In this document: in pieces, positions 1 to 64,000 of the stretch | How positions within the stretch are numbered: the stretch's first letter is position 1 | Layout: each line of letters opens with the position of its first letter | Origin: a virus | Taxonomy: Duplodnaviria; Caudoviricetes | Reading direction: 5' to 3' (one strand) | Length of the DNA stretch: 64,000 nucleotides | IMG/VR virus record: IMGVR_UViG_2928716645_000002 | Span: 32,001 to 96,000 of that record | Made by a program: the position numbers and the translations under genes | Notes under the pieces: generated by a model | What the model saw: only the letters and a program-made list of their open reading frames with translations | Databases searched by the model: none | What the model was told of the DNA's origin: nothing

Positions 1-2
1 CC

Positions 3-1217
3 GCCTGCGATGACACAGGACCAAGCATTGAGAACATACAGCGTTTCACCGGCAGGCACCGTCAACGAAAACTTGCCTGTGTAGAGAACATACGCGGCAG
101 GATCGAGCATCGCGGCCATGCCCAGCCAGTATTTGTACTCGTCAGCCGACAACGCGTTTCCCGGCTGACCGCGCTCGCCCACACGATTGAAATTCCAGTC
201 AGCGAATGTGCCGGCTCCCCCTGAGTTGTCGGCCGTCATCGAAATGACGCCGTTTATCGGATCGTAGGTACAGACACCTTCCATCCAATTCGTCGGCGCT
301 GCGTTTGACGATGCACGTAGCCGCACACCGTTCTGGTAGGACAGCCCAACTTGCGTTGAAAACGTCTTCGTACCGGTGCCGCTGACCGCGAGTGACGTTG
401 GACTCGTCCCTTCGGTCGCGCTCTGGCCGATCAGCAGCCATTTTCCGGCAGCCAGATCGGCCGAGAATGATCCGGCGGTATGCGCCACGACGCACTGGTA
501 GATATTCTTGTTCGGACCGACGACGACCGAGGCCGGCGGCCCAACCACGTAGTTTGTCGCAGTTGCCCAGGCCGCGGCGCCGCTCCACGGAACAGGACCA
601 GTGTCTCCCTTGTCGCCCTTGGAGGCGAGCAACTGCCAGTACGCGGCATTCGGCGGTGCATGGCCGGAACCTACCGTCGTATTGACCCACACATAGGATG
701 AACCGCCACTCGAGACGAAGTCACCGACGGCGTAGGTCGCGGCGTTGTCGTAGGCCCCGCGGGCGTTGAAGCCCCTATAAATGCCCAGGAAGTTCCAAGT
801 CCCAGCGCTCTTGAACCACATCTTGCCGGACGTTGGCTGGAGCGCGTACTGACCATCTGAACCTAGCGAGGGATCCGGGGCCGAAAGCGAGATATCGACG
901 AACCAGAAAAAGCCCGTGGTATTCATCGCCGCAACAAGCGTCGAAACGTCCGCCATCGCCTGCGCGCCGGCGACGCGCTGCGGAAACCACTGCCAGATCG
1001 TATAGGCGACGTTCGTCTGAGCTCCGCCGCCCCACGCCGGAATGACCAGGTGGGTGGCGTCGGTCACGTCGGTAATGAGGGTCTGGTAGTTGCCGATCTG
1101 AAGGACGTCACCGGGCCGCACGTTCACGCCCGACCAGATCGTTCCTGATCCGGACACAGTCGTGCCGCCGGCCGCGACGGTAACCGTCCCGGTCGAGTAA
1201 CTGGCAAGCGCCGTCAT
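3..1217 (-). CDS. Tail fibre / receptor-binding protein, N-terminal part (runs off the left edge)
   Basis: Missing from the ORF track because it has no stop in the window. Hand translation from ATG at 1217: MTALASYSTGTVTVAAGGTTVSGSGTIWSG...GAYDNAATYAVGDFVSSGGSSYVW...YWQLLASKGDKGDTG. This is a typical fibre N-terminus with carbohydrate-binding-like W/Y repeats and a collagen-like linker, downstream of the tail-tip genes. Confidence 0.8.
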   Translation of the reverse strand, partial: MTALASYSTGTVTVAAGGTTVSGSGTIWSGVNVRPGDVLQIGNYQTLITDVTDATHLVIPAWGGGAQTNVAYTIWQWFPQRVAGAQAMADVSTLVAAMNTTGFFWFVDISLSAPDPSLGSDGQYALQPTSGKMWFKSAGTWNFLGIYRGFNARGAYDNAATYAVGDFVSSGGSSYVWVNTTVGSGHAPPNAAYWQLLASKGDKGDTGPVPWSGAAAWATATNYVVGPPASVVVGPNKNIYQCVVAHTAGSFSADLAAGKWLLIGQSATEGTSPTSLAVSGTGTKTFSTQVGLSYQNGVRLRASSNAAPTNWMEGVCTYDPINGVISMTADNSGGAGTFADWNFNRVGERGQPGNALSADEYKYWLGMAAMLDPAAYVLYTGKFSLTVPAGETLYVLNAWSCVIAG

Positions 1218-1287
1218 CTCGAGAACCTCTCGATTGAAGTTTCTTCTGTTTGCGGGGGTTGGAGCCGCTACCGGCTCCGCGCGCGGG

Positions 1288-1656
1288 CTATGGCAGCAGG
1301 GCCATCCGCTGATCCTCGTAGTGCGCCGGAACGCCGTTATCCTCGAGGATCTTGTTCAACTCTTCCAAGGTCTGCGCATTCCGGGCCGCCACTAGCAGGC
1401 TCCGGCGCTTGTTTTCCTTGATCATGAGGTCGTCGGGCTTCGCGAGGATGATTGCCGCGAGCTCCTGCGCGGTCTTGCCCTCAATCCTCGCTGCCTCTTC
1501 AAATTCCGCGGTCGCAGCAGCACCATCCTGGACCGACAGCGCCAGCATGTGCTTGCGGGCGTGCGCGACGTCGTGGCCATCGACCATGAGGAACGTGTTG
1601 ATCCGGCGCTCCGCCCGCTTCTTCTCCTGCACGAGGGGCGAGATGCTGATTTTCAT
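1288..1656 (-). CDS. Tail-associated hypothetical protein (possible fibre assembly chaperone)
   Basis: Helical 122 aa ORF, ATGA-coupled to the upstream gene, directly before the fibre gene. Confidence 0.6.
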   Translation of the reverse strand: MKISISPLVQEKKRAERRINTFLMVDGHDVAHARKHMLALSVQDGAAATAEFEEAARIEGKTAQELAAIILAKPDDLMIKENKRRSLLVAARNAQTLEELNKILEDNGVPAHYEDQRMALLP

Positions 1657-2219
1657 TGCGCCACCACATCGAAAGCGCCGACCTTGTAAGGTTGCGGCGG
1701 GACGACTGTCACACGGAACTGGCCGACCTGGTCGATCGCGAACTCGATATTGCCGTCGGTCACATCTTCCTGGTGAACCAGCTTGTTGTCGTACCAGATG
1801 TAGAGCGTGAACTGTTCGGGTTGGACGGTGAGGTGGAGTGCATCGACGCCGTCGGCCTTGATCGGCCTGATATCACCCGTGATGACGACCTCCGGCTTCG
1901 GCAGAACCTCTTTCGGCTCTTTCGTGACGTCCACGTACGCCTCGCGGATATCGACCGGCCCGTCATAAAGCATGTGATCAATACCGGCTGCCGTATAGGC
2001 GGCGGAGATCTCCTCCATCGGTCTTTCGGCATCGAGAATAACTTGGGTGATAAACCCCGTCGCGTCGTGCCTGATGAGCGTCTTCGTCTTGTTGATCGCT
2101 TCCGGCTCCTCGACCGTGGCCAAAATGGCTTCCGGACTGACCTCCACCGCCTGTCCGCCGTCGCCCGCCGGCGTATAGCCAGGAACAGCCCATGCCTCGT
2201 CGAGCGTTACTGCCGTCAT
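1653..2219 (-). CDS. Tail-associated hypothetical protein
   Basis: Start reassigned to MTAVTLDEAW (ATG 2219, ATGA overlap with upstream stop); beta-rich C-terminus. Confidence 0.6.
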   Translation of the reverse strand: MTAVTLDEAWAVPGYTPAGDGGQAVEVSPEAILATVEEPEAINKTKTLIRHDATGFITQVILDAERPMEEISAAYTAAGIDHMLYDGPVDIREAYVDVTKEPKEVLPKPEVVITGDIRPIKADGVDALHLTVQPEQFTLYIWYDNKLVHQEDVTDGNIEFAIDQVGQFRVTVVPPQPYKVGAFDVVAQ

Positions 2220-2620
2220 CCTGCGATTCTCCTGAAGAGCGAGAAGTAGAGGCGACCCTGCTGGTTGCCGAACTTGAACCGAAACACGATGGATGACGTC
2301 GTCACAGCCGCGTAGATCCAGAAGTCCGTGCCGCCTCCACGAAACGACTCGCACATGAGGTACTGCGCACCGGGATTCAGAAGGATGCTCGGATCGCAAT
2401 ATCCCAGCATGAACGGCGGCGCGTCGAGCGTTTCTCCGAAGTTCAACTGAGCAGTGCTGTCGTTGATACTGTCCAGGGTGCCGCTCAAATAGAACTGGTG
2501 GCCTGACCAGCGAGAATCGAAGACCGTCTGGTCAAGGTTGGCGACGGTCGCATCGATCCCCGGCTTGCTGACGACGAGTTTCGCGCTCGCGCCACCCTGC
2601 AATAGGACCCGCTGGGTCAC
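2216..2620 (-). CDS. Minor tail protein, paralogue 3 of an S(K/R)PG-motif trio
   Basis: LVVSKPGIDAT...VFDSR motif shared with the two upstream ORFs. Confidence 0.65.
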   Translation of the reverse strand: MTQRVLLQGGASAKLVVSKPGIDATVANLDQTVFDSRWSGHQFYLSGTLDSINDSTAQLNFGETLDAPPFMLGYCDPSILLNPGAQYLMCESFRGGGTDFWIYAAVTTSSIVFRFKFGNQQGRLYFSLFRRIAG

Positions 2621-3057
2621 CCGAGGCTCCTATTGAAGATCATGTAGTCCACGTAGATCCCGTAGGACTCCGAGATCGTGTTGTTGAACGTCAATGCGCT
2701 GTTGGAAATCCGGAAGCCGTTTTGGATCTCGTAGTAGACCACACCACCGATTGTGAGGTCTCGCGCCATCGCCATATCGAGCCGGTATGGGTAAGAGACA
2801 ACACCCGAGTCGATGTACGTTCTAAACGCAACATACGGATTTTGCGGAAGCGTCACCGTATAAGGAATATTCACGTCGCCGCTCAATGGTGGCAGAAAGA
2901 CGCTGCCGGACAGGATGACTTGTTCGTTCTTGGTGTCCGGCTTGAGGAGAAAGTCGCCCGGCACCGTTGCCGTAACTACGTCAACGCCCGGACGCGACAA
3001 CCAGACACCGTAACCGCCAAGGCTCGGATGCAAACCCATAAGGAAGCGTCGAGCCAT
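2617..3057 (-). CDS. Minor tail protein, paralogue 2 of the trio
   Basis: VWLSRPGVDVVTA motif; start MARRFLMG by TGATG coupling at 3057. Confidence 0.65.
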   Translation of the reverse strand: MARRFLMGLHPSLGGYGVWLSRPGVDVVTATVPGDFLLKPDTKNEQVILSGSVFLPPLSGDVNIPYTVTLPQNPYVAFRTYIDSGVVSYPYRLDMAMARDLTIGGVVYYEIQNGFRISNSALTFNNTISESYGIYVDYMIFNRSLG

Positions 3058-3494
3058 CACTGAACCTGCCAAGCGATATAGAACAGGGTGACAGATGCTC
3101 CGTACAGCCGCGAATGCCTATAGGTCCACAGGCCAGAGTCTGTTGCGGTGAATCCGTCCGTTTCGCATAGCACCGCGAACGGCACTCGCTGGATCGCGAC
3201 GCTACTATTGGCATCACGCATCACCATCGATTGGCTATAGGCAGCCATACCCGAGTTGAGACCGTACGCAATGATGTCAATGGCTGGCGGCTTCGGATAA
3301 GTGGTGGCGTAGAAAACCTTCCCGCTCACCAGGAAGCTATAACCTGGCAAAATTCCGACCTCTAACGGCCGCCCCTGGTTGAGACGACTGTCCAGCGCCA
3401 AATACTTGTAGTCGACAGCCGGTGGCGACTGCGCATCGAAGCCAGGCTTGGAAACCGTCACTCGGGTTGAGTCGATGTAAATCCTAACGGACAC
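3057..3494 (-). CDS. Minor tail protein, paralogue 1 of the trio
   Basis: VTVSKPGFDAQ...LALDSR motif; follows the J-like gene. Confidence 0.65.
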   Translation of the reverse strand: MSVRIYIDSTRVTVSKPGFDAQSPPAVDYKYLALDSRLNQGRPLEVGILPGYSFLVSGKVFYATTYPKPPAIDIIAYGLNSGMAAYSQSMVMRDANSSVAIQRVPFAVLCETDGFTATDSGLWTYRHSRLYGASVTLFYIAWQVQ

Positions 3495-3500
3495 CGCCCG

Positions 3501-6500
3501 TCACTCCGAGATGATGAGGGTGCCGGCTGTCAGGTTGAAGACCACCTTGCCGTCCGAGCTCTGGATGATACCCGCAGTCAGCGTCCCGACATTCGCAGTG
3601 ATCGCACTCAGCACGCCGATGTTCATCATCCGGGCCGTAACCGTCCCGTCGAGGTACATATTCGCCGTGATACCGATCGAGGCGACGCCGGCGATAGTGC
3701 CAACGGTGAAGACCGGCGTCGGTGCTCCGCCGTTGTAGCCAGGAAGCTGGATCTGAAATTTGTCGGCGACGACAGTGAAGGCGGATGTCCCAGAACCCCC
3801 GTTGACCAGTTGGATGCCAGATATGTAACCGTTCACATTCAGTGTGAGCGACCATGCCGCCGCGGCGTATCCCTCGACCGTGGCAATTGCCGTTGCCTGC
3901 TCACTGATGGTGGCATTGACGTCCCCGAACTGGGCGGTGACGGAGGTCTCGAGGTCAGCGACTGCCTGCTGCGCGTCGACTGCAACGGTCTGAACTATCG
4001 CGATTTCGGCAAACGCTGCGCCAACTCGGGCGGACATCTCCGACCGAATGGTTTTGGTATCCAGCCAGTTGCGCGAGGTCAGATTGGCGACAGCGGTAGA
4101 GATCAGTTGCAGATTTGCATTGATCTCGTCGTTGTTTTGATCGGTGACCTCCGTGACCTGCTTTTTCAAGGCCGCGTTAAAGGACTCGAGCGAGACCATG
4201 CCGGGCGCCAGCTTGACCGTCGGGGCATCGAGATCAACGGTCGAATATGCGCCCCGCATCGTCGCGTTGACGGCCTGCACTCGAAGTGTCGCAGCAGCCA
4301 GGCTGACGATGACATCGAACTGGTTCTCGGCACCCTCGTAGACCTGTGTCCAGCTCTTGCCGTCGTCATAGGAAATGCCGGCGACGTAGTAGATCGCGCC
4401 TTCGGTCGGAAACCAGCTGGCGAACAGCCTCGGCTCCGCAGTGCCCTGGCTGATGTAGGCGTTGAGGCCAAATACCAGCGGCACCTTGTCGTTCGACGGG
4501 TACTGCGGGCTTGGCAGGATTGGCGGCGTGCCGAGGTCGGTCGCGTGAACGCGCTCGTCATCGACCACCAGGCTGAGCGAGCAGGTGTGGCCGTTCGGCG
4601 AGCCGTTCAGGACGAGGCAGAGCTTGGACGAGCTCTCGCCGGTTCCGAGTTCAAACGACGGCGGCTCGCCGCCATCCTCGCGCGCAAGGACGGCAGTCAG
4701 GGTTGTCGATTGCGACGACTCGGCTGCCGCTAGGCTGGCCGGGTTGAGGTTCGCGATCGCTGCATTCGCACCCTCGGTACACAGAACCGGGCCGAAGAAC
4801 TTTCCGTTCGGCCGGCGCAGCCGGATGTAGAACGGCCCGCTATCCCATGTCGGCGCCGGATCCAGCGTCAGCGCGTTGCCGGCCACGCCGACGACCGCTC
4901 CTCCGTAGCCATAAGCCTGCGGTAGCTCGGACTGCACCCGAACGACGGAGCCGAGCGTGATGGCCCTGCCCTCGTACTCGACGCCGATCGTGACGTTCTC
5001 ACGCCGATAGAAGGACTGGAGGTAGGTGAAGCCACATTCGCGGAACGCCTGTTGACGATTGACGATGCCGTCGATGCGGATCGTCGTGGCGTTGAGTGAC
5101 GTGAAGGTATCGCCGTTCGGCGGATACTGGACCTGGGCCGCCTGCCAGGTGTTCTCGTCGACGTATTCGAGAATGACGGCGTCAGGGTCTTCCTCGCCCA
5201 GCATCGTGAAATCGATCGCGGTCGAGTCCCGCACGATCTCGCGGTCGGTCAGCAGCATGGTCGGGACGTCGCGCCATTCGTCGCGGACGATCGATACGGT
5301 GTCCCCGAGCCAGAAGTGCTTCGCCCTCGCGACGCCGAGGATCTTGTCGAAGGCCTCCGGCACCGCGACAGCGGAATCGAACCTGAAATCGAAGGTATCG
5401 TTGCGGCTCGTGCAGCCGGCGGCGAAGTTCACGACGGCGTTGAAATCGACCTTCGAGATGCCGAGGCCAGACCCGTACTGGGTATTCGCGACGCTGTCGA
5501 AGAACGCCCAGCCCGGGCTTCGCGTCGCCTGCGATACGAAGGCCGACCCGTTCCAGACCTGCAGCACCCGAGTGCCCAGCACGCCGAATTTGTACGAGCC
5601 CTGGGTCGACTGGGACGCCTTGATCCGGATCGCGATGGTCGAGACGTCCGGGAAGGAATTGTTGCCCTTGAGGAAAGAGCGCAGACCAGCCCAGATCACG
5701 GAATTGGAGCCGCCGGTGCCGGCGAGCTCAGCGTCTTCACGGCGGAAGCGGACCAGATAGCGGCCCGGGAACACATCGACCTTGACGCTGTTGCGGACAG
5801 GCGCCTGTGACCCGTACTGGAACGTGGTCGAGAACAGCGGGTTGAACGGTCCGGTCTGAGTGCCGGCGTCATCGCATGACGCATACTCGGCCGTCAGCCA
5901 AACGTTTGAATAGCCGATAGAGCCGTCCTTGCCACTGACGGTAAAGCAGCCGGCAGCGAACGCGAAGTCGACAGCGATCGACTGCGTCTCCGTTCCCGCC
6001 GGATTCGCGACGAATGGGCCGATCCAGGCTCCGGGTGTCCTCGCCGACGGCGGGATAGGATTGCCGTTCGTATCGTATTGACCACCCGATGTGCCCGTTC
6101 CCGACGGCAGCTGCTGCCCGTTGACCTCAACCGATTGGTCGACATTGGTCGGAAACAACGTGACCGTGGCGCCAGGTTCATAGAACGCGACCTGTGCTCC
6201 GGCGAACGAGGCCGAGACGCCGTTGGTCTGATCCCAGAAGACCGTGTCGTCGACATAGATCTTCTCGTAGGACATGCTGCCCATCGAGACGGAGAGTAGC
6301 AGGTTGAGATATTGATCGTTGCCGATGAACTCGGCCCATGGCGTCGCGGCGAAGTCCGGGAAGGCCTTCAGGCGGCCGTACCAAACCGGCAGCGGCTGCC
6401 CGAGCTTCGCGACGTTCCCCTGCGCCGTCACCGAATAAATCTGATCGGCGTTCGAGCTCGGCGAATTGGTCGCGCCGGCCTTGGGCAGGATCAGAGCGTT

Positions 6501-7004
6501 GACGAGCAGCGTGCCGCCAATCGCAAGGCCGGCGCCGAGCGCCGTGGCACCGAAGCTGCCCGCGGTGAGGCCGAACAGGCCGACAGGAGCCCAGAGCGCG
6601 AAGGCCGACACCGCGACCAGCGCGACGATGCCGATGACCTGCTTGACAGCATTGCCGCCCTGCCCGCCGCCGCGCGGGAAACTCATGAAGCGAACCTGGT
6701 CGGACGCCCCGATCCGGCGCCGACGCCAATCCTTCCGCAGCACCGCCTCGCCGTTGATCTCGAGGATCGTCGGCAGTCCCTTCGCGAACTGCCAGCCATA
6801 GGTGCGATCGCGCCAAGCCCAACCGGTACGGCGCAGGAAGGACGTCACGGTCTCGCGCGGGCGCGGCTCGGCGCGAGCGACCTCGAGGCCGGGCATCACG
6901 AGATGCACGGCTGGACGGCGGGCAGCGCGCTCGCGCCGGCGGCGGTCACGCGGCCGCGGCGCCGGTGCGCGTGGCGCCCGTGCTGGTTTCAACGATCCAT
7001 GCAT
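3501..7004 (-). CDS. Tail tip / host specificity protein (lambda I+J-like, TipJ)
   Basis: N-terminal ubiquitin-like tail-I region, GQPLPVWYGR motif, SIVRD motif, and C-terminal NVNGYISGIQL...FTVVADKF (DUF1983-like). Start probably MHGSLK at 7004. Confidence 0.85.
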   Translation of the reverse strand: MHGSLKPARAPRAPAPRPRDRRRRERAARRPAVHLVMPGLEVARAEPRPRETVTSFLRRTGWAWRDRTYGWQFAKGLPTILEINGEAVLRKDWRRRRIGASDQVRFMSFPRGGGQGGNAVKQVIGIVALVAVSAFALWAPVGLFGLTAGSFGATALGAGLAIGGTLLVNALILPKAGATNSPSSNADQIYSVTAQGNVAKLGQPLPVWYGRLKAFPDFAATPWAEFIGNDQYLNLLLSVSMGSMSYEKIYVDDTVFWDQTNGVSASFAGAQVAFYEPGATVTLFPTNVDQSVEVNGQQLPSGTGTSGGQYDTNGNPIPPSARTPGAWIGPFVANPAGTETQSIAVDFAFAAGCFTVSGKDGSIGYSNVWLTAEYASCDDAGTQTGPFNPLFSTTFQYGSQAPVRNSVKVDVFPGRYLVRFRREDAELAGTGGSNSVIWAGLRSFLKGNNSFPDVSTIAIRIKASQSTQGSYKFGVLGTRVLQVWNGSAFVSQATRSPGWAFFDSVANTQYGSGLGISKVDFNAVVNFAAGCTSRNDTFDFRFDSAVAVPEAFDKILGVARAKHFWLGDTVSIVRDEWRDVPTMLLTDREIVRDSTAIDFTMLGEEDPDAVILEYVDENTWQAAQVQYPPNGDTFTSLNATTIRIDGIVNRQQAFRECGFTYLQSFYRRENVTIGVEYEGRAITLGSVVRVQSELPQAYGYGGAVVGVAGNALTLDPAPTWDSGPFYIRLRRPNGKFFGPVLCTEGANAAIANLNPASLAAAESSQSTTLTAVLAREDGGEPPSFELGTGESSSKLCLVLNGSPNGHTCSLSLVVDDERVHATDLGTPPILPSPQYPSNDKVPLVFGLNAYISQGTAEPRLFASWFPTEGAIYYVAGISYDDGKSWTQVYEGAENQFDVIVSLAAATLRVQAVNATMRGAYSTVDLDAPTVKLAPGMVSLESFNAALKKQVTEVTDQNNDEINANLQLISTAVANLTSRNWLDTKTIRSEMSARVGAAFAEIAIVQTVAVDAQQAVADLETSVTAQFGDVNATISEQATAIATVEGYAAAAWSLTLNVNGYISGIQLVNGGSGTSAFTVVADKFQIQLPGYNGGAPTPVFTVGTIAGVASIGITANMYLDGTVTARMMNIGVLSAITANVGTLTAGIIQSSDGKVVFNLTAGTLIISE

Positions 7005-7005
7005 G

Positions 7006-7416
7006 TCAATTCGGCTCGAAAAACCGGAGTTTCTTCCAACCCATTTGCCGCAGGGCCAGAACGGTTTCGCAGGCGACACCCTGCCTCTCATCGCAGTGGA
7101 TGACCCGCTGCTCAGGCTTCAGCCAGACACCGATGTGCGCCGGCATCTGCAGGTGGGCCATCAGAACGAGCGCACCGTCTGCGGCACTGACCAACCCGCC
7201 CGGCCCTTCCGGCACTTCGCGCCAGAGATCCCGCTCCGGATGCCCGTCGAAGGACTCCAGCACCCACCGCTTTGAGAAATCATTCGGGACCGGGATGCGC
7301 GGGAGGCCTCGCCCGAACAATTCCTTCTCGACATGGCAGACGAAATCCCAGCAGTTGCGGGTCTGCCAGGCCCACGGTTCACCGATCAGCGGCGCAAGAA
7401 ATTCGGAACGCGTCAT
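7006..7416 (-). CDS. NlpC/P60 tail tip assembly protein (K-like)
   Basis: IGEPW...NCWDFV...HIGVW...VIH catalytic Cys/His pattern; start MTRSEF at 7416 by ATGA coupling. Confidence 0.85.
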   Translation of the reverse strand: MTRSEFLAPLIGEPWAWQTRNCWDFVCHVEKELFGRGLPRIPVPNDFSKRWVLESFDGHPERDLWREVPEGPGGLVSAADGALVLMAHLQMPAHIGVWLKPEQRVIHCDERQGVACETVLALRQMGWKKLRFFEPN

Positions 7417-7934
7417 GTCAGGCTCGGAAACTGCACATAGTCGTAGTTTTTCGTGAGCTTCGGAAACCGCTTGTTCTGCAGATTCCTCACCATCACGGTG
7501 CCGCTGATCGAGGCGCCGACAACCTTGACGTTGCGGAGCTCGAACTCGACCGCGCCGTATGACGGTTGCGTCAGATCGGTCGCGAGGTATTCCCGGTACA
7601 GGACCGAGATGTATTCGCGGTAGCCGAGCGCCGCTCGAATCTTCGGCAGCAACTCGCGATTGACGTTGTCGATCTTGATGTTGGTCTGCGGCGGCTGCCC
7701 CTGCCGCTGTTCCGGATATGTCGACTCGAACGGGCATGCGATGAACGTCACGTTCTCGCCAGGATTGCGCGGCGCCGCCAACTCAATGCCGAATGTCATG
7801 TCATCGCCGACGTTCGCGACAACCCGCGCCGCGACATCAAAGGAAGACTGCCAGATCTCGAGCGTGTGGTAGACCCGCGCGCTGGGCGGGCACGACGCAT
7901 AGGCCTCGAGGAGCGCTTCGTTATGGGTCGCCAT
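7413..7934 (-). CDS. Minor tail protein (DUF1833-like)
   Basis: EAYAS, TLEI, F.ACPF, I.IDNV, YREYL, FPSL motifs; position between the M-like and K-like genes. Confidence 0.75.
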   Translation of the reverse strand: MATHNEALLEAYASCPPSARVYHTLEIWQSSFDVAARVVANVGDDMTFGIELAAPRNPGENVTFIACPFESTYPEQRQGQPPQTNIKIDNVNRELLPKIRAALGYREYISVLYREYLATDLTQPSYGAVEFELRNVKVVGASISGTVMVRNLQNKRFPKLTKNYDYVQFPSLT

Positions 7935-8305
7935 CAGAGATTAAACACCATGAGCGTCATGGTGGCAGCGATGCGGCTTGCCGATGTCGGCACATAGCTG
8001 GGCTTGCCACCCTTTGCGAACTTGCAGGTCTTCGTGGCGTAGGCGGAGCCGAGCCAGACCGGCGCCGTGAATCGACCGCTGCCGTTGTTGAGCGTGTCTC
8101 GCACCCACGCCACAAAGACGTCGTGCTCGGCATTCGTGAAACTGATCGTCTGGACGATCGTGCCTACGTTGTCGCCGGGCCGCGGCCGCTCGCGGGTATT
8201 GCCGCCTTCCATGTCCGTCGCGATCGGTTCGAGGAACCGCTTCTGGATCTGGAATCCACTCTTCTGCGGTCGGCTGTTGACCGCGGGCCAGGACGGAAGG
8301 GCCAT
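7934..8305 (-). CDS. Distal tail protein (lambda M-like)
   Basis: LPSWP...TDMEGGNTR.R...F.AW...L.NG...F pattern; follows the tape measure gene. Confidence 0.7.
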   Translation of the reverse strand: MALPSWPAVNSRPQKSGFQIQKRFLEPIATDMEGGNTRERPRPGDNVGTIVQTISFTNAEHDVFVAWVRDTLNNGSGRFTAPVWLGSAYATKTCKFAKGGKPSYVPTSASRIAATMTLMVFNL

Positions 8306-8308
8306 CGC

Positions 8309-11300
8309 TTAGCTCCCGAAACCCTTTTGGCGCGACGAAATGGCCTGCGAGATCGGGCCGTTCCGCGCCGCGTCGTCGACCATGAGGCCGGTGACGGCGT
8401 TCTTGAACACGATGTCGACCTGCGTGCCGTTGTTGGACCGGCTGACGCTGGTCTGCGGATCGGAGCCCGACGGCGCGTTGTAGATATTCACGACCACGTT
8501 GCCCGAGGCGCCGCCGTTGTCGTTTGCGGCGCCGATCCCGCCGGCGGAGACGCCCAGGCGACCGTCGGGACCGCGCCGCAGCGGCATCACGGCCTCCTCG
8601 CCAGCCTCACCCATGAGGCCGGTGCCGCCATTGGCCATCGGGAAGAGCGTCGGCCGGGTTACGACGCCACCGCGCGCGAACGGCACGATGTTGCCGCGGG
8701 AGAAGATGTTGCCCAGCGCGCTCGGCGCCACCGGGCCGAACAGGTTGCTGCCGGCGGTACCTGGCGCGCCATAGGTGACGCCGCTCGAGCCGAGGAGCGA
8801 CCCAAAATCGAGGCCTCCACCGGTCAGGCCGCCGAACGAGCTCTGGAGGCTGCGCATCAGCGGGCCAACCACCAGCAGCTTGACGATCATCTCCTCGATT
8901 GCGCGGATCACCAGCTTCGAGGTGTCCGAGAACGCCTGGCCGAAGCTCTTGGTGCTGTCGAGCGCGTCGGTGATGCCGGTCACCAGATCGCTGGAAACGG
9001 TCGACGAGACGGAGGCAAACGCCGCATTGGTGCGGAGGGCTGCGGCCTCGACCGAGCTCAGCGCCGTCGCGACGTCCGGATAGATGGTCTTGAGCTGCTG
9101 CGCGATCTGGACGTCATCGGGCGACAGCAGCGAAGTCTGGGAGCCGAACCGGATATCGTTCTGGACCTGCCTGATGGCGTTTGCCTGAGCCGCGGCGCCC
9201 AAGGCCTTGGCCTGCGCATCGATCGCGGCCTTGTCCTGGTCGGTCATTTGCTTGTGGTTGCGGACCGCATCGGTCAGCGCCGTCATCCGGGCCACGTATT
9301 CGGCCGCGGCGCCGGCGGACATCCCGATGGTCGCAGTCTGAATCGCGGTCGCGTCGGCCTGCGCCTTGATCTGCAGCGAGCCGTCGGCCTGCGCGCGGGC
9401 GAGATCCAGTTGATCCTTGATCTGCTTTGCCGTCAGGCCGGCACCGGCTTCCTGCGCCCGCTGGAGCTCGAGCGTCTTCTGCCGGACGCTGTCCAGGACG
9501 CCGGCCGACTGGCCGAGCGCCGACATCCGCGCCGACTGGACGCTGGAAGCGATGTCGAGTTGCAGGGCCGACGTCGCGCGGCTTGTGTCGGCCGGCGAGG
9601 CGTTGATCTGGGCCGCCTTGGCGCGGATCTGCTCGAGCCCGGCGGCGAGACGCTCCGCGGGGCTGGCCGCAGCGCCGAGGAATTCGACGAGCGCGTTCTT
9701 CGGCAGGGCCGCCAGCGCTGCGCTGGTCGCCGCAATCGACCGCTGCAACTGGTCCATGGTCTGACCGACCTTGGCCAGCTTCTGGTCGACGTCCGGGGCC
9801 GCTGCGAGGTCTTGGAGCAGCTTCAGTTGGTTCTGGAGATCCTGCGTCTGCCCGATAATCGGCAGTGCGGCCCGGATGGCCTGCTGCTGCGCCAGCGATT
9901 GCTGCGCATTGCGGGCATCCTCCGCGGCAGTCTTCTGTCGCTGAAGCGCCGCGGTGAGCTTGTCGACTTGCGCCTGGGCGGCAGCGATTGCAGCGGGGTC
10001 CGCGATGGCCCCCGCCAGAAAACCGGTATTCGGGTCGACAGTTCGTCCCCCGGTCTTCTGCAGAAGGTCAAGTTTCCGCCTCGCCGCCTCCAACTGTGCA
10101 TCGAGCGTCTGCACCGGGTTGAGAACATTGTAGATGCTCTTGCCGATGGAATCCCAGGCATTGGAAACGGCGTTGCCGAGCGCCGTCCACGCCGTCCGCG
10201 TCGTCGACACCGTGTTCGCGACGTCTACCAAGCCCGATTTCACGGCGGTGGCGAGCACCACCTGGGCGGCATAGACCTTGTTCTGAGCGACGAGGTCCGC
10301 GATGTTTTGCTTCGTCGCGGCATCCAGGAAGCCGAGCCGCTGATTGAGATCCTCGGCGCCCTTCACCGGATCGGCGAAGGCCTGAGCGAGCGTCTTCGCC
10401 GCTTCCGATGCATCGGTGCCGTAGATGGTCGCGATATCCTTGCCCATCTGGACGATCGGCAGGATGTTGTCGTTCGCGATCTTGCCGGTCTCCGCCAGCG
10501 TTGCCGCAAATGAGCGCGCTTCCGCCACGGAAAACCCGGACCGGGAAGCGCCGGCGTCGGCGAGCGAGTTGATGCTGCCCGGCGTCGCGCCGCTCGCGCG
10601 GCCGGATCCAAGCAGGGACCGGTTCACCTCCTGCTGCTTGTCCTGGAACGAGATCAGCGCCGCGACGCCGAGCCCGATCGCGCCGGCGATGCCGCCCCAA
10701 ACAACGCGGCCGACGCTGAGCAGGCCGAGGAACTTCGACCCGATCGTGCTAGCGAAGTCGGTGATGCTCGCCTTCGACGATTGGAAGATCTGGAAGACCT
10801 GGCCGCCCTGCTGCGCCAAGATCATGAATGGCGATTGGCCGAGAGCAATGCCGGTCAGAACGTCGTTAAGCTGGTAACCGAGGTTCGTCAGTTCGCCAGA
10901 TGCGACGCGCCCCACGGTGCTGGCATTCTTCAGCTGCTGCTGGACGTCGGTTAGTCGCTTCGCCAGCATCACCTGCGCCTGCTCGTACTCGCCGGTCGAG
11001 ATGTAGCCGTCGTTCAGCAGCTTCTTGTAGGACGCCATTTCGGCGCCCAGCCGCGTGAATTCCGTCTCCAGCGGCGCGATCTTGGCGCGCAGCTGCTCGG
11101 CCGCGGCGGTCATCTTCTGCTCGGCGGCGATCGCTTCATCGAATTCGGCCGCCATCGCTGCGCCGGCGGCGTCGATATCCATGAACGCAGCGGCGGAGGC
11201 CCTCGCCGATTTCGTGACCTGGTCGTAGCCGTAGGCCTGCGCGACCGCCTGCTGCGTGCTCGCAGCGATGTGCGCGGCCCGCGCCTGCTCAATCTGGTCC

Positions 11301-12142
11301 AGCCGCGCCACCTGCGCGGCAAGCGCTTCATAGGTGGCACCCTGCGACGTCGCCGAGGCGCCGCCGCCGCCCAGCGCTTCGGTCAGGCTGCGCTGGAAAT
11401 TGGCGCCGGCCTGCTCCGCACGCATCCTGGCGATATCGTCCAGTTGCCGCAGATTGGCGTCGAAGACGCTCCCGGAGTCCTTCGCCGATTTCGCCGCGCC
11501 GGCAATCATCAGGCGGTCGAGATCCTGACCGAATGCCGCACCTGCCTCTGCCGCCCTGGCCCGCGCAATCCCCTCGAGGCCGCCGAACTGAGCCATGAAG
11601 GCGTCAGCGCTCTCTTGCGCCGATTTGGTGTCGCCGCCGATGTTGAACTGCGCGTTGATCGCGGCCTGGGACCGCTGCGCCACGGTCAACTGCTCGATCG
11701 CGGCCGCGGCGCGCGTCGCCACCTCGGCATGGACCGAGTATTCCTCGTTCAGACGCGTGACGGCGCCGGCGATCGAGACGAACCCCTTCTCGGCCAGCGA
11801 CGCGGCGTCGGCGGTCAGGCCGAACTTCTGATAGGCGGCGTCGAGGAGCAGGTTGACGCGGTCAAGGCCCATGCCACGGTCGGCGGCGTTGCCGATGCGG
11901 CGAATGATGGCCTCGAACTGCGCGCCGGCGCCGTAGCCGTCGAGCAGCGATTTGCTGACCGAGGCCATGCCGCCCGGGATCTTCGCCAGCGCGGCATCCG
12001 ACTGCGCCAGCGCCGCATTGCGAGCCTTGTCGCTCGCAATCATCTTGTTGTCGGCGTCGACCTTCTGCTGCGCGCCCCGGACATAGCCCGAGGCATCGAA
12101 GTCAGAGGTGACCCGCAGGGACGACAGCGCCACTCCCGCCAT
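8309..12142 (-). CDS. Tail tape measure protein
   Basis: 1277 aa, Ala/Gln-rich and helical; NLGYQLNDV..GIALGQSPFMILAQQGGQ (lambda-type) and C-terminal FARGGVV.RPT.F...GLMGEAGEEAVMPL. Confidence 0.95.
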   Translation of the reverse strand: MAGVALSSLRVTSDFDASGYVRGAQQKVDADNKMIASDKARNAALAQSDAALAKIPGGMASVSKSLLDGYGAGAQFEAIIRRIGNAADRGMGLDRVNLLLDAAYQKFGLTADAASLAEKGFVSIAGAVTRLNEEYSVHAEVATRAAAAIEQLTVAQRSQAAINAQFNIGGDTKSAQESADAFMAQFGGLEGIARARAAEAGAAFGQDLDRLMIAGAAKSAKDSGSVFDANLRQLDDIARMRAEQAGANFQRSLTEALGGGGASATSQGATYEALAAQVARLDQIEQARAAHIAASTQQAVAQAYGYDQVTKSARASAAAFMDIDAAGAAMAAEFDEAIAAEQKMTAAAEQLRAKIAPLETEFTRLGAEMASYKKLLNDGYISTGEYEQAQVMLAKRLTDVQQQLKNASTVGRVASGELTNLGYQLNDVLTGIALGQSPFMILAQQGGQVFQIFQSSKASITDFASTIGSKFLGLLSVGRVVWGGIAGAIGLGVAALISFQDKQQEVNRSLLGSGRASGATPGSINSLADAGASRSGFSVAEARSFAATLAETGKIANDNILPIVQMGKDIATIYGTDASEAAKTLAQAFADPVKGAEDLNQRLGFLDAATKQNIADLVAQNKVYAAQVVLATAVKSGLVDVANTVSTTRTAWTALGNAVSNAWDSIGKSIYNVLNPVQTLDAQLEAARRKLDLLQKTGGRTVDPNTGFLAGAIADPAAIAAAQAQVDKLTAALQRQKTAAEDARNAQQSLAQQQAIRAALPIIGQTQDLQNQLKLLQDLAAAPDVDQKLAKVGQTMDQLQRSIAATSAALAALPKNALVEFLGAAASPAERLAAGLEQIRAKAAQINASPADTSRATSALQLDIASSVQSARMSALGQSAGVLDSVRQKTLELQRAQEAGAGLTAKQIKDQLDLARAQADGSLQIKAQADATAIQTATIGMSAGAAAEYVARMTALTDAVRNHKQMTDQDKAAIDAQAKALGAAAQANAIRQVQNDIRFGSQTSLLSPDDVQIAQQLKTIYPDVATALSSVEAAALRTNAAFASVSSTVSSDLVTGITDALDSTKSFGQAFSDTSKLVIRAIEEMIVKLLVVGPLMRSLQSSFGGLTGGGLDFGSLLGSSGVTYGAPGTAGSNLFGPVAPSALGNIFSRGNIVPFARGGVVTRPTLFPMANGGTGLMGEAGEEAVMPLRRGPDGRLGVSAGGIGAANDNGGASGNVVVNIYNAPSGSDPQTSVSRSNNGTQVDIVFKNAVTGLMVDDAARNGPISQAISSRQKGFGS

Positions 12143-12538
12143 TTACGTGCCCTCCCTCTCTCAATGCCTTGCGGCTTTCTTCGGCTTCCTTCTCCCGATC
12201 GGCCTCGCGCTGAACGTGCTCGAGAAATTCCTCGTCCATGGCGCTGACAAACGCCAAGAACGTCTCGAACTCGACGCCACGAATGTCATAGCGTCGCGCG
12301 TAGGTATCGATGGAAAGGAAGGTGATGGGTGACTGGCCGCCCATGGCGCCGTATTGCCGATCGAACCGAAGGGCATGCCATGCACGCCAATAAGTTCCGG
12401 CCCAGAATGGCAATACGGTATCGTCGGGCCGCTCTGCCTCTGCCGCGAACTCTACGGCGTCAGGATCTTCTTCGGCTAGTTCGAGAAGCCAGTCGTCAAT
12501 GCCCTTCTGCTCGAACTCATAGCGAAGGGCCGCCCTCA
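12102..12538 (-). CDS. Tail assembly chaperone, frameshift extension (gpT-like)
   Basis: The -1 frame is open from the slippery site at 12539-12545 (LRAALRYEFEQKGIDDWLL...) into the track ORF PFWAGTYWRAWHALRFDR. Confidence 0.8.
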
Positions 12539-12982
12539 GTTTTTTATTTTGGCCGCGACGAACTCGGCCTCTTCACGGCCGACTCGCGTCGCCGCGCCGT
12601 AGATCGAGCCGCGGATATACCGGTACTCGGGATCAGTCAGGATCTCGATCGCCTTCTCCGGCGAGAACGGAATGTCCTGCTCATCGTCGTCGACCAGGCC
12701 CTCCCAGCCGAGCAAGAGGTGCTCGACAGCTAGATTGCCGTGGGCCTCGGCGAGAACGTCGTCGGGGACGTTATCGCCGTACTTTCGGGCAAGCTTGGCG
12801 CCGATGGCGTCCCTTGCGATCTTGAAGGGAGCGTAATTCGTCGATCGAACGAACCAACGGATGGCACCGGAGGGGTCGATATCGATCGCCGGTATCCAGT
12901 CGCCCTCTCGCTCCTTCTGGCTGTCGGCCCTCATTGAGGACAACTTCAACTTACGCACTGTCTTTTCGGGGGTTTCAGTCAT
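12536..12982 (-). CDS. Tail assembly chaperone (gpG-like)
   Basis: Between tail tube and tape measure; LLLGWEG...PFSPEKA motif; ends ...KIKN on A AAA AAC. Confidence 0.85.
   Translation of the reverse strand: MTETPEKTVRKLKLSSMRADSQKEREGDWIPAIDIDPSGAIRWFVRSTNYAPFKIARDAIGAKLARKYGDNVPDDVLAEAHGNLAVEHLLLGWEGLVDDDEQDIPFSPEKAIEILTDPEYRYIRGSIYGAATRVGREEAEFVAAKIKN
12539..12545 (-). other. Programmed -1 ribosomal frameshift heptamer A AAA AAC
   Basis: X XXY YYZ heptamer immediately before the chaperone stop; the -1 frame is open to 12102. Confidence 0.85.
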
Positions 12983-13157
12983 GGCTTGGTGTCACCTTGG
13001 TGAGCAAGGGAAGCCTGGCGGGCGCCAGGGGGTGACCAGCGATCCTGAGGACACCAATCCTCTACCGGCACCGACCGGTCCGGATCGCTGGGATTTCGGG
13101 GCACCGCGCAACGCGCGCGATGCTGTTGGCGAATTCGTTCGGCGCAGTCGCCGCCGG

Positions 13158-14639
13158 CTATTCGACGTACTCGAAGCGATCGAGCAGGATGTGCGCGTTG
13201 GTCGCGACGTCCTGCGCGGCCTGGTAATCGAAGTCGGCCATGACCTGCGTGTTCTTGGCCGTGGCCTGCGGGTTGCCGCCACCGCGATAAACCGCTCGCG
13301 GCACCTGCCAGATCAGCGCCTGGCCGTTCTTCTGAACCCGCGAGTTGATATTGCGGGGGGTACCGTTCCGGAACGCCAACACCTCGGTCAGGCTGCCGAA
13401 ATAGGTCGTCAGCTTGCCGGTGACGGTGCATTCGCCGTCATCCAGCCCAACCGGCGCGTCGGAGTCGACCGCGTCCAGCGCCTGCAGATTGTTGTTGATC
13501 TGGACCGAGAAGCCCTTGGCCCAGTTCGGCGAGCCGAGTTGCGCCTGGTTGACACCGAGACGGCCGACGTTCGCATTGGCCGCCATGACGACACCCGTCG
13601 TCACCGGATCCGGGGTCGCGTCGAGCGTCACAGTCGTCTCGTCACCGCCGAGGCCCAAGAAATCCGCGGACCACTTCAGCTTGTCGCCGCTCTGCATGTC
13701 GACGTTGAAGGTGTTCACCCGCATGCCGAGATACTTGATGAACGCCGGCGTCTGCATGCCGAGAAAGCCCTTCTCGATAGTCATCGTGTTGGGCGTGACG
13801 CCGTTCTTGATCTGGTCGCTGACGAAAACCGAGATCGTCTTGCCGGTGCCGGGATCGGCTGCCCAGCCCGACGGCAGATTGTCCAGTGTCAGTTTGTTGG
13901 CGGCGATCGCAGCGATGCGCGCGTAAGCCGCATTCCGAGCCTTGGCGCCGGCGGTGACCAGGAAGGCGAACGTCGAAGCGTCGGCGGTGCCGCCAACCTT
14001 GATCCACTGTCCGACAGCGAGACCGAGCGTGGTGAAATCGAGGGTCGTGGACCCCAGCCCGTCGACCAGCGCCGTGACGTCGCTGGCGACACCGGCGAAA
14101 CCGACCACCTTGAGCCGTGCGGTACCTGGAGGCGCCGCCTCCGCGACCATGCCGGCGCCGCCGACAACGGTGGTGCCCGTGGACGCCGAGGCGCGGAAGA
14201 TCTGGTTGTTCGCCGCCTGGCCGAAGCCGGTCGCGCGCACCAGCATGCCGATCTTCACCGCGGCACCGCCCGACACCACGGCATAGGTGCTCGCCGTGGT
14301 GCCGGCATCGGTGACGACGCTGTCCGCGGTGCCATCGTTGAAGAACACCGGGGCATTCACCCACGTATTCTCGAACGCCGACATGAGGAGTTCGGACAGC
14401 GGCGAGCCATCGTCGGGGAAGGAGATCTCGCCGTTGATGCCGCCGTTGGTCGTCTCGTTCGTCTTGATCGGATCGCCGAGCATGCGGTCATCGCGGATCT
14501 CTTCCGAGTCCACATACGTCGGCGCCAGGGAAAGCGACTCGCCGGTCATCCTGACCTTGCGCATGCGCGGCGTCGTCGGGGTGACGCCGGGCGTGGTCTC
14601 CCGAACGAGAGCGAGTTGCGTACGGTTGGATGAGGTCAC
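13158..14639 (-). CDS. Major tail tube protein
   Basis: SNRTQLA.VRETTPGVTP, SEEIR.DR, CTVTG.LTTYF motifs; upstream of the chaperone; contains a central inserted domain. Confidence 0.85.
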   Translation of the reverse strand: MTSSNRTQLALVRETTPGVTPTTPRMRKVRMTGESLSLAPTYVDSEEIRDDRMLGDPIKTNETTNGGINGEISFPDDGSPLSELLMSAFENTWVNAPVFFNDGTADSVVTDAGTTASTYAVVSGGAAVKIGMLVRATGFGQAANNQIFRASASTGTTVVGGAGMVAEAAPPGTARLKVVGFAGVASDVTALVDGLGSTTLDFTTLGLAVGQWIKVGGTADASTFAFLVTAGAKARNAAYARIAAIAANKLTLDNLPSGWAADPGTGKTISVFVSDQIKNGVTPNTMTIEKGFLGMQTPAFIKYLGMRVNTFNVDMQSGDKLKWSADFLGLGGDETTVTLDATPDPVTTGVVMAANANVGRLGVNQAQLGSPNWAKGFSVQINNNLQALDAVDSDAPVGLDDGECTVTGKLTTYFGSLTEVLAFRNGTPRNINSRVQKNGQALIWQVPRAVYRGGGNPQATAKNTQVMADFDYQAAQDVATNAHILLDRFEYVE

Positions 14640-14654
14640 GGCGTTCTCCCAATG

Positions 14655-14679
14655 AAAAAGGCGCCCGATGGGGCGCCTT
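14655..14679 (-). terminator. Rho-independent terminator-like hairpin
   Basis: Minus strand AAGGCGCCC-CATC-GGGCGCCTT followed by TTT. Confidence 0.6.
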
Positions 14680-14706
14680 GCGTGAGGTCAGCGATGGTTG
14701 GTGGGG

Positions 14707-14952
14707 TTACTTCTCGGAGGTCGCCGGGGCCGCTGGCGGGCTCGTCTCGAGTTTGTTCGGCGGCACGATCACCGGAGCCGGCATCGGCACCGACTTCTCG
14801 TCCTTCTCCTTGATGAAGCCGCGCGACTCCAGCGTCTCGATGCTGTGCGGCTCGAGGTTGTCGTCGGTCTTGACGACGTTGCTGCGCTCATCATCGGGCT
14901 TGAAGCGGCGGTTCACTGTGTTGAATGCCTTCAGGACGGAGTACTCGGTCAT
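14707..14952 (-). CDS. Small hypothetical virion-operon protein
   Basis: MTEYSVLKAFNTVNRRF..., Pro-rich tail. Confidence 0.55.
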   Translation of the reverse strand: MTEYSVLKAFNTVNRRFKPDDERSNVVKTDDNLEPHSIETLESRGFIKEKDEKSVPMPAPVIVPPNKLETSPPAAPATSEK

Positions 14953-14965
14953 GGGCTCATGTCTC

Positions 14966-15439
14966 CTATTGGGCTTCTCGCAAGCCCCATTCGATGCTGG
15001 CGGACAGCAGGTAATAGTTCCCGTTCTCAGCGCCGGGATCACCCGCGGCCAGGTCAGCGGCCAAGAACTCCAGTCGGTCTTCCAGCAGCGTCAGCCCGCG
15101 GAACATCCGGACGAGCCCCTTCGCGATGCGCCGCGCCGCGACGGCACCGGTTTTGCGAGGCGTGAAGACGTGAAACCAGAGCGTGCCTTCCTCGTCCCAG
15201 CGATTGTCGCCGGCGCCCTCGCCGCCGCCGATGGTTTCCTGGCCGTAGAAGGACGAAACCAGCATGACGAGCACCCACGCCGATATCTCGCCGCTCGGCG
15301 CGCTGTCGCCCTCGTTTTCGTAGACCAGCGGCGCGACGCTGAAATCCCATTGCCCTGGGACCAGGCTGTTGGTCTCGAGATCGACATAGCCGAGGAGCGC
15401 GCGGAGCGCGTCGAACACCTCATCGTTGGGCAGATCCAT
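14966..15439 (-). CDS. Tail terminator / completion protein
   Basis: Start MDLPNDEVF by TGATG coupling; YENE...WV...EEGTLWFHVFTP..TG pattern; synteny. Confidence 0.7.
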   Translation of the reverse strand: MDLPNDEVFDALRALLGYVDLETNSLVPGQWDFSVAPLVYENEGDSAPSGEISAWVLVMLVSSFYGQETIGGGEGAGDNRWDEEGTLWFHVFTPRKTGAVAARRIAKGLVRMFRGLTLLEDRLEFLAADLAAGDPGAENGNYYLLSASIEWGLREAQ

Positions 15440-16092
15440 CAGGACACCTTCATCGACAGCACCAGCGCCGGATAGGTCATCTGCGCGCCGGCCATGGTGT
15501 CGGGCCGCAGCTTTCGGCGCGCATATGGCCGATAGCCCCGCCGGAATTGGCCCTTCAGGATGTAGCCACCCGGCAGCGGGATCAGCGTGCGCTTCGCCGT
15601 AACGAAGTTGCCGAACCGCGCCATAAGGGCCTTCTTGACGTCTTCGATGATGCCCGGCGGCACCGACATCCGCATGTGACCGACATCGATCTTGCGGCTG
15701 TACGGCCGGTTGTTGGTCAGGATCACGGTCGCATTGAGCGGAATTTCGTCGAAGCTCTTCACGATGCCGCCGGGCGTCATGATGAACCAAGATCGTTTGT
15801 AGTCGCCCGAGTCTTCCGGTGAGCGCTCCACCGCAGTCTGAAGCGCGTACTCGACGATTTCGCGCCACCAACGGAAGACATACAGGATCGGGCCCGGCGG
15901 CGTGACGGTCTCTTCTTCGGCGTCGAGCCGACCGTTGACGTATTTGTCGTACCGCTCCGAGCCGATGCCTTCCTGGATCGCCTTCGACAATTCGGAGCGC
16001 GCGAAGGCGGCCATTTCCTTGGCGATGTTCTCCGGTGCGATCCCCGCAGTTGCGAACTTGAGATCCCGCTCAAACGTCGAGATGCGGGGCAT
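15439..16092 (-). CDS. HK97 gp10-like neck / tail-completion protein
   Basis: SPEDSGDYKRSW and NNRPYSRKI motifs. Confidence 0.7.
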   Translation of the reverse strand: MPRISTFERDLKFATAGIAPENIAKEMAAFARSELSKAIQEGIGSERYDKYVNGRLDAEEETVTPPGPILYVFRWWREIVEYALQTAVERSPEDSGDYKRSWFIMTPGGIVKSFDEIPLNATVILTNNRPYSRKIDVGHMRMSVPPGIIEDVKKALMARFGNFVTAKRTLIPLPGGYILKGQFRRGYRPYARRKLRPDTMAGAQMTYPALVLSMKVS

Positions 16093-16094
16093 TT

Positions 16095-16475
16095 CTAGCC
16101 GTCCACGATCATCTTGACGCGAACGATCTCGCTATCGACCGCTATCGGATCGACCGATTTCACCGTCTTGGCGCCCCCTTTGACTATGGCGACATCGCCA
16201 ATGACCGGGATAGCGGGATCAACGTTAAAGGGGGGCGCGGCCGGAGCTGGAGCGTGTTGCGGCCAACCATCTGCCCGGATCTGCGTCATGGAGATGATCA
16301 CGACGAACGGCTGCTTGTAGATTCCGGCTGCAATGGCCTCGGCGTTCAGGCGATAGCTGCGGACATGCGCCCGTACGTTGACCTCGTCCTTGTGAGCGCC
16401 GATGACGCGGCGAAGAACGACATCTTCACCCTCGTCCGCCAGCGATGCGTCCAGATCGTCGATGTGATCCGACAT
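16095..16475 (-). CDS. Head closure / head-tail joining protein
   Basis: GEDVVLRR...P..GD motifs; synteny after the connector. Confidence 0.6.
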   Translation of the reverse strand: MSDHIDDLDASLADEGEDVVLRRVIGAHKDEVNVRAHVRSYRLNAEAIAAGIYKQPFVVIISMTQIRADGWPQHAPAPAAPPFNVDPAIPVIGDVAIVKGGAKTVKSVDPIAVDSEIVRVKMIVDG

Positions 16476-16477
16476 GG

Positions 16478-17167
16478 CTATGCCGCAAGCGCAACGTAGC
16501 GCCACTGGTCGAGAGTGGCGGCGATTTCCGGCGGGAGCGTAGAACTGCCTGGCGTTCCTCCGACCCAGAATACCTTCCGGTCCACGTCGACCACCTCGAT
16601 CTCCTTGAGGAGAGGATCGCGCTTCCGCGCGGAGCGGGCTCCCTTGACGAGATCAATGACCGCCTTCTCGATATCGTAGGGCAACGTGCGATCGTTACCT
16701 GCGTCCTGCAGTCGGTAGCCTGCGGTGAACGAGACCACCACCTTGTGGCAACCATGCCAGGAGGAGACCCTGTCGTTTCGAAGCCGCGATAGCAGGCCGG
16801 CCGCACCGTCGATTTCGAAATCGGCCTCTTGGAGCGCAGTGTCGCCGACAACAACCGAGGCCACCGCGGTCACGGGGCGCCTGGCCAAGATCAAATGCCG
16901 GCGCGGGTTCGCCGCACCGACGCCGCTAAACCTCCGAATCCCGTGATCCTCGAAGCGAAACGTCTGGACCAACTCCTCCGAAGCCAGCGTCATCGAGCCA
17001 TCGGACGCCTGCGGCACCCGGAGATAGGCGCAAACCGCGGCCGAGGCCTGATTTATCTTCTCCGTCAGGTACGCGTCCTCGGCAGATCCGGAAATTCCGA
17101 GGTCAGCCTTCACGGCCTCAAGCGTGGTGAGCGCTTTCGTGGCGGCCGGTGTCGCGACGGTGAACAT
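16478..17167 (-). CDS. Head-tail connector (gp6-like)
   Basis: LTTLEAVKADLGI...DAYL...I.QAS...YL.R, FTAGY, LP.DIEKA motifs. Confidence 0.8.
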   Translation of the reverse strand: MFTVATPAATKALTTLEAVKADLGISGSAEDAYLTEKINQASAAVCAYLRVPQASDGSMTLASEELVQTFRFEDHGIRRFSGVGAANPRRHLILARRPVTAVASVVVGDTALQEADFEIDGAAGLLSRLRNDRVSSWHGCHKVVVSFTAGYRLQDAGNDRTLPYDIEKAVIDLVKGARSARKRDPLLKEIEVVDVDRKVFWVGGTPGSSTLPPEIAATLDQWRYVALAA

Positions 17168-17189
17168 CGGCGCCTCGCGCTACCAGATC

Positions 17190-17660
17190 CTAAGCAATCG
17201 GAGTCGCGCCGTCGCCGGCGATCTGGCCGTCGGGGCTTTTGACTTCGCTCTGCGGGGACGGAACATCGAGACCGAGCGCCTCGAGCGCGCGCTGAATGGC
17301 CGAGATCACCTCGGCTTCCGACGTCGCCGCCGCGATGTCGATCTTGTGCTCGGCGGCGATGGCTTCGAGTTGCGCATGCGTCAGAAGAGCGAGCTTTGCA
17401 GTCGCCTCGTCACGCTTGGCCTGCAGTTCGGCAGCGGCTTGAACGCGCGCCTGCTCTTCCTCGAGCAATCTTGCGGCCTCATCGTCCTCGACACCGCGGT
17501 CCATCTTGGATTCGCGGGTCTCTTTGGCCCATTTTTCGGCGATCGCAGCCTCGGCAAGCGCACCGGAGACCTCCTCACCGACCAAAATCTGACGCGGATA
17601 GACGCTGCCATCTTCGACGCCGGAGAATTCCTTTGTGACCTTTGCGCGGATGAGGCTCAT
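17190..17660 (-). CDS. Hypothetical protein with C-terminal Rho-N/HeH-like helical domain
   Basis: LTHAQLEAIAAEHKIDI....EAEVISAI pattern; head region. Confidence 0.55.
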   Translation of the reverse strand: MSLIRAKVTKEFSGVEDGSVYPRQILVGEEVSGALAEAAIAEKWAKETRESKMDRGVEDDEAARLLEEEQARVQAAAELQAKRDEATAKLALLTHAQLEAIAAEHKIDIAAATSEAEVISAIQRALEALGLDVPSPQSEVKSPDGQIAGDGATPIA

Positions 17661-17672
17661 GCTGATCTCTCA

Positions 17673-17769
17673 TTTCTGGGCGAAAAATCGCGAAAAATGG
17701 CTCAAAATGAGCGATTTTTCGCGATTTTGGCTGTTTTTGGGTCAAAAGTCGCTGTTTTTGGCTTGTTTT
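17673..17769. other. Intergenic helically phased A/T-tract segment with long imperfect inverted repeat
   Basis: Tracts start at 17683, 17693, 17704, 17715, 17725, 17734, 17744, 17755 and 17766; inverted repeat AAAATCGCGAAAAATGGCTCA / TGAGCGATTTTTCGCGATTTT. Confidence 0.7.
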
Positions 17770-17823
17770 CGGGCGTTCTCGGCCGGCTCCCGCGAACGAA
17801 AGCCGGCCGAGTTGAGCGCTGAA

Positions 17824-18267
17824 TTACGACACCGCCTGAACGACCGGCGCGTTGTTGGCGCCATCCAGGATGGCCATAGCGGCAAAAGCCGCGGCGCCAG
17901 CGTTGTTCGCCGGCGTGACAGTCAAGCGCGTGTAGCGCTTGCTGCCCCGATAGCCGAGCTTGCGGACCTGTCCGTCGCTATCGAACTTGAAACCGGCGGC
18001 CGTCAGCGGAGCGACGCCGACAGTCTCGCTGATCATGTCGCCATCGGCGACGGTGTTCGCGCCCGACATATCGGCATTGTTGCTCTCCTCGAGCAGAACG
18101 GCGAACGTCGCGTCGGCGTCGGCGACCGCGCCGATCTGGATGGCGTACGTCAGCCGGGTGAAGCCCTGGATGTCGATGATCGAACCGACCTGGGCGGTGT
18201 TGTCGGCAACCGAGACGGCCGCGAGGACCGCCTTCAACTGCATTCCATTGGCGCTATCGCGGCGCAT
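17824..18267 (-). CDS. Capsid decoration / cement protein
   Basis: IIDIQGF...L.ES...GYRGSKRY.RL motif; directly after the capsid gene. Confidence 0.7.
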   Translation of the reverse strand: MRRDSANGMQLKAVLAAVSVADNTAQVGSIIDIQGFTRLTYAIQIGAVADADATFAVLLEESNNADMSGANTVADGDMISETVGVAPLTAAGFKFDSDGQVRKLGYRGSKRYTRLTVTPANNAGAAAFAAMAILDGANNAPVVQAVS

Positions 18268-18368
18268 GTGCGTTTCCTTTCGGAATATGGGTGAAAATGC
18301 GGGGGAAGACTCTCGCGGCCCGCACCGAAGCGCGGACCGCCTGGCCCTTGGCGGACCGTCGGTCTCGG

Positions 18369-19787
18369 TTACGAGGCCGAGAACTTCAGAACCTTGATGG
18401 CCTCGAAGTTCTGGACGCCGCCGCCGACGCGCTTGGTCGTGTAGAAGAGGATGTACGGCTTGGCGGTGAACGGGTCGCGCAGAACGCGGATGCCGACGCG
18501 GTCGATGATCAGGTAACCGCGCTTGAAGTCACCGATCGCGATCGACGTGCTGTTCGCGCCGATGTCCGGCATGTCCGGCATCTCGACCGCCATGCGGCCG
18601 ATGATCTCCTCGACGAAGCCCTCCGGACGGAGAACCATGTTGAGCAGATAGTTGCCCTGGCCGTCCTTCAGCTTCCGGACGGCGCCGAGCGTCTTGCGGT
18701 TCGCAACCCAGGTCGAGTTGTTGCGGTAGAGCGTCTTGAGCGAGTGATAGAGGTCGATCAAGCAGTCCGCGCCCTTCGGCGGGGTGTCGTCGGTCTTGAA
18801 CGCGCCCGCGGCACCGGTCGGGACGTACCCGATCTTGCCCCATGCGTACGCGGTGTCGGCGACGATCGGGTAGCCGCCGATGAAGCCGGCCGGCTTGAGG
18901 ACGCCGTCACCTGAGATGAAGGCAACACCCTCCTTCTGGGCGAACTCCAACTGGACTTCGCCGGCAAGCCAGGTGGCGATGTCCATGAAGGAGTCGTCGA
19001 GCAGGCTCTGCGAAGCCGCCGGCATGGCGTACATTTCCATGATCGGGAACTTCAGCTCGGCGAGATTCGCGCCCGCGGTCTGCGAGCGGGAATCCGTCTC
19101 GCCGACCCAGCCCGACGCGGTGCCGTGCTGGTTGACCAGCTTCTTGTACTCGGCGGTGCCGATCTGGCGGACCGTCGCCAGGTCGCGCATCGGCGAGATC
19201 TCCTTCACGACCTCGTTGATCGTCTGCTCGATCTCCGGCAGGACGGTGTAGCCGCCGTCGGGATCGGAGCCGACGGTCATCGCCGCCTTGACCTCCAACT
19301 GGCGGAAGGCATGCTCGCCGCCGACGGCACCCTCACCGCGGCGGAAGTAGGTGTTGAACGCCTTGGCATACGCCGCGTAGCCCTCGTTCTGAGTCCGCGG
19401 GTCGACCTTGGCGCCGCCCTGGCCGCCGCTGACCGTGAGCGCGGCCTGCTTCTCGTTCAGCTTGTCGATCTCGGCGGCGATCTTGTCGACCTTGGCGCCG
19501 ATCTCCTTCTGGGTCTTGACCGCTTCGTCGACAGCAGCGTTGACCTTGTCGACCTTCTCGGCGGTGACGGCGTCCGCCTTACCCTTCAGGGCCTCATCGT
19601 TCGAGGCCTTGAAGTCGGCGAAGATCTTCTCGAGCCCCGCGAATGCCTTGGCCTGGTCGGTCTTGAAGTTGCCGAGGTCGGTGGTGAGCTGCTGCAGCAC
19701 CTCCGCCGGACTCGCATCAGCGCGCACGCGGCCGGCGAGGATCGCTCGCGGCATAGCGGTGCCGCTCAGCATGACGCTCTTGGTCAT
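18369..19787 (-). CDS. Major capsid protein, HK97 fold with delta (scaffold) domain
   Basis: Coiled-coil N-terminus; GSDPDGGYTV, SQSLLDDS, F.SGDG..KP.G, IAIGDF, FYTTKRVGGGV.NFEAIK. Confidence 0.97.
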   Translation of the reverse strand: MTKSVMLSGTAMPRAILAGRVRADASPAEVLQQLTTDLGNFKTDQAKAFAGLEKIFADFKASNDEALKGKADAVTAEKVDKVNAAVDEAVKTQKEIGAKVDKIAAEIDKLNEKQAALTVSGGQGGAKVDPRTQNEGYAAYAKAFNTYFRRGEGAVGGEHAFRQLEVKAAMTVGSDPDGGYTVLPEIEQTINEVVKEISPMRDLATVRQIGTAEYKKLVNQHGTASGWVGETDSRSQTAGANLAELKFPIMEMYAMPAASQSLLDDSFMDIATWLAGEVQLEFAQKEGVAFISGDGVLKPAGFIGGYPIVADTAYAWGKIGYVPTGAAGAFKTDDTPPKGADCLIDLYHSLKTLYRNNSTWVANRKTLGAVRKLKDGQGNYLLNMVLRPEGFVEEIIGRMAVEMPDMPDIGANSTSIAIGDFKRGYLIIDRVGIRVLRDPFTAKPYILFYTTKRVGGGVQNFEAIKVLKFSAS

Positions 19788-19827
19788 GACGTTCTCCTGA
19801 TCTGTGATGTGGTGGTGATGGGTGTCG

Positions 19828-20826
19828 TTAAGCCTTCAGCGACTGGCTGAGCGCGAGCGCGCCCTTGATCCAATCGTTGTTGCCAGCGTCATGCGTGGCA
19901 GCAGCGGCAGCGTCTTGCGTACCGCTATTCTCTCGGGCAGCAGCGTCTGGCTTGCCGCCTTTGATCTCCTGCAGAAGGGCGCGCGCCTGGCTGCGCGACA
20001 TGCCGCCTTCCTTGGTCAGCAAGGACTCGACTTTGCGGACCGAATTGAACTGCGCGGCCGCTTTCGTGGCCGCCGGATCCTCGGTGAGGGAGTCCTTCGA
20101 CATCAACGCAGTGGCAAATCCGAGCTTGATCGCCTGCTCCGCCGAGAAGAAGGTCTCCTCGTCCATCCAATTTTCGATCTTCGACGCCTTCTCTCCGGTG
20201 CGGCGCGCGTAGATGTCGCGCAGCGCGTAATCGAACGGCTCGAGGTAGTCGGCGCACTCCTGCATGTCGTGGCGATTGCCGATCGCGATGACCCATGCGT
20301 TGTGGATCATGATGAAGGCGCCCTCGCCCATCAGACGCTCGTCACCGGCCATCGCGATGATGCTCGCGGCCGATGCGGCCAGGGCGAGCACCTTCACCGT
20401 GATCTTGCCCTTGTATTGCCGGAGCGTGTTGTAGATCGCGATGCCCTCGAACATATCGCCGCCAGGGCTGTTGATCTGGACTTCGCAGGGCTCGTCGTTG
20501 AACTTCGCGAGCTCGGTGGACACGGACTTCTCGGTGATGCCGCCACCCGTCCACCAGTCGTAGCCAATGACGTCATCGATCTTGATGATGTTCTTGGTGT
20601 CCTGGTTGACCGGGCGGATTCCGGCCTTCCACTTCGTGAGAATGTCCTCACTGGGCGGAGCCGACGCGATATCGGTGCGCGGCTTGATGTCGATCCGCGG
20701 GGGCCGCGCGTTGATGGTGATCACGTCAGCTCCGCCCTCGGCGCCGGCCGCACCATCGTCTGTCGCCAGAATCGCGGCAGCATCGAGTACCGCGCGCGCA
20801 TGCGCCCGTTGGTTCTTGTCAGCCAT
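19828..20826 (-). CDS. ClpP-type prohead protease
   Basis: INSPGGDMFEGIAIYN, LAASAASIIAMAGD, MIHNAW, WMDEET..SAEQA. Confidence 0.95.
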   Translation of the reverse strand: MADKNQRAHARAVLDAAAILATDDGAAGAEGGADVITINARPPRIDIKPRTDIASAPPSEDILTKWKAGIRPVNQDTKNIIKIDDVIGYDWWTGGGITEKSVSTELAKFNDEPCEVQINSPGGDMFEGIAIYNTLRQYKGKITVKVLALAASAASIIAMAGDERLMGEGAFIMIHNAWVIAIGNRHDMQECADYLEPFDYALRDIYARRTGEKASKIENWMDEETFFSAEQAIKLGFATALMSKDSLTEDPAATKAAAQFNSVRKVESLLTKEGGMSRSQARALLQEIKGGKPDAAARENSGTQDAAAAATHDAGNNDWIKGALALSQSLKA

Positions 20827-20841
20827 GGGGGATCCAGTTCG

Positions 20842-22152
20842 TTACGGTTTGGTGGGGTCTTCGGACGGGTCATCCAGCGGCGGGCCGCCGTTGTGTCCCA
20901 GCATCGCGGCCATCGCCGCTGCGGCGTCTGAGCCGGCGGGCACCATGTTCGTTGGCTGGAGATAGATGTCTCCGCCTTCGACCGGGTCCATGTCTTCCTT
21001 TTCGCGGATATCGTTGACCGACAGCCATCCCCACTGGCGTCCGACGGCATAGGCCGCGTAGCGGGTCTTGATGTCGCCCCGGATCAGGCCGGCCGGATTG
21101 AACCGGACGTAGACCGTCGGATCGGCGTCACCGAGCAGATCGCGACGGATCGATTCCGCCCACATCGTTAGGTAGTCCTGCAGCGTGTAGGCGACGAACG
21201 CGGAGCCGATCTGCTCGATGCCGCTGCCCCAGGATGTCGTCTTCGACGTCAGACCGATCAGGTGCGGCGGGACGCCGAACCGCATCGCGATGTCGTACTG
21301 CGTCAACTCCATGATCTGGAGCAGTTGCGCGTCGACCGACGTCATGGCGATGCGCGCGTATTCGAGGCCGTCCTCGAGCAGCAGCAGCTTTTGCGCGTTG
21401 TCGGCGCCGCGGAATTCCTCGAGGCTCGCCTTCAATCGAGCAACTTCGGGGTCCGTCAGCGACTTCGGATGCTTCAGAACGCCGCCGGGGACAGCTCCGT
21501 TCTTAAATATCTTCGCCGCATACTTCTGCGCCTGGATCGAAAGACCGATCTCCTCCGCGGCGTAGCCAATGACGGAGAGGCCCCGGACACCGTCGATCGA
21601 CATGCCGCGCAGGTGGAAGATGTCGTCCTGCGTCAGATCGACTGTGCCGCCCGCCTTTGACGTGTAGACGTACTTCAGCGACAGATCGGCATTCTGCGAG
21701 ACCTGAACGCTGCCCGGCATCAGCGGAATCAGCGACTTGATCTTGCCGAGGGACCGAACCTTCAGCGCGTAGCCGTTGCCGCGGAGCAGGACGCTGAGCT
21801 GCATCATGCTCTTGAACTCGCTGGGGGTCTGCCACGAGTTCGGCTTGACCTGCAACACGTTCCAGAGCGGATGATCGTCGGCATCGATCCGCTTTTTGGG
21901 GTCGACCCGGCGCTTGAAATCGAGCGGCATCGATTTGACGGCGCTCGCGAGAATGTTGGCGCAGCGATACGCCGTCGTGACGCGCATCGCGCCTTCCGGC
22001 GTGAACATCGCGCCGGACTCGCTCGTCAACCCGCCGCGAAGGAATTCGACCAGGCGCGGATCGGTGAGATCGATCGACTCGCCAACGTCTCCGGCCGCTC
22101 GAGGCGCCGCCGGCGCGACACCGCGAGGTGAAAGCGACTTAAGCAGCCCCAT
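20842..22152 (-). CDS. Portal protein, HK97 family
   Basis: PN.WQT..EF, LLRGNGY, IFHLR, G.SVI, F.NGA.PGG, IA..FGVPPHLIG, S.NDIRE.EDM.P..GGD. Confidence 0.97.
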   Translation of the reverse strand: MGLLKSLSPRGVAPAAPRAAGDVGESIDLTDPRLVEFLRGGLTSESGAMFTPEGAMRVTTAYRCANILASAVKSMPLDFKRRVDPKKRIDADDHPLWNVLQVKPNSWQTPSEFKSMMQLSVLLRGNGYALKVRSLGKIKSLIPLMPGSVQVSQNADLSLKYVYTSKAGGTVDLTQDDIFHLRGMSIDGVRGLSVIGYAAEEIGLSIQAQKYAAKIFKNGAVPGGVLKHPKSLTDPEVARLKASLEEFRGADNAQKLLLLEDGLEYARIAMTSVDAQLLQIMELTQYDIAMRFGVPPHLIGLTSKTTSWGSGIEQIGSAFVAYTLQDYLTMWAESIRRDLLGDADPTVYVRFNPAGLIRGDIKTRYAAYAVGRQWGWLSVNDIREKEDMDPVEGGDIYLQPTNMVPAGSDAAAAMAAMLGHNGGPPLDDPSEDPTKP

Positions 22153-22382
22153 TAGCGAGCACCAAACGTTGCGACCGCAACGAAGATCGCGCCAGGTACG
22201 GTATAGGCGAGCGGCGGGTAGACCTGATACAGGCCGTATCCGAGCAACGCGGTTCCGCCGAACAACATGGCGTCGCGCAGATCGAACGGCGCGACGATCG
22301 CGGCGCCTGCAGCGAGCAGACCGCGTCCAACGGCTCGAGCGGCCCTCGCCGGCGCCGTAACTATTCGCTGCCAGCGTGACAT
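22152..22382 (-). CDS. Small membrane protein between terL and portal
   Basis: Two hydrophobic segments; TAATG-coupled to the portal gene. Confidence 0.6.
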   Translation of the reverse strand: MSRWQRIVTAPARAARAVGRGLLAAGAAIVAPFDLRDAMLFGGTALLGYGLYQVYPPLAYTVPGAIFVAVATFGAR

Positions 22383-22400
22383 TCGGCCCTGCCTGTATGC

Positions 22401-24086
22401 TTAGAGCACCAGGAGACCGCGGCGCTTGAGCACCGATGCGCCTGTTGCTTCAGGGTTGGTTGCCATGAACCAAGCAGAATCGAACATCGCCATGACCGGA
22501 TCGATCTTGGCGTCGCCGGCGGTCTGCTTCGTGGCGCGGATCGCGGTCGCGGTCGGCTCAATCTTCAGATTGGCGACGCACCAGTCCATCATTGCGCTCG
22601 GCGCGTGGCGGAGCGTTCCGCTCGCCAGCTTCCGCTCGCAGGTTTTGATGGCATTCATCATGCCGAAGCCCTGCGGCGCTCCGAAGAGAAGCTTGGCGTC
22701 GACCGTGACGCCGATCTCGTCGAGGGCGTCGGTGAACTCGCCGAGCCCCGCGGGGTCGACGGCAACGCCGCCGAGCAGTCCGCGATCCTTCACCAGCTTG
22801 ATGATGCGGACAATCCTCGACACGTCGTCGAGCTCGTCGTCGACGATCGTCAGATCTCCGGCATTCTCGAAGTCAGTGAGCCGCGGAGCGATTGCCGGCC
22901 TGCGATCGAGGACACCTCGGTGGCACCAAGCGTGAGACCAAAGCAGCCAATGTCGCGTAACCGCGTGCCTGCCCAGCAAACTCAGGCCGAAGAGGTCGTC
23001 GAGACCGCCGCCGTCCACGCCTGGCACGATCACGTCACAGACGCGAAACAGCGAGCGGAACGTGATCGCTTTGTCAGATCGGCGGGTCCAATATTCCGCC
23101 CCCGGCCAGCGATTGGCCCGGAGGTTCATTCCGATCTCGATGTTGAGATGCTTGGCGAGGAAGGTTCGAAGCGCGTCCTCGTTGCCGCGCTGGGCTTTGG
23201 TCAGTTCGCTCAGCAGCCATTCGGTGCTGACGGACAGTTCGAGGTTCGGGTTTGTGATCCGCCAGTTCGCTGGATCGAGGTAGGACTTGGCCTTGATCAT
23301 GAACTCCGGGAATTCGTAGAGCATCCCGAAGCTGGTCGGATCCACGATTTTGCCGTCGCGCACGTCGCGGAAGTAGTCGAGCTTCTCCTTGAACACGCCG
23401 GCCGGCGGCGCGTCAGACTGCGTCGAGAGATAAACGACGAAGCCTTCTTTCCTCGAGACCAGACCACCGGTCGCCTCCTGGAACATCGCCGCGGCGTTGG
23501 CGCGCTTGCCGAAGATCCAGAGCTCGTCGACGAGGACGAAGGCGGCCTTCTTGCCGCCGACGACGTCGGTATCGGCGGCGACAACCTTCAGGACCGCGTC
23601 CGTCGTCAGGTGTGTGATCTGACGGTAGTTGTCCTGGACGTGCAGCAGATCCCGCAGTTTCGGATGCAGCCTGACCATGGCTGCCGCCGGCGTGAACGAG
23701 TTGTTGGCGATCTCGATCGTCGGCGCCAGGATCAGCAGTTCCGCGCCGTGACGCCAGTTCCTGACCAAGGCCGTGACCATGATGCCGGCGGCGATCGTCG
23801 ACTTGGTGTTCTTCTTGCTGATCAGCAGGAAGAACTCACGGATGAGCCGTTTGGCCTGCTCGTGGTCGTAGGCGCCAAAGATCGTCCGGACGAAGTCAAA
23901 GACCCAGGGCTCGCAGACCTCGCCGAACGTTGGTTGCCGCGGCAGGTCGTAGATCTGCAGCGACTTGAACACCTCGAGCGCGGCATCCGCCTCGCTCGGG
24001 AAGAGCGGGTCGAAGGGGACGAGCGTGTCTCCCGCCACGACGCGCCTTTCCCAGTCGGGACAGGCGGTGGACCAGACCGGCGTCAT
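22401..24086 (-). CDS. terL: Terminase large subunit
   Basis: Start MTPVWSTACPDW; Walker A ISKKNTKST, Walker B VLVDELW, nuclease GVDGGGLDDL, KIDP.MA. Confidence 0.97.
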   Translation of the reverse strand: MTPVWSTACPDWERRVVAGDTLVPFDPLFPSEADAALEVFKSLQIYDLPRQPTFGEVCEPWVFDFVRTIFGAYDHEQAKRLIREFFLLISKKNTKSTIAAGIMVTALVRNWRHGAELLILAPTIEIANNSFTPAAAMVRLHPKLRDLLHVQDNYRQITHLTTDAVLKVVAADTDVVGGKKAAFVLVDELWIFGKRANAAAMFQEATGGLVSRKEGFVVYLSTQSDAPPAGVFKEKLDYFRDVRDGKIVDPTSFGMLYEFPEFMIKAKSYLDPANWRITNPNLELSVSTEWLLSELTKAQRGNEDALRTFLAKHLNIEIGMNLRANRWPGAEYWTRRSDKAITFRSLFRVCDVIVPGVDGGGLDDLFGLSLLGRHAVTRHWLLWSHAWCHRGVLDRRPAIAPRLTDFENAGDLTIVDDELDDVSRIVRIIKLVKDRGLLGGVAVDPAGLGEFTDALDEIGVTVDAKLLFGAPQGFGMMNAIKTCERKLASGTLRHAPSAMMDWCVANLKIEPTATAIRATKQTAGDAKIDPVMAMFDSAWFMATNPEATGASVLKRRGLLVL

Positions 24087-24283
24087 TGCGATCGCGACGA
24101 CCGGTGCCGCCGGCGAAACTCTTTGTACCGGCCAGTTACGAGGGGCTCGGCGCGCCGCTTGCCACACCTGCTGGCGATGCCGACGGCCCGGTCAAGACGG
24201 CAATGTGGTAGGCGCCGCATGATCGCCATCGTGACGATGCGCGTCCCCGGGCGCTCGTGGTACGATCCCCGCCCGAGCGGCAT
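24083..24283 (-). CDS. Small very basic protein between terS and terL
   Basis: 66 aa; fills the terS-terL gap; its TGA overlaps the terL ATG (ATGA). Confidence 0.4.
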   Translation of the reverse strand: MPLGRGSYHERPGTRIVTMAIMRRLPHCRLDRAVGIASRCGKRRAEPLVTGRYKEFRRRHRSSRSQ

Positions 24284-24288
24284 GGCGA

Positions 24289-24750
24289 TTACTCGTTGAC
24301 CGCAGTGTTGTCGACGACCAGGCCAATCTTCGGCGGCTCCGGCGGCTGGAAGGCGCCTGACGCCGCGACGAGCTCAGCGGCCGCCTTGCGCTCGGCCTTT
24401 TTCCCAACCTTCTCGGGCTTCGGCGGCTGCAGCGGCGCCGGCGCCTGGCTGCCGGCACGCGCGAGATCGGACATCGCCTGCGCGGCCGCGGCCACGCGCG
24501 TCATCTCCTCAAGCTTTTTGATGCAGGTCGCGTTGCCTTTCTTGGCCTGCGTGTAGAGCATACCGACGACCTCGGCCCGCTTCTTGGCGACACCGGTCGC
24601 GATCTCCTCCCGGAACGACTTCACCAGCGTCGGGGTCGATATCCCGAGCGCTCGAGCGCAGTCGTCCTGGGACATCCCGCACGAGATCCACTGCTCAACC
24701 TTCGTGCGCTGCGTTTTTGTCGGCTTGAACGCCGGCCGCCCTCGGCCCAT
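24289..24750 (-). CDS. terS: Terminase small subunit
   Basis: Start MGRGRPAFKPT; HTH GMSQDDCARALGISTPTLVKSF.EE; GKKAE...AA; upstream of terL. Confidence 0.85.
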   Translation of the reverse strand: MGRGRPAFKPTKTQRTKVEQWISCGMSQDDCARALGISTPTLVKSFREEIATGVAKKRAEVVGMLYTQAKKGNATCIKKLEEMTRVAAAAQAMSDLARAGSQAPAPLQPPKPEKVGKKAERKAAAELVAASGAFQPPEPPKIGLVVDNTAVNE

Positions 24751-24807
24751 GCCGAAACTCCAATTTCTTTGCCAGTTTTGGCGTTCCGGCCGAATTTTCT
24801 GGCTGGC

Positions 24808-24886
24808 CAAAAAAAATTGCGGGAATGAGACCCCGTGCGGTAGGGGGTCCCGTCGGTTCCTAGACTTTCCGACCCCATACCCCCTT
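24808..24886 (-). other. Putative cos / packaging initiation region
   Basis: Minus strand GGGGGTATGGGGTCGGAAAGTCT...ACCGCACGGGGTCTCATTCCCGCAATTTTTTTT just upstream of terS. Resembles the G-run/T-run layout at cos ends of HK97-like HNH-terS phages. Exact nick not determined. Confidence 0.6.
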
Positions 24887-25102
24887 GGCCTCGAGCCGGT
24901 AGCGGCCATGGTGCATGCCGGCGCGTCGGTTGCGGGCTGGCGTCGGATTGGCTGGCGTTCAGCCTGGCCGAATAGTGTCAGCCCCTGCAGGCTATGTGCT
25001 GGCGCCGCGCCGCGCGCGGCAACCGCCCGCGCTCCAGTCTCGACTAGCTCGGTTGTGTGGTTGTGTCCTGTTGACGTGGCGGGCGCGCGCCGATCCGTCG
25101 GG

Positions 25103-25273
25103 CTATGCCGCACCGTGCGGCGCGCTGTCGCTTGGCAGTCCATCCCATGCGTCGGCGGCGCTGATGCAGCGCTCAACCCGGATGACCGGCAACACGATGA
25201 TGACTGCAGGTTGGCGCCGTTGTCGGCGGGCGCGGCGCGGTGCGGCGGGCTGTAGCTCGACTACCTCGCCCAT
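25103..25273 (-). CDS. Small hypothetical protein (56 aa)
   Basis: Hand translation MGEVVELQPAAPRRARRQRRQPAVIIVLPVIRVER...; same strand as the late operon. Confidence 0.4.
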   Translation of the reverse strand: MGEVVELQPAAPRRARRQRRQPAVIIVLPVIRVERCISAADAWDGLPSDSAPHGAA

Positions 25274-25290
25274 GCCGCGCCCCTGACATG

Positions 25291-25387
25291 CGAAACCCGC
25301 CGAGGCGGTGCGGCCTGGCGGGCTTTGGATTGCAGCGACAATGCGTCACCGTGCTTGCTCTGAATCGGAAATTGAGTCGGCTGTCAA
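25291..25387 (-). promoter_or_regulatory. Candidate late promoter with leader terminator (pR'/tR'-like)
   Basis: TTGACA (25387-25382, minus) followed about 55 nt later by hairpin AAAGCCCGCC...GGCGGGTTT (25326-25293). The -10 element is not clear. Confidence 0.4.
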
Positions 25388-25503
25388 ATCGCTGTTGCCC
25401 GGGTTGTCGGTGGATGATGGCGCCGACGGTGCGCCATGCCTCTCAATTCCGTGGTACTTGCCGGGCTAGATGACTGCGGCATAACTCAATCTTGAGGCGT
25501 CCA

Positions 25504-25815
25504 ATGATCGATACAAAGGCGAGTAAGGCAACAGCCAAGCGCAAGCCAGCGAGCCGGGCATTTGCATCCGCTGACACGTCACTGAGAATCAGCGCGGCCG
25601 AATTCCGGACCTGGCAGGAAGGCGCCGGGCTGTCGAATGCCGCAGCTGCCCGGCTGCTCTACGTGGCGGAAAACACGTTGGCACAATACCGCGCCAACGG
25701 CGCCGGTCCTGATATCGCCCGACAAATCTGGGCGATCATTGCAGGGATAAGGCCGGACACTGGGCGCCAACGCGCCGAGCTACTGGGCCGGATCAATGCG
25801 GCCCTAGACGGCTAA
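25504..25815 (+). CDS. XRE-like HTH protein, left end of the array
   Basis: ISAAEFRTWQEGAGLSNAAAARLLYVAENTLAQY helix-turn-helix. Confidence 0.7.
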   Translation: MIDTKASKATAKRKPASRAFASADTSLRISAAEFRTWQEGAGLSNAAAARLLYVAENTLAQYRANGAGPDIARQIWAIIAGIRPDTGRQRAELLGRINAALDG

Positions 25816-25854
25816 CGCCTCAATATTGCGATACCGACCCGGGCCAGCACAAAC

Positions 25855-25911
25855 TTTTTTCGCAATTTTGCGTTTTGCCAGTTGACGGCCGCGCGAATAT
25901 CTGCGCATGTG
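25855..25911 (+). promoter_or_regulatory. Candidate sigma70-type promoter for the array
   Basis: Phased T-tracts (UP-like), then TTGACG at 25882-25887; about 36 nt upstream of the first motif A hairpin. Confidence 0.45.
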
Positions 25912-25957
25912 CGCATCACCACGGCGCGATTGTGCGCAACTTCAAAGGCCCGGCGAA

Positions 25958-26122
25958 ATGATCCCCTTCATTTCCTTTTGCATCGCTAACCCGGCTTTCA
26001 CTCTGGCCATGCTCGCAGCGATCTATACCGCTTGCTGGGCCGCCCTTGCCCCCTTCCTTTACGCGCCCGCCAAGTCTCGGCGCCTTTCGATCCGGCGCCG
26101 TGCGCGCCGCGACCGCCGCTAG
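25958..26122 (+). CDS. Small membrane protein
   Basis: ATG after motif A/AAAGG; hydrophobic segment then Arg-rich tail. Confidence 0.55.
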   Translation: MIPFISFCIANPAFTLAMLAAIYTACWAALAPFLYAPAKSRRLSIRRRARRDRR

Positions 26123-26133
26123 GAGCTAGGCAC

Positions 26134-26352
26134 ATGCGAACGAAGCAAACATTGAAAACCGGAACGCGCATTGAATTGCATGGCACGCCAGCAATCGGCG
26201 CCTTTCCCGCGGTCGCTCCGGAGAGCGCGACAATCGCGCAATGGACTGCGGCAAGCGGTCCGCTCATGCCGGGTTGGCATATCGTCAAGTTTTCCGATGG
26301 CGGAAGGCTTTGCATCCACGAAAACCGATTCCGGGTTATCGACAACCGCTAA
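26134..26352 (+). CDS. Small SH3-like beta protein
   Basis: AGGAG SD; MRTKQTLKTGTRIEL...WHIVKFSDGGRLCIHENRFRVI. Confidence 0.65.
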   Translation: MRTKQTLKTGTRIELHGTPAIGAFPAVAPESATIAQWTAASGPLMPGWHIVKFSDGGRLCIHENRFRVIDNR

Positions 26353-26396
26353 CCCGTTCCACCGCGCAACTGTGCGCAACTGAAAAGGCCAAGCCC

Positions 26397-26477
26397 ATGG
26401 AAGATTTTCTAGACTTCACCCTGTTTTGCATCGCGGCGGTTGCCGGGACGTTCATCATCTTCGCTTGCTGTCTCTGA
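26397..26477 (+). CDS. 26 aa hydrophobic peptide
   Basis: Follows motif A + GAAAAGG; MEDFLDFTLFCIAAVAGTFIIFACCL. Confidence 0.45.
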   Translation: MEDFLDFTLFCIAAVAGTFIIFACCL

Positions 26478-26567
26478 CGATTTGCAGCCTATGCCGTGCG
26501 CGTCACGGCATAACCGGCAAACCGCCGACCCGCGCAATAGTGCGCAACTCAAAAGGAAGTAACTGAA

Positions 26568-27446
26568 ATGACTGTCTACACCGCAACCGCCCGTTTCGAT
26601 GGTACCGCCCGCGCGCTCACCGAGAACGAATTGCGCAAGTTGGCGCCGTCGGTCTTCGCGGTCGACGCGCACCATTCGCGTTCGGAGCGTTTCCAGCCTA
26701 TCCCGACTTTCGACGTGCTGCGCGCGCTGATGGCGGAGGGCTTCCAGCCCGTCGGCGCGAAACAGAGCGTTGCCCGGCTCGATGATCGCCGCGATTTCAC
26801 AAAGCATCTGATCCGGCTCCGCCGTCTCGACAACGCCACGGCGTACACCGTCGGTGATACCGTCTGCGAAATCCTCCTCAAGAATGCGAACGACGGAACG
26901 TCCGCCTATGACTTGATCGCAGGCCTTTTCCGTGTCCGTTGCCTCAATAGCCTTGTGGCACAGGTCGGCACGGTCGAGTCCGTCAAGGTCCGCCATACCG
27001 GCTCCGCGCAGGATGTTTCGCACAAGGTGATTGAAGGCACCTATCGCGTGCTGGGCGAGGCTCAGAAGGCGCTGGCGGCGCCGCAGGACTGGGCGCGCCT
27101 GGCCCTCAACACCGACGAAAAGCAGGTGCTGGCGGAAGCCGCGCACGTTCTGCGGTTCGGTGACGCGGAAGGCGAAACCAGCACGCCGATTCAGCCCGCG
27201 CAGTTGCTGCAGCCGCGTCGCCGCGACGACGTCGCCGCCGATCTGTGGACCACGTTCAATGTGGTTCAGGAAAACGTCATTCGTGGCGGGCTGACGGCGC
27301 GCGGCCGCGACGCCAATGGCCGGCGGCGCCGCGTCACCACCCGCGCCGTTAACGGGATCGATCAAGACGTGAAACTGAACCGCGCCCTGTTCACCCTCGC
27401 CGCCAAGATGGCGGAGCTCAAGGGCGCCGCCCCGCTCGCCGCCTAA
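26568..27446 (+). CDS. DUF932/DUF945 family protein (plasmid leading-region type)
   Basis: APSVFA..AH.SRSERF..IPT, FTKHLIRLR, EI.LKNANDGTSAY.L.AG.FR..CLN, DLWTTFNVVQEN.IRGG, GIDQDVKLNRAL. Confidence 0.9.
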   Translation: MTVYTATARFDGTARALTENELRKLAPSVFAVDAHHSRSERFQPIPTFDVLRALMAEGFQPVGAKQSVARLDDRRDFTKHLIRLRRLDNATAYTVGDTVCEILLKNANDGTSAYDLIAGLFRVRCLNSLVAQVGTVESVKVRHTGSAQDVSHKVIEGTYRVLGEAQKALAAPQDWARLALNTDEKQVLAEAAHVLRFGDAEGETSTPIQPAQLLQPRRRDDVAADLWTTFNVVQENVIRGGLTARGRDANGRRRRVTTRAVNGIDQDVKLNRALFTLAAKMAELKGAAPLAA

Positions 27447-27539
27447 GCGATTGCAGCCCATGCCCGGGCTTGTCCCGGGCATGATCGGCAACCGCCGGCA
27501 ACCGCGCAATTGTGCGCAACTCGAAAAGGGAAAACTGCC

Positions 27540-27644
27540 ATGAAGTATCGCCGCCACGAAACCGACCGCAAGCCCTGTGACAAGCGGACTCGCCGCGACG
27601 CGGTCCGCAACGGGAAGCGTGCTTACCTGAATTCCTGCCTGTGA
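27540..27644 (+). CDS. 34 aa Arg/Lys-rich peptide
   Basis: After motif A + GAAAAGGG; MKYRRHETDRKPCDKRTRRDAVRNGKRAYLNSCL. Confidence 0.5.
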   Translation: MKYRRHETDRKPCDKRTRRDAVRNGKRAYLNSCL

Positions 27645-27749
27645 GTACCGCTTCACTTTTGCGGCTTGTCCGCCTCTCATTCTTCGTCCGCGACGCTAGC
27701 GTGGTTATCAGCGTCGCAAGCATTCTCCTCATTCCCTAGGGAAACACCG

Positions 27750-28202
27750 ATGGAACTGAATAACCCTCATCTGCCGCGCAAAGGTGCCCGCGTCATGAAC
27801 GGCACCGATGATCGCGATTTGGGAGTCGTCATTGACGTCCGCGACAATCCCAACGGACCGGTACAGGTGAAATGGGACGGCGGAGAAACGGGTTGGCACG
27901 GCGCCGATGGTATCTATTTGGCGCGGCCGAACTCGTTTCTTTTCAACTGTTGCGCGGGCGACATCGCGCCCGATTGGTCGCAGTTCAAATCCCTGGAAAT
28001 CGGCGGGTGCGTCACCGAGACGGAAGAGAATGGCGACACGTTCACCATCGGCGGGAAGCCCGATAGTGAAGCCGAATTCTGGACGGTTTACGCCCGCCAC
28101 CATTCTGGCGAGGCGGAAGCGATCACGGATTGCAAAACCCGCGATGCGGCGGAATGCGCCGCCTCGCAACTGCGCGACCTTTCCCACCTTCCCATGACTT
28201 GA
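27750..28202 (+). CDS. Hypothetical protein (SH3-like N-terminus, acidic C-terminal domain)
   Basis: Start MELNNPHL; G.RV...LGVVID...VQVKWDG; AEFWTVY.RH..G.AEAITDC. Confidence 0.7.
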   Translation: MELNNPHLPRKGARVMNGTDDRDLGVVIDVRDNPNGPVQVKWDGGETGWHGADGIYLARPNSFLFNCCAGDIAPDWSQFKSLEIGGCVTETEENGDTFTIGGKPDSEAEFWTVYARHHSGEAEAITDCKTRDAAECAASQLRDLSHLPMT

Positions 28203-28293
28203 CGTTGCGACACTGCGCAGTGCCTGGCGCTGCGCAGCACGGAACGCCAAAGCGGACCAACGCGCGATTGTGCGCAACGAAAAGGACTCGGAC

Positions 28294-28497
28294 ATGCGAG
28301 GGATTTGGACTCTCTACGTTGACCAATACGGCAACCATTGGGGTGCCAGCACGGTGGCAGAGCTGCGCGCCAAGATCGGCCGCGGCAGGGTCGCCAAGAT
28401 GTATCGCGACAAGCCGCACGGCGGCGCCGTCCATTGCGGCTACATCGTTGGGCCGTATTGGTGCACGGCCTATCGGCCGGTTGAACTGGCCGCCTAG
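28294..28497 (+). CDS. Small hypothetical protein, ends LAA
   Basis: After motif A + AAAAGGA; MRGIWTLYVDQYG...KMYRDK..G..VHCGYIVG..W. Confidence 0.7.
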   Translation: MRGIWTLYVDQYGNHWGASTVAELRAKIGRGRVAKMYRDKPHGGAVHCGYIVGPYWCTAYRPVELAA

Positions 28498-28559
28498 CGG
28501 CGCCGTTTCGAGACTTCACCCCGCGCGATTGTGCGCAACTGAAAGAGGAGCAATTCAAC

Positions 28560-29123
28560 ATGGCTTGGCAGTTCTATGACTTTTTCGACCATCCGACCAT
28601 CGAAGGGCCGTTGCCCGAAAAGCGCTGGATCAAGCACGCCAGCGACAAGCGACACAAGGTCCGCCACAGCTCGAAAGTCACCCGCTCCACCGGCGGCGTA
28701 TCCGCCAATGACCTGAACGAACGGCACACGCTCGAATATGCCCGCTGGCTGGCCCAGCGCGACGGGATCACTATCCCGCCCGGCTCCGAATATATCGTTC
28801 AGCGGGCTGACGTGAACGTCCCGGGCAGCAAGCCTCAATCCCGAATCCGCGCGGTCGAATTCGGCAAGCGGCGGACCACGCAAAGCGGCTACGGTCGCAG
28901 CGCCTGCACTAGGCACCATTGGGACGTCGCCGCCCGGATCGAAATTCCGAACTGGGATTGGCAACCCGCCGAACCGGTTGAGGAGATCATCCCGGAAGCG
29001 GTCCCGGTCCCGGTTGCGCCTTCCTTCAAGATCCCGGCGCGGATCCTGCGCACGTCTTGCCTTGTGCCCGTTCTGGCGCGTGTCCCGGTTGCGCCTTCCT
29101 GCGCAATCCGGCTTGCGGCTTGA
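28560..29123 (+). CDS. Hypothetical protein, ends LAA
   Basis: After motif A + GAGGAG; Pro-rich C-terminal linker with two VPVAP copies. Confidence 0.7.
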   Translation: MAWQFYDFFDHPTIEGPLPEKRWIKHASDKRHKVRHSSKVTRSTGGVSANDLNERHTLEYARWLAQRDGITIPPGSEYIVQRADVNVPGSKPQSRIRAVEFGKRRTTQSGYGRSACTRHHWDVAARIEIPNWDWQPAEPVEEIIPEAVPVPVAPSFKIPARILRTSCLVPVLARVPVAPSCAIRLAA

Positions 29124-29494
29124 TGGTGGCGCCGATGAAACGCCAGCAAGCTCCGACGTTCAGTCAGTTGTGCGACGCGCTGCAGTCGCGCCCCGCTCCG
29201 TGCTCGCAAGCCGAGTGGCGCGAGGCCTCAACCGCCATGCGCCTGGCCCGCCGCCATCCCGGCCGCGTCGGCAGGACCATCTATATCGAGTGCGGGACGT
29301 TCGCGCGGCGCGTTTACCTTGAAGCGACCTGGGGCGGGATGAATTGCTACAACGGCCCGCACCCGTTCGGTTATGTCAACATGATCGCGCATCACCGATT
29401 CATGTTCCAGCAGGGACTGCGGGAAGGCCGCGTTGCGGAGGCAAGACAATTTGCGGAGGCCTCGCGCCTCCGCGGTCCGGTGCCGCTGCCATGA
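29123..29494 (+). CDS. Hypothetical protein
   Basis: TGATG-coupled to the upstream gene. Confidence 0.55.
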   Translation: MVAPMKRQQAPTFSQLCDALQSRPAPCSQAEWREASTAMRLARRHPGRVGRTIYIECGTFARRVYLEATWGGMNCYNGPHPFGYVNMIAHHRFMFQQGLREGRVAEARQFAEASRLRGPVPLP

Positions 29495-29598
29495 CGCGGA
29501 AGCCTCAACCCCGCAAACAGCGCTGCCCGTACTGCAGGCAGCTGCGGCCCTTCTACATGATCGCAGCGCACATCACCCAATGCGAGGCCCTACGGTAG
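29491..29598 (+). CDS. 35 aa C2HC zinc-finger peptide
   Basis: ATGA-coupled; CPYC-x11-H-x3-C. Confidence 0.55.
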   Translation: MTRKPQPRKQRCPYCRQLRPFYMIAAHITQCEALR

Positions 29599-29697
29599 GG
29601 TCTCGGCTACGGCCGATTTCCGCAGTGGATGACGTTCACCCCCGGCGGCGGCTGATTCCTAATTCGCGCGATAGTGCGCAAAGCGAAAGGATGACAC

Positions 29698-29895
29698 ATG
29701 CGAACAATCAAACCCGCGACGCCCGATAACGCAATTTGCCTCGGGAACGCGATAGAGGCGATGAAAAAGGCACGCCACTGGATGCGCGCGGCCGAATGCC
29801 CGAAGGCGCTCGAAGCGCTGCAGGAAGCGCTAAAAAGCGCGGAAGGTGCAAAGCGCCACATGCAACACCGGCTGAACCGCACCGCGGCCCGCTGA
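29698..29895 (+). CDS. Small helical hypothetical protein
   Basis: After motif A + GAAAGGA. Confidence 0.65.
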   Translation: MRTIKPATPDNAICLGNAIEAMKKARHWMRAAECPKALEALQEALKSAEGAKRHMQHRLNRTAAR

Positions 29896-29941
29896 ATTCT
29901 TCCCCCTCGGCTACGGCTAATTTTGAAAGGAGATCACCTCA

Positions 29942-30844
29942 ATGAGCACAATCACGATTTGGACTTGCACCACCGAAGGCGACAACTGCGGGACCGAAAC
30001 GACGGTCCATGCCACGGAAGCCGCGGCGGTGGATTATGTGCGCGGGAGCCTGCGCGATATCCTCAAGCGGAACCCCGAGCGCCTGGCCGCGATCGAGGCC
30101 GCGACCGCAGAGAATATCGCGGAGCTCTGGGAAGACTCCGTTGACGGCCCCTGCATCATCGAAGAGCAGGCCGTTGCGTTGCCGCCGTTCGCGGTTGCAA
30201 TCTATGAAACTCGGCACGGCGACGAAACGCGACTCTACCCCAACAGCGACGCGGCGCGCGCCTGGCGCAGCGAGATCGCCGCCGAGAACTGGGCGGCACG
30301 AATGGACGAGGACAAACCAGCCGATCCGGACGAGGTAGCCGAAGCCTATTTTGAGCGCGTCGGAGAGATGCGCGGCGATTTCTTCCGGCTCGAGGAATTG
30401 GAGATTGTCGGCGGCACAGTCCCGGTTGCGCCTGCGCAGGATTGGCGCCAGATCGCGCGCGACCTGGCCGCCGCGCTCGACTCCTGCACCCATCAGATTG
30501 GCCAGATGCGCGGCATGTTCAGCGACGAGGACGGCACAATTTCGGGAGCAGTTTCCGACGCCGAAGACGCAGCCGCAGCCTACCGCCGGGCGGCCGCCGG
30601 CCTCCCGCCTGCGCCCGCGCCACAATTCATCGGACAGGATGACCGCGCTTGCGCGGAAGGCTGGGGGCTGTTCGAGAACAGCGACACCGGCAAACTGGAA
30701 ATTCAGGCCGACGCCGAGTCCTCAATCTTTGTTTGCGACGGCGTGAGCCACGACGACGAAGCCGAGGTCTTCGTAAAGACTCAGGCAGCCGCGGGCAGCG
30801 AGTACCACGCCTTGGCGCTGCTGCGCGTCGGTACCGCGCAATAG
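29942..30844 (+). CDS. Acidic multi-module hypothetical protein
   Basis: GAAAGGAG SD; two similar N-terminal modules (T.VHATEAAA / TRLYPNSDAA), VPVAP linker, strongly acidic. Confidence 0.75.
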   Translation: MSTITIWTCTTEGDNCGTETTVHATEAAAVDYVRGSLRDILKRNPERLAAIEAATAENIAELWEDSVDGPCIIEEQAVALPPFAVAIYETRHGDETRLYPNSDAARAWRSEIAAENWAARMDEDKPADPDEVAEAYFERVGEMRGDFFRLEELEIVGGTVPVAPAQDWRQIARDLAAALDSCTHQIGQMRGMFSDEDGTISGAVSDAEDAAAAYRRAAAGLPPAPAPQFIGQDDRACAEGWGLFENSDTGKLEIQADAESSIFVCDGVSHDDEAEVFVKTQAAAGSEYHALALLRVGTAQ

Positions 30845-30900
30845 TCCCGGCTACGATCGATTTTGCACCCCCGAGCTACGGCCGATTTTGCAAACACCGC

Positions 30901-30930
30901 TTGACAGATTCGGCCGACGCAAATTAGAGA
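30901..30930 (+). promoter_or_regulatory. Candidate internal promoter
   Basis: Perfect TTGACA at 30901, TAGAGA 18 bp later; sits between a motif B pair and a motif A copy. Confidence 0.5.
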
Positions 30931-30971
30931 ACCAGCCCTGCGCGATTGTGCGCAAATTGAAAGGACGAGAA

Positions 30972-33119
30972 ATGCAGCATTCCGCCACCTATTCGCCCGA
31001 CGATAACAAGCTGCGCCTTTATCCGGCGCACCGCCTCGACGCCGAGGATTACGCGCGCGTGAAGGCCGCCGGCTTCAAGTGGGCGCCGCGTCAAGAACTG
31101 TTCGTCAAACCGACCTGGAGCCCCGGCGCCGAAGACTTGCTGATTGAGATGTGCGGCGAAATCGGCGACGAAGACACCACGCTGACCGACCGCGCCGAGC
31201 AGCGCGCGGACCGCTTCGAGGAGTACAGCGACAAGCGGCTTTCGGAAGCCAACCGCGCGCGCGAGGCCGTGGACCAGATCGCGGAGCGGTTTGCGATGGG
31301 GCAGCCGATCTTGGTCGGCCATCACTCGGAGAAGAGCGCGCGGCGCGACAAGGAGAAGATGGACGCCGGCATGCGCAAGGCGCTGAAGCTCTGGGACACC
31401 TCGAATTATTGGACTGCGCGCGCGGCCGGCGCAATCGCTCACGCCAAATACAAGGAACTGCCGGCGGTGCGTCATCGCCGCATCAAGACAATTGAGTCCG
31501 ACAAGCGGAAGTTGGAACGGCTGCAGGCGGACACTGAACGCCAGCTGAAGGCCTGGCAGATCGTCGCCGACATCACCGACCCGGAGAAGCAGCGCGCGGC
31601 CGGCTTGGCCGTGGCCAACGCGGGCGGCTTTTGGTCGATGTCGTTTCCGCTGGCGGATTATCCGCGCGACCCGCCGGCCTCGCAGTATGAGGGACCGATG
31701 GGGCTTTGGTCGGCGATTGACGGGAACGTCATCACCGCCGCGCAGGCTGCCGCTATCGCGATTCCGAGCCTGGAGCGGTCCGGGCCTTCGCGAGCCCGTT
31801 GGTTGGCCCACTATGACAACCGGCTGGCCTACGAACGCGCGATGCTGGCCGAACAGATCGGCGCCGAGGCCACCGCTAACCCGCTGGCCGACCGCTTCGC
31901 CTTCGCCGTCGGCGGTCAGATTCAGACGCGCCGCGGCGACGAGTGGCTTACGATTGTGAAGGTCAGCAGGGGCGCTAACGGTTCGGTTTCCAGCATTCAA
32001 ACCGCGGCCCCCTCAGGATCGCGCGGGCGCGGTGTTTACTGGAAGGTCGAAAGCGTCCGCGACTATCGCGCGCCGACCGCCGAGAACGTCGCCACGGCGA
32101 AGGCAGCCACCAAGCTGCCGCCGCTCTGCAACTATCCCGGCGAGGGATTCCGCGAAATGACGGAGGCCGAATGGAAGGGCCGCCGGCAGTGGTCGGATTT
32201 CTCCTATGTGCGCGGCATTGAGGCAACCGAGACCGCACAGAAGCACCGCGCGCGATTCATGCCGGTACCGGGCAAGATGTGGGAGCGCCAGCAAGTTTTC
32301 ATTACGGATGCAAAGCGCGTCGATCCGCCCAGGATCGCGCCGGCAGCCGAGCCGCAGGCGCCCGCGGAATTTGTCGCCGAATATGTAGCGCCGCCGGTCG
32401 CCGATCTTGACGCCACGCTGGAAGTGGTCGGCGAGATCATGGCGGAGCCGTCGCCGGTTGAGACGGTGCCGGAGGTCGTCCCGGTTGCGCCCGCGGAGGC
32501 GTCGCGCCATCTCCCGGATACGGCCGATTTGCCGGCGCCCTCTTCGGCCGACACGTTCGAGGCCATGCGGGCAATGCTGAAAGGCGGCGGCGTGCAAGTC
32601 GTCGTCGCGCCGCAGTTGTTCCCGACATCGCACGCACTGGCGGGCGACGTCGCAGAGCTCGCCGACATCCGAGACGGGCACCGTGTGCTTGAGCCTAGCG
32701 CCGGCACTGGCGTGTTGATCGAGGCGGCGCGCCGCAATGTCGACGGCTACATCGATATTGTCGCGGTCGAGATCAACCCGACGCTTGCGCGCGGCCTGGC
32801 CGGTCGGTTTCCCGGCGTCAAGGTCATCAACGCCGACTTCCTCGAGGTGGACAGCTCCGAGATGGTCGGGAAGTTCGACCGCATCCTGATGAATTCGCCA
32901 TTCGAACGCGGCGCAGACATCAGACATATCGAGCACGCGCGCACGTTTCTGCGGCCTGGTGGCCGGCTCGTCGCGATCTGCGCGGACGGTCCACGCCAGC
33001 GCGCGAAGTTCGAACCGATCGCGACGGAGTATCGCGCCCTGCCCGCCGGGTCCTTCAAGGCCGCCGGCACAATGGTCAACACGGCGCTCGTCGTCATCGA
33101 CGGGCCGCCGCCGGGGTAA
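30972..33119 (+). CDS. DUF3560-domain protein fused to an N6-adenine-type DNA methyltransferase
   Basis: ATYSPDDNKLRLY, GQPILVGHHSEKSARRD (DUF3560); C-terminal VLEPSAGTG, AVEIN, ADFL, FDRILMNSPF, LRPGGRLVAI. Confidence 0.88.
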   Translation: MQHSATYSPDDNKLRLYPAHRLDAEDYARVKAAGFKWAPRQELFVKPTWSPGAEDLLIEMCGEIGDEDTTLTDRAEQRADRFEEYSDKRLSEANRAREAVDQIAERFAMGQPILVGHHSEKSARRDKEKMDAGMRKALKLWDTSNYWTARAAGAIAHAKYKELPAVRHRRIKTIESDKRKLERLQADTERQLKAWQIVADITDPEKQRAAGLAVANAGGFWSMSFPLADYPRDPPASQYEGPMGLWSAIDGNVITAAQAAAIAIPSLERSGPSRARWLAHYDNRLAYERAMLAEQIGAEATANPLADRFAFAVGGQIQTRRGDEWLTIVKVSRGANGSVSSIQTAAPSGSRGRGVYWKVESVRDYRAPTAENVATAKAATKLPPLCNYPGEGFREMTEAEWKGRRQWSDFSYVRGIEATETAQKHRARFMPVPGKMWERQQVFITDAKRVDPPRIAPAAEPQAPAEFVAEYVAPPVADLDATLEVVGEIMAEPSPVETVPEVVPVAPAEASRHLPDTADLPAPSSADTFEAMRAMLKGGGVQVVVAPQLFPTSHALAGDVAELADIRDGHRVLEPSAGTGVLIEAARRNVDGYIDIVAVEINPTLARGLAGRFPGVKVINADFLEVDSSEMVGKFDRILMNSPFERGADIRHIEHARTFLRPGGRLVAICADGPRQRAKFEPIATEYRALPAGSFKAAGTMVNTALVVIDGPPPG

Positions 33120-33196
33120 TTCCGGCCGCCCTCCCGCTTACGACCGATTTCCCATCCTCCCCTCGGCTACGGCCGATTCCGAAAGGAGCTTGATTC

Positions 33197-33754
33197 ATGT
33201 CCGACCGCTTTACCTCTGAGGAAATGCACCTGCTGAAGCAACTTCAGAACGGCCCGCAGCGCGACCGCGACCGCATACCTGAACGTGTTCTCGTCAATAG
33301 CGGGATGGCCCGGCGTGCCGATTCTGGGATGATCGAGATCACAAACGCCGGCCGCGCATGGATGGATTTGCCTGACGTCGGCGAGGAACTCGGCCGCGCT
33401 CGCGCCAGCATCCATAGTTTCGACCGCTTCAAGGCAGGCGATCCGGCGCGCAGCATTTTCCGAAAGATGGGCCTTCTGGAGTATCTCGATGCGGCGCAGA
33501 GCTGGGGGCAGTTGCGGGCGCTCATCGTGCGATTCAACGACCCCGACAAGGGTCACTTCGTGAAGCGAGCCAAGCAATGCGACGGCGTCTGCAGTTCGGG
33601 CGAGCGCGTCTTACTGCATGCCATCCTCTACGTGACCGACTTCGCCTGGCTGGCCGACAAGCTGGGTGGCAAAGAGGTATGGCAGAACATGAACCGTGCC
33701 GGCGGTGAACACCGTGCGGCGGTTGCGGCCTGCATCGGCGCTGAGGTGTACTGA
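33197..33754 (+). CDS. Hypothetical protein (wHTH-like N-terminus)
   Basis: GAAAGGAG SD after a motif B pair; LVNSGMA...IEITNAGRA. Confidence 0.7.
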   Translation: MSDRFTSEEMHLLKQLQNGPQRDRDRIPERVLVNSGMARRADSGMIEITNAGRAWMDLPDVGEELGRARASIHSFDRFKAGDPARSIFRKMGLLEYLDAAQSWGQLRALIVRFNDPDKGHFVKRAKQCDGVCSSGERVLLHAILYVTDFAWLADKLGGKEVWQNMNRAGGEHRAAVAACIGAEVY

Positions 33755-33755
33755 C

Positions 33756-34034
33756 ATGGCAAGCGCGCAACTGCTAATCGCCGCCGGCTTCAGGGTCACC
33801 ACGCGCGCCGAGTTCGACGCCGCCACCGACGTGCCCGCCGGGATGCGCCTGGTGGCCACGCGCATCTTCAAGCGATGGGGCGGCGACTTCGTGGTGTACG
33901 ACCCGGCCGGCGGCGATGACGGCTGGCTACTGATCGATTATGATCGCGACCAGATCATCGGCGAGACGATCGAGCACCTCGGGCGGCTCGCACCGCCCGA
34001 GCCGCCGGCGCCGGCACAAGGTTCGCTGTTCTGA
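33756..34034 (+). CDS. Hypothetical protein with C-terminal clamp-binding-like motif QGSLF
   Basis: Start MASAQLL; ends PAPAQGSLF. Confidence 0.65.
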   Translation: MASAQLLIAAGFRVTTRAEFDAATDVPAGMRLVATRIFKRWGGDFVVYDPAGGDDGWLLIDYDRDQIIGETIEHLGRLAPPEPPAPAQGSLF

Positions 34035-34078
34035 TACCGGATACGATCGATTTTGAAACTGGAAAGGAGAGAACGCAG

Positions 34079-34528
34079 ATGCAGCATAGCAACGTGATTA
34101 ACCGCCTTCTCGGTACCGGCACACTCACATGGGCAAGCGCCGAACGCCGGAGCGACCGTTACGGAACGGTTTATCTGATACCGCATCGCCATAACTCCCT
34201 CACGCGCAATCCCTCTGTGTCGCTCATCGACGTTGAGGCGGCTCGCGCGTTTGAGGGACGCCGGGGAGACCTGGTCGCGGTTGTGAAAGAGACACGGGAA
34301 AGCACTCACATCGGAGACCTGTTCCGCGGCGTCTCTCCCCGTACGCCGGAGGTCGGCCAAATCATCGCGCTCGGTTCGGGAACGCTGATTATTGAGCCCG
34401 CACCAGAGGGCGGCGTGATGGTCGGCCTTCGACCCGACGACGGTCGCGATAGCGATTGGTTGCGCATCCGGGCGCTCTACGACGCGCATGAACAGACCGT
34501 CGACCTGCACTTCCATCCGACGAAGTGA
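34079..34528 (+). CDS. Hypothetical protein
   Basis: GGAAAGGAG SD; LTW...ERRSDRYG.V.L, ETRESTHIGDLFRG motifs. Confidence 0.7.
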   Translation: MQHSNVINRLLGTGTLTWASAERRSDRYGTVYLIPHRHNSLTRNPSVSLIDVEAARAFEGRRGDLVAVVKETRESTHIGDLFRGVSPRTPEVGQIIALGSGTLIIEPAPEGGVMVGLRPDDGRDSDWLRIRALYDAHEQTVDLHFHPTK

Positions 34529-34538
34529 GGCCGCGGTC

Positions 34539-34913
34539 ATGTCGAGAACCGTCCGCCGCGTGCCCGCCGACTGGCAGCATCCTCGCAACTCCTCCGGCCG
34601 CTACATCCCGCTGGCTTATGCCCTCCCGGATGCGCCCACGCCCTACCCGGCCGCCAGCTATATGCCGGCATGGCCGACCGCGGAGCGGACGCATTGGCAG
34701 TTGTACGAGACCACCAGCGCCGGCACGCCGGTTTCGCCGCCCTGCCCATCGCCCGAGGCTTTGGCCAAATGGCTGGCCGACCACCACACGGAGGCCGCGC
34801 CGGGATTCACGGGAACTGAGGCGCAATGGCTCGGCGCAATCAAGCGCGGCGGCGTCATCCCGCCGGTGATGTCCGTCGGCAAGCGCCTGGTCAATCCGCT
34901 CGACTACACCTGA
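34539..34913 (+). CDS. Hypothetical protein
   Basis: MSRTVRRVPADWQHP...YMPAW...THWQLYETTSAGTPVSP...EALAKWL. Confidence 0.7.
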   Translation: MSRTVRRVPADWQHPRNSSGRYIPLAYALPDAPTPYPAASYMPAWPTAERTHWQLYETTSAGTPVSPPCPSPEALAKWLADHHTEAAPGFTGTEAQWLGAIKRGGVIPPVMSVGKRLVNPLDYT

Positions 34914-35006
34914 TCGGCCGGGACTCCCGGCTACGATCGATTTTGTGCTACCCCCTCGGCTACGGCCGATTCCGGGCGACTGTGCCCAACCGGAAAGGAT
35001 CCTGAG

Positions 35007-35330
35007 ATGTCACCACCACGATTTGTCCACCGCAAGATCTCGAGCGACGATTTCAAGGCCGAACTGGCCAAGCAGGGCATGTCGGTGTCGGCGTTCGCGC
35101 GGGTCTGGTGCCAGAACCTCTCGACCGTCAGGAAGTGGGCGAACGGCGGGAACGATATCCCGACCTGGGTGCCGATCGCGCTGACCATGATGACGCTGCC
35201 GAATGCCCACGGGACCGCACGCATGGCGGCCGCGGCGATGATCCAGCAGGACCGGCTGCATCCCGAGCTCGGTGAATTTCCCTATCAGAAACTGCGGCAG
35301 ATGCCGGCGGACGACGAGATCGAGGAATAG
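35007..35330 (+). CDS. XRE-like HTH protein, right end of the array
   Basis: ISSDDFKAELAKQGMSVSAFARVWCQNLSTVRKWANG..DIP.WV; preceded by motif B pair and the variant motif A. Confidence 0.75.
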   Translation: MSPPRFVHRKISSDDFKAELAKQGMSVSAFARVWCQNLSTVRKWANGGNDIPTWVPIALTMMTLPNAHGTARMAAAAMIQQDRLHPELGEFPYQKLRQMPADDEIEE

Positions 35331-35336
35331 CCCCGG

Positions 35337-35552
35337 CTACGATCGATTTTGCGCGCTGCGCCTTTTCTTCGCCGCGCTCCGCTTCTTCGCCGGTGATCGC
35401 TTGGCGGCTGGCATCGGCGTCGACTCCTTTGCCGCTGCGGCAGCCGCAGCGTCCCGAGCATCGAGCTCCCGCTTCTGCGCCTGCATCCGCTCGAACCTGG
35501 CTTCGCGCTGAGCCCGCAGCGCGTCGGCGCGCGGTGATGGTTCGCGTCCCAT
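35337..35552 (-). CDS. Small basic Ala/Lys-rich protein
   Basis: MGREPSPRAD...AKRSPAKKRSAAKKRR; TAATG-coupled; its stop lies inside the last motif B. Confidence 0.5.
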   Translation of the reverse strand: MGREPSPRADALRAQREARFERMQAQKRELDARDAAAAAAAKESTPMPAAKRSPAKKRSAAKKRRSAQNRS

Positions 35553-35827
35553 TAAGCTGGGTCCTCCCATCGGACCGGCGCTTCGCCGACCTCGAGCATA
35601 ACCGGCGGGTGCGTGCGCGAGATAATCCGAAGATGCACCGCCGCCCCTGCATTGAGCCGTGCCAGCTCTTCCGCCGTCGGTTTCCATGCCGACGTTAGCG
35701 ATGGCAGCGAGTCGTTCAGCACCTCAGCGCGGATCGGGAGATCGAAACATTCACCGTTTCGCTCCTCGTTCCAGTCTTTCGGAGCGGCCAACACCATGTT
35801 GGAGCCGGAGATCTTGGCAATTTCCAT
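35552..35827 (-). CDS. Hypothetical phage protein
   Basis: APKDWN....C..LP.R...SAWKPT.EEL..LNAG...HPPV pattern. Confidence 0.7.
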   Translation of the reverse strand: MEIAKISGSNMVLAAPKDWNEERNGECFDLPIRAEVLNDSLPSLTSAWKPTAEELARLNAGAAVHLRIISRTHPPVMLEVGEAPVRWEDPA

Positions 35828-35836
35828 TGTGCTCTC

Positions 35837-36181
35837 CTACGATCTCATGCGGTTTGCTCGAGCTTGAATGCCGGCCCGGGTGTTGTGGCTGTTGCAGGCG
35901 CAGCGGCCATTAGCCAGGTCGCGGGCCAGATCCGGGCGATCTCTGACGTCTTGGATGTGATCGGCGTACATCTGGTCGCCACGCGCCTTGCTGCGCTCGC
36001 AGCGGACACCATTCTCAACGTGCTCGCAGCGCCAGCCGGCGCGCTGTTTTACCTTCAACGCCCACTGCTGGTGCTCGACGGTCTGATAATGCGGGTCCGC
36101 CCGCTTCTCCGGAGGCTTCACCTTCCTGGTGTCCAGCGTCGGGACGCGCGGGCTGAGAGACGGAATTCGCGATCGCCTCAT
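35837..36181 (-). CDS. HNH endonuclease (packaging-associated, gp74-like)
   Basis: Y....W...VK.RAGWRC...C...ADHI..V.D....D..NG.C.C..H; ATGA-coupled start MRRSRIPSL. Confidence 0.85.
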   Translation of the reverse strand: MRRSRIPSLSPRVPTLDTRKVKPPEKRADPHYQTVEHQQWALKVKQRAGWRCEHVENGVRCERSKARGDQMYADHIQDVRDRPDLARDLANGRCACNSHNTRAGIQARANRMRS

Positions 36182-36363
36182 TTCTTTTCTCCCCGCCGCG
36201 GTCCGAACATCTTCCGCCCCATCGCGCGCACCATCTCCCGCTGGTCCCAGGTCATGTGGTCGTTGTCGACATCGAGCAGCAAAAGACCGTATTCCCGCCA
36301 CACCCGCTGCTTCGTCTCGAGCGGGGTTTCCCGCGTGTTGGGCGCAAACCGTCCGAGCGACAT
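36178..36363 (-). CDS. Small hypothetical protein
   Basis: MSLGRFAP...; coupled to the HNH gene. Confidence 0.55.
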   Translation of the reverse strand: MSLGRFAPNTRETPLETKQRVWREYGLLLLDVDNDHMTWDQREMVRAMGRKMFGPRRGEKK

Positions 36364-36374
36364 CGATCCGGCCC

Positions 36375-37280
36375 CTACTTCAGAAATCCGGCGGCGCCCA
36401 ACACTCGGCGCGCAGCGCTCCACGTCCGATCGATAATCGTGACGTGATCGTAGACCCCGGCCAAAGCGTTTAACGCAACCTTCAGTTCGATGTTGCTTGA
36501 CCGGTGGTCTGGGCCGCCATGCTTGTGCATGTCCTCTGCGCTGGCCTCGTAGCCAATCCGGGCAAGCAAGATTTCGAAATGCCGCTCACCGAGCCGGCGC
36601 TTGGCCTCGTTGAGCCGAGCCTGCGCCTCGAGCGCGATCGTGTGCGAGGGCGAACCGCCGCCGCCGCCGTCGACCTTGTCCTGGAGCGCGAAGCCTCGCG
36701 ACCCGTGGAACGTGGCCAGATCGAAGTCGCGCCGGAACCGATCTGCGGCGCTCTGGCGCAGCTTGTCCTCTGGATCGGCAGCGCCCCGCTTCTTCGACTC
36801 GGTCAGATTGAGATGCGAGGCCCGGACGGTGTCGACCATCACGTTGAGCCGCGGGTTTTCCGGATCCGGGATGATGTGCTTGCGCCGGCCGCTGGCGAGC
36901 CGCTCGGCCTCGTCCGCCGCCTTCTGTTCCTTCTTGGTGAGCGGCTTGCCCCAGAGATTCAGCGGGTCGGTCGAGTCGACGGTCCCGCTCCGGAAACCCT
37001 GCTGGAACAGCTTATTCCGATGCAAGGCTTCCTTGACGCGGCGCGCGCCCTCTGTGTCGCGGTCCATCAGGTACTCGACCACGAGTTCCTGGACGATGCG
37101 CTGCCTGCGGCGCGTCTCTTCGAATAGGAGTTGACCTTCGTAAGTCAGCCCCTTGTACGACTCCATCGGTGTGGCTCGACGGATATCGCGCATGAATGCA
37201 CGGGCGCGGCGATCGCGCGCCTTGTCGACGTGCACCGTCGCAACATCCGTGATCTGTGCTTGAGACATTCCATCCTCCAC
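36375..37280 (-). CDS. Late gene activator / antiterminator candidate (DUF6456/GafA-like C-terminus)
   Basis: AADRFRRDFDLA...VDGGG...AQARL..A...LG...LK.AL..LA..Y pattern; occupies the Q position. Confidence 0.6.
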   Translation of the reverse strand: MEDGMSQAQITDVATVHVDKARDRRARAFMRDIRRATPMESYKGLTYEGQLLFEETRRRQRIVQELVVEYLMDRDTEGARRVKEALHRNKLFQQGFRSGTVDSTDPLNLWGKPLTKKEQKAADEAERLASGRRKHIIPDPENPRLNVMVDTVRASHLNLTESKKRGAADPEDKLRQSAADRFRRDFDLATFHGSRGFALQDKVDGGGGGSPSHTIALEAQARLNEAKRRLGERHFEILLARIGYEASAEDMHKHGGPDHRSSNIELKVALNALAGVYDHVTIIDRTWSAARRVLGAAGFLK

Positions 37281-37409
37281 GCAGAATCACGAATAGATTT
37301 CGCGGAGGTGATTTGTCTACGATTGCAAGAGGAAAGTTGAAGCGTCATCCACCAGTGCTTTAGAGACGCGGCATACACGACGACGGCCGCCGATCGACGC
37401 TCGCGGCCT

Positions 37410-37901
37410 TCACATCGTGAACTTGGCACCGAGCTGCCGCAGCATTTCGTAAGGCCCGATGTACTCGACGCCGAACTGCTTGCAGACATTCGGGATCTTT
37501 GGCTTCTTCGACGTCGCATCGACGAGCTGCTCGGCTGTCGCGACGATCATTCCGTCTACCTGGGCTCGGGCGATAAGCCAGGCGTCGGCCCCTTTGAGGA
37601 ATTCGCTGGCGTTGTGCTGCGGGTACGTCTTGACGACATATTCCGCTATTGGCTGATACGCGGCCTGAACTGGCGCGGCGGGCGGCTGGAAGAACTGCGT
37701 GCCGTCGCGATCCTTGACCCAATCAGCCAGTTCATCGCCGAAACCAACCATCTCCTCGTAGACGGTGCGGCATGACACGATCCGGCCAGACGCTGACTCC
37801 TTGTCGAGCCAGGTCCAGAATCCCGGCACGATATCCATGGCGTAGGGGCCATTCTGCGCTTGGATGAAAATGTTGCTGTCCAAACAATACGGCTTCGGCA
37901 T
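37410..37901 (-). CDS. DUF4411 family PIN-domain protein
   Basis: YCLDSNIFI, PGFW.WL, VYEE, ADAWLIA.A, T.E, KIPNVC..FGV. Confidence 0.88.
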   Translation of the reverse strand: MPKPYCLDSNIFIQAQNGPYAMDIVPGFWTWLDKESASGRIVSCRTVYEEMVGFGDELADWVKDRDGTQFFQPPAAPVQAAYQPIAEYVVKTYPQHNASEFLKGADAWLIARAQVDGMIVATAEQLVDATSKKPKIPNVCKQFGVEYIGPYEMLRQLGAKFTM

Positions 37902-37904
37902 CGA

Positions 37905-39068
37905 TCACCGCAGCTCCAGCTTGTCGGCCACGGCACGCAGCAGCGGGACCTTGACACCGAGCAGGCGCGCCGCATCCCGGTACAGGGTGTGGCCCTCGAA
38001 CGTGGCGTTGATCACAGCCCTGGTGAACAGCGAGCCGTTACGCGAACGAAGGGTGACGTAGAAGTCGCCGCCGCCTTCATCGCCGCCGCTGTCCCGCTGC
38101 CGAAAGCGGGCAAACTCGCGTCGATACATCTCGTCGATTTCGCGTTGGTCGACGTCGAGCAGATCGGATGCCCGCCGCAGCAGCACCAGCGAACTCACCC
38201 GATAGCGCCGCACCAGATGGCCGATGTTGGCCTCGATGCTGACCTTGTAATTCCAGTGACGACGCAAGCTTTCCGCCGGCACGAGCACCTCGGCCGCGAC
38301 GGCGTTACAGAACTGCTCGGTCCTGGCCTCTTGCCGCTGGCTCTGCGCCAGCTCGACGTTCGATATCCCGGTGGTGCCGATCCACAGGTGTGCTATCTCG
38401 TGCGCGAGCGTGAATATCTGTGCGGCTTTCGCGTCTCGGCCGTTGATGAATACGAGCGGCGCCACCTTGTCCGCGATGGCGAAGCCACGGAATTCGTCGA
38501 CGGACAGCGCGCGGTGAGTGTTGTTGCCCACTATCCCGCTGCGCATTACCATGATGCCCGCCGCCTCGGCCTGGCGGATGAATAGGCGTAGGAAATCCTC
38601 CCAGCTGCTCGCCTCCGCCCGCATGGCCTCATCGATCTTGAGCACCTCGACGATACTGCGCGCTACCTCGTTCGAGTCGCTCCTGATCGTGAAGGCGCCC
38701 ACGAAGCCCAGCGGCTCGGCGCCCTCTTGCTGCCGGTAGTCCCGGTACCATTCATGCTTCCGGATGATGTCGTTGACCAGGTCGTTGAAGTCGACGCTAG
38801 GCCGCCGCAACTCGGCATTGCCCACGGTCCGCAGATCCGGCAACGCGAACTCGTCCGCCGGCGGACTCTGCAGAAACAGGTAGCCGAACGGAATTCGCAG
38901 GACGTTCGCTAGGGTCTGCGCCTGCTTGAATGTTGGCTTGGCCTCGCCGCTCTCCCATGCATCGAGGCGGTCCGGCTTCACGCCGAGCCTTCCCGCCACG
39001 TCCTCCGGCGCGAGCTTCGATCGCTCGCGCGCCCAGCGCAGAACTTCCGGTGTGATGAGCGCTTCCAT
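37905..39068 (-). CDS. XRE-HTH + ImmA/IrrE (M78) metallopeptidase
   Basis: N-terminal HTH (LRWARE...WESGE.KPT..Q), EFRGF, FTLAHEIAH, EQFCNAVAAEVLVP. Confidence 0.92.
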   Translation of the reverse strand: MEALITPEVLRWARERSKLAPEDVAGRLGVKPDRLDAWESGEAKPTFKQAQTLANVLRIPFGYLFLQSPPADEFALPDLRTVGNAELRRPSVDFNDLVNDIIRKHEWYRDYRQQEGAEPLGFVGAFTIRSDSNEVARSIVEVLKIDEAMRAEASSWEDFLRLFIRQAEAAGIMVMRSGIVGNNTHRALSVDEFRGFAIADKVAPLVFINGRDAKAAQIFTLAHEIAHLWIGTTGISNVELAQSQRQEARTEQFCNAVAAEVLVPAESLRRHWNYKVSIEANIGHLVRRYRVSSLVLLRRASDLLDVDQREIDEMYRREFARFRQRDSGGDEGGGDFYVTLRSRNGSLFTRAVINATFEGHTLYRDAARLLGVKVPLLRAVADKLELR

Positions 39069-39164
39069 TGCAGTTGGTTAACTGTTCCCGGGCCGGCCTG
39101 CCACCCCGCGGCCGCGCCAACCGTCGCACGAATTCGTTAACGGCTCAACGTCCCGCCGGGCACG

Positions 39165-39189
39165 AAAAAGCCCGAGCCAGGCCCGGGCT
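39165..39189 (-). terminator. Rho-independent terminator after dnaB
   Basis: Minus strand AGCCCGGGC-CTG-GCTCGGGCT followed by TTTT. Confidence 0.6.
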
Positions 39190-39285
39190 GCATTGCGCGC
39201 CCTTGCGGGATCGGGCCGCTGGCCCTGCTCCACACGATGCGGACCACGGCCTGCTATGGTCGGACGGGGGTGACTTAATTATAAG

Positions 39286-40716
39286 TCAAAACGGTATCTC
39301 CTCTCTGTTTGCGCTTCCTCCGAACAGCATCCGCGGCCCGTTGAAGTCGATTTCCTTCCACTTGCTGCCGGTACCGCTGCGGTTCTTGAAGACGGCGAAG
39401 GCCGCCTTGTCTTTCCAGATGTCGTATTCCCTCAGCCAGCGATCGCGCTGCTCGCGGCCTTTCGGGTTGTCTTCCGAAGCCGGCTCCGGCTCGTTGTCGC
39501 GGAGCCAGATCTTTGGGATCGTCAGGCCGATGATGACGTCGCTGTTCTCGACGATGAGGCCGCCGCCGTAGATGTCGCCGCTTCCGAATTTCCAGCTTGG
39601 TGCCCGCTGCCCCTCTCGGGTCAACTGCGCGAGTTGCCAGACGACACCGTCGAGCTCCTTGGCGAGATCCTTCGTGTAGGCCGACGCATATTCGACCGTC
39701 CGCACAACGTTCCAATGCTCCTGTTCCGGTTCGACCAGCTTCAGGTGATCAATGCAGAACTGTCTCACGCCGTACCGCCGCTTCGCCTTCCGGAACTCGT
39801 TGCCGATCTGCTTGATCGTCATCCGGCTGCGGTCCTGGACCCAGACCTTGATCGACTCGAGCTGTTCCCTCGCCCGCCGGATGTCGAGGAATTCCTTCTG
39901 GTTGAAGTCGCCGCTGATCTGCTTCTTGACCGAGACGCCCGACAGCGATGCGATGTCACGATATGCGATCTGCTCCGCGGACATCTCGAGGCTGAGCGAA
40001 AAGCCCGGGAAAATGCTGGTCTCATCCAAAGACGGTCCGGCGTTGTCGCGCAGGATCTGCGCCATCAATGCCGATTTGCCGTGTCCCGACGGGGCGGCCA
40101 GCGTGACAGTAGTCCCACCAACGATCGGTCCGAGAACCTCGTCCAATTCCGGGATCTTGGTGAGCACGCCGACGGCTCGTTTGCCCTGATGTTCGTAGGC
40201 CTCGCCCGCCTTCGCCATCGCGCTTCCGGCTGCGTCGCCGAGCGCAACGGCGTGCCGCACCCGGTCGTGGTCGTCGACGACACGGAGCAGGTCGTCGATC
40301 TCCTGGCGCGTTTGGTCGAAGGTCTTACCCGGCGCCGTGGCTACCTTGCCGAGCTCGACGCGAGCCCGCTCTCGCCAAGCCAACACGACGTCGTCGACGA
40401 AGTCGAGCGCACTGCCGACGTCCGCGGCCTTCTCGATCAAGATCTGGAGCACGGCCTCGGTATCGCCGACACCTTCGAACTCGGTCGGCAGCTTGGCCTC
40501 GAGCAGCGACAGAGCCGGTCCGGCACCGTTCAGGCAACAATCCTCGACCGCGGAGAAGATCAGACGATGGTGCGGCACCGTGAACTGGTCCGCCGACACG
40601 CGATCCGAGACGGCCCAGAAAGTCTCGGCCGACCCTAGAATTTTTCCAATGATCGCCTCTTCGGCCCGAACGTTTTGGGTCGGCTTGGCGGTTTGCGCGA
40701 CAGGCTTACGGCTCAA
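39286..40716 (-). CDS. dnaB: DnaB-like replicative helicase
   Basis: AEEAIIG, Walker A APSGHGKS, SLEMS.EQI, IDHL, KDLAKEL, LAQL.R, KNRSG. Confidence 0.88.
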   Translation of the reverse strand: MSRKPVAQTAKPTQNVRAEEAIIGKILGSAETFWAVSDRVSADQFTVPHHRLIFSAVEDCCLNGAGPALSLLEAKLPTEFEGVGDTEAVLQILIEKAADVGSALDFVDDVVLAWRERARVELGKVATAPGKTFDQTRQEIDDLLRVVDDHDRVRHAVALGDAAGSAMAKAGEAYEHQGKRAVGVLTKIPELDEVLGPIVGGTTVTLAAPSGHGKSALMAQILRDNAGPSLDETSIFPGFSLSLEMSAEQIAYRDIASLSGVSVKKQISGDFNQKEFLDIRRAREQLESIKVWVQDRSRMTIKQIGNEFRKAKRRYGVRQFCIDHLKLVEPEQEHWNVVRTVEYASAYTKDLAKELDGVVWQLAQLTREGQRAPSWKFGSGDIYGGGLIVENSDVIIGLTIPKIWLRDNEPEPASEDNPKGREQRDRWLREYDIWKDKAAFAVFKNRSGTGSKWKEIDFNGPRMLFGGSANREEIPF

Positions 40717-41804
40717 ACGATTGTCTCCCGGCGCAGGCGCGCATTCCAGATGTCGAGATAGTCGCTACGCATGCGCGGTTCCGGCTGGCTGTCGTGCAGC
40801 TTGCCGATCGCGACCATGCGTTCATGAAGTTTCCGCACCGCGGCGCGGCCGGCGGGCTCGGCGAGGATCAGGTCGCCGTCCTGGCGGCGCCATGGCTTGT
40901 CGCCGTCGGGGAAAGATGTGATCCGCTCCACCTCGATCGGCGGCTCGAGTCCGGCGACTCCGCTGGTGCTGAGGCCGGCCCAGACCGGGCGCCGATACTT
41001 GATCAGCGCGCGCGCGGCGAGACAGGTCTCCAGCCCCTCGCCCAACCCGATATGCGGCGCGACCCCGCCGATACGAACGGCGCCGCCGGCCGCGACGCCG
41101 GTACCGATCTTTGCCTTGTCGACCGGCGCCTTTGCCGCCTTTGCCGGGTCAAGGTGGACTTTCCAGATGGCAGTCAGGTCACCGAACACGTCATCAACGC
41201 GGGCAACTAGCGTCGGAAACGCGAGCCGATCGTCGAGGTCATAGAAGACGCGGCCGTGAAAACGCAGACAATCGTCCCAGCCACCGGGGGGGACCGGAAT
41301 CCCGCGTGCGATCAAATAGGCCTCGGCATGAGTACCGGCGATCGCGACGCTCTCGGCCCAGATGCCGGCCGCCGTGGCCTGGCGTGCGCGGGCGTGCTCC
41401 TCGGCGCGGCGCTCGTCGGCAGCCCGCTTCTCCGCGGCATCTGCCTCGCGATCCTCTCGCCTCCTCCGCTCTTCGGGGGTTTCCTCGCGGGCGCGATCGA
41501 GCCCGACGAACTCGCGCGCGCGGTCGAAGACCTCGGCGTCAGCCCTGTGGTTGCCGGTCATACCATACGCAAACAGGTTGATCTCGTCGCCGCCGATGCT
41601 TGCCGAACTCCTGACCCAGCTGCCGCGGTGATATTTCCCGACCGTTCCCAGATAGACTTGGAATGAGCCGAGGTCACCTTTCACGCCGGGAGCGCAATAA
41701 GCGATCTTGCCGCGGGTCTTGTACCCCTTCCAGAAGTGGTCGAGGACACGCTCCAACTGCTCGTTGAGGCGTTTCTTGATCTCGGCTGTATCTTCTCGAG
41801 TCAT
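40713..41804 (-). CDS. Toprim-domain primase-like protein
   Basis: AEAYL.ARGI, LRFH, GGAVR.G, GEGLET, FPDGD, GRAA; start MTREDTAE. Confidence 0.8.
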   Translation of the reverse strand: MTREDTAEIKKRLNEQLERVLDHFWKGYKTRGKIAYCAPGVKGDLGSFQVYLGTVGKYHRGSWVRSSASIGGDEINLFAYGMTGNHRADAEVFDRAREFVGLDRAREETPEERRRREDREADAAEKRAADERRAEEHARARQATAAGIWAESVAIAGTHAEAYLIARGIPVPPGGWDDCLRFHGRVFYDLDDRLAFPTLVARVDDVFGDLTAIWKVHLDPAKAAKAPVDKAKIGTGVAAGGAVRIGGVAPHIGLGEGLETCLAARALIKYRRPVWAGLSTSGVAGLEPPIEVERITSFPDGDKPWRRQDGDLILAEPAGRAAVRKLHERMVAIGKLHDSQPEPRMRSDYLDIWNARLRRETIV

Positions 41805-42157
41805 GCCTCGACCTTCGGCCGGCGGCGCGGCGCGTCCTCGGCACCGAACGCCGCCTTGATGGTCACGTCGTCCTTGATCCGGTGCCACAGCACGTTGGCC
41901 GCCGTCCAAGTCCGCTGCCACGCGCTGAAGAATTTGGCTCGCTTCGCGGAGCGCTCGATCGCGTTGCCGCGCTTGTCATAGCGGCGCTGAAACCACCTCG
42001 CCCGCGCACGCAACTGCTTGTGGCGATTCCGCATAGCCAGGTCGCCCATACGCCAGTGACGCCCGCACATAATAGAGACCCCTTCGGCGTCCTCGCTGGC
42101 TTCGCGCTTGAACGTCCGCCCGCAGCCCGGGATGCAGCATCTGATGCGATCCGTCAC
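41801..42157 (-). CDS. Hypothetical Zn-binding basic protein
   Basis: CCIPGC.RT...MCGRHW; coupled on both sides. Confidence 0.65.
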   Translation of the reverse strand: MTDRIRCCIPGCGRTFKREASEDAEGVSIMCGRHWRMGDLAMRNRHKQLRARARWFQRRYDKRGNAIERSAKRAKFFSAWQRTWTAANVLWHRIKDDVTIKAAFGAEDAPRRRPKVEA

Positions 42158-42972
42158 AGAAGATTCTCCTGCTTCGGCTCCTGCGCGGCGACCGGCGGCG
42201 GTGCTAAGGGATCGGCCGGCTTCCAGTGATCGAAGTCGACCGCGATCTCTTCATAGACGCGCGGGTGTTGCGCCTTGAAGTTCGGGAAACCCACGGCGGC
42301 GCGATAGACGCCTCGATCGAGAACGAGCCAGCCGGCGCCGGAAGGCAACCAGCGGCGGTGATCGATGTTGATGTGCTTGAAATCGGCCCGGACTAGGAAG
42401 CCACGCTTCTCCAGAATGATCGCGATCTTGATGGCGGCGATCTTCCAGCTGGTTAGTTGGACCGGTGACGGAGCGCCTGGATCAACGTCGGGCACGTAAT
42501 CCGGTAGCATGTGCCGCTTCGCCGGCGCCCACTCGAACCATTCCGGATCATTCACGCCGTGGCGATCGCCGGGCAACTCGGGCTCAAACGGCTTCGGCTT
42601 GTAGCCCAAGTAAAAGGCTTTCGCCTTCTTCTCTCTGATCTGCTCCTCCGATTGCACGTAAATGATGGTGAGGCCGATGTACTTGCAGATCCGGCCAAAC
42701 CCGCCCTGTGAATCCGCTGGCACGAGTACGGCGCGGCAATCCGGGCCGGCGCGATCGGCGGAGAACGATCCGTATTCCTCAAGCGCCTGGCTGATGACTT
42801 CAGTGTTCAGTCGAAGCTTCGCCTCGACGCCGATCTGGAATCCGTCCACCCTGCGCACCAGCAGGATGTCCCAGCCACACGTCTCGGGGTAAGCGGTCCA
42901 TCCCTCGGGTAGCGAGGAGATGAACCGCTTGCACAATTCCACTTCGGTGGCGAATGGCTTCAGTTTCGGCAT
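42154..42972 (-). CDS. PD-(D/E)xK nuclease-like protein
   Basis: YPE..GWDILL......IGVEAKL; start MPKLKPF. Confidence 0.6.
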   Translation of the reverse strand: MPKLKPFATEVELCKRFISSLPEGWTAYPETCGWDILLVRRVDGFQIGVEAKLRLNTEVISQALEEYGSFSADRAGPDCRAVLVPADSQGGFGRICKYIGLTIIYVQSEEQIREKKAKAFYLGYKPKPFEPELPGDRHGVNDPEWFEWAPAKRHMLPDYVPDVDPGAPSPVQLTSWKIAAIKIAIILEKRGFLVRADFKHINIDHRRWLPSGAGWLVLDRGVYRAAVGFPNFKAQHPRVYEEIAVDFDHWKPADPLAPPPVAAQEPKQENLL

Positions 42973-45389
42973 CAGAGTACAGGTGCGGCCATGAGCGCGG
43001 CCGCGACCGGCCGAACCCAAATCGGTGTTGATCCCATCATGAAGGTCTGGCCCGACCAGGCGGCGAGTAGCGTGGTGCCGCAGACACCAGCGATCGCCTG
43101 TGCCGCCGGCGGCGGAACCATGTTGCCGATGCGCTCGCGCCACGCGGAATCTGAGGCGCCGTCGAGCACCAGCAGATTGTTCATGCGTTCAACGTGCGCG
43201 GCCCATTCGGGATCGAGCGGGTCGAGCGACAGGACCGACCGTTCCGCTTCATCGTCGAGGTCGACGAGGCCCTGAAGCGCGGCGAGCTCGAGCGTCGTGA
43301 AGGGACGATGCCAGGTGCCATCGAGCGCCCGGATGACACAGACCAGCTTGTCGTTGGCGCTTGGGAGCTTGTCCCATGGCGCCGGTTCGCTGGCGGGGCC
43401 GTTGCCGGTCTCGCGCGGGTCGGCGACTGACCACGGCCCGTTGTTGTTCTTGGCATGGGCCGGCACGGCACCGCTGTGCTGGTCCCACGGCACGACGCCG
43501 TAGTGACCGCCGGTGAGGTACACGTCACGTTTCTCGTCCGACAGCGCTTCTGGGCGGGGGTCAGCCACTGCGAAGGCGCCGTTCGTCGGATGAGTTTCGC
43601 CCGCCACGACGCCGGCATGGCCATTCCATTCCTTCACGCCGAGCGACGAATTGCGCGCGCCGTCGGCAAGCCGCGGGTCCGCAACCGAAAGCGCACCGCT
43701 AGCCGGGTGCGTCGATGACGTCACCGCGCCGCCGTGTTGTCTCCACTCGGTGACCTTCAGGACGTGATTGTGCGTGGCTGCACCAAACCCGGGCCGCGGA
43801 TCTGCGACCGCTCCGGCACCCGAGGCCACCTGCTGCGAGCCGGTGACGGGCCTGGCGTGCTCGGTCCAGCCCGTGACGCGTTCCTTCGAGCTCGACGCGT
43901 CGGGATGCCAGTTGAGGTGGCGCGGATCGGCGACCGCGAAGGCGCCATTCCCGGTGATCGAGGCGCCGATGACGGCGCCAGTTGCTTCATCGAACCCGGT
44001 GACGCGGTACTTGGTCTGCTTGTAATCGTCGCGCTGCGCCGGGCGCGGATCCGCGACGGCCAGCCCACCGCCGGCACCGCCAGGTCCGGCGACTGCTGGC
44101 GATGCCTCCGGCCACGACACGATGCGGAACGACGAGTTGAAGACCTTCCGCTCGAGCCGCGGGTCGGCGACCGCATAGCGGCCGGTGCCGACCGAGACGT
44201 CGCCCTTCACGACAGCCGAAGGCTGGTCCCAATGGCCGACGCCCATCTGGACACTCTTCCCGTGGCCGTCGATGCGAGGGTCGGCGACCGACTGAGCATG
44301 GCCGGCCGGGCTTCGCTGCGTCGTGATCGCTGCAGCCGTTCCCTTCCAGCCATTCACCCGGAGCGAGCTGAAATCCTGCGCGCGGATCTCGCGCGGATCG
44401 GCGACGCTGAAAGCCCCGGTCGTGGGATTGGCCCGGCCCGTTACCGTACCGGACGTTTCATCCCAGCGTCGAACGCCGAGCACCCCCCTATGCCACTCCT
44501 CATCGGGCACGATGCCGAAATCGCGCAGATGGCCGTCCTGCACCGCGAGATCGTTCAGCGATCGCCAGTCCGCGCCGGCTCTCACGAAGGCAAGCCGCAC
44601 CCACGTCTTCCATTGCAGCGACGGCATCCGGTGCATCGGCCCGCCGAGACCCGGGATGATGCCCGGGATCGGCAGCTTCTCGAGGATCTCGCCGACTCCG
44701 CGCAACGGATGCTTGACCGGCTCGTAAAGGAACGTCGGGATCTTGGCGACATACCTCGCGACCAACAGGAAGCGCTTCCGACTCTGACCAAGATGGCCGA
44801 TCTCGCCGCAGTCGTGCGTCGTTTCGGCAACGGCATAACCATAGGCGCGCAGCAGCGCCACGATCTGGTCGAGGAGATGCCGACCCCGGGTTGCGATGCG
44901 CGGGACGTTCTCGAAGACGACGAGCTCGACGGGATCGTCCTTGTACGCCTCAAGCATCAGCCATATACCGCGGAGCGTCAGGCCGTTTAGTGCCTGGTAT
45001 TTCCGCGTGGCAGAGATCTTCTCGGACAGAAGACCGGAAAAGCCTTTGCACGGCGCAGACAGGAAACAGATGTGCGGGCGCTGGTCACCAAATGCGCGGC
45101 GAATGTCGATCGGCCCGCGCTCGACCCAACCGGCCGGCGGCTCGTGCCCGCAGAAATCGCGGTATTGCTCACGCGAGAACAGATCCATGCACGTCGCCGG
45201 CACGCCGGCCATGTACTTCGATCCAAAATCGCGACAGGCAGCGGCATCGCTATCGATGCCACCAAGGCAGTTGAACCTCGCAACAAGGTTCCCCACCCTG
45301 GCATGCCCCATATTGAAGCCCTTGGCGCCGCCGCCGCTGCCACAGAACAGGTGAGCGTGATTGATATCGACTTGGAGGAGCGGCTGCAT
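42972..45389 (-). CDS. DNA (cytosine-5)-methyltransferase with nine internal repeats
   Basis: Motif I LFCGSGG, IV PCKGFS, VI ENV, VIII QSRKR, IX RPFTTLELAALQ, X IGNMVPP. Confidence 0.92.
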   Translation of the reverse strand: MQPLLQVDINHAHLFCGSGGGAKGFNMGHARVGNLVARFNCLGGIDSDAAACRDFGSKYMAGVPATCMDLFSREQYRDFCGHEPPAGWVERGPIDIRRAFGDQRPHICFLSAPCKGFSGLLSEKISATRKYQALNGLTLRGIWLMLEAYKDDPVELVVFENVPRIATRGRHLLDQIVALLRAYGYAVAETTHDCGEIGHLGQSRKRFLLVARYVAKIPTFLYEPVKHPLRGVGEILEKLPIPGIIPGLGGPMHRMPSLQWKTWVRLAFVRAGADWRSLNDLAVQDGHLRDFGIVPDEEWHRGVLGVRRWDETSGTVTGRANPTTGAFSVADPREIRAQDFSSLRVNGWKGTAAAITTQRSPAGHAQSVADPRIDGHGKSVQMGVGHWDQPSAVVKGDVSVGTGRYAVADPRLERKVFNSSFRIVSWPEASPAVAGPGGAGGGLAVADPRPAQRDDYKQTKYRVTGFDEATGAVIGASITGNGAFAVADPRHLNWHPDASSSKERVTGWTEHARPVTGSQQVASGAGAVADPRPGFGAATHNHVLKVTEWRQHGGAVTSSTHPASGALSVADPRLADGARNSSLGVKEWNGHAGVVAGETHPTNGAFAVADPRPEALSDEKRDVYLTGGHYGVVPWDQHSGAVPAHAKNNNGPWSVADPRETGNGPASEPAPWDKLPSANDKLVCVIRALDGTWHRPFTTLELAALQGLVDLDDEAERSVLSLDPLDPEWAAHVERMNNLLVLDGASDSAWRERIGNMVPPPAAQAIAGVCGTTLLAAWSGQTFMMGSTPIWVRPVAAALMAAPVL
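43410..44490 (-). repeat. Nine ~40 aa tandem repeats ending VADPR in the methylase variable region
   Basis: W...[AS]..V.G......G...VADPR counted nine times in the translation; coordinates approximate. Confidence 0.85.
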
Positions 45390-45598
45390 TAGGCCAGCGC
45401 CTCCGCAATGTCCTGGGCGAGCTCGGCAAGCGAGACCACCTTCGAAGTCGGCAAGCTCGGCACTTTCACGCCGGTCTCGAGCGCGATCGTTTCCGACATC
45501 CCGACATACTGGACGCCATGATAATCGGTGGTGCGGATGCCGTGTCGGCGCAGGACGGCGGGGAGAACCATCTCGATCTTCTTTGCATCGATCCGCAT
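45389..45598 (-). CDS. Small hypothetical protein
   Basis: Fills the gap between dnaN and the methylase; TAATG-coupled. Confidence 0.55.
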   Translation of the reverse strand: MRIDAKKIEMVLPAVLRRHGIRTTDYHGVQYVGMSETIALETGVKVPSLPTSKVVSLAELAQDIAEALA

Positions 45599-45601
45599 CG
45601 G

Positions 45602-46732
45602 TCACACCCTCATCGGCATGAGGACGTAGAGCGAGTCGGCGTCGCTGCCTTTGAACAGCGTCGGCGAACCCGGATCGGCGAGATCTACTTCCAGCGTGTC
45701 ACCCTGCACTTGGGCAACAATTTCGTGGAGGTATCGACTGTTGAAGCCGATCTCCATGCTGCCCGACGCATACTCGGCGTCGAGTTCGTCTACCGCATCG
45801 CCGGCGTCCGGATTGCTGACCGTCAGCGTCACCTTTCCGTCGGCGAGAGACACCTTCACGGCGCGCCCGCGCTCGCTGGAGATCGTCGCGACACGGTCCG
45901 CCGCGGCCGAGAACTCGCTGCGCGGCACCTTCAGGACGCGATCGTTGTTCTGGGGAATGACGCGATCATAATCGGGGAAAGTCCCGTCGATCAGCTTCGA
46001 CGTCAAAGTGAGGTCGCCGGCGGTGAACCGAATCTTGCCCTGGCTGAGCTCGACCTGGACTTCCTGTTCGGCGCCGCCGAACAACTTACCCACCTCTGCG
46101 ACGGTCTTCCGGGGGACGATAATACCCGGCATGCCGGTGGCGCCCTCGGGCAAATCGAGATCGAAGCGCGCCAGGCGGTGGCCGTCGGTTGCGACGCCTC
46201 GCAGCGTGTTCCGGTTCCCCTCGCGCCGAGTGTGCAGATAGATGCCGTTCAGGTAATACCGGGTCTCTTCGGTCGAGATCGCGAATTCAACCCGCTGGAT
46301 CAACCGGTGAAGGTCCGTCCCCTTCACTGAGAACGAATGCGTCAGGTCGCCGGCCTTGACGTCGGGGAAGTCGGAAGGCGGCAATGTCTGCAGCGTCGAG
46401 CGGAAGCGTCCCGCCTTCACCGTCACGATGTTCCTGGCGTCGTCCTGCTCCAGCGTGACCTGCGACCCCGCCGGCATCTTCCGCACAATCTCGTTGAGCA
46501 ACCCGGCCGGCACCGTGGTCGAGCCCTTCGCCGCGACCTGGGCCGGCACCTTGTCGATCACCTCCAGGTCGAGGTCGGTCGCCTTCAGCAGAAGCGCATC
46601 CTGCTGAACATCGATCAGCACGTTGCTGAGAATCGGGATGGTGTTGCGTCTCTCTACAACGCGCGTGACTTTTGCCAAAATCTTGACGAGCGCGGCTTGC
46701 TCGACGATGGCTTTGAAGGATGCTTGGCTCAA
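45602..46732 (-). CDS. dnaN: DNA polymerase III beta sliding clamp
   Basis: VERRNTIPILSNVL, ATDLDL, FAISTEETRYYLNG, VATDGHRLA, SKLIDGTFPDY.RVIP, IGFNSRY, YVLMPMRV; TTG start after AAGGAG. Confidence 0.96.
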   Translation of the reverse strand: MSQASFKAIVEQAALVKILAKVTRVVERRNTIPILSNVLIDVQQDALLLKATDLDLEVIDKVPAQVAAKGSTTVPAGLLNEIVRKMPAGSQVTLEQDDARNIVTVKAGRFRSTLQTLPPSDFPDVKAGDLTHSFSVKGTDLHRLIQRVEFAISTEETRYYLNGIYLHTRREGNRNTLRGVATDGHRLARFDLDLPEGATGMPGIIVPRKTVAEVGKLFGGAEQEVQVELSQGKIRFTAGDLTLTSKLIDGTFPDYDRVIPQNNDRVLKVPRSEFSAAADRVATISSERGRAVKVSLADGKVTLTVSNPDAGDAVDELDAEYASGSMEIGFNSRYLHEIVAQVQGDTLEVDLADPGSPTLFKGSDADSLYVLMPMRV

Positions 46733-47301
46733 AACGGTGTCTCCTTTCGAGATGGGGTGAGTGTCGGTTCGAAGAGATCGCCGCGCGGCGCTGCGAAGCG
46801 CGGATCCAGATGGCCGCGAAGCCACCAGGCCACGCCGAGGCTCTCGGCGGCGTCGAGGGATGTGATGTTTCGGTCGATCAGTTGGGCGTAGCCCAGCGAC
46901 GTCTCCTTGGTGGCGCGCCCATTGCCGGTGAAGGCCTTCCGCCACGTCCCCTGGTTGACGTAGATGAACGGGACATCATGGGCGGCGAAGACCTCCTCGG
47001 CGATCGCGCACAGCCCGTAGATCCGCTGGAATGTCTTCATCGGCGGACGCGTCGCCGCCGGCTCGGGGTTCTCCTCTGTTGGCTTCCCCTTGAGCTCGAT
47101 GTCGGTACGCAGCGGCTCTTCGGCCGCGCCGTGCTTGACCTGATTGTCCTTGATGATCTGGTAGAGCGTCTTCCGGAAATGCCGGAACACCTGTCCAGAA
47201 TTCTTGCCCTCCCAATGGAAGGCCCGAGTCCAGACATAGCGTTCGCCGTCAAGCAGCGTGATGCCGGTCGTCGTCGCTATGTCGAGGCCCAGGATCTTCA
47301 T
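46729..47301 (-). CDS. RuvC-like Holliday junction resolvase
   Basis: ILGLD.ATTTG, EEP, W.KAFTGNGRATK, DAAES. Confidence 0.85.
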   Translation of the reverse strand: MKILGLDIATTTGITLLDGERYVWTRAFHWEGKNSGQVFRHFRKTLYQIIKDNQVKHGAAEEPLRTDIELKGKPTEENPEPAATRPPMKTFQRIYGLCAIAEEVFAAHDVPFIYVNQGTWRKAFTGNGRATKETSLGYAQLIDRNITSLDAAESLGVAWWLRGHLDPRFAAPRGDLFEPTLTPSRKETPF

Positions 47302-47306
47302 CGCGA

Positions 47307-47498
47307 TCAGACCGCCGCCTCGATGGCGGACTCATCGAACCACGCTTCGGTCTGCCGGTTGTCGCCAGCGCGATACCGGACGAGATAGCTGTTGGCATGG
47401 TCGAGATACTCGGTACGGCCAATCACCGTGCTCTGCTCGTTGCTATCGACCATCTTCACGGTCGACTTCAGTTCGTACAAAAACGGTTTACCCTTCAC
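47307..47498 (-). CDS. Small hypothetical protein
   Basis: V.GR.EY.....YLVRY...D.R..E.W..ES pattern. Confidence 0.55.
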   Translation of the reverse strand: MKGKPFLYELKSTVKMVDSNEQSTVIGRTEYLDHANSYLVRYRAGDNRQTEAWFDESAIEAAV

Positions 47499-47550
47499 TT
47501 CTCTCTCCTGTGGTTTGCGTCAGCGGAATTGCTGCGCGTCGTCCGAATGG

Positions 47551-48108
47551 TCAGGCCTCGTCGCCGTCATCGCCCTTCGGCTGCTCGCCGCCCTCCGGCG
47601 CCGGCGGCGGCATCGACAGCACGTGATCGCGCTCGGACCGCGCATCGCGGAAGGCGGCAAGCCATGCCTGTCCCTTGAGCGAGCCGATCTCGTACGGGTT
47701 GTCGGTTTCTTTCGAGCCAGGCTCGCTATCGAGGCGGAAGCCGGCGGCGCGGCCCTCGAGCTTCGCCCGCTCGTCCTCGGGCGTCGGGCCCACGCCGGCC
47801 ATGCCGAACAGTTCGAACTGCCGCGGGCTCAGCACTTTGCCGAGGTACCCAACGTAGATGCCGGCTTTGCGGACCTTCTCGCAGAACGCGTCGATGGCCT
47901 CGTCGCCGCCCGCAACAAGTTCAAGCGCGAGCTTGGCCGCATCATTGTGCAGGCCCTGCGCCTGGGTCTGGGCATAGGTCCCACGGAGCTTGTTCTTCGC
48001 GGTGTTGTTGACTTCGTTCTGCGCGGCCGCCTCGGCTTGCGCGTTTCGGATCCGCGAGAGGTTGGCGGAATCGAGGGCGGCTTGTGCGGGTTCGTTTGGC
48101 TTCGACAT
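47551..48108 (-). CDS. Hypothetical protein (GapR-like helical N-terminus, Rmf-like NPY...W motif)
   Basis: LRGTYAQ...QGL...AAKLA; QFELF; EGRAAG...NPY..GS..QAWL..F. Confidence 0.55.
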   Translation of the reverse strand: MSKPNEPAQAALDSANLSRIRNAQAEAAAQNEVNNTAKNKLRGTYAQTQAQGLHNDAAKLALELVAGGDEAIDAFCEKVRKAGIYVGYLGKVLSPRQFELFGMAGVGPTPEDERAKLEGRAAGFRLDSEPGSKETDNPYEIGSLKGQAWLAAFRDARSERDHVLSMPPPAPEGGEQPKGDDGDEA

Positions 48109-48123
48109 GGGGATCCTTTGTTG

Positions 48124-49005
48124 TCAGTGGGTGATGAAGGCGATGGGCCGTTTCGACTGCCAACACAGCGCACAACTGCCGCACGTTCCGGCCTTCTGGA
48201 GTTGCTGCGGGCAGACGATTGCGTGCGCCGGCGCCTGCGAGGGCAACTCGACGGACACCGTCGAGCATTCGTCTATCGGCGCATCAGAGAACCGGATCGC
48301 GAAACGGTCCCAGTTCTTGAGAACGAGGCGCACCAGCGCGGCGGCGATTGGATCGCGATCGCAGTCCCAGCGTGCCGAGAAGCCGAAGGCGTGCAGTTGC
48401 GGCACCATGTCGAGCAGCCGCTCCCAGAGGCGGACGTACTCGACCGAATAGAAATCGCCGAGGACATGCAGCCGGACGGCAAAGCCCCGGCGGTGCCGGC
48501 GGCCGAGCTCGATCACCTCCTCGACCAGGCGCATCTCCAGCGCGTCACCATGCGCGAGCCGGTGGGCGTGCTGCATGTGGTTCCCGAAACAGGAACGGAA
48601 ATGCCGGCAGGACCGCGGACATGTCGCCCGCTCCTCGAGGGTCAGAGTGTAGATCGGGAAGCCACGCCACTTGCCCTTGGTGACCGCCTTGCCGATCTTC
48701 GCGCTGTTGAAGCCGCTCTTCAGAATGGCGTGGTCGTAGTTGGCTGGGTCGACAACAGTCGACCGATAGATCGCGCGGCCCTCGACGATGGCCGGTAGAT
48801 CATAGGGCGGGATCTTCGCGGTGCGCCCGGCGAGCGGCAGCGCAGCCTGGCGCGACAGCGTGCTCGCCTTAACGCCAACCTTCCTGTTGATGATGAGACG
48901 GAGGTACGGGATCGATCCGCCGAGCTGGGCTTGGATCTGCGGAACGGTGAGCTTTTGCGCGGCAAGCGCCCTCACCTGTTCGTGGTCGATGGTGCGGGTT
49001 CTCAT
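48124..49005 (-). CDS. Gp88-like Cys-rich protein with N-terminal HTH
   Basis: TCP.SC....CF, RLHV.GDFYS..Y, CPQQ.....CGSCALCW. Confidence 0.7.
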   Translation of the reverse strand: MRTRTIDHEQVRALAAQKLTVPQIQAQLGGSIPYLRLIINRKVGVKASTLSRQAALPLAGRTAKIPPYDLPAIVEGRAIYRSTVVDPANYDHAILKSGFNSAKIGKAVTKGKWRGFPIYTLTLEERATCPRSCRHFRSCFGNHMQHAHRLAHGDALEMRLVEEVIELGRRHRRGFAVRLHVLGDFYSVEYVRLWERLLDMVPQLHAFGFSARWDCDRDPIAAALVRLVLKNWDRFAIRFSDAPIDECSTVSVELPSQAPAHAIVCPQQLQKAGTCGSCALCWQSKRPIAFITH

Positions 49006-49190
49006 GCACCACCTTCAATGACGAGGACGCGGGCCGACGTCGTCTCACGACGCCATTCCGAACGGCCGTCGATATTGATCCATCGGCGCTCGAGCCGAAC
49101 CCAGAATAGCCGCGGCGCAAGCCGATAATCGGCCATCGGCGCCCAGCCGCGCATGTCCCAGCCCGGTGGTGGTGGCAGGTACACCTTCAT
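49002..49190 (-). CDS. Small hypothetical protein
   Basis: Coupled to both neighbours. Confidence 0.4.
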   Translation of the reverse strand: MKVYLPPPPGWDMRGWAPMADYRLAPRLFWVRLERRWINIDGRSEWRRETTSARVLVIEGGA

Positions 49191-49807
49191 GCCGCCACCT
49201 CCCGCTCATCGAACAGCGGCGTCGGTGCGATGATCCTTTCTTTCCGGCGGCGCTCCGGGCGGCTGCCGTCGTCGTACTTGCCAACCTCGTTACCCCACGC
49301 CACGAAGCCTTCATGGCTTTCCCGCGAAAACAGATCGCAACGGACGAGACCTGCCGTCTTTTCGCGGATGTGCTCGTAGAACTTGGCTGGCTTCTGGGAG
49401 TGACCGCGCGGCTTGCCCTCGATCTCGCCATAGAACGCATCATGGATCTGGTACTCGTCGCCGAACACACCGAGCAGGATGGACTCGTGCATGCCGCGAG
49501 ACCGATAACCGGTCCCGAGACGCCGCTTTGGCCAGACCAGTTCGGTCTTGTAGAGCGCGCCCCACTGCTCCAGCAGCCACATCGACTTGTTGAGCGTCGG
49601 GGGGCACGCCCAAAGCAGGATGATGCCGTTCGCTCTGATGAGGTGGCCAACCGGCAATTTCGCCAGGTCGGTCCACGACATGATGTCGTATTGAGCCGAG
49701 GCCGACTTCTTGTTCCCGTTGGCGGAATAGAGCGTAAACTCGGTCGGCGGATCGACGACCGCCAGATCGAAACCAAACATCGGCAGCGGGTCGAAGAACC
49801 AGTTCAT
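49187..49807 (-). CDS. MT-A70 family adenine methyltransferase
   Basis: VDPPT, YDIM, LLW, WG..YKT..VW.K, GTGY..R..HE, HSQKP, DLFSRE, WGNE; start MNWFFDP. Confidence 0.88.
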   Translation of the reverse strand: MNWFFDPLPMFGFDLAVVDPPTEFTLYSANGNKKSASAQYDIMSWTDLAKLPVGHLIRANGIILLWACPPTLNKSMWLLEQWGALYKTELVWPKRRLGTGYRSRGMHESILLGVFGDEYQIHDAFYGEIEGKPRGHSQKPAKFYEHIREKTAGLVRCDLFSRESHEGFVAWGNEVGKYDDGSRPERRRKERIIAPTPLFDEREVAA

Positions 49808-50208
49808 GCGCTCGCCTCGCGGGTGACGAGCGACTTGGCCAGGATCTCGCGCGAGGCCGGCGTCAGGCCGTAGCCAATGCAGCGACGGTTCTCGATCTCG
49901 ATGTGGAGATCCTTCAGTTTCGACCGCAACCGACAGATCACCACCTGCACCAGGTGCGCGTCGGCGGTCTGGCTTCGAGAGACCATGGCGCGCAGCAGCA
50001 CTTCGCTCGACCGAATCCCGTTCGGCGCGGTGTAGAGCGAGCGAAGAGCGCGGGCTTCTTGCGGTAGGAGACCCCACTCCCGCGGAAAGACGATCTGGTC
50101 GGCCTCGATCAGCCGGCTGAGATGGGTGTTCTCTGCTTCCAGTTGCGCGACCCGATCCCTGAGCCGCCGGATCTCGAGTTGATCGGGGGTTACACTGAGC
50201 GCCGTCAC
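49804..50208 (-). CDS. Stand-alone OmpR/CtrA-type winged-helix effector domain
   Basis: L.PQE...L..L...V.V.ICRLRSKL....IEN....GY; no receiver domain. Confidence 0.75.
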   Translation of the reverse strand: MTALSVTPDQLEIRRLRDRVAQLEAENTHLSRLIEADQIVFPREWGLLPQEARALRSLYTAPNGIRSSEVLLRAMVSRSQTADAHLVQVVICRLRSKLKDLHIEIENRRCIGYGLTPASREILAKSLVTREASA

Positions 50209-50558
50209 GACTGCGGCTCCATGAAATACGCGCGCAGTGCTTCCTCGGCCGCGGTGCGTTCCGAGATCCTGTGCTGGCGGGCATAAGCCTTCAGCGCGCG
50301 GCGCACCTCGGGCAACGGACGCACGACGAGCCCGTCGCCAACGCCAGGCTCTGGAAGGCTGAGCGTCCGTGCTTTGCCGGGCTCGCGCAGCAGCGCGCCG
50401 CGCTCCACGATGCTGTCGATCAAGTGCGAGATCGTGCCCCGCCCTCGAATGCCGAGGTGGTCAGCAATTTCCCTGTAGGACGGCGAGGCTCCGGAGGCAT
50501 CGATCTGGTGCTTCACAAACTCGACGCACTGCGCCTGGACGTTGGTCAGCCCAATCAT
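50205..50558 (-). CDS. LexA-type HTH regulator (no peptidase domain)
   Basis: LT..Q...VEF......G.SPSYREIA..LG.....RG.L.R.PGKAR. Confidence 0.8.
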   Translation of the reverse strand: MIGLTNVQAQCVEFVKHQIDASGASPSYREIADHLGIRGRGTISHLIDSIVERGALLREPGKARTLSLPEPGVGDGLVVRPLPEVRRALKAYARQHRISERTAAEEALRAYFMEPQS

Positions 50559-50794
50559 GCTGGGCCTCCCGCCGGCAACGTCGGCTTGATCACCTCGTCC
50601 GCGTAGCGCGCGAAGACGTCATAGGCGGCCTGGCGGCCGACCGAGCCAACTAGGTATGTCGCGATCGCCTGCAGGTGCGCGTCGACCACCAACGTGGCGA
50701 CTTCTTTGCCGCCTGCGGACTCGACTGTCATCAAGGAGACAATGCATTCCTTGCGGGCGTAATCCTTTATGATGTTCGGGGCGACGGCGGTCAT
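50555..50794 (-). CDS. Small hypothetical protein
   Basis: ATGA-coupled start MTAVAPNII. Confidence 0.5.
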   Translation of the reverse strand: MTAVAPNIIKDYARKECIVSLMTVESAGGKEVATLVVDAHLQAIATYLVGSVGRQAAYDVFARYADEVIKPTLPAGGPA

Positions 50795-51384
50795 GATGCG
50801 ACCTCGCGCCGGGCACGGTGTATTGCAGCCAGACGCTGGCCATGGAGCACGCGCCGCGCCCTCTCCTCCGGCGAAATGTTGCGTACCCGCGGCTGCGTGC
50901 TCTGATATGCCAGCCGAACGTGCTGGGCGCAGTACGGGCAGTCCGGCAGCACCGGCGCCGCGCAGAAATAGAAATCCGGTGTAGACGGATCTCCAAACGG
51001 CCATCTGCAGTCGCCACGGGCGAGATCGAGTACGCCCTTGCGCTGCGCCTGCGGAACACTGTCGTCGAACTCCGTCGCGTTCAGCGCCGAGAGCTCGGTG
51101 TCCAACTCGCCTGAAGCAATCGCTTGATCCCGCTGCGCAAGCACGTCACGAATCATGGTCTGACGGCGCGGTTGCGGCGGTGCTGACCGCTTCCGCTTCG
51201 GCACGCGGCTTTCCCGCACCTCTTTGGGCCGGGTATTCGCCATACCGAGCCGATGAAGCTTTCCGATCACGGCATTGCGGGTGACGCTGCCGAGCTCAGC
51301 GGCGATCTGCGAGCAAGATAGTCCGGACTCGAACAGCTTCTTCAGCTGCTCGACCCGCTCCTCGGACCAGGTGGACGTCCTCAT
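50791..51384 (-). CDS. gcrA: GcrA family cell-cycle transcription factor
   Basis: WSEERVEQLKKL..SGLSCSQIAAELG.VTRNAVIGK.HRLG; CRWPFGDP....F.FC...PYC..H. Confidence 0.92.
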   Translation of the reverse strand: MRTSTWSEERVEQLKKLFESGLSCSQIAAELGSVTRNAVIGKLHRLGMANTRPKEVRESRVPKRKRSAPPQPRRQTMIRDVLAQRDQAIASGELDTELSALNATEFDDSVPQAQRKGVLDLARGDCRWPFGDPSTPDFYFCAAPVLPDCPYCAQHVRLAYQSTQPRVRNISPEERARRVLHGQRLAAIHRARREVAS

Positions 51385-51623
51385 CGGCGTGCCGCCTTCC
51401 GGCGCTCTTCGCGGATCTCGGCGAAGGGTTTCTCGCAGCGACCATCCAGCCACTTCGAGACGTCGAACCACCAGCGTGCCAACCCAATCCAGTATTCGCT
51501 GCACGACGTGCAGCGGTTGCTAATGGCGACGGCCCGATCGGCCAGGAATGGAAACACTTAGAAGCTCGCTTGATTGATGCGCCGCGAGACCGCGCGGCTC
51601 GTACTCTGACCGACCGGTGGTTC

Positions 51624-52055
51624 TCAGCGCCGGCTCAACTCCATGTGGATCTGTCGCTCGTCCGCTTCGCGCCGCACGCGCTTCACCTCAGCCTCCGCCT
51701 CGGCCAGGCGCCGCTCGAGGATCTGGCGCGTCAGCCAGCGTTCGCGCGTTTCTTCCGGGATGTGCGACCAAAGCGCGTCGATGCACTCGAGGCCTTCCGG
51801 GCCGGCGCAGACGTTGAGGAAATGCTCGATGTCGATCACGCGATTGCTTGCCGTCCAATTGTCGACGGTGCCCATGGAGCACTTCGCGCGCGCGGCCATC
51901 GTCTTTCGGAAGCTGCCGCCGGTCATGGCGTTGCGACAAACGCGAATGATTTCAGCGGTGATTTTTGCGGCTCTTACGTTCGTAGAAACCGGTTTGCACG
52001 AACGTAGGAGACGTTCGTTTGCATTGATCGAGGCGGCAAGCGATGCTGTTCCCAT
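51624..52055 (-). CDS. CII-position HTH-like regulator
   Basis: KTMAARAKCSMGTVDNW; downstream of the cro-side genes. Confidence 0.55.
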   Translation of the reverse strand: MGTASLAASINANERLLRSCKPVSTNVRAAKITAEIIRVCRNAMTGGSFRKTMAARAKCSMGTVDNWTASNRVIDIEHFLNVCAGPEGLECIDALWSHIPEETRERWLTRQILERRLAEAEAEVKRVRREADERQIHMELSRR

Positions 52056-52395
52056 GATGAATGCTCCCTATTTTCACAAACAAAATTCTAGCGTGTCGGT
52101 CGTGCCGACACCGGACAAAGACGACGACTGGGCGCGCGCCGCCCTGGCCGGAACGCGAATGTTGATCGCGGAGGAATCCTTCGACGCGATGCTGCAGATG
52201 CTGATTGATGCCGGCCTGGTGCCGAGGAGTTGCGCAGCGGTCATGCTCGACCGCCTTTCCGAGCGCCTGTTGCTGCACGCGTCCGGGCGCACTGGCACGC
52301 ACTGGGCGATCCGGGTGCCGGAGTTGATTGATCAGGCGACGAGATTGGCGACGAAAGCCGCGACGCTGAGAACTGTGATCGGCGGCGTGTCATGA
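52054..52395 (+). CDS. Possible antisense-oriented hypothetical protein
   Basis: Protein-like helical sequence (DDDWARAALAG...) filling a 350 bp gap; start uncertain. Confidence 0.35.
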   Translation: MMNAPYFHKQNSSVSVVPTPDKDDDWARAALAGTRMLIAEESFDAMLQMLIDAGLVPRSCAAVMLDRLSERLLLHASGRTGTHWAIRVPELIDQATRLATKAATLRTVIGGVS

Positions 52396-52403
52396 TGCGA
52401 ACC

Positions 52404-52937
52404 TCATGCCGCCCGCGCGGGCATATCGCCCGCGGCTTGCTTCAGGTTCGCAGCGTAGAGTTGCTCGACGGTGACGCCGCTGAGCGACATGAGGAGCGCC
52501 CAATGCCAATCTCGGATGCCGTTGCGACGCCACTTGTGGACCGCATCAACGGTTACGGCTCCTTTCGAAGCCGCGGCGATCTTGGCCGGGCCGCCGGCAG
52601 CCCAGATTACGTCGTCGATCGACGGTTGGTCCGGCAGCAGTCGCTTCTCGCCTTGCTGCTCGGGCCACCGATAGGTCCCGGCGGCAAGTTCACCGATAGC
52701 GCACAAGAGCGCATCATCCGGCTTGAACCATTCGCCCTCAGTCCGGAGATCGGCAAATATTTGATGAAGCCTGGCTTCCTCAGCCGTGGTGCCCCGAACG
52801 GTCGCGAGGATAACGATCGGCCACGGGCAGCCCGTCTGAAGCTTTGCGACCCGCTGCGACGGTTTGCCGGCGGTGAACCCAATCTTGATCGGCCCATCGC
52901 GCCCCGCCTGTGCAAAATAGATGGTCGGGGATGTCAT
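52404..52937 (-). CDS. GIY-YIG (T5orf172-like) domain fused to a Cro-like HTH
   Basis: IYF......IKIGFT....R...LQTG.P...E..LH..F.....GEWF; C-terminal GGPAKIA...V.KWRRNGI...HW. Confidence 0.75.
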   Translation of the reverse strand: MTSPTIYFAQAGRDGPIKIGFTAGKPSQRVAKLQTGCPWPIVILATVRGTTAEEARLHQIFADLRTEGEWFKPDDALLCAIGELAAGTYRWPEQQGEKRLLPDQPSIDDVIWAAGGPAKIAAASKGAVTVDAVHKWRRNGIRDWHWALLMSLSGVTVEQLYAANLKQAAGDMPARAA

Positions 52938-52940
52938 GCG

Positions 52941-53186
52941 TCACCCCTCAACCGCGCCGGCATCAGCGTCGGACGCGCGCTCCTGCTGGTCGATGAGCGG
53001 CAGGTCGACGAAGTCGTTCGGCGTGACCTCGCCGGCGGTAACTTCGAAGATCTTGATCAGAGTTTCCTCGTCCGGCATACGCTTGCCGGCCGCATAGCGG
53101 CTGACCGCGGCTTGGGACTTCCCAATCCGATCGCCGACCTCTTGGTGGCTGAGCCCCTCGCGGGCGATCCAGTCGCTGAGTTTCAT
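52941..53186 (-). CDS. cro: Cro-like repressor
   Basis: MKLSDW....GLS.......G.SQAAVSRY..G.R.P...T.GEVTPNDF; divergent from CI. Confidence 0.85.
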   Translation of the reverse strand: MKLSDWIAREGLSHQEVGDRIGKSQAAVSRYAAGKRMPDEETLIKIFEVTAGEVTPNDFVDLPLIDQQERASDADAGAVEG

Positions 53187-53195
53187 AGCGACGAA

Positions 53196-53280
53196 ATACC
53201 ATAATGGTATCTGTCGCACAAGGCATTAATACCAATCTGGTTTTAGACAATACCGTTTCGGTGAATTACCAAACTGGTAT
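53196..53280. promoter_or_regulatory. OR-like operator cluster, four ATACC-N5-GGTAT-type sites
   Basis: 53196-53210 ATACCATAATGGTAT; 53229-53243 ATACCAATCTGGTTT; 53250-53264 ATACCGTTTCGGTGA; 53266-53280 TTACCAAACTGGTAT (overlaps the CI ATG). Confidence 0.85.
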
Positions 53281-54022
53281 GAGTCGCCGACAGACCAAGG
53301 TCATGAAAGAAAAGCCGAATTTCCTCGCCGCACATCGCGAGGCCGCCGGCATGGCTGATCATGAGTTGGCCAAGAAGGTGGGAACCTCGCAGCCGCAAAT
53401 CAACCGCCTGGAGAATGGCGAGCGCAAGCTGACGATCGATTGGCTCCAGCGCATTGCCGTCGCACTCGACAAGTCGGTGCCAGAACTGCTGGAACCGCCG
53501 CTCGGAACCATTAAGGAAACGCCAAAAGTATCACTCGCTGAGGTTGGCATCTCCGACTCACCTCCCGTACAGTCCCCGCCCAATGCCGGGCTCGCAAATG
53601 AGCCGACAAGAACAACACGCCGGCGGATCGACATCCTGGGCCGCGCCGCAGGCGGCAAGGAGGGCAAGTTCATCTTGAACGGGGAAAAACAGGGCTACAT
53701 TCTAGCACCGCCGAGCGTCGAGGCCGTATCGAAGGCATATGCGCTCTACATTTTTGGGAACTCAATGTCGCCGCGTTACGAAGACGGCGAGATGGTGATC
53801 GCAAATCCAGAAGCGCCATATGGCAAAGGCAGTTACGTTGTCGCTCAACTCTACACTGACGAGGAAGGCGTCTTCGAGTGCTACGTCAAGCGTTTCGTGT
53901 CCTTCGGGAAGGAGCTCGTGCTCGAGCAGCTAAATCCACCCAAAGGCCATGACGCGATCATGCGCTTCCCGGCAAATCGGGTCTATCGGATCGACAAGCT
54001 AGTGGGTCCGGACGGCAAGTAG
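53279..54022 (+). CDS. cI: CI-type repressor (XRE HTH + S24 autopeptidase)
   Basis: ELAKKVGTSQPQINRLENGER; AAG cleavage site; GNSMSPRY..G; YVKR. Confidence 0.92.
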   Translation: MSRRQTKVMKEKPNFLAAHREAAGMADHELAKKVGTSQPQINRLENGERKLTIDWLQRIAVALDKSVPELLEPPLGTIKETPKVSLAEVGISDSPPVQSPPNAGLANEPTRTTRRRIDILGRAAGGKEGKFILNGEKQGYILAPPSVEAVSKAYALYIFGNSMSPRYEDGEMVIANPEAPYGKGSYVVAQLYTDEEGVFECYVKRFVSFGKELVLEQLNPPKGHDAIMRFPANRVYRIDKLVGPDGK

Positions 54023-54110
54023 ACCACCAGATGTTGCGCGGAAAAATTCGATTCGACTCTGCGGCAGAAAGATTCAATCATCGCCATCCCTCCTGGAAGT
54101 TGCGACGGCG

Positions 54111-54368
54111 ATGCGATCTGCACCAAACCAAAAAACTGTTACGTCAGAGCCGTTTCTCGAAATTACCTGCACCGACTGTGGGCACTCAAAGATCTGGTCC
54201 GAGCATGATGTCGCTTATTATGGCATTGCTCCCGATACGCCGATCGAAACCCTCGGCAAGCATCTATTTTGTTCGCGGTGTCGCGCTCAAGGTGGTTGGG
54301 GCTATAACCTCGAGATCTCTCCTCGGCGCAATCGTCCTGATCAGCCATGGCTCCGGCGCGCGGGCTGA
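54111..54368 (+). CDS. Small zinc-ribbon protein
   Basis: CTDCGH...L.CSRC pairs; downstream of CI. Confidence 0.55.
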   Translation: MRSAPNQKTVTSEPFLEITCTDCGHSKIWSEHDVAYYGIAPDTPIETLGKHLFCSRCRAQGGWGYNLEISPRRNRPDQPWLRRAG

Positions 54369-54717
54369 GCTACCGAAGCCATCGGATCAGGATCTCGCCG
54401 CGGCGCGCGCTGAAATCGCGCGCATGGCTGAGCCCGAGCTGCGATCGCTGCTGACCTATTTTGCTGAATGCACCGATCGCACATCGCTGAACCAGACGGT
54501 GAGGCAGGCTTGCAAATCGGCGTTCGTCAAATACCAGACCGAATTCGGCGGCAAGCGCACGGTCGACAAGCTGATCGCGGAGCAGGAGGAGCTCGGCGAG
54601 ATCCAGCGAACCTTCCGCGCTACTGGGCAGGCGACGGACTCGTCCTATGTCGAGACCGTTGATCGACAACTCCGCCAGGCGGTCGGCGATGCCTTGAAGG
54701 CAAACTCCAGCCGCTAG
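54292..54717 (+). CDS. Possible exported helical protein (start uncertain)
   Basis: 3' part of ORF 54031..54717; signal-like SLLGAIVLISHGSGARA-E followed by a helical domain with two Cys. Confidence 0.45.
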   Translation: MVGAITSRSLLGAIVLISHGSGARAELPKPSDQDLAAARAEIARMAEPELRSLLTYFAECTDRTSLNQTVRQACKSAFVKYQTEFGGKRTVDKLIAEQEELGEIQRTFRATGQATDSSYVETVDRQLRQAVGDALKANSSR

Positions 54718-55223
54718 CGCGACAACCTCGACGCGAGCGTGCTGCGGATCGTCGGCAGCCGCTCTACGAAGTCGGCGATCCCGGCCAATTCGTCGCGGGC
54801 CGCCCTCACCTCCACCATCATCTCGGCGATCGCCGGCAGGAACTTCGACTTCTGGCGCCAGCGCCGGCATGCCATCTCGACCGCCCCCATGGATGGATCC
54901 AGCGACATGACGTCGTCGCGGAGGAATTGGCCGAACACTCCGGCATCCTGACTGCCGGCGTTCGGGAACGCCTTCAGCAGCAGGCCAAGGTAGGCGACTG
55001 CGCCGGCGGCCGGTATCGGCGCGATGGCTTGATCGAACGCCGCCTTGTTCTCTCGGTGCACCGCGATCGCGCGGTCCACCAGTCCCAGGAGCTCGGTGCT
55101 GGGCTCGTCAGCGAGCGCGGCGGCCTCGCGCGCCGCGGCGAGTTCTCGCAGCACCGGCTCGAGCCTCGCGAATGACGGCGGTGCCGGCGGCGAGCCGCGC
55201 GGCCGTTCAACGAGATCGCGCAT
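54714..55223 (-). CDS. Replication partner protein (helicase loader/inhibitor-like)
   Basis: LL.AFPNA, A..AC..WR....F.P.IAE pattern; overlaps the initiator stop. Confidence 0.6.
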   Translation of the reverse strand: MRDLVERPRGSPPAPPSFARLEPVLRELAAAREAAALADEPSTELLGLVDRAIAVHRENKAAFDQAIAPIPAAGAVAYLGLLLKAFPNAGSQDAGVFGQFLRDDVMSLDPSMGAVEMACRRWRQKSKFLPAIAEMMVEVRAARDELAGIADFVERLPTIRSTLASRLSR

Positions 55224-56076
55224 GGAAATCCTCCTCGGTCAGGCCGGCCATCATGCCGTCGATCGCGGTGTCGGCGCGGCTCGGCGCCGTCGGCGTGCCG
55301 CCCCGAGGCGACCGGCGGTCGTAATCGTTACCCACCCACGTCCGCCAGGCGGCGTCCCAATCGGCCATCAGGTTGCCCCTGCTAGTGTGGAAGTTCTTGA
55401 ACTTCTCAGCCTGAAACCGGATGTGGTCATCGTTCCATCCGCGCTCGCGAGCATACTTCCAACCCACATCCGGAAGCTGCCAGTCCGCGGGAAGCCTTGT
55501 CCTGCGCCCGGACTGACGTCCCCTGCGCTTTGGCTGCGGCTCCTCGGCCGGAGGATCATCGCCAAAAAGGCCTTTGGCCGGGTCCAATTCGCGCCCGGCA
55601 ACGGGCGCCATCTGCTCTTCCCCTTCTTCCTTTCTTGTATTTTTTATTTCTTCTGTTTTGTGCTGGTCCTGTGCTGGTCCTGTGCTGGGACCTTGCTGGC
55701 GCTGTGCTGAGACGTTGTCGTCCACTGTGTCATCGACTTGATCGTCACCTTGATAATGATCGTAATTACAGATGGTTATGATGGTAACCCCCTTGTCGGT
55801 CCGTGTGTTGATCATCCCTTCTTTTTCGCATCGACCCAAATAGCCCCTCACCGACCCGACGCTCCATAGCCATTTTTCAGCGAGAAAACGCAGCGATCCG
55901 GCGAGGTCTCCACGATCGAGGTCGACGAAGAACTGGCCGAACCTGCGCTGCCGCGGTCTCCATGCCGCTTCCTGAATCATCCAGGTGAAGACCTCTCTCT
56001 CGGACATCGGGGATGGCCGGAAGAACTCATGCTCGTAGAGCGATCGGTAGAGTTTGATGTAGCCGCGATAAGCCAA
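55207..56076 (-). CDS. Phage replication initiator (replisome organiser)
   Basis: GYIKLYRS, RG...SLRFLA.KW.W...VR.YL, IITICNYD.YQ; C-terminal RLPADW...DWDAAWRTW. Confidence 0.85.
   Translation of the reverse strand: MAYRGYIKLYRSLYEHEFFRPSPMSEREVFTWMIQEAAWRPRQRRFGQFFVDLDRGDLAGSLRFLAEKWLWSVGSVRGYLGRCEKEGMINTRTDKGVTIITICNYDHYQGDDQVDDTVDDNVSAQRQQGPSTGPAQDQHKTEEIKNTRKEEGEEQMAPVAGRELDPAKGLFGDDPPAEEPQPKRRGRQSGRRTRLPADWQLPDVGWKYARERGWNDDHIRFQAEKFKNFHTSRGNLMADWDAAWRTWVGNDYDRRSPRGGTPTAPSRADTAIDGMMAGLTEEDFHARSR
55616..55710. repeat. Putative replication origin: 11 bp iterons next to an AT-rich tract
   Basis: TGTGCTGGTCC at 55659 and 55670, TGTGCTGGGAC at 55681, degenerate copies to 55710; adjacent T-rich run 55621-55659; lies inside the initiator gene. 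Confidence 0.75.
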
Positions 56077-56156
56077 TTACAGGACCTCGAAGGGCGCGGA
56101 AGGAGCGCTGGGCGACCTGCGGTTTACCATCGCAGGAGCTATCCCCACAAAAAATA

Positions 56157-56198
56157 ATACCACACTGGTATTGACAGTAAATACCAAAACGGTATTCT
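56157..56198 (+). promoter_or_regulatory. PL-like promoter with two operators
   Basis: ATACCACACTGGTAT (56157-56171) and ATACCAAAACGGTAT (56181-56195) overlap TTGACA (56171) and TATTCT (56193). Confidence 0.85.
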
Positions 56199-56222
56199 CC
56201 CGGACGCCACGGGAGACTTGCC

Positions 56223-56414
56223 TTGACCACCACGACAAAAACAGCCGATCCGGCCGCCCTCGAGGAAGGGCAGCGGTGCCCGATTGCGGGCTGCGACGGC
56301 ACCGTCGTGCTGGTCCGAGAAGGTGACTGCGCCTGCCACATCGCGCCGCCCTGCCCCGCCTGCACTGATGCTCACCTGTCGTGCGACGTCTGTGGCAAGG
56401 AGCGCCGGCCATGA
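56223..56414 (+). CDS. Small Cys-rich zinc-binding protein
   Basis: CPIAGC...CACH..PPCPAC...CDVCG; first gene after PL. Confidence 0.6.
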   Translation: MTTTTKTADPAALEEGQRCPIAGCDGTVVLVREGDCACHIAPPCPACTDAHLSCDVCGKERRP

Positions 56415-56638
56415 CGGAGCTTGGCTATGTCGGCACCGCCGTCGTCTTCACTGGGGTCGGATTCCTCATCTGCTCAGCCTTTTTCACCCGCGCCTACTGG
56501 GCTGCAATCCGCGATCGCGGCGACCTGATGCTCGCCCTGTTCAATGCCGGCTCCTCGCTGAAGGCCGCCGGCCGCGCCGAGGAAGCTGCCCTGGCGTTTG
56601 GCGTCGCCAAGCGAGTTCAGGAGACGTCGGCATGCTGA
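56411..56638 (+). CDS. Small membrane protein
   Basis: ATGA-coupled MTELGY..., hydrophobic N-terminus. Confidence 0.55.
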   Translation: MTELGYVGTAVVFTGVGFLICSAFFTRAYWAAIRDRGDLMLALFNAGSSLKAAGRAEEAALAFGVAKRVQETSAC

Positions 56639-56961
56639 TCCGCGCCTCCGGGAATAGCCATTGGCGGAAGTTCTTCTTCGCCGCTCCAGCCATCACCATC
56701 GACGGGCGAACCGTCCTCGACGTGATCGAGGCCGACGACGAGGCCGGATATGTCGTCCGCTACATGCGCGACGAGGCTGGCCAGCTGATCGAAGACGGCT
56801 ACCGCTACGCGACCATCCGCGAAGAAGGCGTCGTCGTCTTCACCGGCCAGCGCCGTTGGAGCCCGGACGACGCCAAGGCCGCGGCGCAGACCAAGCGCGA
56901 TCGCCGCGCCATTCGCAACCTCGATATCCAACGTCGTGCCGGGAAGGACGTCACCGCATGA
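56632..56961 (+). CDS. Hypothetical protein
   Basis: IDG....V.EADDEAGYV.RY..D..G pattern. Confidence 0.6.
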   Translation: MLIRASGNSHWRKFFFAAPAITIDGRTVLDVIEADDEAGYVVRYMRDEAGQLIEDGYRYATIREEGVVVFTGQRRWSPDDAKAAAQTKRDRRAIRNLDIQRRAGKDVTA

Positions 56962-57263
56962 CCGATCCCCTCGACCCGACCGCCATTATCGACGACCTCG
57001 CCTTCCGGGCCGGGTATCTCGAGCAAGCGCACATCCAGACCATTGAGCGACTGAGAGCGCTTGCCGCGCGCGGTGGCGCGACGGCGGACGAACTGCGCCT
57101 GGCGATCGCCGGACTCGCCATCGACACTCACAAGGGACTTGCCGCGCTCCAGGTCGGCGCGGCCGCGCGGATGGCCGCTCGTCACGCGGCCACCACGCCC
57201 GAGGTGTGCGCGAAGATCCTGCCGTTTCGACGCACCGGCGAAACAGAGGCTGTCCCGTCATGA
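56958..57263 (+). CDS. Hypothetical protein
   Basis: ATGA-coupled MTDPLDP. Confidence 0.55.
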   Translation: MTDPLDPTAIIDDLAFRAGYLEQAHIQTIERLRALAARGGATADELRLAIAGLAIDTHKGLAALQVGAAARMAARHAATTPEVCAKILPFRRTGETEAVPS

Positions 57264-57526
57264 CGGAAAAGTCATCCACCATCGTGGTCCCTTTGTCCGG
57301 CGTGTGCCTCGATGAGATCGTCAATCCTTGGCACGGCATTGCCAAGATTGCCGAACGACTCGGCGTCCAACCACTCGAGGGGCGTAAACACCGGCCTACG
57401 GTCACCGTGAGCGGAGCCGAAACGTTGCCGCTGCACGGCGGATCACGGGCTCCATCGTACGACCTCTTCGAAGTTGTCGAGGCCGTGCTCGACCGCCTCG
57501 ATCGAATTGAACGAGGGGGGCCATGA
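57260..57526 (+). CDS. Hypothetical protein
   Basis: ATGA-coupled MTEKSS. Confidence 0.5.
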   Translation: MTEKSSTIVVPLSGVCLDEIVNPWHGIAKIAERLGVQPLEGRKHRPTVTVSGAETLPLHGGSRAPSYDLFEVVEAVLDRLDRIERGGP

Positions 57527-57747
57527 TCGAAGCAACCCTACCACCAAGCTGGACCCGCCTCATCTTCGCGCCAGCGGCGGAGCGCGCCGCAGCGGCGCCG
57601 GAAGAGCGAGCCGCCTACGACAACTTCGTCGAGCGGCTGATGGCTCGGCCCGAGGATTTCGGATTCCGACTCGAAACACCCGAGGACGTCGCAGCGGACG
57701 ACCGCTTCGACACCGCCCTCGCCGCAGAAAATCGGGATTGGGGATAG
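57523..57747 (+). CDS. Small acidic hypothetical protein
   Basis: ATGA-coupled, GAGGGG SD. Confidence 0.55.
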   Translation: MIEATLPPSWTRLIFAPAAERAAAAPEERAAYDNFVERLMARPEDFGFRLETPEDVAADDRFDTALAAENRDWG

Positions 57748-57750
57748 CCT

Positions 57751-58005
57751 ATGGCACATCCAGGAATGACCCGGTGCACACCGGACACCTTCGACCTCGA
57801 CCTCACCGGCGCCTACGCCGTGATCCTTCGCGCGTACGGCATGACGTACGAGGGCACGATCGACGAGATCGAGGCCCGCGCCTTCCAGATCCTTTGGAAG
57901 CCGGCGGAGGCGCGCCCGTATTCCCAGGTCAAGCCGCGCCTCGCCGCGGCGATCGCGCTGGCGCGCCGTGACGGACCGATCGATTTGAGCGCGGTGGCGG
58001 CATGA
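57751..58005 (+). CDS. Hypothetical protein
   Basis: Operon-consistent ORF. Confidence 0.55.
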   Translation: MAHPGMTRCTPDTFDLDLTGAYAVILRAYGMTYEGTIDEIEARAFQILWKPAEARPYSQVKPRLAAAIALARRDGPIDLSAVAA

Positions 58006-58175
58006 AGCTGGAACGCGCGATCATCCTCGTTCTGCTCGCCGTCATCGCGGCTCTCGTTCTCGAGGGCGCGACCGTCGAACTGCTCTGTGCCGCGCTGTTG
58101 CTCGGCCTCGTCCTCGGCGCGCTGCTGGGCGCGGCCTTCGTCACCGATCGGCAACAAAAGGAGTCGGCACCGTAA
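58002..58175 (+). CDS. Small two-helix membrane protein (57 aa)
   Basis: Hand translation MKLERAIILVLLAVIAALVLEG...; ATGA/TAATG coupling. Confidence 0.5.
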   Translation: MKLERAIILVLLAVIAALVLEGATVELLCAALLLGLVLGALLGAAFVTDRQQKESAP

Positions 58176-58288
58176 TGGCAGCCATTCGGACATTCGTGCG
58201 GGAAGTTGCGGCGTTCTTCGCGATCGCGGGGATGATCTTTGGCTGCATCGTGAAGGCATCGACCGCCATGGGGGTTATCCATGGCTGA
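58175..58288 (+). CDS. Small membrane peptide (37 aa)
   Basis: AAGGAG SD; MAAIRTFVREVAAFFAIAGMIFGCIVK. Confidence 0.45.
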   Translation: MAAIRTFVREVAAFFAIAGMIFGCIVKASTAMGVIHG

Positions 58289-58847
58289 GCGGCGGGTCGA
58301 ACTCGATCCCTCGGTGCTGATCCGACTCGGCACCAACATGGAAAACATCGGTCAGGCCTGGCAGGCCGACGTCGACGAGCTAAACGCGGCGCGCGACCAG
58401 ATCCAGATGTTGAGGCGCGAGCTCGACCAGGCGGACGACCGCGCATCAAACCTGCAGGCCGAGCTCTCCGCCTCTCGCGGCGAGGTGCGGCAGCTGCTGC
58501 AACGGAACTCCTACCTCGAGGCCCACACCCAACGCCTCTTCGAGACAGCCCAGGACGTCGGCGACAGCATGAAGTCGCTCGCCGAGTCTGCCGTTGACGT
58601 CGCGCGCCGAGCGCCGGCAGGGGCGCCGGCCGCCGCTCCGGTGCGTGCCGACGGCACCACGGCGCCGCGGCCCACGGCGGTCGCGGCGCCGACCGGACAC
58701 GCGCCGGTCCAACGGCCGCGCACCTTGGACGATGTCCGAAGGGAGCAGAAGGCCGCGGCCGAGACCGACCCCGACGACGACGGCACCGGCCTGCCGCCGG
58801 GCAAGCCGCAATTCCTCAGAACACCGCTTCCAACCGTCTCACCGTAG
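58281..58847 (+). CDS. Coiled-coil protein
   Basis: Heptad region, Pro/Ala tail, P.FLR motif. Confidence 0.65.
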   Translation: MAERRVELDPSVLIRLGTNMENIGQAWQADVDELNAARDQIQMLRRELDQADDRASNLQAELSASRGEVRQLLQRNSYLEAHTQRLFETAQDVGDSMKSLAESAVDVARRAPAGAPAAAPVRADGTTAPRPTAVAAPTGHAPVQRPRTLDDVRREQKAAAETDPDDDGTGLPPGKPQFLRTPLPTVSP

Positions 58848-58854
58848 GTTACGC

Positions 58855-60207
58855 ATGACCGAACAGCCGTCACCGCTCAAGATCCTCTCCCTCGACGTCG
58901 AGAACGTGCTGCGCGTCCGCGCTGTGCGGATCACACCAACGGGCAACGTGCTCGAGCTCACCGGCCGCAACCGGCAGGGAAAGAGCAGCGTCATCGACGC
59001 ACTCTGGGCCGCGCTCGGCGGCGAAAAGAAGATCCCGGCCGATCCCGTCCACGACGGCGCCAAGATGGGCAACATCGTCGTCGACATCGGCGACGCCACA
59101 GGCCTGAAGTACCGCGTCACTCGCCGGATCAAGAAGAAGGATGATGGTGACTGGTCCACCAGCCTCACCATCGAGAACGAGGATGGCTTCCGGTCCGACA
59201 AGCCGCAGCAGATCCTGAACACCTTGATCGGCGCCCTCAGCTGCGACCCACTCGATTTCATCAACAAGGGACCGAAGGAGCAGTTCGATCTTCTGAAGAC
59301 GTTCGTGTCCGGGGTCGATTTTGACGCGATCGCCAAGGCCAATGTCGCGGACTTCGATGCCAGGACCGTGGTCAATCGCGATGCCAAGGCCCTGCGGACC
59401 CGGGCCAACGCAATCGTCCTGGACGAGACCGCCCCGACTGAACCGGTCGACGAGGCTGCACTGGTGCGGGAGCTCGCCGAGGCGGCCGATAAGAACGGCG
59501 CCGTGCAACGTTTTCGATCCGACCAGGCGGCACGCCGGCAGCGCGCGGCGGAGCGCGACGCTGCGGCTGAAGCGGCGCGACAGCGCATCGGCCAATTGCT
59601 GGCTGAAATCGAGAAGCTAACCAAGCAAGCTGATGAGGACGACACGGCGGCGGCCGAAATCCGCTTCGAGATCAGCGAGGCCGGCGATGAGCCGCCCACG
59701 GTCGACACTCAGGAACTGCAGGCCAGGATCACGGCAGCGCGCGAGACCAACGCCAAGGTCGCCGCGGCAGGCCGCGCACGAACTGAGAAGGAACGTCTCG
59801 CCAGCGAGGCCGCGGCGCTCGAGGCGAAATCCGAGGCACTGAGCAAAGCGATCGCTGCCCGCGAGACCGAGAAGCAGGAAGCGATTGCGCGCGCCGAGAT
59901 GCCGGTGCCGGGCCTGTCGTTTGGAGACGGCGTCATCTTGCTCGACGGCCACCCGCTCGCCCAGGCCAGTCAGGCCCAGAAGCTCAGCCTGGCCGTCGCC
60001 ATCGCGATGAAGCTTCAGCCGCGCCTCCGCTTCCTGACGACCAAGCACGCCGCGTTGCTCGACGACGAGTCCTGGGCTGCGCTCGTCCGGCTCGCCGACG
60101 AGCAGGATCTGCTCGTCATCGCCGAGACCGTCAACTCCAACCGGCCGACCGCGGTGGTGATCGAAGACGGTCACGTTCGCGGGGCCGAGCAGCAAGCCGC
60201 GGAGTGA
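58855..60207 (+). CDS. SMC/Rad50-like ABC ATPase
   Basis: Walker A GRNRQGKS, long coiled coil, signature-like ASQAQK, LLDD. Confidence 0.8.
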   Translation: MTEQPSPLKILSLDVENVLRVRAVRITPTGNVLELTGRNRQGKSSVIDALWAALGGEKKIPADPVHDGAKMGNIVVDIGDATGLKYRVTRRIKKKDDGDWSTSLTIENEDGFRSDKPQQILNTLIGALSCDPLDFINKGPKEQFDLLKTFVSGVDFDAIAKANVADFDARTVVNRDAKALRTRANAIVLDETAPTEPVDEAALVRELAEAADKNGAVQRFRSDQAARRQRAAERDAAAEAARQRIGQLLAEIEKLTKQADEDDTAAAEIRFEISEAGDEPPTVDTQELQARITAARETNAKVAAAGRARTEKERLASEAAALEAKSEALSKAIAARETEKQEAIARAEMPVPGLSFGDGVILLDGHPLAQASQAQKLSLAVAIAMKLQPRLRFLTTKHAALLDDESWAALVRLADEQDLLVIAETVNSNRPTAVVIEDGHVRGAEQQAAE

Positions 60208-60680
60208 TCGCCATGTTCGACACGTTCTCCCGCTTTTTCCGCCCTCACCGCTCTTCGCCCATGGATTCGGCTCCGCCATGGGCGCGGGAAATCGACCGAA
60301 AGCTGAGCCGCATTTTGACGAACGAGGACCAACAGATGTCTGCCCAAGACGATCTCAATAACGCGGTTGTCGCGCTGGCTTCCGGCTACGCCAACCTCCA
60401 CGCCTCCATCCTGCCGGTGCTGCAGACCATCGCCGACAACGCGAATGGCAACTCGGTCATCACGCAGGCCGTCGCCAACATCCAGGCAGTGACGGGCAAG
60501 ATGGCCGACGATGCTGCGGCGCTGACCGCTGCCGTTCCGGCCGCGACCACCGTCTCGCCGCCGCCGGCGTCGCAGCCGGTCGTTCAGGACACGCCGACCG
60601 TCACGCCGCCGTCGATCGACGTCCCGCCGGTCACCGACCCGAGCGCTGCGCCGCCGGCCGGCGACGGCTCCGGCACCTGA
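60204..60680 (+). CDS. Hypothetical protein
   Basis: Coupled to the ATPase; helical region then Pro-rich tail. Confidence 0.55.
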   Translation: MIAMFDTFSRFFRPHRSSPMDSAPPWAREIDRKLSRILTNEDQQMSAQDDLNNAVVALASGYANLHASILPVLQTIADNANGNSVITQAVANIQAVTGKMADDAAALTAAVPAATTVSPPPASQPVVQDTPTVTPPSIDVPPVTDPSAAPPAGDGSGT

Positions 60681-60751
60681 CCGGAAGACGGTTCCTCCCC
60701 AACTTGCCGCGCGGGTTTCGGCTCGCGCGGCCTCTTCTTCGGAAACTGACC

Positions 60752-61870
60752 ATGAATGCCGTTGTCCCCACCGCCGATGTTGCCGCTTCCGAGCCCGTGA
60801 AATTCGAGCCCGGCATCTACTTCGGCGTGCCCGAGGACAAGTACCACCAGGACACCTCGCTCGGATCAACGAAGCTGAAGGAACTGGTGATCGACCCGAT
60901 TGAATATCAGCACGGCCGCCTGCACGGCGCCGAGCAAAAAGAGACGTTCCAGCTGAAGTGGGGCCGCGCAATCCACTGCCGCGCGCTCGAGGGAAAGCAG
61001 TTCCTGTGCGAGCGCTTCCCGATCGCACCGTCCCTGACTGACTATCCCAAAGCGCTCGTGACGATGGATCACCTCCGCGAGCACGCCAAGAAGCTAGGCC
61101 TGACCAAGGTCGGCAACACCAAGGCCTTGGTAGCCACCGCGATCCGAGAGTTCGACCAGACCATCCCGATCTGGGACGAGATCATGGCCCGGTTCGAAAC
61201 CGAGCATGCCGGCAAGACCATCATTCCGCGCGAAGCGATCGAGCACATCGAGCGCGCCGTGGAATGGATGCAGCGGGAGCCTAAATTGGCGCCCGTGATG
61301 GAAGACGGCACGTTTACTGCCGGCGCATCCGAAGTCTCTATCTTCTATGAAGAGAATGGCGTCCGGCTCAAAGCCCGCATCGACCACCTCCTATCCCACG
61401 CCGTCGTCGACCTGAAATCATTCCGGCCATTCCTACAGGAGCGGTTGAGGGAAGCCGCGAAGAAGGCGATCTCGCGCATGCGGTACGACCTGCAGGCCGC
61501 GGCGTACATCCGCGCGCTGAAGGTTGCCGCCAAGCTGTTCGACGAGGGCAAGGTCTTCGATTGCCCCTACTCGCCTTCCTTCCTCGAGTCCGTGTTTGCA
61601 GCCTTGAAGGTCGCGGAGCGTGATCCGGGATCCGAGGAGGCGCTGAAGTGGGTCTGGGTGCTGATCAAGGCCTCGGGCGCGCCGCAGCCGGTCGTCGCGG
61701 AGTTCGATCTCGGCAGCATGATCTTCCGCCAGGCCGCCGTCGATATCGACGACGCCATCAAGAACTACCGCCTCTACGTCGAGAAATTCGGTCTCGACCA
61801 GGACTGGGTGCCGGAACTCCCGGCCGAGGTTTGGGGCGACACCGACTTCCCGTCTTGGGCTTTCACCTGA
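60752..61870 (+). CDS. RecE/ExoVIII-like PD-(D/E)xK exonuclease
   Basis: PGIY.G.P...YH, LGST.LK, G.AIH...LE, SEVS.F, KARID.L...VDLKS, Y.LQAA.Y. Confidence 0.85.
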   Translation: MNAVVPTADVAASEPVKFEPGIYFGVPEDKYHQDTSLGSTKLKELVIDPIEYQHGRLHGAEQKETFQLKWGRAIHCRALEGKQFLCERFPIAPSLTDYPKALVTMDHLREHAKKLGLTKVGNTKALVATAIREFDQTIPIWDEIMARFETEHAGKTIIPREAIEHIERAVEWMQREPKLAPVMEDGTFTAGASEVSIFYEENGVRLKARIDHLLSHAVVDLKSFRPFLQERLREAAKKAISRMRYDLQAAAYIRALKVAAKLFDEGKVFDCPYSPSFLESVFAALKVAERDPGSEEALKWVWVLIKASGAPQPVVAEFDLGSMIFRQAAVDIDDAIKNYRLYVEKFGLDQDWVPELPAEVWGDTDFPSWAFT

Positions 61871-61885
61871 CCTCTGAGGACTGAC

Positions 61886-63397
61886 ATGAACATGATGACC
61901 GCCGGCGATCCCCGCGACCAAGAACGAGAGACCCTGCCAGCCGTGGTAGTGGAAAGCGTGATGCCCGCCATGCTCCGCGCTGAGATCGACGGGCAAATCG
62001 CTACCGCGAAAGCCTATCCGCGGAACGTGTCCCGGGCGATCGGCAACATCAAGAGCCTTGCCACGCTCGACGAAGAGACCGCCGCGGAGTCGCTCTATGC
62101 GCTCGTTCGCAAGAAGAAGCAGCGCGGTCGCGGTGGGAACGAGACGGCCGAAACGGACAACGCAGCAATCGAGGGGCCGAGCATCCGCCTCGCCGAGATT
62201 GCAGCGCAGTGCTGGGGCAATTGTCGCATCGAGGCCCACGTCGTCACGGTCAACCGCAAGGACAAATACGTTGAGGCCGTTGGCACTTTCCACGACCTCG
62301 AGACCAACATGGCGTCGACAGCAACGGTTCGGCGCAGGATATCGACCTCGAGCGGCAACCTATTCTCGGACGACATGATCACGGTCACGGGTAATGCGGC
62401 GTGCTCGATTGCCAAACGCAATGCGATTCTCGCCGGCATTCCGCGCGGCGTCTATCGTCCGGCTTACCATGCAGCGCGCGAGGTGGTTGCCGGAACCACC
62501 GCCACCCTCTCCCAGAATCGGGACAAGGCTATCAAGGCCTTCGCCGCGTACGGCGTGACGCCTGATCAGATCTTCGAGGCTCTCGACGTCCAGGGCGAAG
62601 CGGACATCCGTCTCGACCACATCGCGACGCTGCGCGGTATGTTCATGTCGATCAAGAACGGCGAAGCCACCGTCGAGGAGATGTTTGCGAAGGAGAAGCC
62701 GGCAGAGGCTGATCCCAACTACAACCCGCTGGTGAAGAACCACGCCGGCGGCGCGACGGATCAACAGACTACGGGAGGCGCGAATGAAGTAGGCCAGACC
62801 GGGAATGAGGGACAGACGCGTCAGGCCGATGCGTCCGGTACCGAAAGTCGATCTGCAGTTGCGCAGGAAAGCAGCCAGGCCGGTGAAAAGCCGGCCGCGG
62901 ATTCCGCCGCGGCGGAGGCAGCGCATCCATCTGGCCATGCGGCAGGACATCAACCTGCGGCCGGATCGGACAGCGCTGCCACCCCGGCGCAGACGTCGGC
63001 GAAGCCAGCCCCCGTCGATGCTGGGACGAGCCAGGAGCGCACCGCCAGTGGCTCGTCCCAACCTGATTTGCTGTCCGGCCCAACCTCCGCCCAGGACGGC
63101 AAAGCGCAGTCGAGCAGTCCCCAAGGCTCGCCTGCCAATGGAGCGGATGCGTCCCGTGGCCGTGGCGCGTCCGCTCCAGATCTCTTCGCATACCACAAGG
63201 CGCTGCTGACCATCGAAAACGGCGGTCCGCCGAAACTCGGCAAGATGTCTGAGCAGTGGCTCGGCAAGTATGGCCGGTTCGAGGGCGACGCCGAGAAGAA
63301 GCGCGGCGAGATATATGCCGCGCACGGCGAGCGCTTGACCGGCTCAATCGACACGGCTGCCTGCAGCAAGAAGGTCGAGGGGATCATCGCGCGATGA
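61886..63397 (+). CDS. Probable single-strand annealing recombinase partner
   Basis: EID.QIATAK.YPR, IEGPSIRLAE....WGN, DLETN, NAA.SIA.RNAIL; follows the RecE-like gene. Confidence 0.6.
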   Translation: MNMMTAGDPRDQERETLPAVVVESVMPAMLRAEIDGQIATAKAYPRNVSRAIGNIKSLATLDEETAAESLYALVRKKKQRGRGGNETAETDNAAIEGPSIRLAEIAAQCWGNCRIEAHVVTVNRKDKYVEAVGTFHDLETNMASTATVRRRISTSSGNLFSDDMITVTGNAACSIAKRNAILAGIPRGVYRPAYHAAREVVAGTTATLSQNRDKAIKAFAAYGVTPDQIFEALDVQGEADIRLDHIATLRGMFMSIKNGEATVEEMFAKEKPAEADPNYNPLVKNHAGGATDQQTTGGANEVGQTGNEGQTRQADASGTESRSAVAQESSQAGEKPAADSAAAEAAHPSGHAAGHQPAAGSDSAATPAQTSAKPAPVDAGTSQERTASGSSQPDLLSGPTSAQDGKAQSSSPQGSPANGADASRGRGASAPDLFAYHKALLTIENGGPPKLGKMSEQWLGKYGRFEGDAEKKRGEIYAAHGERLTGSIDTAACSKKVEGIIAR

Positions 63398-63810
63398 CGA
63401 TCCTCGACCGCCCGCCGTCGGATTGGAAGCGGCCGGCTATGCCGGTACGCATCAAGCTGGATGTTGTCATCCGCCAGGAGGGCCGGTGCAAGCAGACGGG
63501 TGAAAAACTCGGCACGCTCGCCAACACCCGGTTTGACCACCGCCCGGCCCTCTGGGAGCGGAAGTTCGACACCACGGCGGACGACACGGTGCCGCCGGCG
63601 AACGATCCGGCATTCATTGATGCCTGCACTGTCGCCGGCCACGACGTCCGGACGCACGGCAACGGCGCCACCACGGTGGGCTCGGACTCGCATCGCCGCG
63701 CCAAGATCAAGCGCTTCACCGACCCAAAGCCCTCGAAGCCCAAGCGGAAGATCCGCGGCCGCTCGACCTTCCCGAAGGGACGCGGCTTTCCATCACGGAG
63801 ATCGGCATGA
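63394..63810 (+). CDS. HNH-like nuclease
   Basis: Q.G.C, FDH.PAL, H..RT, D....AK.KR; basic tail. Confidence 0.6.
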   Translation: MTILDRPPSDWKRPAMPVRIKLDVVIRQEGRCKQTGEKLGTLANTRFDHRPALWERKFDTTADDTVPPANDPAFIDACTVAGHDVRTHGNGATTVGSDSHRRAKIKRFTDPKPSKPKRKIRGRSTFPKGRGFPSRRSA

Positions 63811-64000
63811 GCACGCTCCACGAAAGGACCCCTCGTTTCTCGTCTGCATCGGCACTGATCCGGCACTATCGCGCCGTCCGTGCGCGCATGTCGCGCCTGG
63901 CGCCACCGCCGATCCTGTCCCTGCCGTCACCGGCAATGATCGCGGCCGGCAATCCAGCGCCGGTCCGCGGGATTGTCGAGGTCGTCCCGATCCGCCCCGA
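63807..64000 (+). CDS. Hypothetical protein, truncated by the window edge
   Basis: ATGA-coupled MSTLHERTPRF...HYRAVRARM. Confidence 0.45.
   Translation, partial: MSTLHERTPRFSSASALIRHYRAVRARMSRLAPPPILSLPSPAMIAAGNPAPVRGIVEVVPIRP

Follow-up and report, generated by a model that had tools for sequence, protein, structure and literature searches.

What is a block of plus-strand genes doing between the small terminase gene and the packaging HNH gene of a tailed phage? The window analysed here is a 64,000-nucleotide stretch of a Caudoviricetes genome (positions 32,001 to 96,000 of IMG/VR record IMGVR_UViG_2928716645_000002), in which 19 genes at 25504-35330 lie between terS/cos and HNH on the strand opposite to both flanking gene sets, a layout that confirms the initial annotation. 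As it had also stated for most gaps, repeats punctuate the block: of the 13 gaps between genes that exceed 30 nt, 12 hold repeat A and/or repeat B (Table 1). We conclude that the array is a real, lineage-wide module, apparently a new one that regulates itself and acts early or in counter-defence. The explanation that we favour as a whole, to which we give a probability of roughly 0.55, is that of a modular accessory operon array at the first-entering genome end, with a hairpin cis-grammar and plasmid-like establishment cargo.

Table 1. Features of the array and its flanks (window coordinates)
Feature	Position	Strand	Remarks
Portal	20842-22152	-	
terL	22401-24167	-	
terS-like small terminase	24289-24750	-	short form of ORF 24289-25176
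cos-like element	24790-24895	.	predicted cohesive-end region ~24838-24851, CCCCGTGCGGT
Conserved element upstream of g01	25360-25400	+	two GANTC sites: GAATC 25362, GAGTC 25374
g01	25504-25815	+	XRE-fold HTH protein; first array gene
P1 promoter-like region	25861-25923	+	palindrome CGCAATTTTGCG 25861-25872; TTGACG 25882-25887; conserved GCATGTGCG
Repeat A copy 1	25924-25939	+	before g02
g02	25958-26122	+	small hydrophobic peptide; after A copy 1
g03	26134-26352	+	
Repeat A copy 2	26364-26379	+	ACTG loop; before g04
g04	26397-26477	+	small hydrophobic peptide; after A copy 2
Repeat A copy 3	26532-26547	+	before g05
g05	26568-27446	+	DUF932 protein, Pfam PF06067 4e-34; variable cargo
REP-like hairpin	27459-27484		5′ of A copy 4; multi-copy in host contigs
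Repeat A copy 4	27504-27519	+	before g06
g06	27540-27644	+	34-aa arginine-rich peptide; kept in all arrays
g07	27750-28202	+	
Repeat A copy 5	28262-28277	+	before g08
g08	28294-28497	+	after A copy 5
Repeat A copy 6	28523-28538	+	before g09
g09	28560-29123	+	after A copy 6
g10	29135-29494	+	
g11	29491-29598	+	
Repeat B, hairpin form	29602-29618	+	directly after g11 stop; -12.3 kcal/mol
Repeat A copy 7	29666-29681	+	before g12
g12	29698-29895	+	after A copy 7
Repeat B	29906-29922	+	abuts SD of g13
g13	29942-30844	+	conserved acidic 300-aa protein, family not recognised
Tandem B′-B pair	30846-30887	+	after g13 stop
TTGACA-N17-TTAGAG	30901-30929	+	promoter-like, upstream of g14; kept in relatives
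Repeat A copy 8	30940-30955	+	before g14
g14	30972-33119	+	DUF3560 domain (Pfam 2e-33) fused to orphan N6-type DNA methyltransferase
In-frame B motif	32513-32529	+	inside g14
Tandem B′-B pair	33133-33178	+	before g15
g15	33197-33754	+	
g16	33756-34034	+	
Repeat B′	34036-34052	+	abuts SD of g17
g17	34079-34528	+	
g18	34539-34913	+	
Tandem B′-B pair	34926-34971	+	after g18 stop
A-variant hairpin GGGCGACTGTGCCC(AA)	34974-34989	+	before g19; kept in L232 and L233
g19	35007-35330	+	XRE-fold HTH protein; last array gene
Terminal repeat B′	35332-35348	+	right after g19 stop, convergent junction
orf91	35552-35827	-	phrog_34105; downstream of HNH, convergent with array
HNH endonuclease	35837-36301	-	PHROG HNH 3e-8

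The packaging end and the flanks of the array

The terS-like protein is 84% identical in relatives, and the match to the PHROG terminase small subunit/phrog_12540 is limited to residues 142-284 of the long ORF. The terL product is 55-57% identical to those of the Burkholderia phages phiBt-TXDOH and Bcep176, and the cos-like element aligns with the cohesive-end junction of Bcep176, in which HNH and terS directly flank cos. The two ends of the Bcep176 record have a common 10-nt repeat, GGAACGTGCG, which is carried at the aligned junction, and the element is kept in six relatives and in L242. This homology, together with conservation in all relatives, bears out the earlier placement of cos near 24.85 kb and supports a cos that adjoins terS rather than HNH. 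Given the homology, the array would fill the outermost 10.5 kb of the virion chromosome at its terS-distal end, with its genes pointing inward. The module resembles the HK97/phiE125/Bcep176 type in its related terL, its HNH gene and its cos, but the interval from HNH to cos/terS is ~200 bp in those phages, whereas 11 kb of opposite-strand genes intervene here.

In lambda, the end that is packaged last is ejected first, and by this rule the array would be the first DNA to enter the cell; it would presumably be expressed early and may act in counter-defence. Because DNA ejection is fast in lambda-like siphoviruses, any advantage of this position is hypothetical, and entry order may give little benefit to a siphovirus whose genome enters within minutes. 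The replication and regulator genes beyond HNH are also on the minus strand, and HNH and orf91 form the end of that early/replication operon. The view that the array has its own grammar outside CI control held up, as ATACC-N5-GGTAT operators are confined to 53.2 and 56.2 kb, with none in the block, and repeats A and B are restricted to the block.

An independent mobile element inserted in the prophage, be it a satellite, an integron-like cassette array or an island, would account for the strand opposite to both flanks, the cassette-like build with repeats at gene borders and the plasmid-like genes. However, family and profile searches of the block genes detected no gene for an integrase, for replication or for a relaxase. 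The block also lacks long imperfect repeats of the attC kind, cannot be told from its flanks by GC content or skew, and stands at one and the same site in all relatives, even where terL identity is as low as 44%; we regard such an origin as highly improbable.

Related arrays and their cargo

The block was found at the same position in at least ten related proviruses and contigs. The order terS/array/HNH is common to six proviruses with terL identities of 44-85%, and recurs in further contigs in which g19 is only 55-60% identical and in one distant contig; the family is one of HK97-like cos prophages of Bradyrhizobium and related soil bacteria. Throughout these proviruses and contigs the anchor genes are kept and the cargo between them is mosaic, with six arrays holding 56 protein families on a retained syntenic backbone with swapped cassettes. 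Gene content therefore varies between conserved repeats, as the initial annotation had anticipated, and is not a fixed set. Of the homology ends, 31% lie no more than 20 nt from a repeat, compared with 8% expected, an enrichment that is confounded because the repeats are the only conserved intergenic sequence.

The methyltransferase part of g14 matched PADLOC mad2 (7e-18) and type II methyltransferases. Both cargo genes named earlier, DUF932 and DUF3560-methylase, were recovered, with the methyltransferase domain confirmed. The g14 gene is present in all relatives, and g05, which is at most 71% identical to Rhizobium/Agrobacterium plasmid proteins, is missing from five of the six close relatives. 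The arrays of relatives also encode an ArdC-N protein. The proposal that these are plasmid-like families agrees with at least 5000 plasmid records for each of DUF932 and DUF3560, 82-88% of them predicted to be conjugative; in the single plasmid context inspected, the neighbours were parB, an HTH gene, ligD and a methyltransferase, and the plasmid was typed as non-mobilizable. Judged by family membership, the recognisable members of this shuffled set of small genes resemble those that conjugative plasmids carry to establish themselves in a new host. Most array genes had neither a PADLOC nor a Pfam match, and PADLOC returned no defence-system match in the array.

These cargo data also bear on whether the array might be a lysogenic-conversion (moron) cluster serving the lysogen, for example through superinfection exclusion or host-DNA methylation, in which case the site beside cos would simply be a hotspot that tolerates insertions, as in P2-like phages. 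Hotspots of this type are known where the late region borders on cos, the P2 old/tin loci being an example. The array is also served by putative promoters and regulators of its own, separate from the CI operators, and encodes small hydrophobic peptides (g02 and g04) and an orphan methyltransferase. Nevertheless, we find this reading doubtful, given the absence of defence-system matches, a recognisable cargo (ArdC-N, DUF932 and DUF3560-methyltransferase) typical of incoming elements and the inward orientation from the terminal end in every relative.

The two repeats and the candidate regulators

Repeat A, GCGCRATWGTGCGCAA, occurs in seven exact copies, all on the plus strand and all inside the block. 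The rest of the 107,984-bp record has no copy, and a reversed control pattern gave no match; an ACTG-loop copy (26364) and the stem variant GGGCGACTGTGCCC (34974) bring the modules in the block to nine. The repeat is a hairpin or palindrome with a 5-bp stem and a 4-nt loop, and stands before about half of the genes. Among 81 copies from the array and its relatives, the 16-mer is invariant save for position 5 (R) and the loop, the copies all face the same way, on one strand, and 75 of the 81 stand 5-7 nt before the SD. Alignment of the copies revealed no conserved upstream element, a -35 included. Four of the five stem pairs show changes on both sides, and 46 copies have G.U as the closing pair while 18 have A-U; the alignment used for these pair counts was selected for pairing, so its value of 100% paired holds by construction. 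An unbiased scan found full pairing only on the array strand. Folding energies of -6.7 to -8.9 kcal/mol (z -0.5 to -2.2) give the hairpins no more than moderate stability. A palindromic DNA operator, it may be noted, would yield the same symmetric stem changes.

Most likely, repeat A acts on the mRNA, where a hairpin at this fixed spacing 5′ of the SD would gate translation or stabilize the 5′ end left by processing; a further role as a DNA operator is possible for the two promoter-proximal copies. A purely DNA-level account would have a dimeric XRE repressor (g19 or g01) bind 9-12 sites of a 14-bp dyad, repress two promoters, roadblock elongation and keep the array silent in the lysogen, with no role for RNA. 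The dyad has 5-bp arms and a 4-bp spacer, its arms change symmetrically as half-sites do, XRE-fold proteins bracket the array, each arm type tends to go with a particular recognition-helix start in g19, and an A-like perfect palindrome lies 5′ of the P1 -35, away from any SD. A symmetric operator, however, needs neither a single orientation nor a fixed distance to the SD, the centre is asymmetric, with a G at position 5 opposite the invariant T in 72% of copies (a wobble pair only in RNA), and distant lineages vary the arms within one genome but keep the centre RATTGT. We therefore think it unlikely that repeat A is an operator and nothing else.

The claim that two XRE-HTH genes bracket the array stands in part. 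Pfam HTH matches for g01 and g19 are below threshold only (for g01, Xre-like-HTH 0.024 and HTH_31 0.045). The AlphaFold model of g19 (pLDDT 87.5) has HigA2, Aca1 and Aca2 as best folds and that of g01 (pLDDT 72.7) Aca10, HipB and C.Kpn2I, with weak Foldseek E-values (0.04-0.3), so the assignment is supported at the fold level only. The g19 family has 338 representatives, and g19 is the last gene of the plus-strand array in every relative checked. Its recognition-helix start loosely tracks the stem type (‘CQNL’ with GCGC, ‘GVNL’ with GGCC, ‘GVGE’ with CGGC and ‘GLNL’ with GGGC), imperfectly and over three variant lineages only. L242 has three stem types and a single g19, and L419 three stems and a single distant g19-like gene, mixtures that fit structure-plus-loop recognition or the absence of a specific factor. 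The ligand of repeat A would likely be array-encoded, and the terminal g19 is the best candidate binder by analogy with the HTH regulators Aca1 and Aca2, which bind promoter DNA and a 5′UTR RNA hairpin before the RBS (PMC13551039). Upstream of g01, the element kept across both g01 types and L242 is a candidate promoter region; P1, in which TTGACG is invariant in an alignment of six relatives, and the TTGACA-N17-TTAGAG site are likewise putative promoters.

Repeat B, CGGCTACGRYCGATT, has six exact copies, found only on the plus strand and only in the block (none outside it in the 107,984-bp record; control 0), and 11 copies if looser ones are included, one of these in frame inside g14. It marks gene ends, where B follows a stop codon and leads into the next SD, and what defines it is sequence rather than structure; it may serve in mRNA processing, in weak termination or as a second binding site.

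Both repeats might instead operate without a dedicated trans-factor, as portable modules for starting translation and for joining genes (an insulating 5′ hairpin with a strong SD, and a spacer at gene ends). Recombination between phages would spread and homogenize them, as proposed for T4 PeSLs, and their identity would be the product of concerted evolution. The repeats do bound cassettes, with homology ends enriched there, several stem types occur in one genome, and in-frame B motifs lie at domain borders inside g14 and F09, like recombination scars. Such modules are distinctly unlikely in our view, as the 16-mer stays unchanged in 81 copies from phages with 40-60% identical proteins while the loop middle varies freely, the compensatory changes are concerted across many copies of one genome, and a hairpin that served as a neutral insulator should show drift of its stem within a genome. 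The T4 PeSL analogy, drawn in the initial annotation, also fails on one point, because no conserved promoter accompanies repeat A.

Comparison with known systems

The analogy with cluster K start-associated sequences was apt, as these SAS/ESAS likewise number 11-19 short motifs per genome in one orientation, in non-structural genes only and just 5′ of some start codons (PMC3203893). The SAS motif is absent from the host genome, and approximately half of its copies have an inverted repeat immediately upstream (PMC3203893). However, SAS is a 13-bp motif containing the SD itself, GGGATAGGAGCCC, and ESAS has 17-bp arms and a spacer of 4-13 bp (PMC3203893), whereas repeat A is a 14-nt hairpin upstream of a separate AAAGGA, with no sequence similarity; host phylum, phage type and genome position (here a terminal cos-end block) are all unlike.

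The acr-aca operons (PMC13551039) share with the array a counter-defence-type build that closes at the 3′ end with a small XRE-fold HTH gene, and a hairpin or inverted repeat directly 3′ of a promoter-like site that ends ~20 nt before the start (16-21 nt here), and Aca1, Aca2 and Aca10 are among the top folds. They differ in that the array HTHs, as candidate binders, have no sequence-level Aca family membership, a second HTH gene stands at the 5′ end, no known Acr gene is present, and the motif occurs 9-12 times over a 10-kb array of 19-27 genes rather than once or twice at one promoter.

Conjugative plasmid leading regions (PMC11541004) are the first DNA to enter, as the array would be, and are transcribed from the entering end; they too are islands of small, mostly uncharacterised genes with orphan methyltransferases and ArdC-type genes, and DUF932 and DUF3560 are abundant on conjugative plasmids, whole plasmids rather than leading regions having been counted. 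In contrast, the array belongs to a double-stranded phage genome without oriT, relaxase or ssDNA promoters. The T7 early, T5 pre-early (first-step-transfer) and Autographiviridae early-injected regions (PMC12455610) also place counter-defence genes at the first-entering end with promoters leading, but their entry is staged, slow or enzyme-driven, and there is no sequence relationship. The nearest known kinds to the array are Aca-type counter-defence islands and SAS/ESAS-like start-site repeats.

Locus layout and the predicted cos end

On re-calling the genes of this region, which covers positions 32001-96000 of an IMG/VR provirus record of 107,984 bp, we found that the gene count, strand arrangement and coordinates of the initial annotation were all correct, with the 19-gene array (g01-g19) lying opposite in strand to the genes on both sides. 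The gene start of terS was taken as listed because the PHROG terS match is limited to the C-terminal 150 residues of a long ORF. At its far end the array converges on orf91 (junction 35.33-35.55 kb), which together with HNH forms the end of a minus-strand region encoding an XRE-protease regulator, a DnaB helicase, a primase, a clamp-like protein and two large methyltransferases. The GC content is approximately 63% along the whole window and the block has no compositional break.

Coordinates of features in the window and, in the last four lines, in related phage loci
Feature	Position	Strand	Description
portal	20842-22152	-	
terL	22401-24167	-	PHROG terminase large subunit, 4e-113
terS-like gene	24289-24750	-	PHROG match
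GANTC pair upstream of g01	25360-25400		GAATC and GAGTC, 12 nt apart
array, 19 genes	25504-35330	+	calls from GC3, SD and start-codon context
g02	25958-26122	+	54 aa, hydrophobic helix then RRRARRDRR tail
g04	26397-26477	+	26 aa, hydrophobic
hairpin before g05	26478-26524		
hairpin upstream of the repeat A ahead of g06	27459-27484		CCATGCCCGGG-CTTGT-CCCGGGCATG, perfect
g06	27540-27644	+	34 aa, arginine-rich, MKYRRHETDRKP..KRTRR..GKRAYLNSCL
14-nt repeat GTCCCGGTTGCGCC	29007-29020, 29082-29095, 32478-32491		encodes VPVAP
in-frame repeat B of g14	32513-32529		encodes LPDTADLP
orf91	35552-35827	-	convergent with array
HNH	35837-36301	-	11 kb from cos, array in between
assembly break	39479-39513		35 nt
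DNA methyltransferase genes	42972-45605, 49187-50284	-	PHROG DNA methyltransferase, 1.5e-42 and 1.5e-37
ATACC-N5-GGTAT clusters	53196-53280, 56157-56195		
extra genes, L243	5492-6808, 9165-10019		
extra gene, L250	9884-10750		
extra gene, L254	420-1748		
extra gene, L253	323-541		

The array is real and lineage-wide. The order portal-terL-terS (minus), array (plus) and HNH (minus) is constant in six 20-kb loci in which terL identity falls as low as 44%, and a near-identity search of the block against a phage collection gave no match. The pattern of several same-strand copies of repeat A, the short hairpin of the array, recurs in at least eight other IMG/VR proviruses, five records having 9-11 copies each, and in Bradyrhizobium sp. 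C9. Since, in addition, one relative matches part of B. embrapense SEMIA 6208 with complete identity and those g19 homologues that carry organism names come from Bradyrhizobium, the host is very probably a Bradyrhizobium. No tRNA was detected by a tRNA scan, no Rfam family was found at E<=1 between 24.0 and 36.5 kb, and strict sigma-70 and terminator scans gave chance-level results, with none at the repeats.

The initial annotation had placed cos near 24.85 kb, beside terS. The nearest sequenced terminases are those of the Burkholderia phages phiBt-TXDOH and Bcep176 (terL identity 55-57%), and this similarity and the PHROG match identify a large terminase of the HK97/phiE125 3'-cos type. In the Bcep176 record HNH lies at the start (123-512) and terS at the end (44328-44765), and the 10-nt GGAACGTGCG common to both record ends is the cohesive end written twice. 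Positions 24790-24895 of the window align to this end junction (AATTTTCTG ... CGTGCGGT ... AGACTTT..G.ACCCC), the junction-like element lies approximately 90 nt from the terS start, about as in Bcep176, and it is the best-conserved part of the terS-g01 spacer, being present in all relatives, including one distant. The alignment and this conservation bear out the prediction of a cos site just upstream of terS. Burkholderia phage vB_PR2a was rejected as cos evidence, as the ends of its record looked re-set to terS. One assembly contig covers 20001-39508 unbroken, through the predicted cos site (four runs, contigs only).

The adjacency of HNH, cos and terS that the annotation took as normal for HK97-like phages is seen in Bcep176, but not here, where the array separates HNH from cos by 11 kb; such adjacency is thus not obligatory. 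On both sides of the cut the sequence stays with terS, which places the array between cos and HNH. By homology, it is the predicted terminal 10.5 kb of the terS-distal end, with transcription directed inward. In lambda the terS-distal end is packaged last and ejected first, and by analogy the array end would be the last packaged and first ejected in this phage also.

Elsewhere in the window, every assembly breaks at a 35-nt stretch with a word depth of 500-780 as against 56-335, marking a multi-copy element within the replication region. Five ATACC-N5-GGTAT dyads, three of them perfect (0.17 expected by chance), form two clusters, presumably the immunity region with its operators. As two methyltransferase genes lie outside the array besides the array's own, the phage has at least three methyltransferase domains.

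Repeat A and its candidate reader

Repeat A (GCGCRATWGTGCGCAA) occurs as seven exact copies, all on the plus strand and within the block, with none elsewhere in the 108 kb and none for a reversed control; a copy at 26364 with an ACTG loop and a stem variant at 34974, before g19, bring the modules to nine. Repeat A and/or repeat B, a motif at gene ends, is present in 12 of the 13 gaps of more than 30 nt, as had been claimed for most intergenic gaps. Repeat A is always found ahead of an SD. Across 81 copies the 16-mer varies only at position 5 (G in 58, A in 23) and at positions 7-8 of the loop. The repeat ends 16-21 nt before the start codon, and in 75 of the copies 5-7 nt separate it from the SD core.

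A two-element promoter was rejected as an explanation of repeat A, there being no -35 at a fixed distance: among 52 non-redundant copies no conserved upstream element was found apart from a preference for CC. Only the copies before g02 and g14 are preceded by conserved TTGACR boxes, the spacing of which would place repeat A at the extreme 5' end of the transcript from these putative promoters.

Distant arrays keep the module with the stem altered pairwise, namely GGCCR..TGGCC and TGCCG..TGGCA in L242, CGGCR..TGCCG in L247, TCGCA..TGCGA in L245, GCGAA..TTCGC in L250, TTGCA..TGCAA in L243 and GGGCG..TGCCC in both L255 and the g19 leader of the window, and with loops that range from ATTG to CCCC. 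A direct repeat of GCGCAA was rejected, since the variant stems change as pairs and not as repeats. Among 64 distinct modules, a set chosen for pairing, both-sided changes were seen in four of the five pairs (22 cells), with a closing pair of G.U in 46 and A-U in 18, and slid controls collapsed. In an unbiased scan (centre RANNGT, SD and start codon), nearly all array-strand hits in arrays were fully paired outside the centre, as against 0 of 31 on the opposite strand. The predicted stability is modest, at -6.7 to -8.9 kcal/mol. The single orientation, fixed SD spacing, wobble pairs and conserved asymmetric centre are better explained if repeat A acts on the mRNA. The same symmetry might instead serve a dyad operator read as DNA, a possible role above all for the two promoter-proximal copies.

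Two further hairpins were observed. The perfect hairpin upstream of the repeat A ahead of g06 matches host-assembly contigs at other depths and is thus a host REP-like palindrome within the array, and the hairpin before g05 is structurally similar with a different stem.

As candidate reader of repeat A we propose the XRE HTH protein g19, which would bind the hairpin in the 5'UTR, and the inverted repeat at the promoter, in the manner of Aca1 and Aca2. The HTH scores of g01 and g19 were below the Pfam threshold, and a PDB profile search with both gave E values of 0.2-1 at best. The model of g19 (28 homologues in, pLDDT 87.5) is a five-helix bundle with the HigA2 C-terminal domain (TM 0.74, rmsd 2.0 A), Aca1, Aca2 and controller proteins as best structural matches, the resemblance to Aca proteins being at fold level (Foldseek E 0.04-0.9). 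The g01 model (pLDDT 72.7, core 84-90) matches Aca10, HipB, C.Kpn2I and P2 C. The claim that two XRE-HTH genes bound the array is therefore supported by predicted folds but not by sequence profiles.

At E<=0.001 the g19 family comprises 338 representatives and, wherever context sufficed, g19 was the last gene of a plus array converging on HNH or on minus-strand genes. Of the 48 close homologues, 46 have W/F-C-Q-N-L/I spanning the turn and the beginning of the recognition helix, and every locus examined with this C-Q-N form has GCGC stems. The other two differ, with F-G-V-N-L in L242, with GGCC stems, and F-G-V-G-E in L247, with CGGC stems, and a distant form, F-G-L-N-L, accompanies GGGC stems. 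The sequences of g01 and g06 showed no tracking with stem type, and both were rejected as the tracking factor. L242 holds one canonical and one TGCC copy besides its other stems. When viral contigs were scanned for the variant 14-mers, most of the hits were single and due to chance, L419 alone being informative: it has a g19-like gene of 35% identity and three different stems round a conserved GATYGT centre, which would fit recognition of the loop plus shape. The covariation points to g19 as the binder of the hairpin but, given L242 and L419, not conclusively. An alternative candidate ligand is g06, which is conserved at 74-82% in every array, distant ones included, and is reminiscent of arginine-rich RNA-binding motifs.

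Upstream of g01, two GANTC (CcrM-type) sites are kept in both g01 types and in L242, and this may be a methylation-sensitive promoter.

Cassettes, cargo and repeat B

Clustering of 144 array proteins gave 56 families. A syntenic backbone (g01, g06, g13, g14, g15, g16, g18, g19 and others) is retained, with cassettes present or absent between the repeats: most relatives lack DUF932 and four other window genes and carry instead a 365-aa protein (F09), an ArdC-N protein and a three-gene set. The expectation of variable gene content between conserved repeats was thus borne out. Of the ends of BLASTN homology, 16% lie inside a repeat, as against 3% expected, and 31% lie no more than 20 nt from one, as against 8%. 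Such enrichment fits the proposed exchange through the repeats, but it is confounded, as the repeats are the only conserved intergenic sequence.

Profile matches confirmed the DUF932 and DUF3560-methylase cargo, in g05 (Pfam 4e-34) and g14 (DUF3560, 2e-33, with a class I methyltransferase domain) respectively. The methyltransferase domain of g14 matches MADS mad2 (7e-18) and type II DNA methyltransferases, and it is an orphan since the block has no nuclease partner. A 137-aa ArdC-N protein is present in five close and two distant relatives. The DUF3560 part and DUF932 each have at least 5000 plasmid matches, 82% and 88% of them respectively on plasmids predicted to be conjugative; DUF932 reaches 71% identity with Rhizobium and Agrobacterium plasmid proteins, and in the one plasmid context inspected the neighbours were parB, an HTH gene, ligD and a methyltransferase. 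For the remaining array genes no family was found in Pfam, PHROG or NCBIfam and no defence match in PADLOC, and a protein atlas search with g13 gave no informative neighbour. The g02 and g04 products are small and membrane-peptide-like, each with its own repeat A module. Distant relatives have further genes at the g19/HNH junction or within the array, several of them of counter-defence type: they encode a TROVE (Ro60-like) protein, proteins of the Acb3 family, a DUF4942/DUF6094 methyltransferase and a small sigma-70 region-4 protein.

Repeat B (CGGCTACGRYCGATT) has six exact copies, all on the plus strand of the block and none elsewhere in the 108-kb record, or 11 with looser copies, one of which is in frame inside g14. 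It starts 0-3 nt past the stop codon, often as a tandem of a variant, B', and B with 25-29 nt between them. What comes next is an SD, repeat A or a TTGACA box. All lineages keep it as CCCC..GCTACGRYYGATTTTG, whatever their type of repeat A. Of its forms, CGGCUACGGCCG alone folds (-9 to -12 kcal/mol, with a UACG loop); since the B' copies do not, an RNA hairpin family was rejected and B is regarded as a sequence motif. A sigma-70 -10 element (TACGAT) was rejected for want of a matching -35, and a host Chi-like site given zero copies outside the block in the 108-kb record. Its role may lie in RNase E-type processing at GA/UUUU, in weak termination, or in offering a second site to a protein.

In g14 the in-frame B falls precisely at the border of the DUF3560 part with the methyltransferase domain, and behind it come a GAGG-type SD and an ATG in the same frame (32566). 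This suggests either that genes became fused where two cassettes meet or that a stand-alone methyltransferase has an internal start here. In-frame copies are also seen in relatives, with two in the 12507 region of L233, one at 8428 in L232 and one in F09. Within the C-terminal tails of g09 and g14, and in relatives that of F09, the 14-nt repeat GTCCCGGTTGCGCC codes for VPVAP; it resembles the degenerate B-like CCCGGCTGCGCC found ahead of many B copies.

Comparison with known systems

The most far-reaching interpretation, to which we give roughly one chance in five, is that the array is a phage counterpart of the plasmid leading region, a first-entering and self-contained counter-defence array in which about ten translation-initiation regions would be gated by one hairpin. 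The array's XRE HTH protein would read this hairpin as RNA (and as DNA at promoters) in a multi-operator post-transcriptional regulon, and hairpin and junction motifs would double as joints for cassette swapping. If so, the temperate cos phages that infect soil alphaproteobacteria would have converged with plasmids in placing establishment genes on the first-entering DNA, and the array would be a ready-made catalogue of dozens of small unknown proteins for counter-defence screening. With its compensatory changes, lineage-specific stems and candidate HTH partner, the hairpin-before-SD module is tractable for the role of phage start-associated repeats, a question that dates from the cluster K start-associated sequences (SAS) of 2011, and for the reach of Aca-type dual DNA/RNA control beyond single acr promoters.

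Plasmid leading regions are defined by oriT/relaxase adjacency and ssDNA-first transfer, whereas this block belongs to a tailed-phage genome and has no relaxase or oriT-type gene. Leading regions are also enriched in anti-restriction, orphan methyltransferase, SSB and SOS-inhibitor genes oriented with entry. The block has an orphan methyltransferase, ArdC-N in relatives and DUF932/DUF3560, common on conjugative plasmids, all directed inward; orphan methyltransferases and ArdC-type genes are typical leading-region cargo (PMC11541004). No ArdA, KlcA, PsiB or SSB was found among the array genes, most of which have no family. In acr-aca operons an HTH regulator is encoded in the operon, usually last, and g19 has a predicted XRE fold and is the last gene in relatives with context, but it has no Pfam or NCBIfam hit above threshold that would place it in a described Aca family; for most array genes Pfam, PHROG and PADLOC gave nothing. 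Aca1 and Aca2 are HTH proteins that bind both the promoter inverted repeat and its 5'UTR hairpin just before the RBS, blocking translation (PMC13551039), behaviour that is a direct precedent for the mechanism proposed for g19 and repeat A.

The analogy drawn earlier with cluster K SAS stands in part: like SAS/ESAS, the repeats are multi-copy, in one orientation, at non-structural genes only and absent from the host, but motif and position differ, as SAS is a 13-bp GGGATAGGAGCCC that contains the SD and lies 3-7 bp from the start codon, whereas repeat A ends 16-21 nt before it with the SD separate. The analogy with T4 PeSL exchange elements fails, because each PeSL has an early sigma-70 promoter beside its stem-loop and the 52 copies of repeat A have no conserved promoter, the two TTGACR boxes being the only such elements. 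Integron arrays have a tyrosine integrase, attI and attC at cassette 3' ends; no integrase lies in or beside the block, and repeat B is 16-20 nt long and mostly without dyad symmetry. Since a defining feature is missing in each case (oriT/relaxase, motif and position, promoter, integrase/attC, Aca sequence membership), the array is a member of none of these classes. In form it is closest to SAS/ESAS, in proposed mechanism to Aca-type control, and in logic to the plasmid leading region or the early regions of T7 and T5.

Follow-up and report, generated by a model that had tools for sequence, protein, structure and literature searches.

Nine copies of a 14-nt motif, hairpin A, were found on the + strand of the window (the whole 64-kb stretch of DNA analysed here, part of a 108-kb provirus record), and this hairpin is a real element that has not been previously described and whose fold, judged from sequence comparisons, is under selection for pairing. 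Motif A is a small stem-loop, most likely formed in the sense RNA, in which three outer pairs vary freely but stay complementary and an invariant C-G pair closes a conserved loop. The hairpin constitutes the 5' half of a portable leader (AAC-N, hairpin, AAC, about 4 nt, extended SD, 6-9 nt, AUG) that heads each independently translated cassette of an accessory-gene array.

This array lies between terS (24292-25176, minus strand) and an HNH gene (35840-36301, minus strand) in a siphovirus-type prophage of the Bradyrhizobium type, and consists of swappable accessory genes. Its features are given below, with the scores obtained with R1, the covariance model of hairpin A.

25504..35330, + strand: accessory-gene array of about 19 genes, containing all nine hairpins
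25504..25815, + strand: first array gene, 103-aa basic HTH-like protein (HTH by sequence inspection), candidate regulator
25882..25910, + strand: sigma-70-like promoter candidate from sequence reading (TTGACG, 17 nt, GCATGT), before copy 1
25924..25937, + strand: hairpin A copy 1 (GCGCG-ATTG-TGCGC), 25.7 bits; ATG at 25958, 54-aa membrane-like ORF
26364..26377, + strand: hairpin A copy 2, 24.7 bits; ATG at 26397, 26-aa ORF
26532..26545, + strand: hairpin A copy 3, 23.7 bits; ATG at 26568, DUF932 protein of 292 aa
27504..27517, + strand: hairpin A copy 4, 27.8 bits; ATG at 27540, arginine-rich 34-aa peptide
28262..28275, + strand: hairpin A copy 5, 25.2 bits; ATG at 28294, 67 aa
28523..28536, + strand: hairpin A copy 6, 25.7 bits; ATG at 28560, 187 aa
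29666..29679, + strand: hairpin A copy 7, 21.7 bits; working ATG at 29698, 65 aa
30901..30929, + strand: second sigma-70-like promoter candidate, inferred (TTGACA, 17 nt, TTAGAG), before copy 8
30940..30953, + strand: hairpin A copy 8, 24.6 bits; ATG at 30972, 715-aa DUF3560 plus methyltransferase protein
34974..34987, + strand: hairpin A copy 9, compensated stem GGGC/GCCC, 22.1 bits; ATG at 35007, XRE-type HTH
35007..35330, + strand: last array gene, 107-aa XRE/Cro-fold HTH (AlphaFold pLDDT 88), candidate regulator

The sequence matches agreed with the sequence-only reading, which had listed nine copies at these coordinates, each followed by AA, an SD and an ATG. The pattern GCGCR-AYWG-TGCGC matched exactly at the first eight of the hairpin start positions, the ninth copy being GGGCG-ACTG-TGCCC, and in the whole 108-kb provirus record the GCGC form was found 8 times in the forward and 0 times in the reverse orientation. 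The 16-nt pattern formed by motif A and the following AA had 9 exact matches in the window and 11 matches at up to 2 mismatches, compared with 1.57 expected from shuffles, none of 100 shuffles reaching 11. The covariance-model check that had been proposed was run as well, and R1 retrieved exactly the nine copies from the window (21.7-27.8 bits, E <= 0.006), the next-best window match scoring 16.1 bits and no minus-strand match being better than E = 0.4. An Rfam search of the whole window gave no match at the gathering score and two chance-level matches elsewhere in the array (E <= 5). At copy 7 the working start is 29698, since the ATG at 29691 opens 12 codons only; a copy of Repeat B stands before this hairpin.

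The frequency of the motif in both orientations was also checked in two Bradyrhizobium genomes (8.3-8.4 Mb), where the strong matches formed one same-strand cluster each, in one prophage array; the hundreds of intergenic copies in both orientations that characterise REP/BIME-type repeats were not found in these two genomes. Hairpin A is specific to these phage arrays, which carry nine to twelve copies each; the 100%-complete record G013 has 7 copies.

The selection for pairing is visible in the covariation of the three outer stem pairs, which appear as GCGC, GGCC, GGTC, TGGC, GCCC and TCTC stems, even inside one phage, differing stems coexisting in each of the phages L011, L015, L016 and L023. 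When all C-R-A..G cores followed by an SD and a start codon were taken, with no selection on pairing, the covariation score was 0.346, compared with 0.174 in shuffles (0 of 500 reached the observed value) and 0.09-0.22 with slid partners. The curated set has 4 pair types at each outer pair and an invariant C-G pair, with 96.8% of the cells paired. Comparison with relatives showed substitutions in both arms at the three outer pairs and an unchanged loop; the leader orthologous to that of copy 3 keeps the fold with different stems. The compensatory double change that had been noticed in the last copy does preserve the stem, and this GGGC/GCCC variant is maintained in the orthologues of L009, L010 and L069, in which the loop varies. 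The conserved parts of hairpin A are the closing C-G pair and the R-A start of the loop, and both are kept, despite stem turnover, between phages that share only 45-70% identity in their DUF932 proteins.

The sequence-only reading had also counted a fifth pair that alternates between A-T and G-T but is never A-C, and had taken this as an argument for G-U pairing in the plus strand. The observation holds for the nine copies, in which position 5 of motif A is G in six and A in three, position 10 is T throughout and A-C occurs in none, but not for the wider family: 38 diverse members showed G.U 18 times, A-U 14 times and A.C or A.A 6 times, mismatches seen in sister sub-families, and never G-C, C-G or U-A, and A.C occurred 9 times among the cleanly paired hairpins of the wider family. 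What is conserved at these positions (R...U) is the identity of the letters and not their pairing, and the argument drawn from them is not supported. Hairpin A reads better as a C-G-closed loop starting with R-A, the loop being R-A-N-N-G-U here and, in sister sub-families, R-A-U-C-N-N.

Because the strand that folds cannot be read from the numbers of G.U and A.C, the assignment to the sense strand comes from orientation and spacing alone, and in these respects the tie to the plus strand was borne out. Among 1.11 Mb of related proviruses, 49 of 51 R1 matches were on the gene strand, and the three outer pairs were present in 38 of 68 core motifs with an SD and a start codon on the + strand versus 11 of 171 otherwise (Fisher p = 4e-16). 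Downstream of every copy in the window come AA, a spacer rich in A, an SD of the AAGG/GGAG type about 7 nt past the stem, and an ATG, with 18-23 nt from the motif end to the ATG in all nine; in the wider family the stem end lies 17-23 nt from the start codon in 117 of 134 members and 6-8 nt from the SD in 103 of 134, the mode being 7 nt. Two copies stand 12 and 26 nt past stop codons, the former being copy 2, which leaves no room for an intergenic promoter. The fold is selected, and its strand and its distance to the SD are fixed. Pairing selection, sense-strand orientation and SD spacing therefore make a shared post-transcriptional signal, as had been proposed, the best and most likely reading.

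The explanation that we favour, and whose chances on these comparative data we would put at about even, is that hairpin A folds in the RNA as part of a standard translation-initiation leader, about 30 nt long, and is bound by a putative factor that co-regulates the cassettes. A sequence-specific factor would read the loop and the closing pair and, placed at -18 to -37 from the start codon, would tune 30S loading, most simply by repression; it might also affect mRNA stability, with a joint effect on all cassettes. The first candidates for this role would be the XRE-type HTH genes of the array itself, because the nearest precedent is the binding of 5'UTR hairpins by the HTH regulators Aca1 and Aca2; a host factor is the alternative candidate. 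The 103-aa protein had no sequence match in Pfam, NCBIfam, PHROG or PDB. The 107-aa protein had none in Pfam, NCBIfam or PHROG, and its model, a generic XRE fold, gave weak fold matches (best E = 0.018) to HigA2, MqsA, C-proteins and Aca1/2/10. Each of the two occurs in some motif-bearing phages only, G013 has neither HTH family and no methyltransferase, and the loop is unchanged whichever HTH is present.

It is possible, although we hold it only tentatively, that the hairpin is the 'address label' of a phage-specific post-transcriptional regulon, in which one factor switches a dozen unrelated, interchangeable cassettes on or off together. This factor would recognise the C-G-closed R-A loop 7 nt before the SD, and instead of a phage regulator it might be a host protein or the ribosome itself. 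If this were true, a gene recombined in behind the leader would join the regulon automatically, and the leader would be a natural plug-and-play expression socket for phage accessory/anti-defence genes.

A structure-only RNA element acting as a 5' stabiliser, a processing boundary or an SD insulator, with no dedicated binding factor, is a rather unlikely explanation, but several observations are in line with it. The stem sequence is free, the SD was slightly more open than with shuffled upstream sequence (accessibility 0.566 versus 0.526, p = 7e-5), and no phage protein co-occurred with the motif in all the motif-bearing phages compared. Copies 1 and 8 lie about 7 and 4 nt, respectively, past transcription starts predicted from the promoter candidates, which is the geometry for 5'-hairpin protection, and several copies come after a larger variable stem-loop, itself preceded by GATTGCAG. 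In the processing variant of this explanation, the polycistronic transcript would be cut in the C/A-rich linker between the larger stem-loop that follows each gene and hairpin A, and each cistron would be left with a protective 5' hairpin. Nevertheless, conservation of the R-A loop start and of the C-G closing pair in spite of stem turnover is not expected of a purely physical block, and neither are short, weak stems with loops that are neither GNRA nor UNCG. Hairpin A is indeed thermodynamically weak: for about 6 of the 9 copies the minimum-energy fold of the local context contained it, with either five stem pairs or four and a hexaloop, the folding z-scores of the local contexts were not significant, and the pairing probability exceeded 0.5 in 58% of 120 members. 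This weakness, like the lack of a phage protein common to all the motif-bearing phages compared, also counts against the explanation that we favour.

We consider improbable a duplex-DNA operator, 'stoperator'-like or an Aca-type promoter operator, at which a prophage HTH repressor would block initiation or elongation. Two HTH genes do bracket the array, and the first promoter candidate, to which TTGACR-N17-TATGG-like sites correspond in position in L011 and L016, has an inverted repeat with arms identical to those of the hairpin (GCGCA-TG-TGCGC, 25903-25914) overlapping its -10 hexamer and a related one upstream of its -35 hexamer. Stoperators of the L5 type also occur in many copies, between genes and in the direction of transcription (cited in PMC3203893). 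However, the arms of hairpin A differ inside one phage and yet are complementary, and it is the asymmetric centre that is conserved, which is the reverse of a dimer operator; moreover, the fixed 7-nt spacing to the SD and a position 12 nt past a stop codon would be meaningless for a DNA site.

The chances are slim for a co-transcriptional signal, whether an RNA hairpin of the nut/boxB kind, a pause hairpin or, as in the RfaH ops element, a hairpin in the non-template DNA strand, with an antitermination or coupling factor loaded at each cassette for passage through the intergenic stem-loops. The size matches that of boxB (5 pairs, 4-6 nt loop), several cassettes are parted by stem-loops without U-tracts, the arginine-rich 34-aa peptide (27540-27641) is encoded in the array, and the strand specificity fits; a hairpin formed by the non-template DNA strand inside the transcription bubble would give the same statistics as an RNA hairpin. 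Against this, known systems have one or two sites per operon and this one nine or more, the alignments showed no boxA-like element accompanying the hairpin, only the closest relatives encode the peptide, and the tight SD spacing is left unexplained. Nor does hairpin A resemble an intrinsic terminator, as it is followed by AAC and an A-rich spacer instead of a U-tract.

The repeated leaders do act, as a side effect, as crossover points for cassette gain, loss and exchange. In comparisons with L009, L010 and L069, 9 of about 60 homology-block ends were within 15 nt of a hairpin copy: homology with L009 and L069 restarts 2 nt before copy 2, an L009 block begins 3 nt before copy 6, blocks with all three relatives stop 2-12 nt past copy 7, an L010 block begins exactly at copy 8, and the segment between copies 7 and 8 is precisely what L010 lacks. 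Despite these coinciding breakpoints and this clean deletion or insertion, a linker kept for cassette shuffling only, as a PeSL-type junction with no expression role, is very improbable, since complementary arms are not needed for crossover homology and the covariation, loop conservation and fixed SD distance point to selection on a folded, expressed element.

Among known systems, mycobacteriophage L5 stoperators share with hairpin A the many short, co-oriented intergenic sites in a temperate phage, but they are asymmetric duplex-DNA sites without complementary arms, whereas the arms here covary. The boxB loops of lambda/P22 nut sites and the loops of MS2/PP7 coat-protein operators are read by protein, and MS2-type operators control ribosome access. 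Hairpin A is like them in its 4-5-pair stem and small conserved loop, and unlike them in loop sequence (A-N-N-G flanked by R and U, where lambda-type boxB has a GNRA-like pentaloop) and geometry, in its far larger number of copies (nine here), in having no conserved boxA-like companion, in the position of the start codon and the SD outside the hairpin, and in that no N-like or coat-like partner was found.

In the Aca1 system, the RNA motif immediately follows the site where transcription begins and stops about 20 nt short of the start codon; its stem pairs covary, and it is also present at intergenic positions inside operons (PMC13551039). In agreement with the Aca1/Aca2 RNA motifs, hairpin A is a small hairpin with a covarying stem about 20 nt before the start codon and, at copies 1 and 8 only, just past a predicted transcription start; it stands between genes in a phage accessory operon that an HTH gene ends, and a related inverted repeat is present in the promoter. 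In contrast, neither HTH family accompanies the motif in all the phages compared, the HTH proteins here match no Aca family by sequence and are only generically XRE-like in fold, the same loop is found with different HTH families or none, the arrays hold nine to twelve copies versus up to three reported sets (PMC13551039), and the anti-defence role of the cassettes is only putative.

The SAS/ESAS repeats of Cluster K mycobacteriophages are likewise co-oriented (11-19 copies in the SAS system), restricted to non-structural genes of temperate siphoviruses, placed directly upstream of the start codons of unrelated genes and absent from the host genome (PMC3203893). Nevertheless, SAS is a 13-bp linear GGGATAGGAGCCC-type motif that contains the SD and lies 3-8 nt from the start codon, and the ESAS inverted repeats have little support for RNA pairing (PMC3203893), whereas hairpin A differs in sequence, has its SD outside the repeat core and pairs as backed by covariation. 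The promoter-early stem-loops (PeSL) of T4-type phages, which join a strong promoter to a terminator stem-loop, are also short regulatory units that recur among the small, non-essential genes of a hyperplastic region, and the gain, loss and replacement of genes among close relatives are explained by recombination from copy to copy (PMC2839356), as they are here; unlike them, hairpin A has a promoter-like site, seen by eye, at 2 of 9 copies rather than a strong sigma-70 promoter and a terminator in each unit, has no U-tract, and its conserved part is the leader hairpin plus the SD. In a consensus scan, promoter- and terminator-like sites were not above shuffles, with none at the hairpin copies.

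Repeated leaders before phage accessory genes are known (SAS/ESAS, PeSL, Aca RNA motifs), rarely with clear proof of folding, and the hairpin A family combines strong covariation, even within one genome, with a strict position at the RBS and up to about a dozen copies per prophage. It offers a clean system for the post-transcriptional co-regulation of fast-evolving, unrelated cargo genes by a temperate phage and for the exchange of this cargo, and R1 provides a practical marker for such arrays and their poorly characterised genes in soil Bradyrhizobium-type prophages.

The window (bases 32001-96000 of a 108-kb IMG/VR provirus record) carries minus-strand siphovirus genes for tail fibre, tape measure, HK97-type capsid, ClpP-like protease, portal, TerL and a TerS-like protein. 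A plus-strand accessory array has been inserted whole between the TerS-like gene and an HNH gene (24292-36301), and a replication module (HTH-M78, DnaB, primase, C5-methylase and DnaN) also lies beyond the array.

Main genes around and within the accessory array
22404-24167, minus strand: TerL
24292-25176, minus strand: TerS-like gene
25504-35330, plus strand: accessory array of about 19 mostly small genes, between TerS and HNH
26568-27443, plus strand: DUF932 gene, family match
30972-33116, plus strand: DUF3560 plus methyltransferase fusion of 715 aa, family match
35840-36301: HNH gene, on the far side of the array

The DUF932 gene and the fusion are the only two array genes with family matches. 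The host lies in or near Bradyrhizobium, since homologues of the last array gene and two whole genomes with a cluster of the motif point there; no close relative was found among cultured, annotated phages. In HK97-like phages the cos site is usually flanked by TerS and HNH genes, and if the same holds here the packaged genome would have the array at one of its ends. Among the independently initiated array genes, nine have hairpin A, a 14-nt stem-loop, three have the motif termed Repeat B in its place and one lacks both; all other array genes are tightly coupled to the neighbour upstream. A 34-codon ORF behind copy 4 of hairpin A (27540-27641) encodes an arginine/lysine-rich peptide and is kept only in the related loci L009, L010, L011 and L069.

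The nine copies of hairpin A described in the sequence-only reading (numbered 1-9 from 25924 to 34974) are all present, and only on the plus strand. Downstream of each stem come AA, an A-rich spacer and an SD, with the ATG located 18-23 nt past the stem. R1, a covariance model built from 38 diverse family members, likewise set the nine copies (21.7-27.8 bits) apart in the 64-kb window, the next match scoring 16.1 bits. Copies 2 and 6 begin only 12 and 26 nt, respectively, past the preceding stop codon and so must, from their position, lie within a predicted polycistronic transcript. Sigma-70-like sites precede copies 1 and 8, the former site being conserved in L011 and L016, and from these predicted promoters both copies would be about 4-7 nt into the transcript. 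Two more inverted repeats surround the first promoter candidate and may be DNA operators, and a composite intercistronic module, made of GATT(T)GCAG, a variable stem-loop of 9-10 pairs and a C/A-rich linker, is present upstream of several hairpin A copies; its stems vary in sequence among copies and phages with pairing retained.

Further elements near hairpin A copies
25861-25872: inverted repeat CGCAA-TT-TTGCG, upstream of the -35 hexamer of the first promoter candidate
25903-25914: inverted repeat GCGCA-TG-TGCGC, with the arms of hairpin A, overlapping the -10 hexamer of the same candidate
26479-26531 and 27449-27503: composite intercistronic module, also at 9930-9990 and 12180-12240 of the related locus L078

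Related loci were retrieved through the DUF932 protein, i.e. without use of the hairpin A motif, and many of them have the hairpin A leader before the DUF932 gene and its neighbours with other stems (GGCC, GGTC, TGGC, GCCC, TCTC or CGGC, each with its complement), several distinct stems occurring within single phages (L011, L015, L016 and L023). In a pairing-blind test that took every gene-strand C-R-A..G core followed by an SD and a start (n = 150, chance matches included), the covariation score was 0.346 versus 0.174 in column shuffles, none of 500 shuffles reaching the observed value, and it was 0.09-0.22 when the partners were slid by 1-3 columns. Full outer pairing was found in 38 of 68 SD-linked gene-strand cores versus 11 of 171 elsewhere (Fisher p = 4e-16). 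The curated alignment contains four pair types at each outer pair and a C-G fourth pair in all 38 members. To judge from these comparisons, the fold of hairpin A is under selection; thermodynamic folding, taken alone, was not significant.

The sequence-only reading had also argued, from a 'fifth pair' (stem positions 5 and 10) that alternates A-T and G-T but is never A-C, that G-U pairing in the plus-strand transcript (or ssDNA) fits better than a symmetric dsDNA operator. This pattern holds for the window and fails as evidence, since the wider family has A.C and A.A. In the 38-member alignment a purine occupies position 5 in every member and U occupies position 10 in most, with G.U in 18 cases, A-U in 14, A.C or A.A in 6, and G-C, C-G or U-A never; in sister sub-families the C and the G enclose AAUCAC, AAUCCA or GAUCAU. 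Therefore, positions 5 and 10 would serve for recognition and not as a structural pair, and hairpin A is best read, on this alignment, as a C-G-closed loop starting R-A. Wobble pairs did not identify the folding strand at the outer pairs either, where G.U was not in excess over A.C.

Across 1.11 Mb of DUF932-anchored loci, 49 of 51 R1 matches were on the gene strand. The stem ends 6-8 nt from the SD in 103 of 134 cases (mode 7 nt) and 17-23 nt from the start in 117 of 134, despite differing spacer sequences. The possibility that the motif might be similarly frequent in both orientations of the host genome was not borne out, as two whole Bradyrhizobium genomes each contained one same-strand cluster of 6-12 copies in about 10 kb; outside it, the exact pattern and strong R1 matches gave only one to three isolated hits, and no host-wide repeat was found in the two genomes. 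Single 16-mer matches in unrelated taxa were at the chance level estimated for 596 Gb, no Rfam family matches hairpin A, and a stem-agnostic IMG/VR scan for the loop, AAC and an SD gave mostly noise among the matches listed. The leading regions of four Rhizobiales plasmids (DUF932 about 70% identical) lack hairpin A before their genes, their sole R1 match being on the opposite strand within a gene.

Other leaders were also observed. The core of Repeat B is linear and reads TACG-N3-(G/A)ATT, usually GGCTACGRYCGATTT; all 11 copies in the window are on the plus strand. In relatives the letters separating its two blocks change with no pairing kept, which suggests a binding site of the linear type and not a hairpin. 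Three genes that lack hairpin A have Repeat B before their SD, and hairpin A copies 7 and 9 have it immediately in front of them. One copy of Repeat B (32519-32535) lies inside the 715-aa gene, at the linker that joins the DUF3560 half to the methyltransferase half, a location which suggests that the fusion may have been born from two cassettes joined at a junction repeat. In another DUF932-bearing phage clade (L020, L025, L036 and L043), arrays of small genes have another conserved leader, about 45 nt long, before each gene, consisting of GTTTTGCCGCGTTCA, a variable loop, ACGCGA and then TAGGAGAGCAAACAA-ATG (e.g. L036 1500-3520), with a small hairpin immediately before the SD. Rhizobiales plasmids repeat a structured-looking leader of about 90 nt, unrelated to hairpin A, before DUF932 and DUF736 genes, with the layout …CCCCCGGAAAGACCGGGG…CCCTTCGGG…GGAGACAGAC-ATG.

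Repeat B and the plasmid leader
29608, 29912, 30852, 30877, 32519, 33139, 33168, 34042, 34932, 34961 and 35338 of the window, plus strand: Repeat B copies
316-405 and 4660-4749 of plasmid locus L422, and 5911-6000 of L423: leader of about 90 nt

The most likely level of action of hairpin A is RNA; among public sequencing runs, no RNA dataset with the element was listed. That the hairpin stands at a fixed distance from the SD suggests that it acts on ribosome loading. The stems are weak, the loops are neither GNRA nor UNCG, and the loop and the closing pair are conserved, all of which speaks against a purely physical block; the arms, which vary yet stay complementary, would rule out a conventional dimer operator on duplex DNA. 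On these grounds we favor an RNA operator that a sequence-specific factor recognizes, and we give this reading about an even chance. Concerning the partner of such an operator, each of the two HTH families (the first-gene type, encoded at 25504-25812, and the last-gene type, at 35007-35327) is present in only part of the motif-bearing phages, and one complete record with seven hairpin A copies has neither HTH and no methyltransferase. Because neither these, nor the DUF3560-methyltransferase, nor any ORF family within 10 kb was common to all motif-bearing loci, a host factor is a live alternative to a phage protein; a Pfam search of the L078 array found nothing. An SD-sequestering outer helix is not a general feature, the SD being on average no more paired than with shuffled upstream sequence, and no conserved anti-loop sequence of a trans-acting antisense RNA was found outside the coding regions of the window. 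An upstream mini-ORF beginning at a conserved GTG/ATG within the hairpin's 3' half was rejected, as stops before the main start (26, 26 and 17 of 115 over the three frames) are no commoner in its frame than in the other two. A consensus promoter/terminator scan yielded no more sites than shuffled sequence did, and none at the hairpin copies.

When the window was compared with close relatives (DUF932 92-96% identical), homology blocks often started or ended within a few nt of a hairpin copy, and L010 lacked exactly the stretch from copy 7 to copy 8. Because of these boundaries, the hairpin A leaders are, as far as the alignments indicate, crossover points for cassette exchange; the PeSLs of T4-type phages have been shown to be such points (PMC2839356).

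Hairpin A is thus a real, array-specific and strongly covarying stem-loop family at a fixed distance to ribosome-binding sites, and we regard it as a new variant within phage leader hairpins and start-associated sequences. The nearest documented system is Aca1/Aca2, in which the hairpin bound by an HTH regulator is situated just past the transcription start, with its end about 20 nt ahead of the start codon; further motifs are located between the operon genes, and the promoter has a related inverted repeat (PMC13551039). Similarly, the first promoter candidate of the window has an inverted repeat with the hairpin arms across its -10 hexamer, and copy 9 heads the last gene of the array, which encodes an XRE-fold HTH protein.
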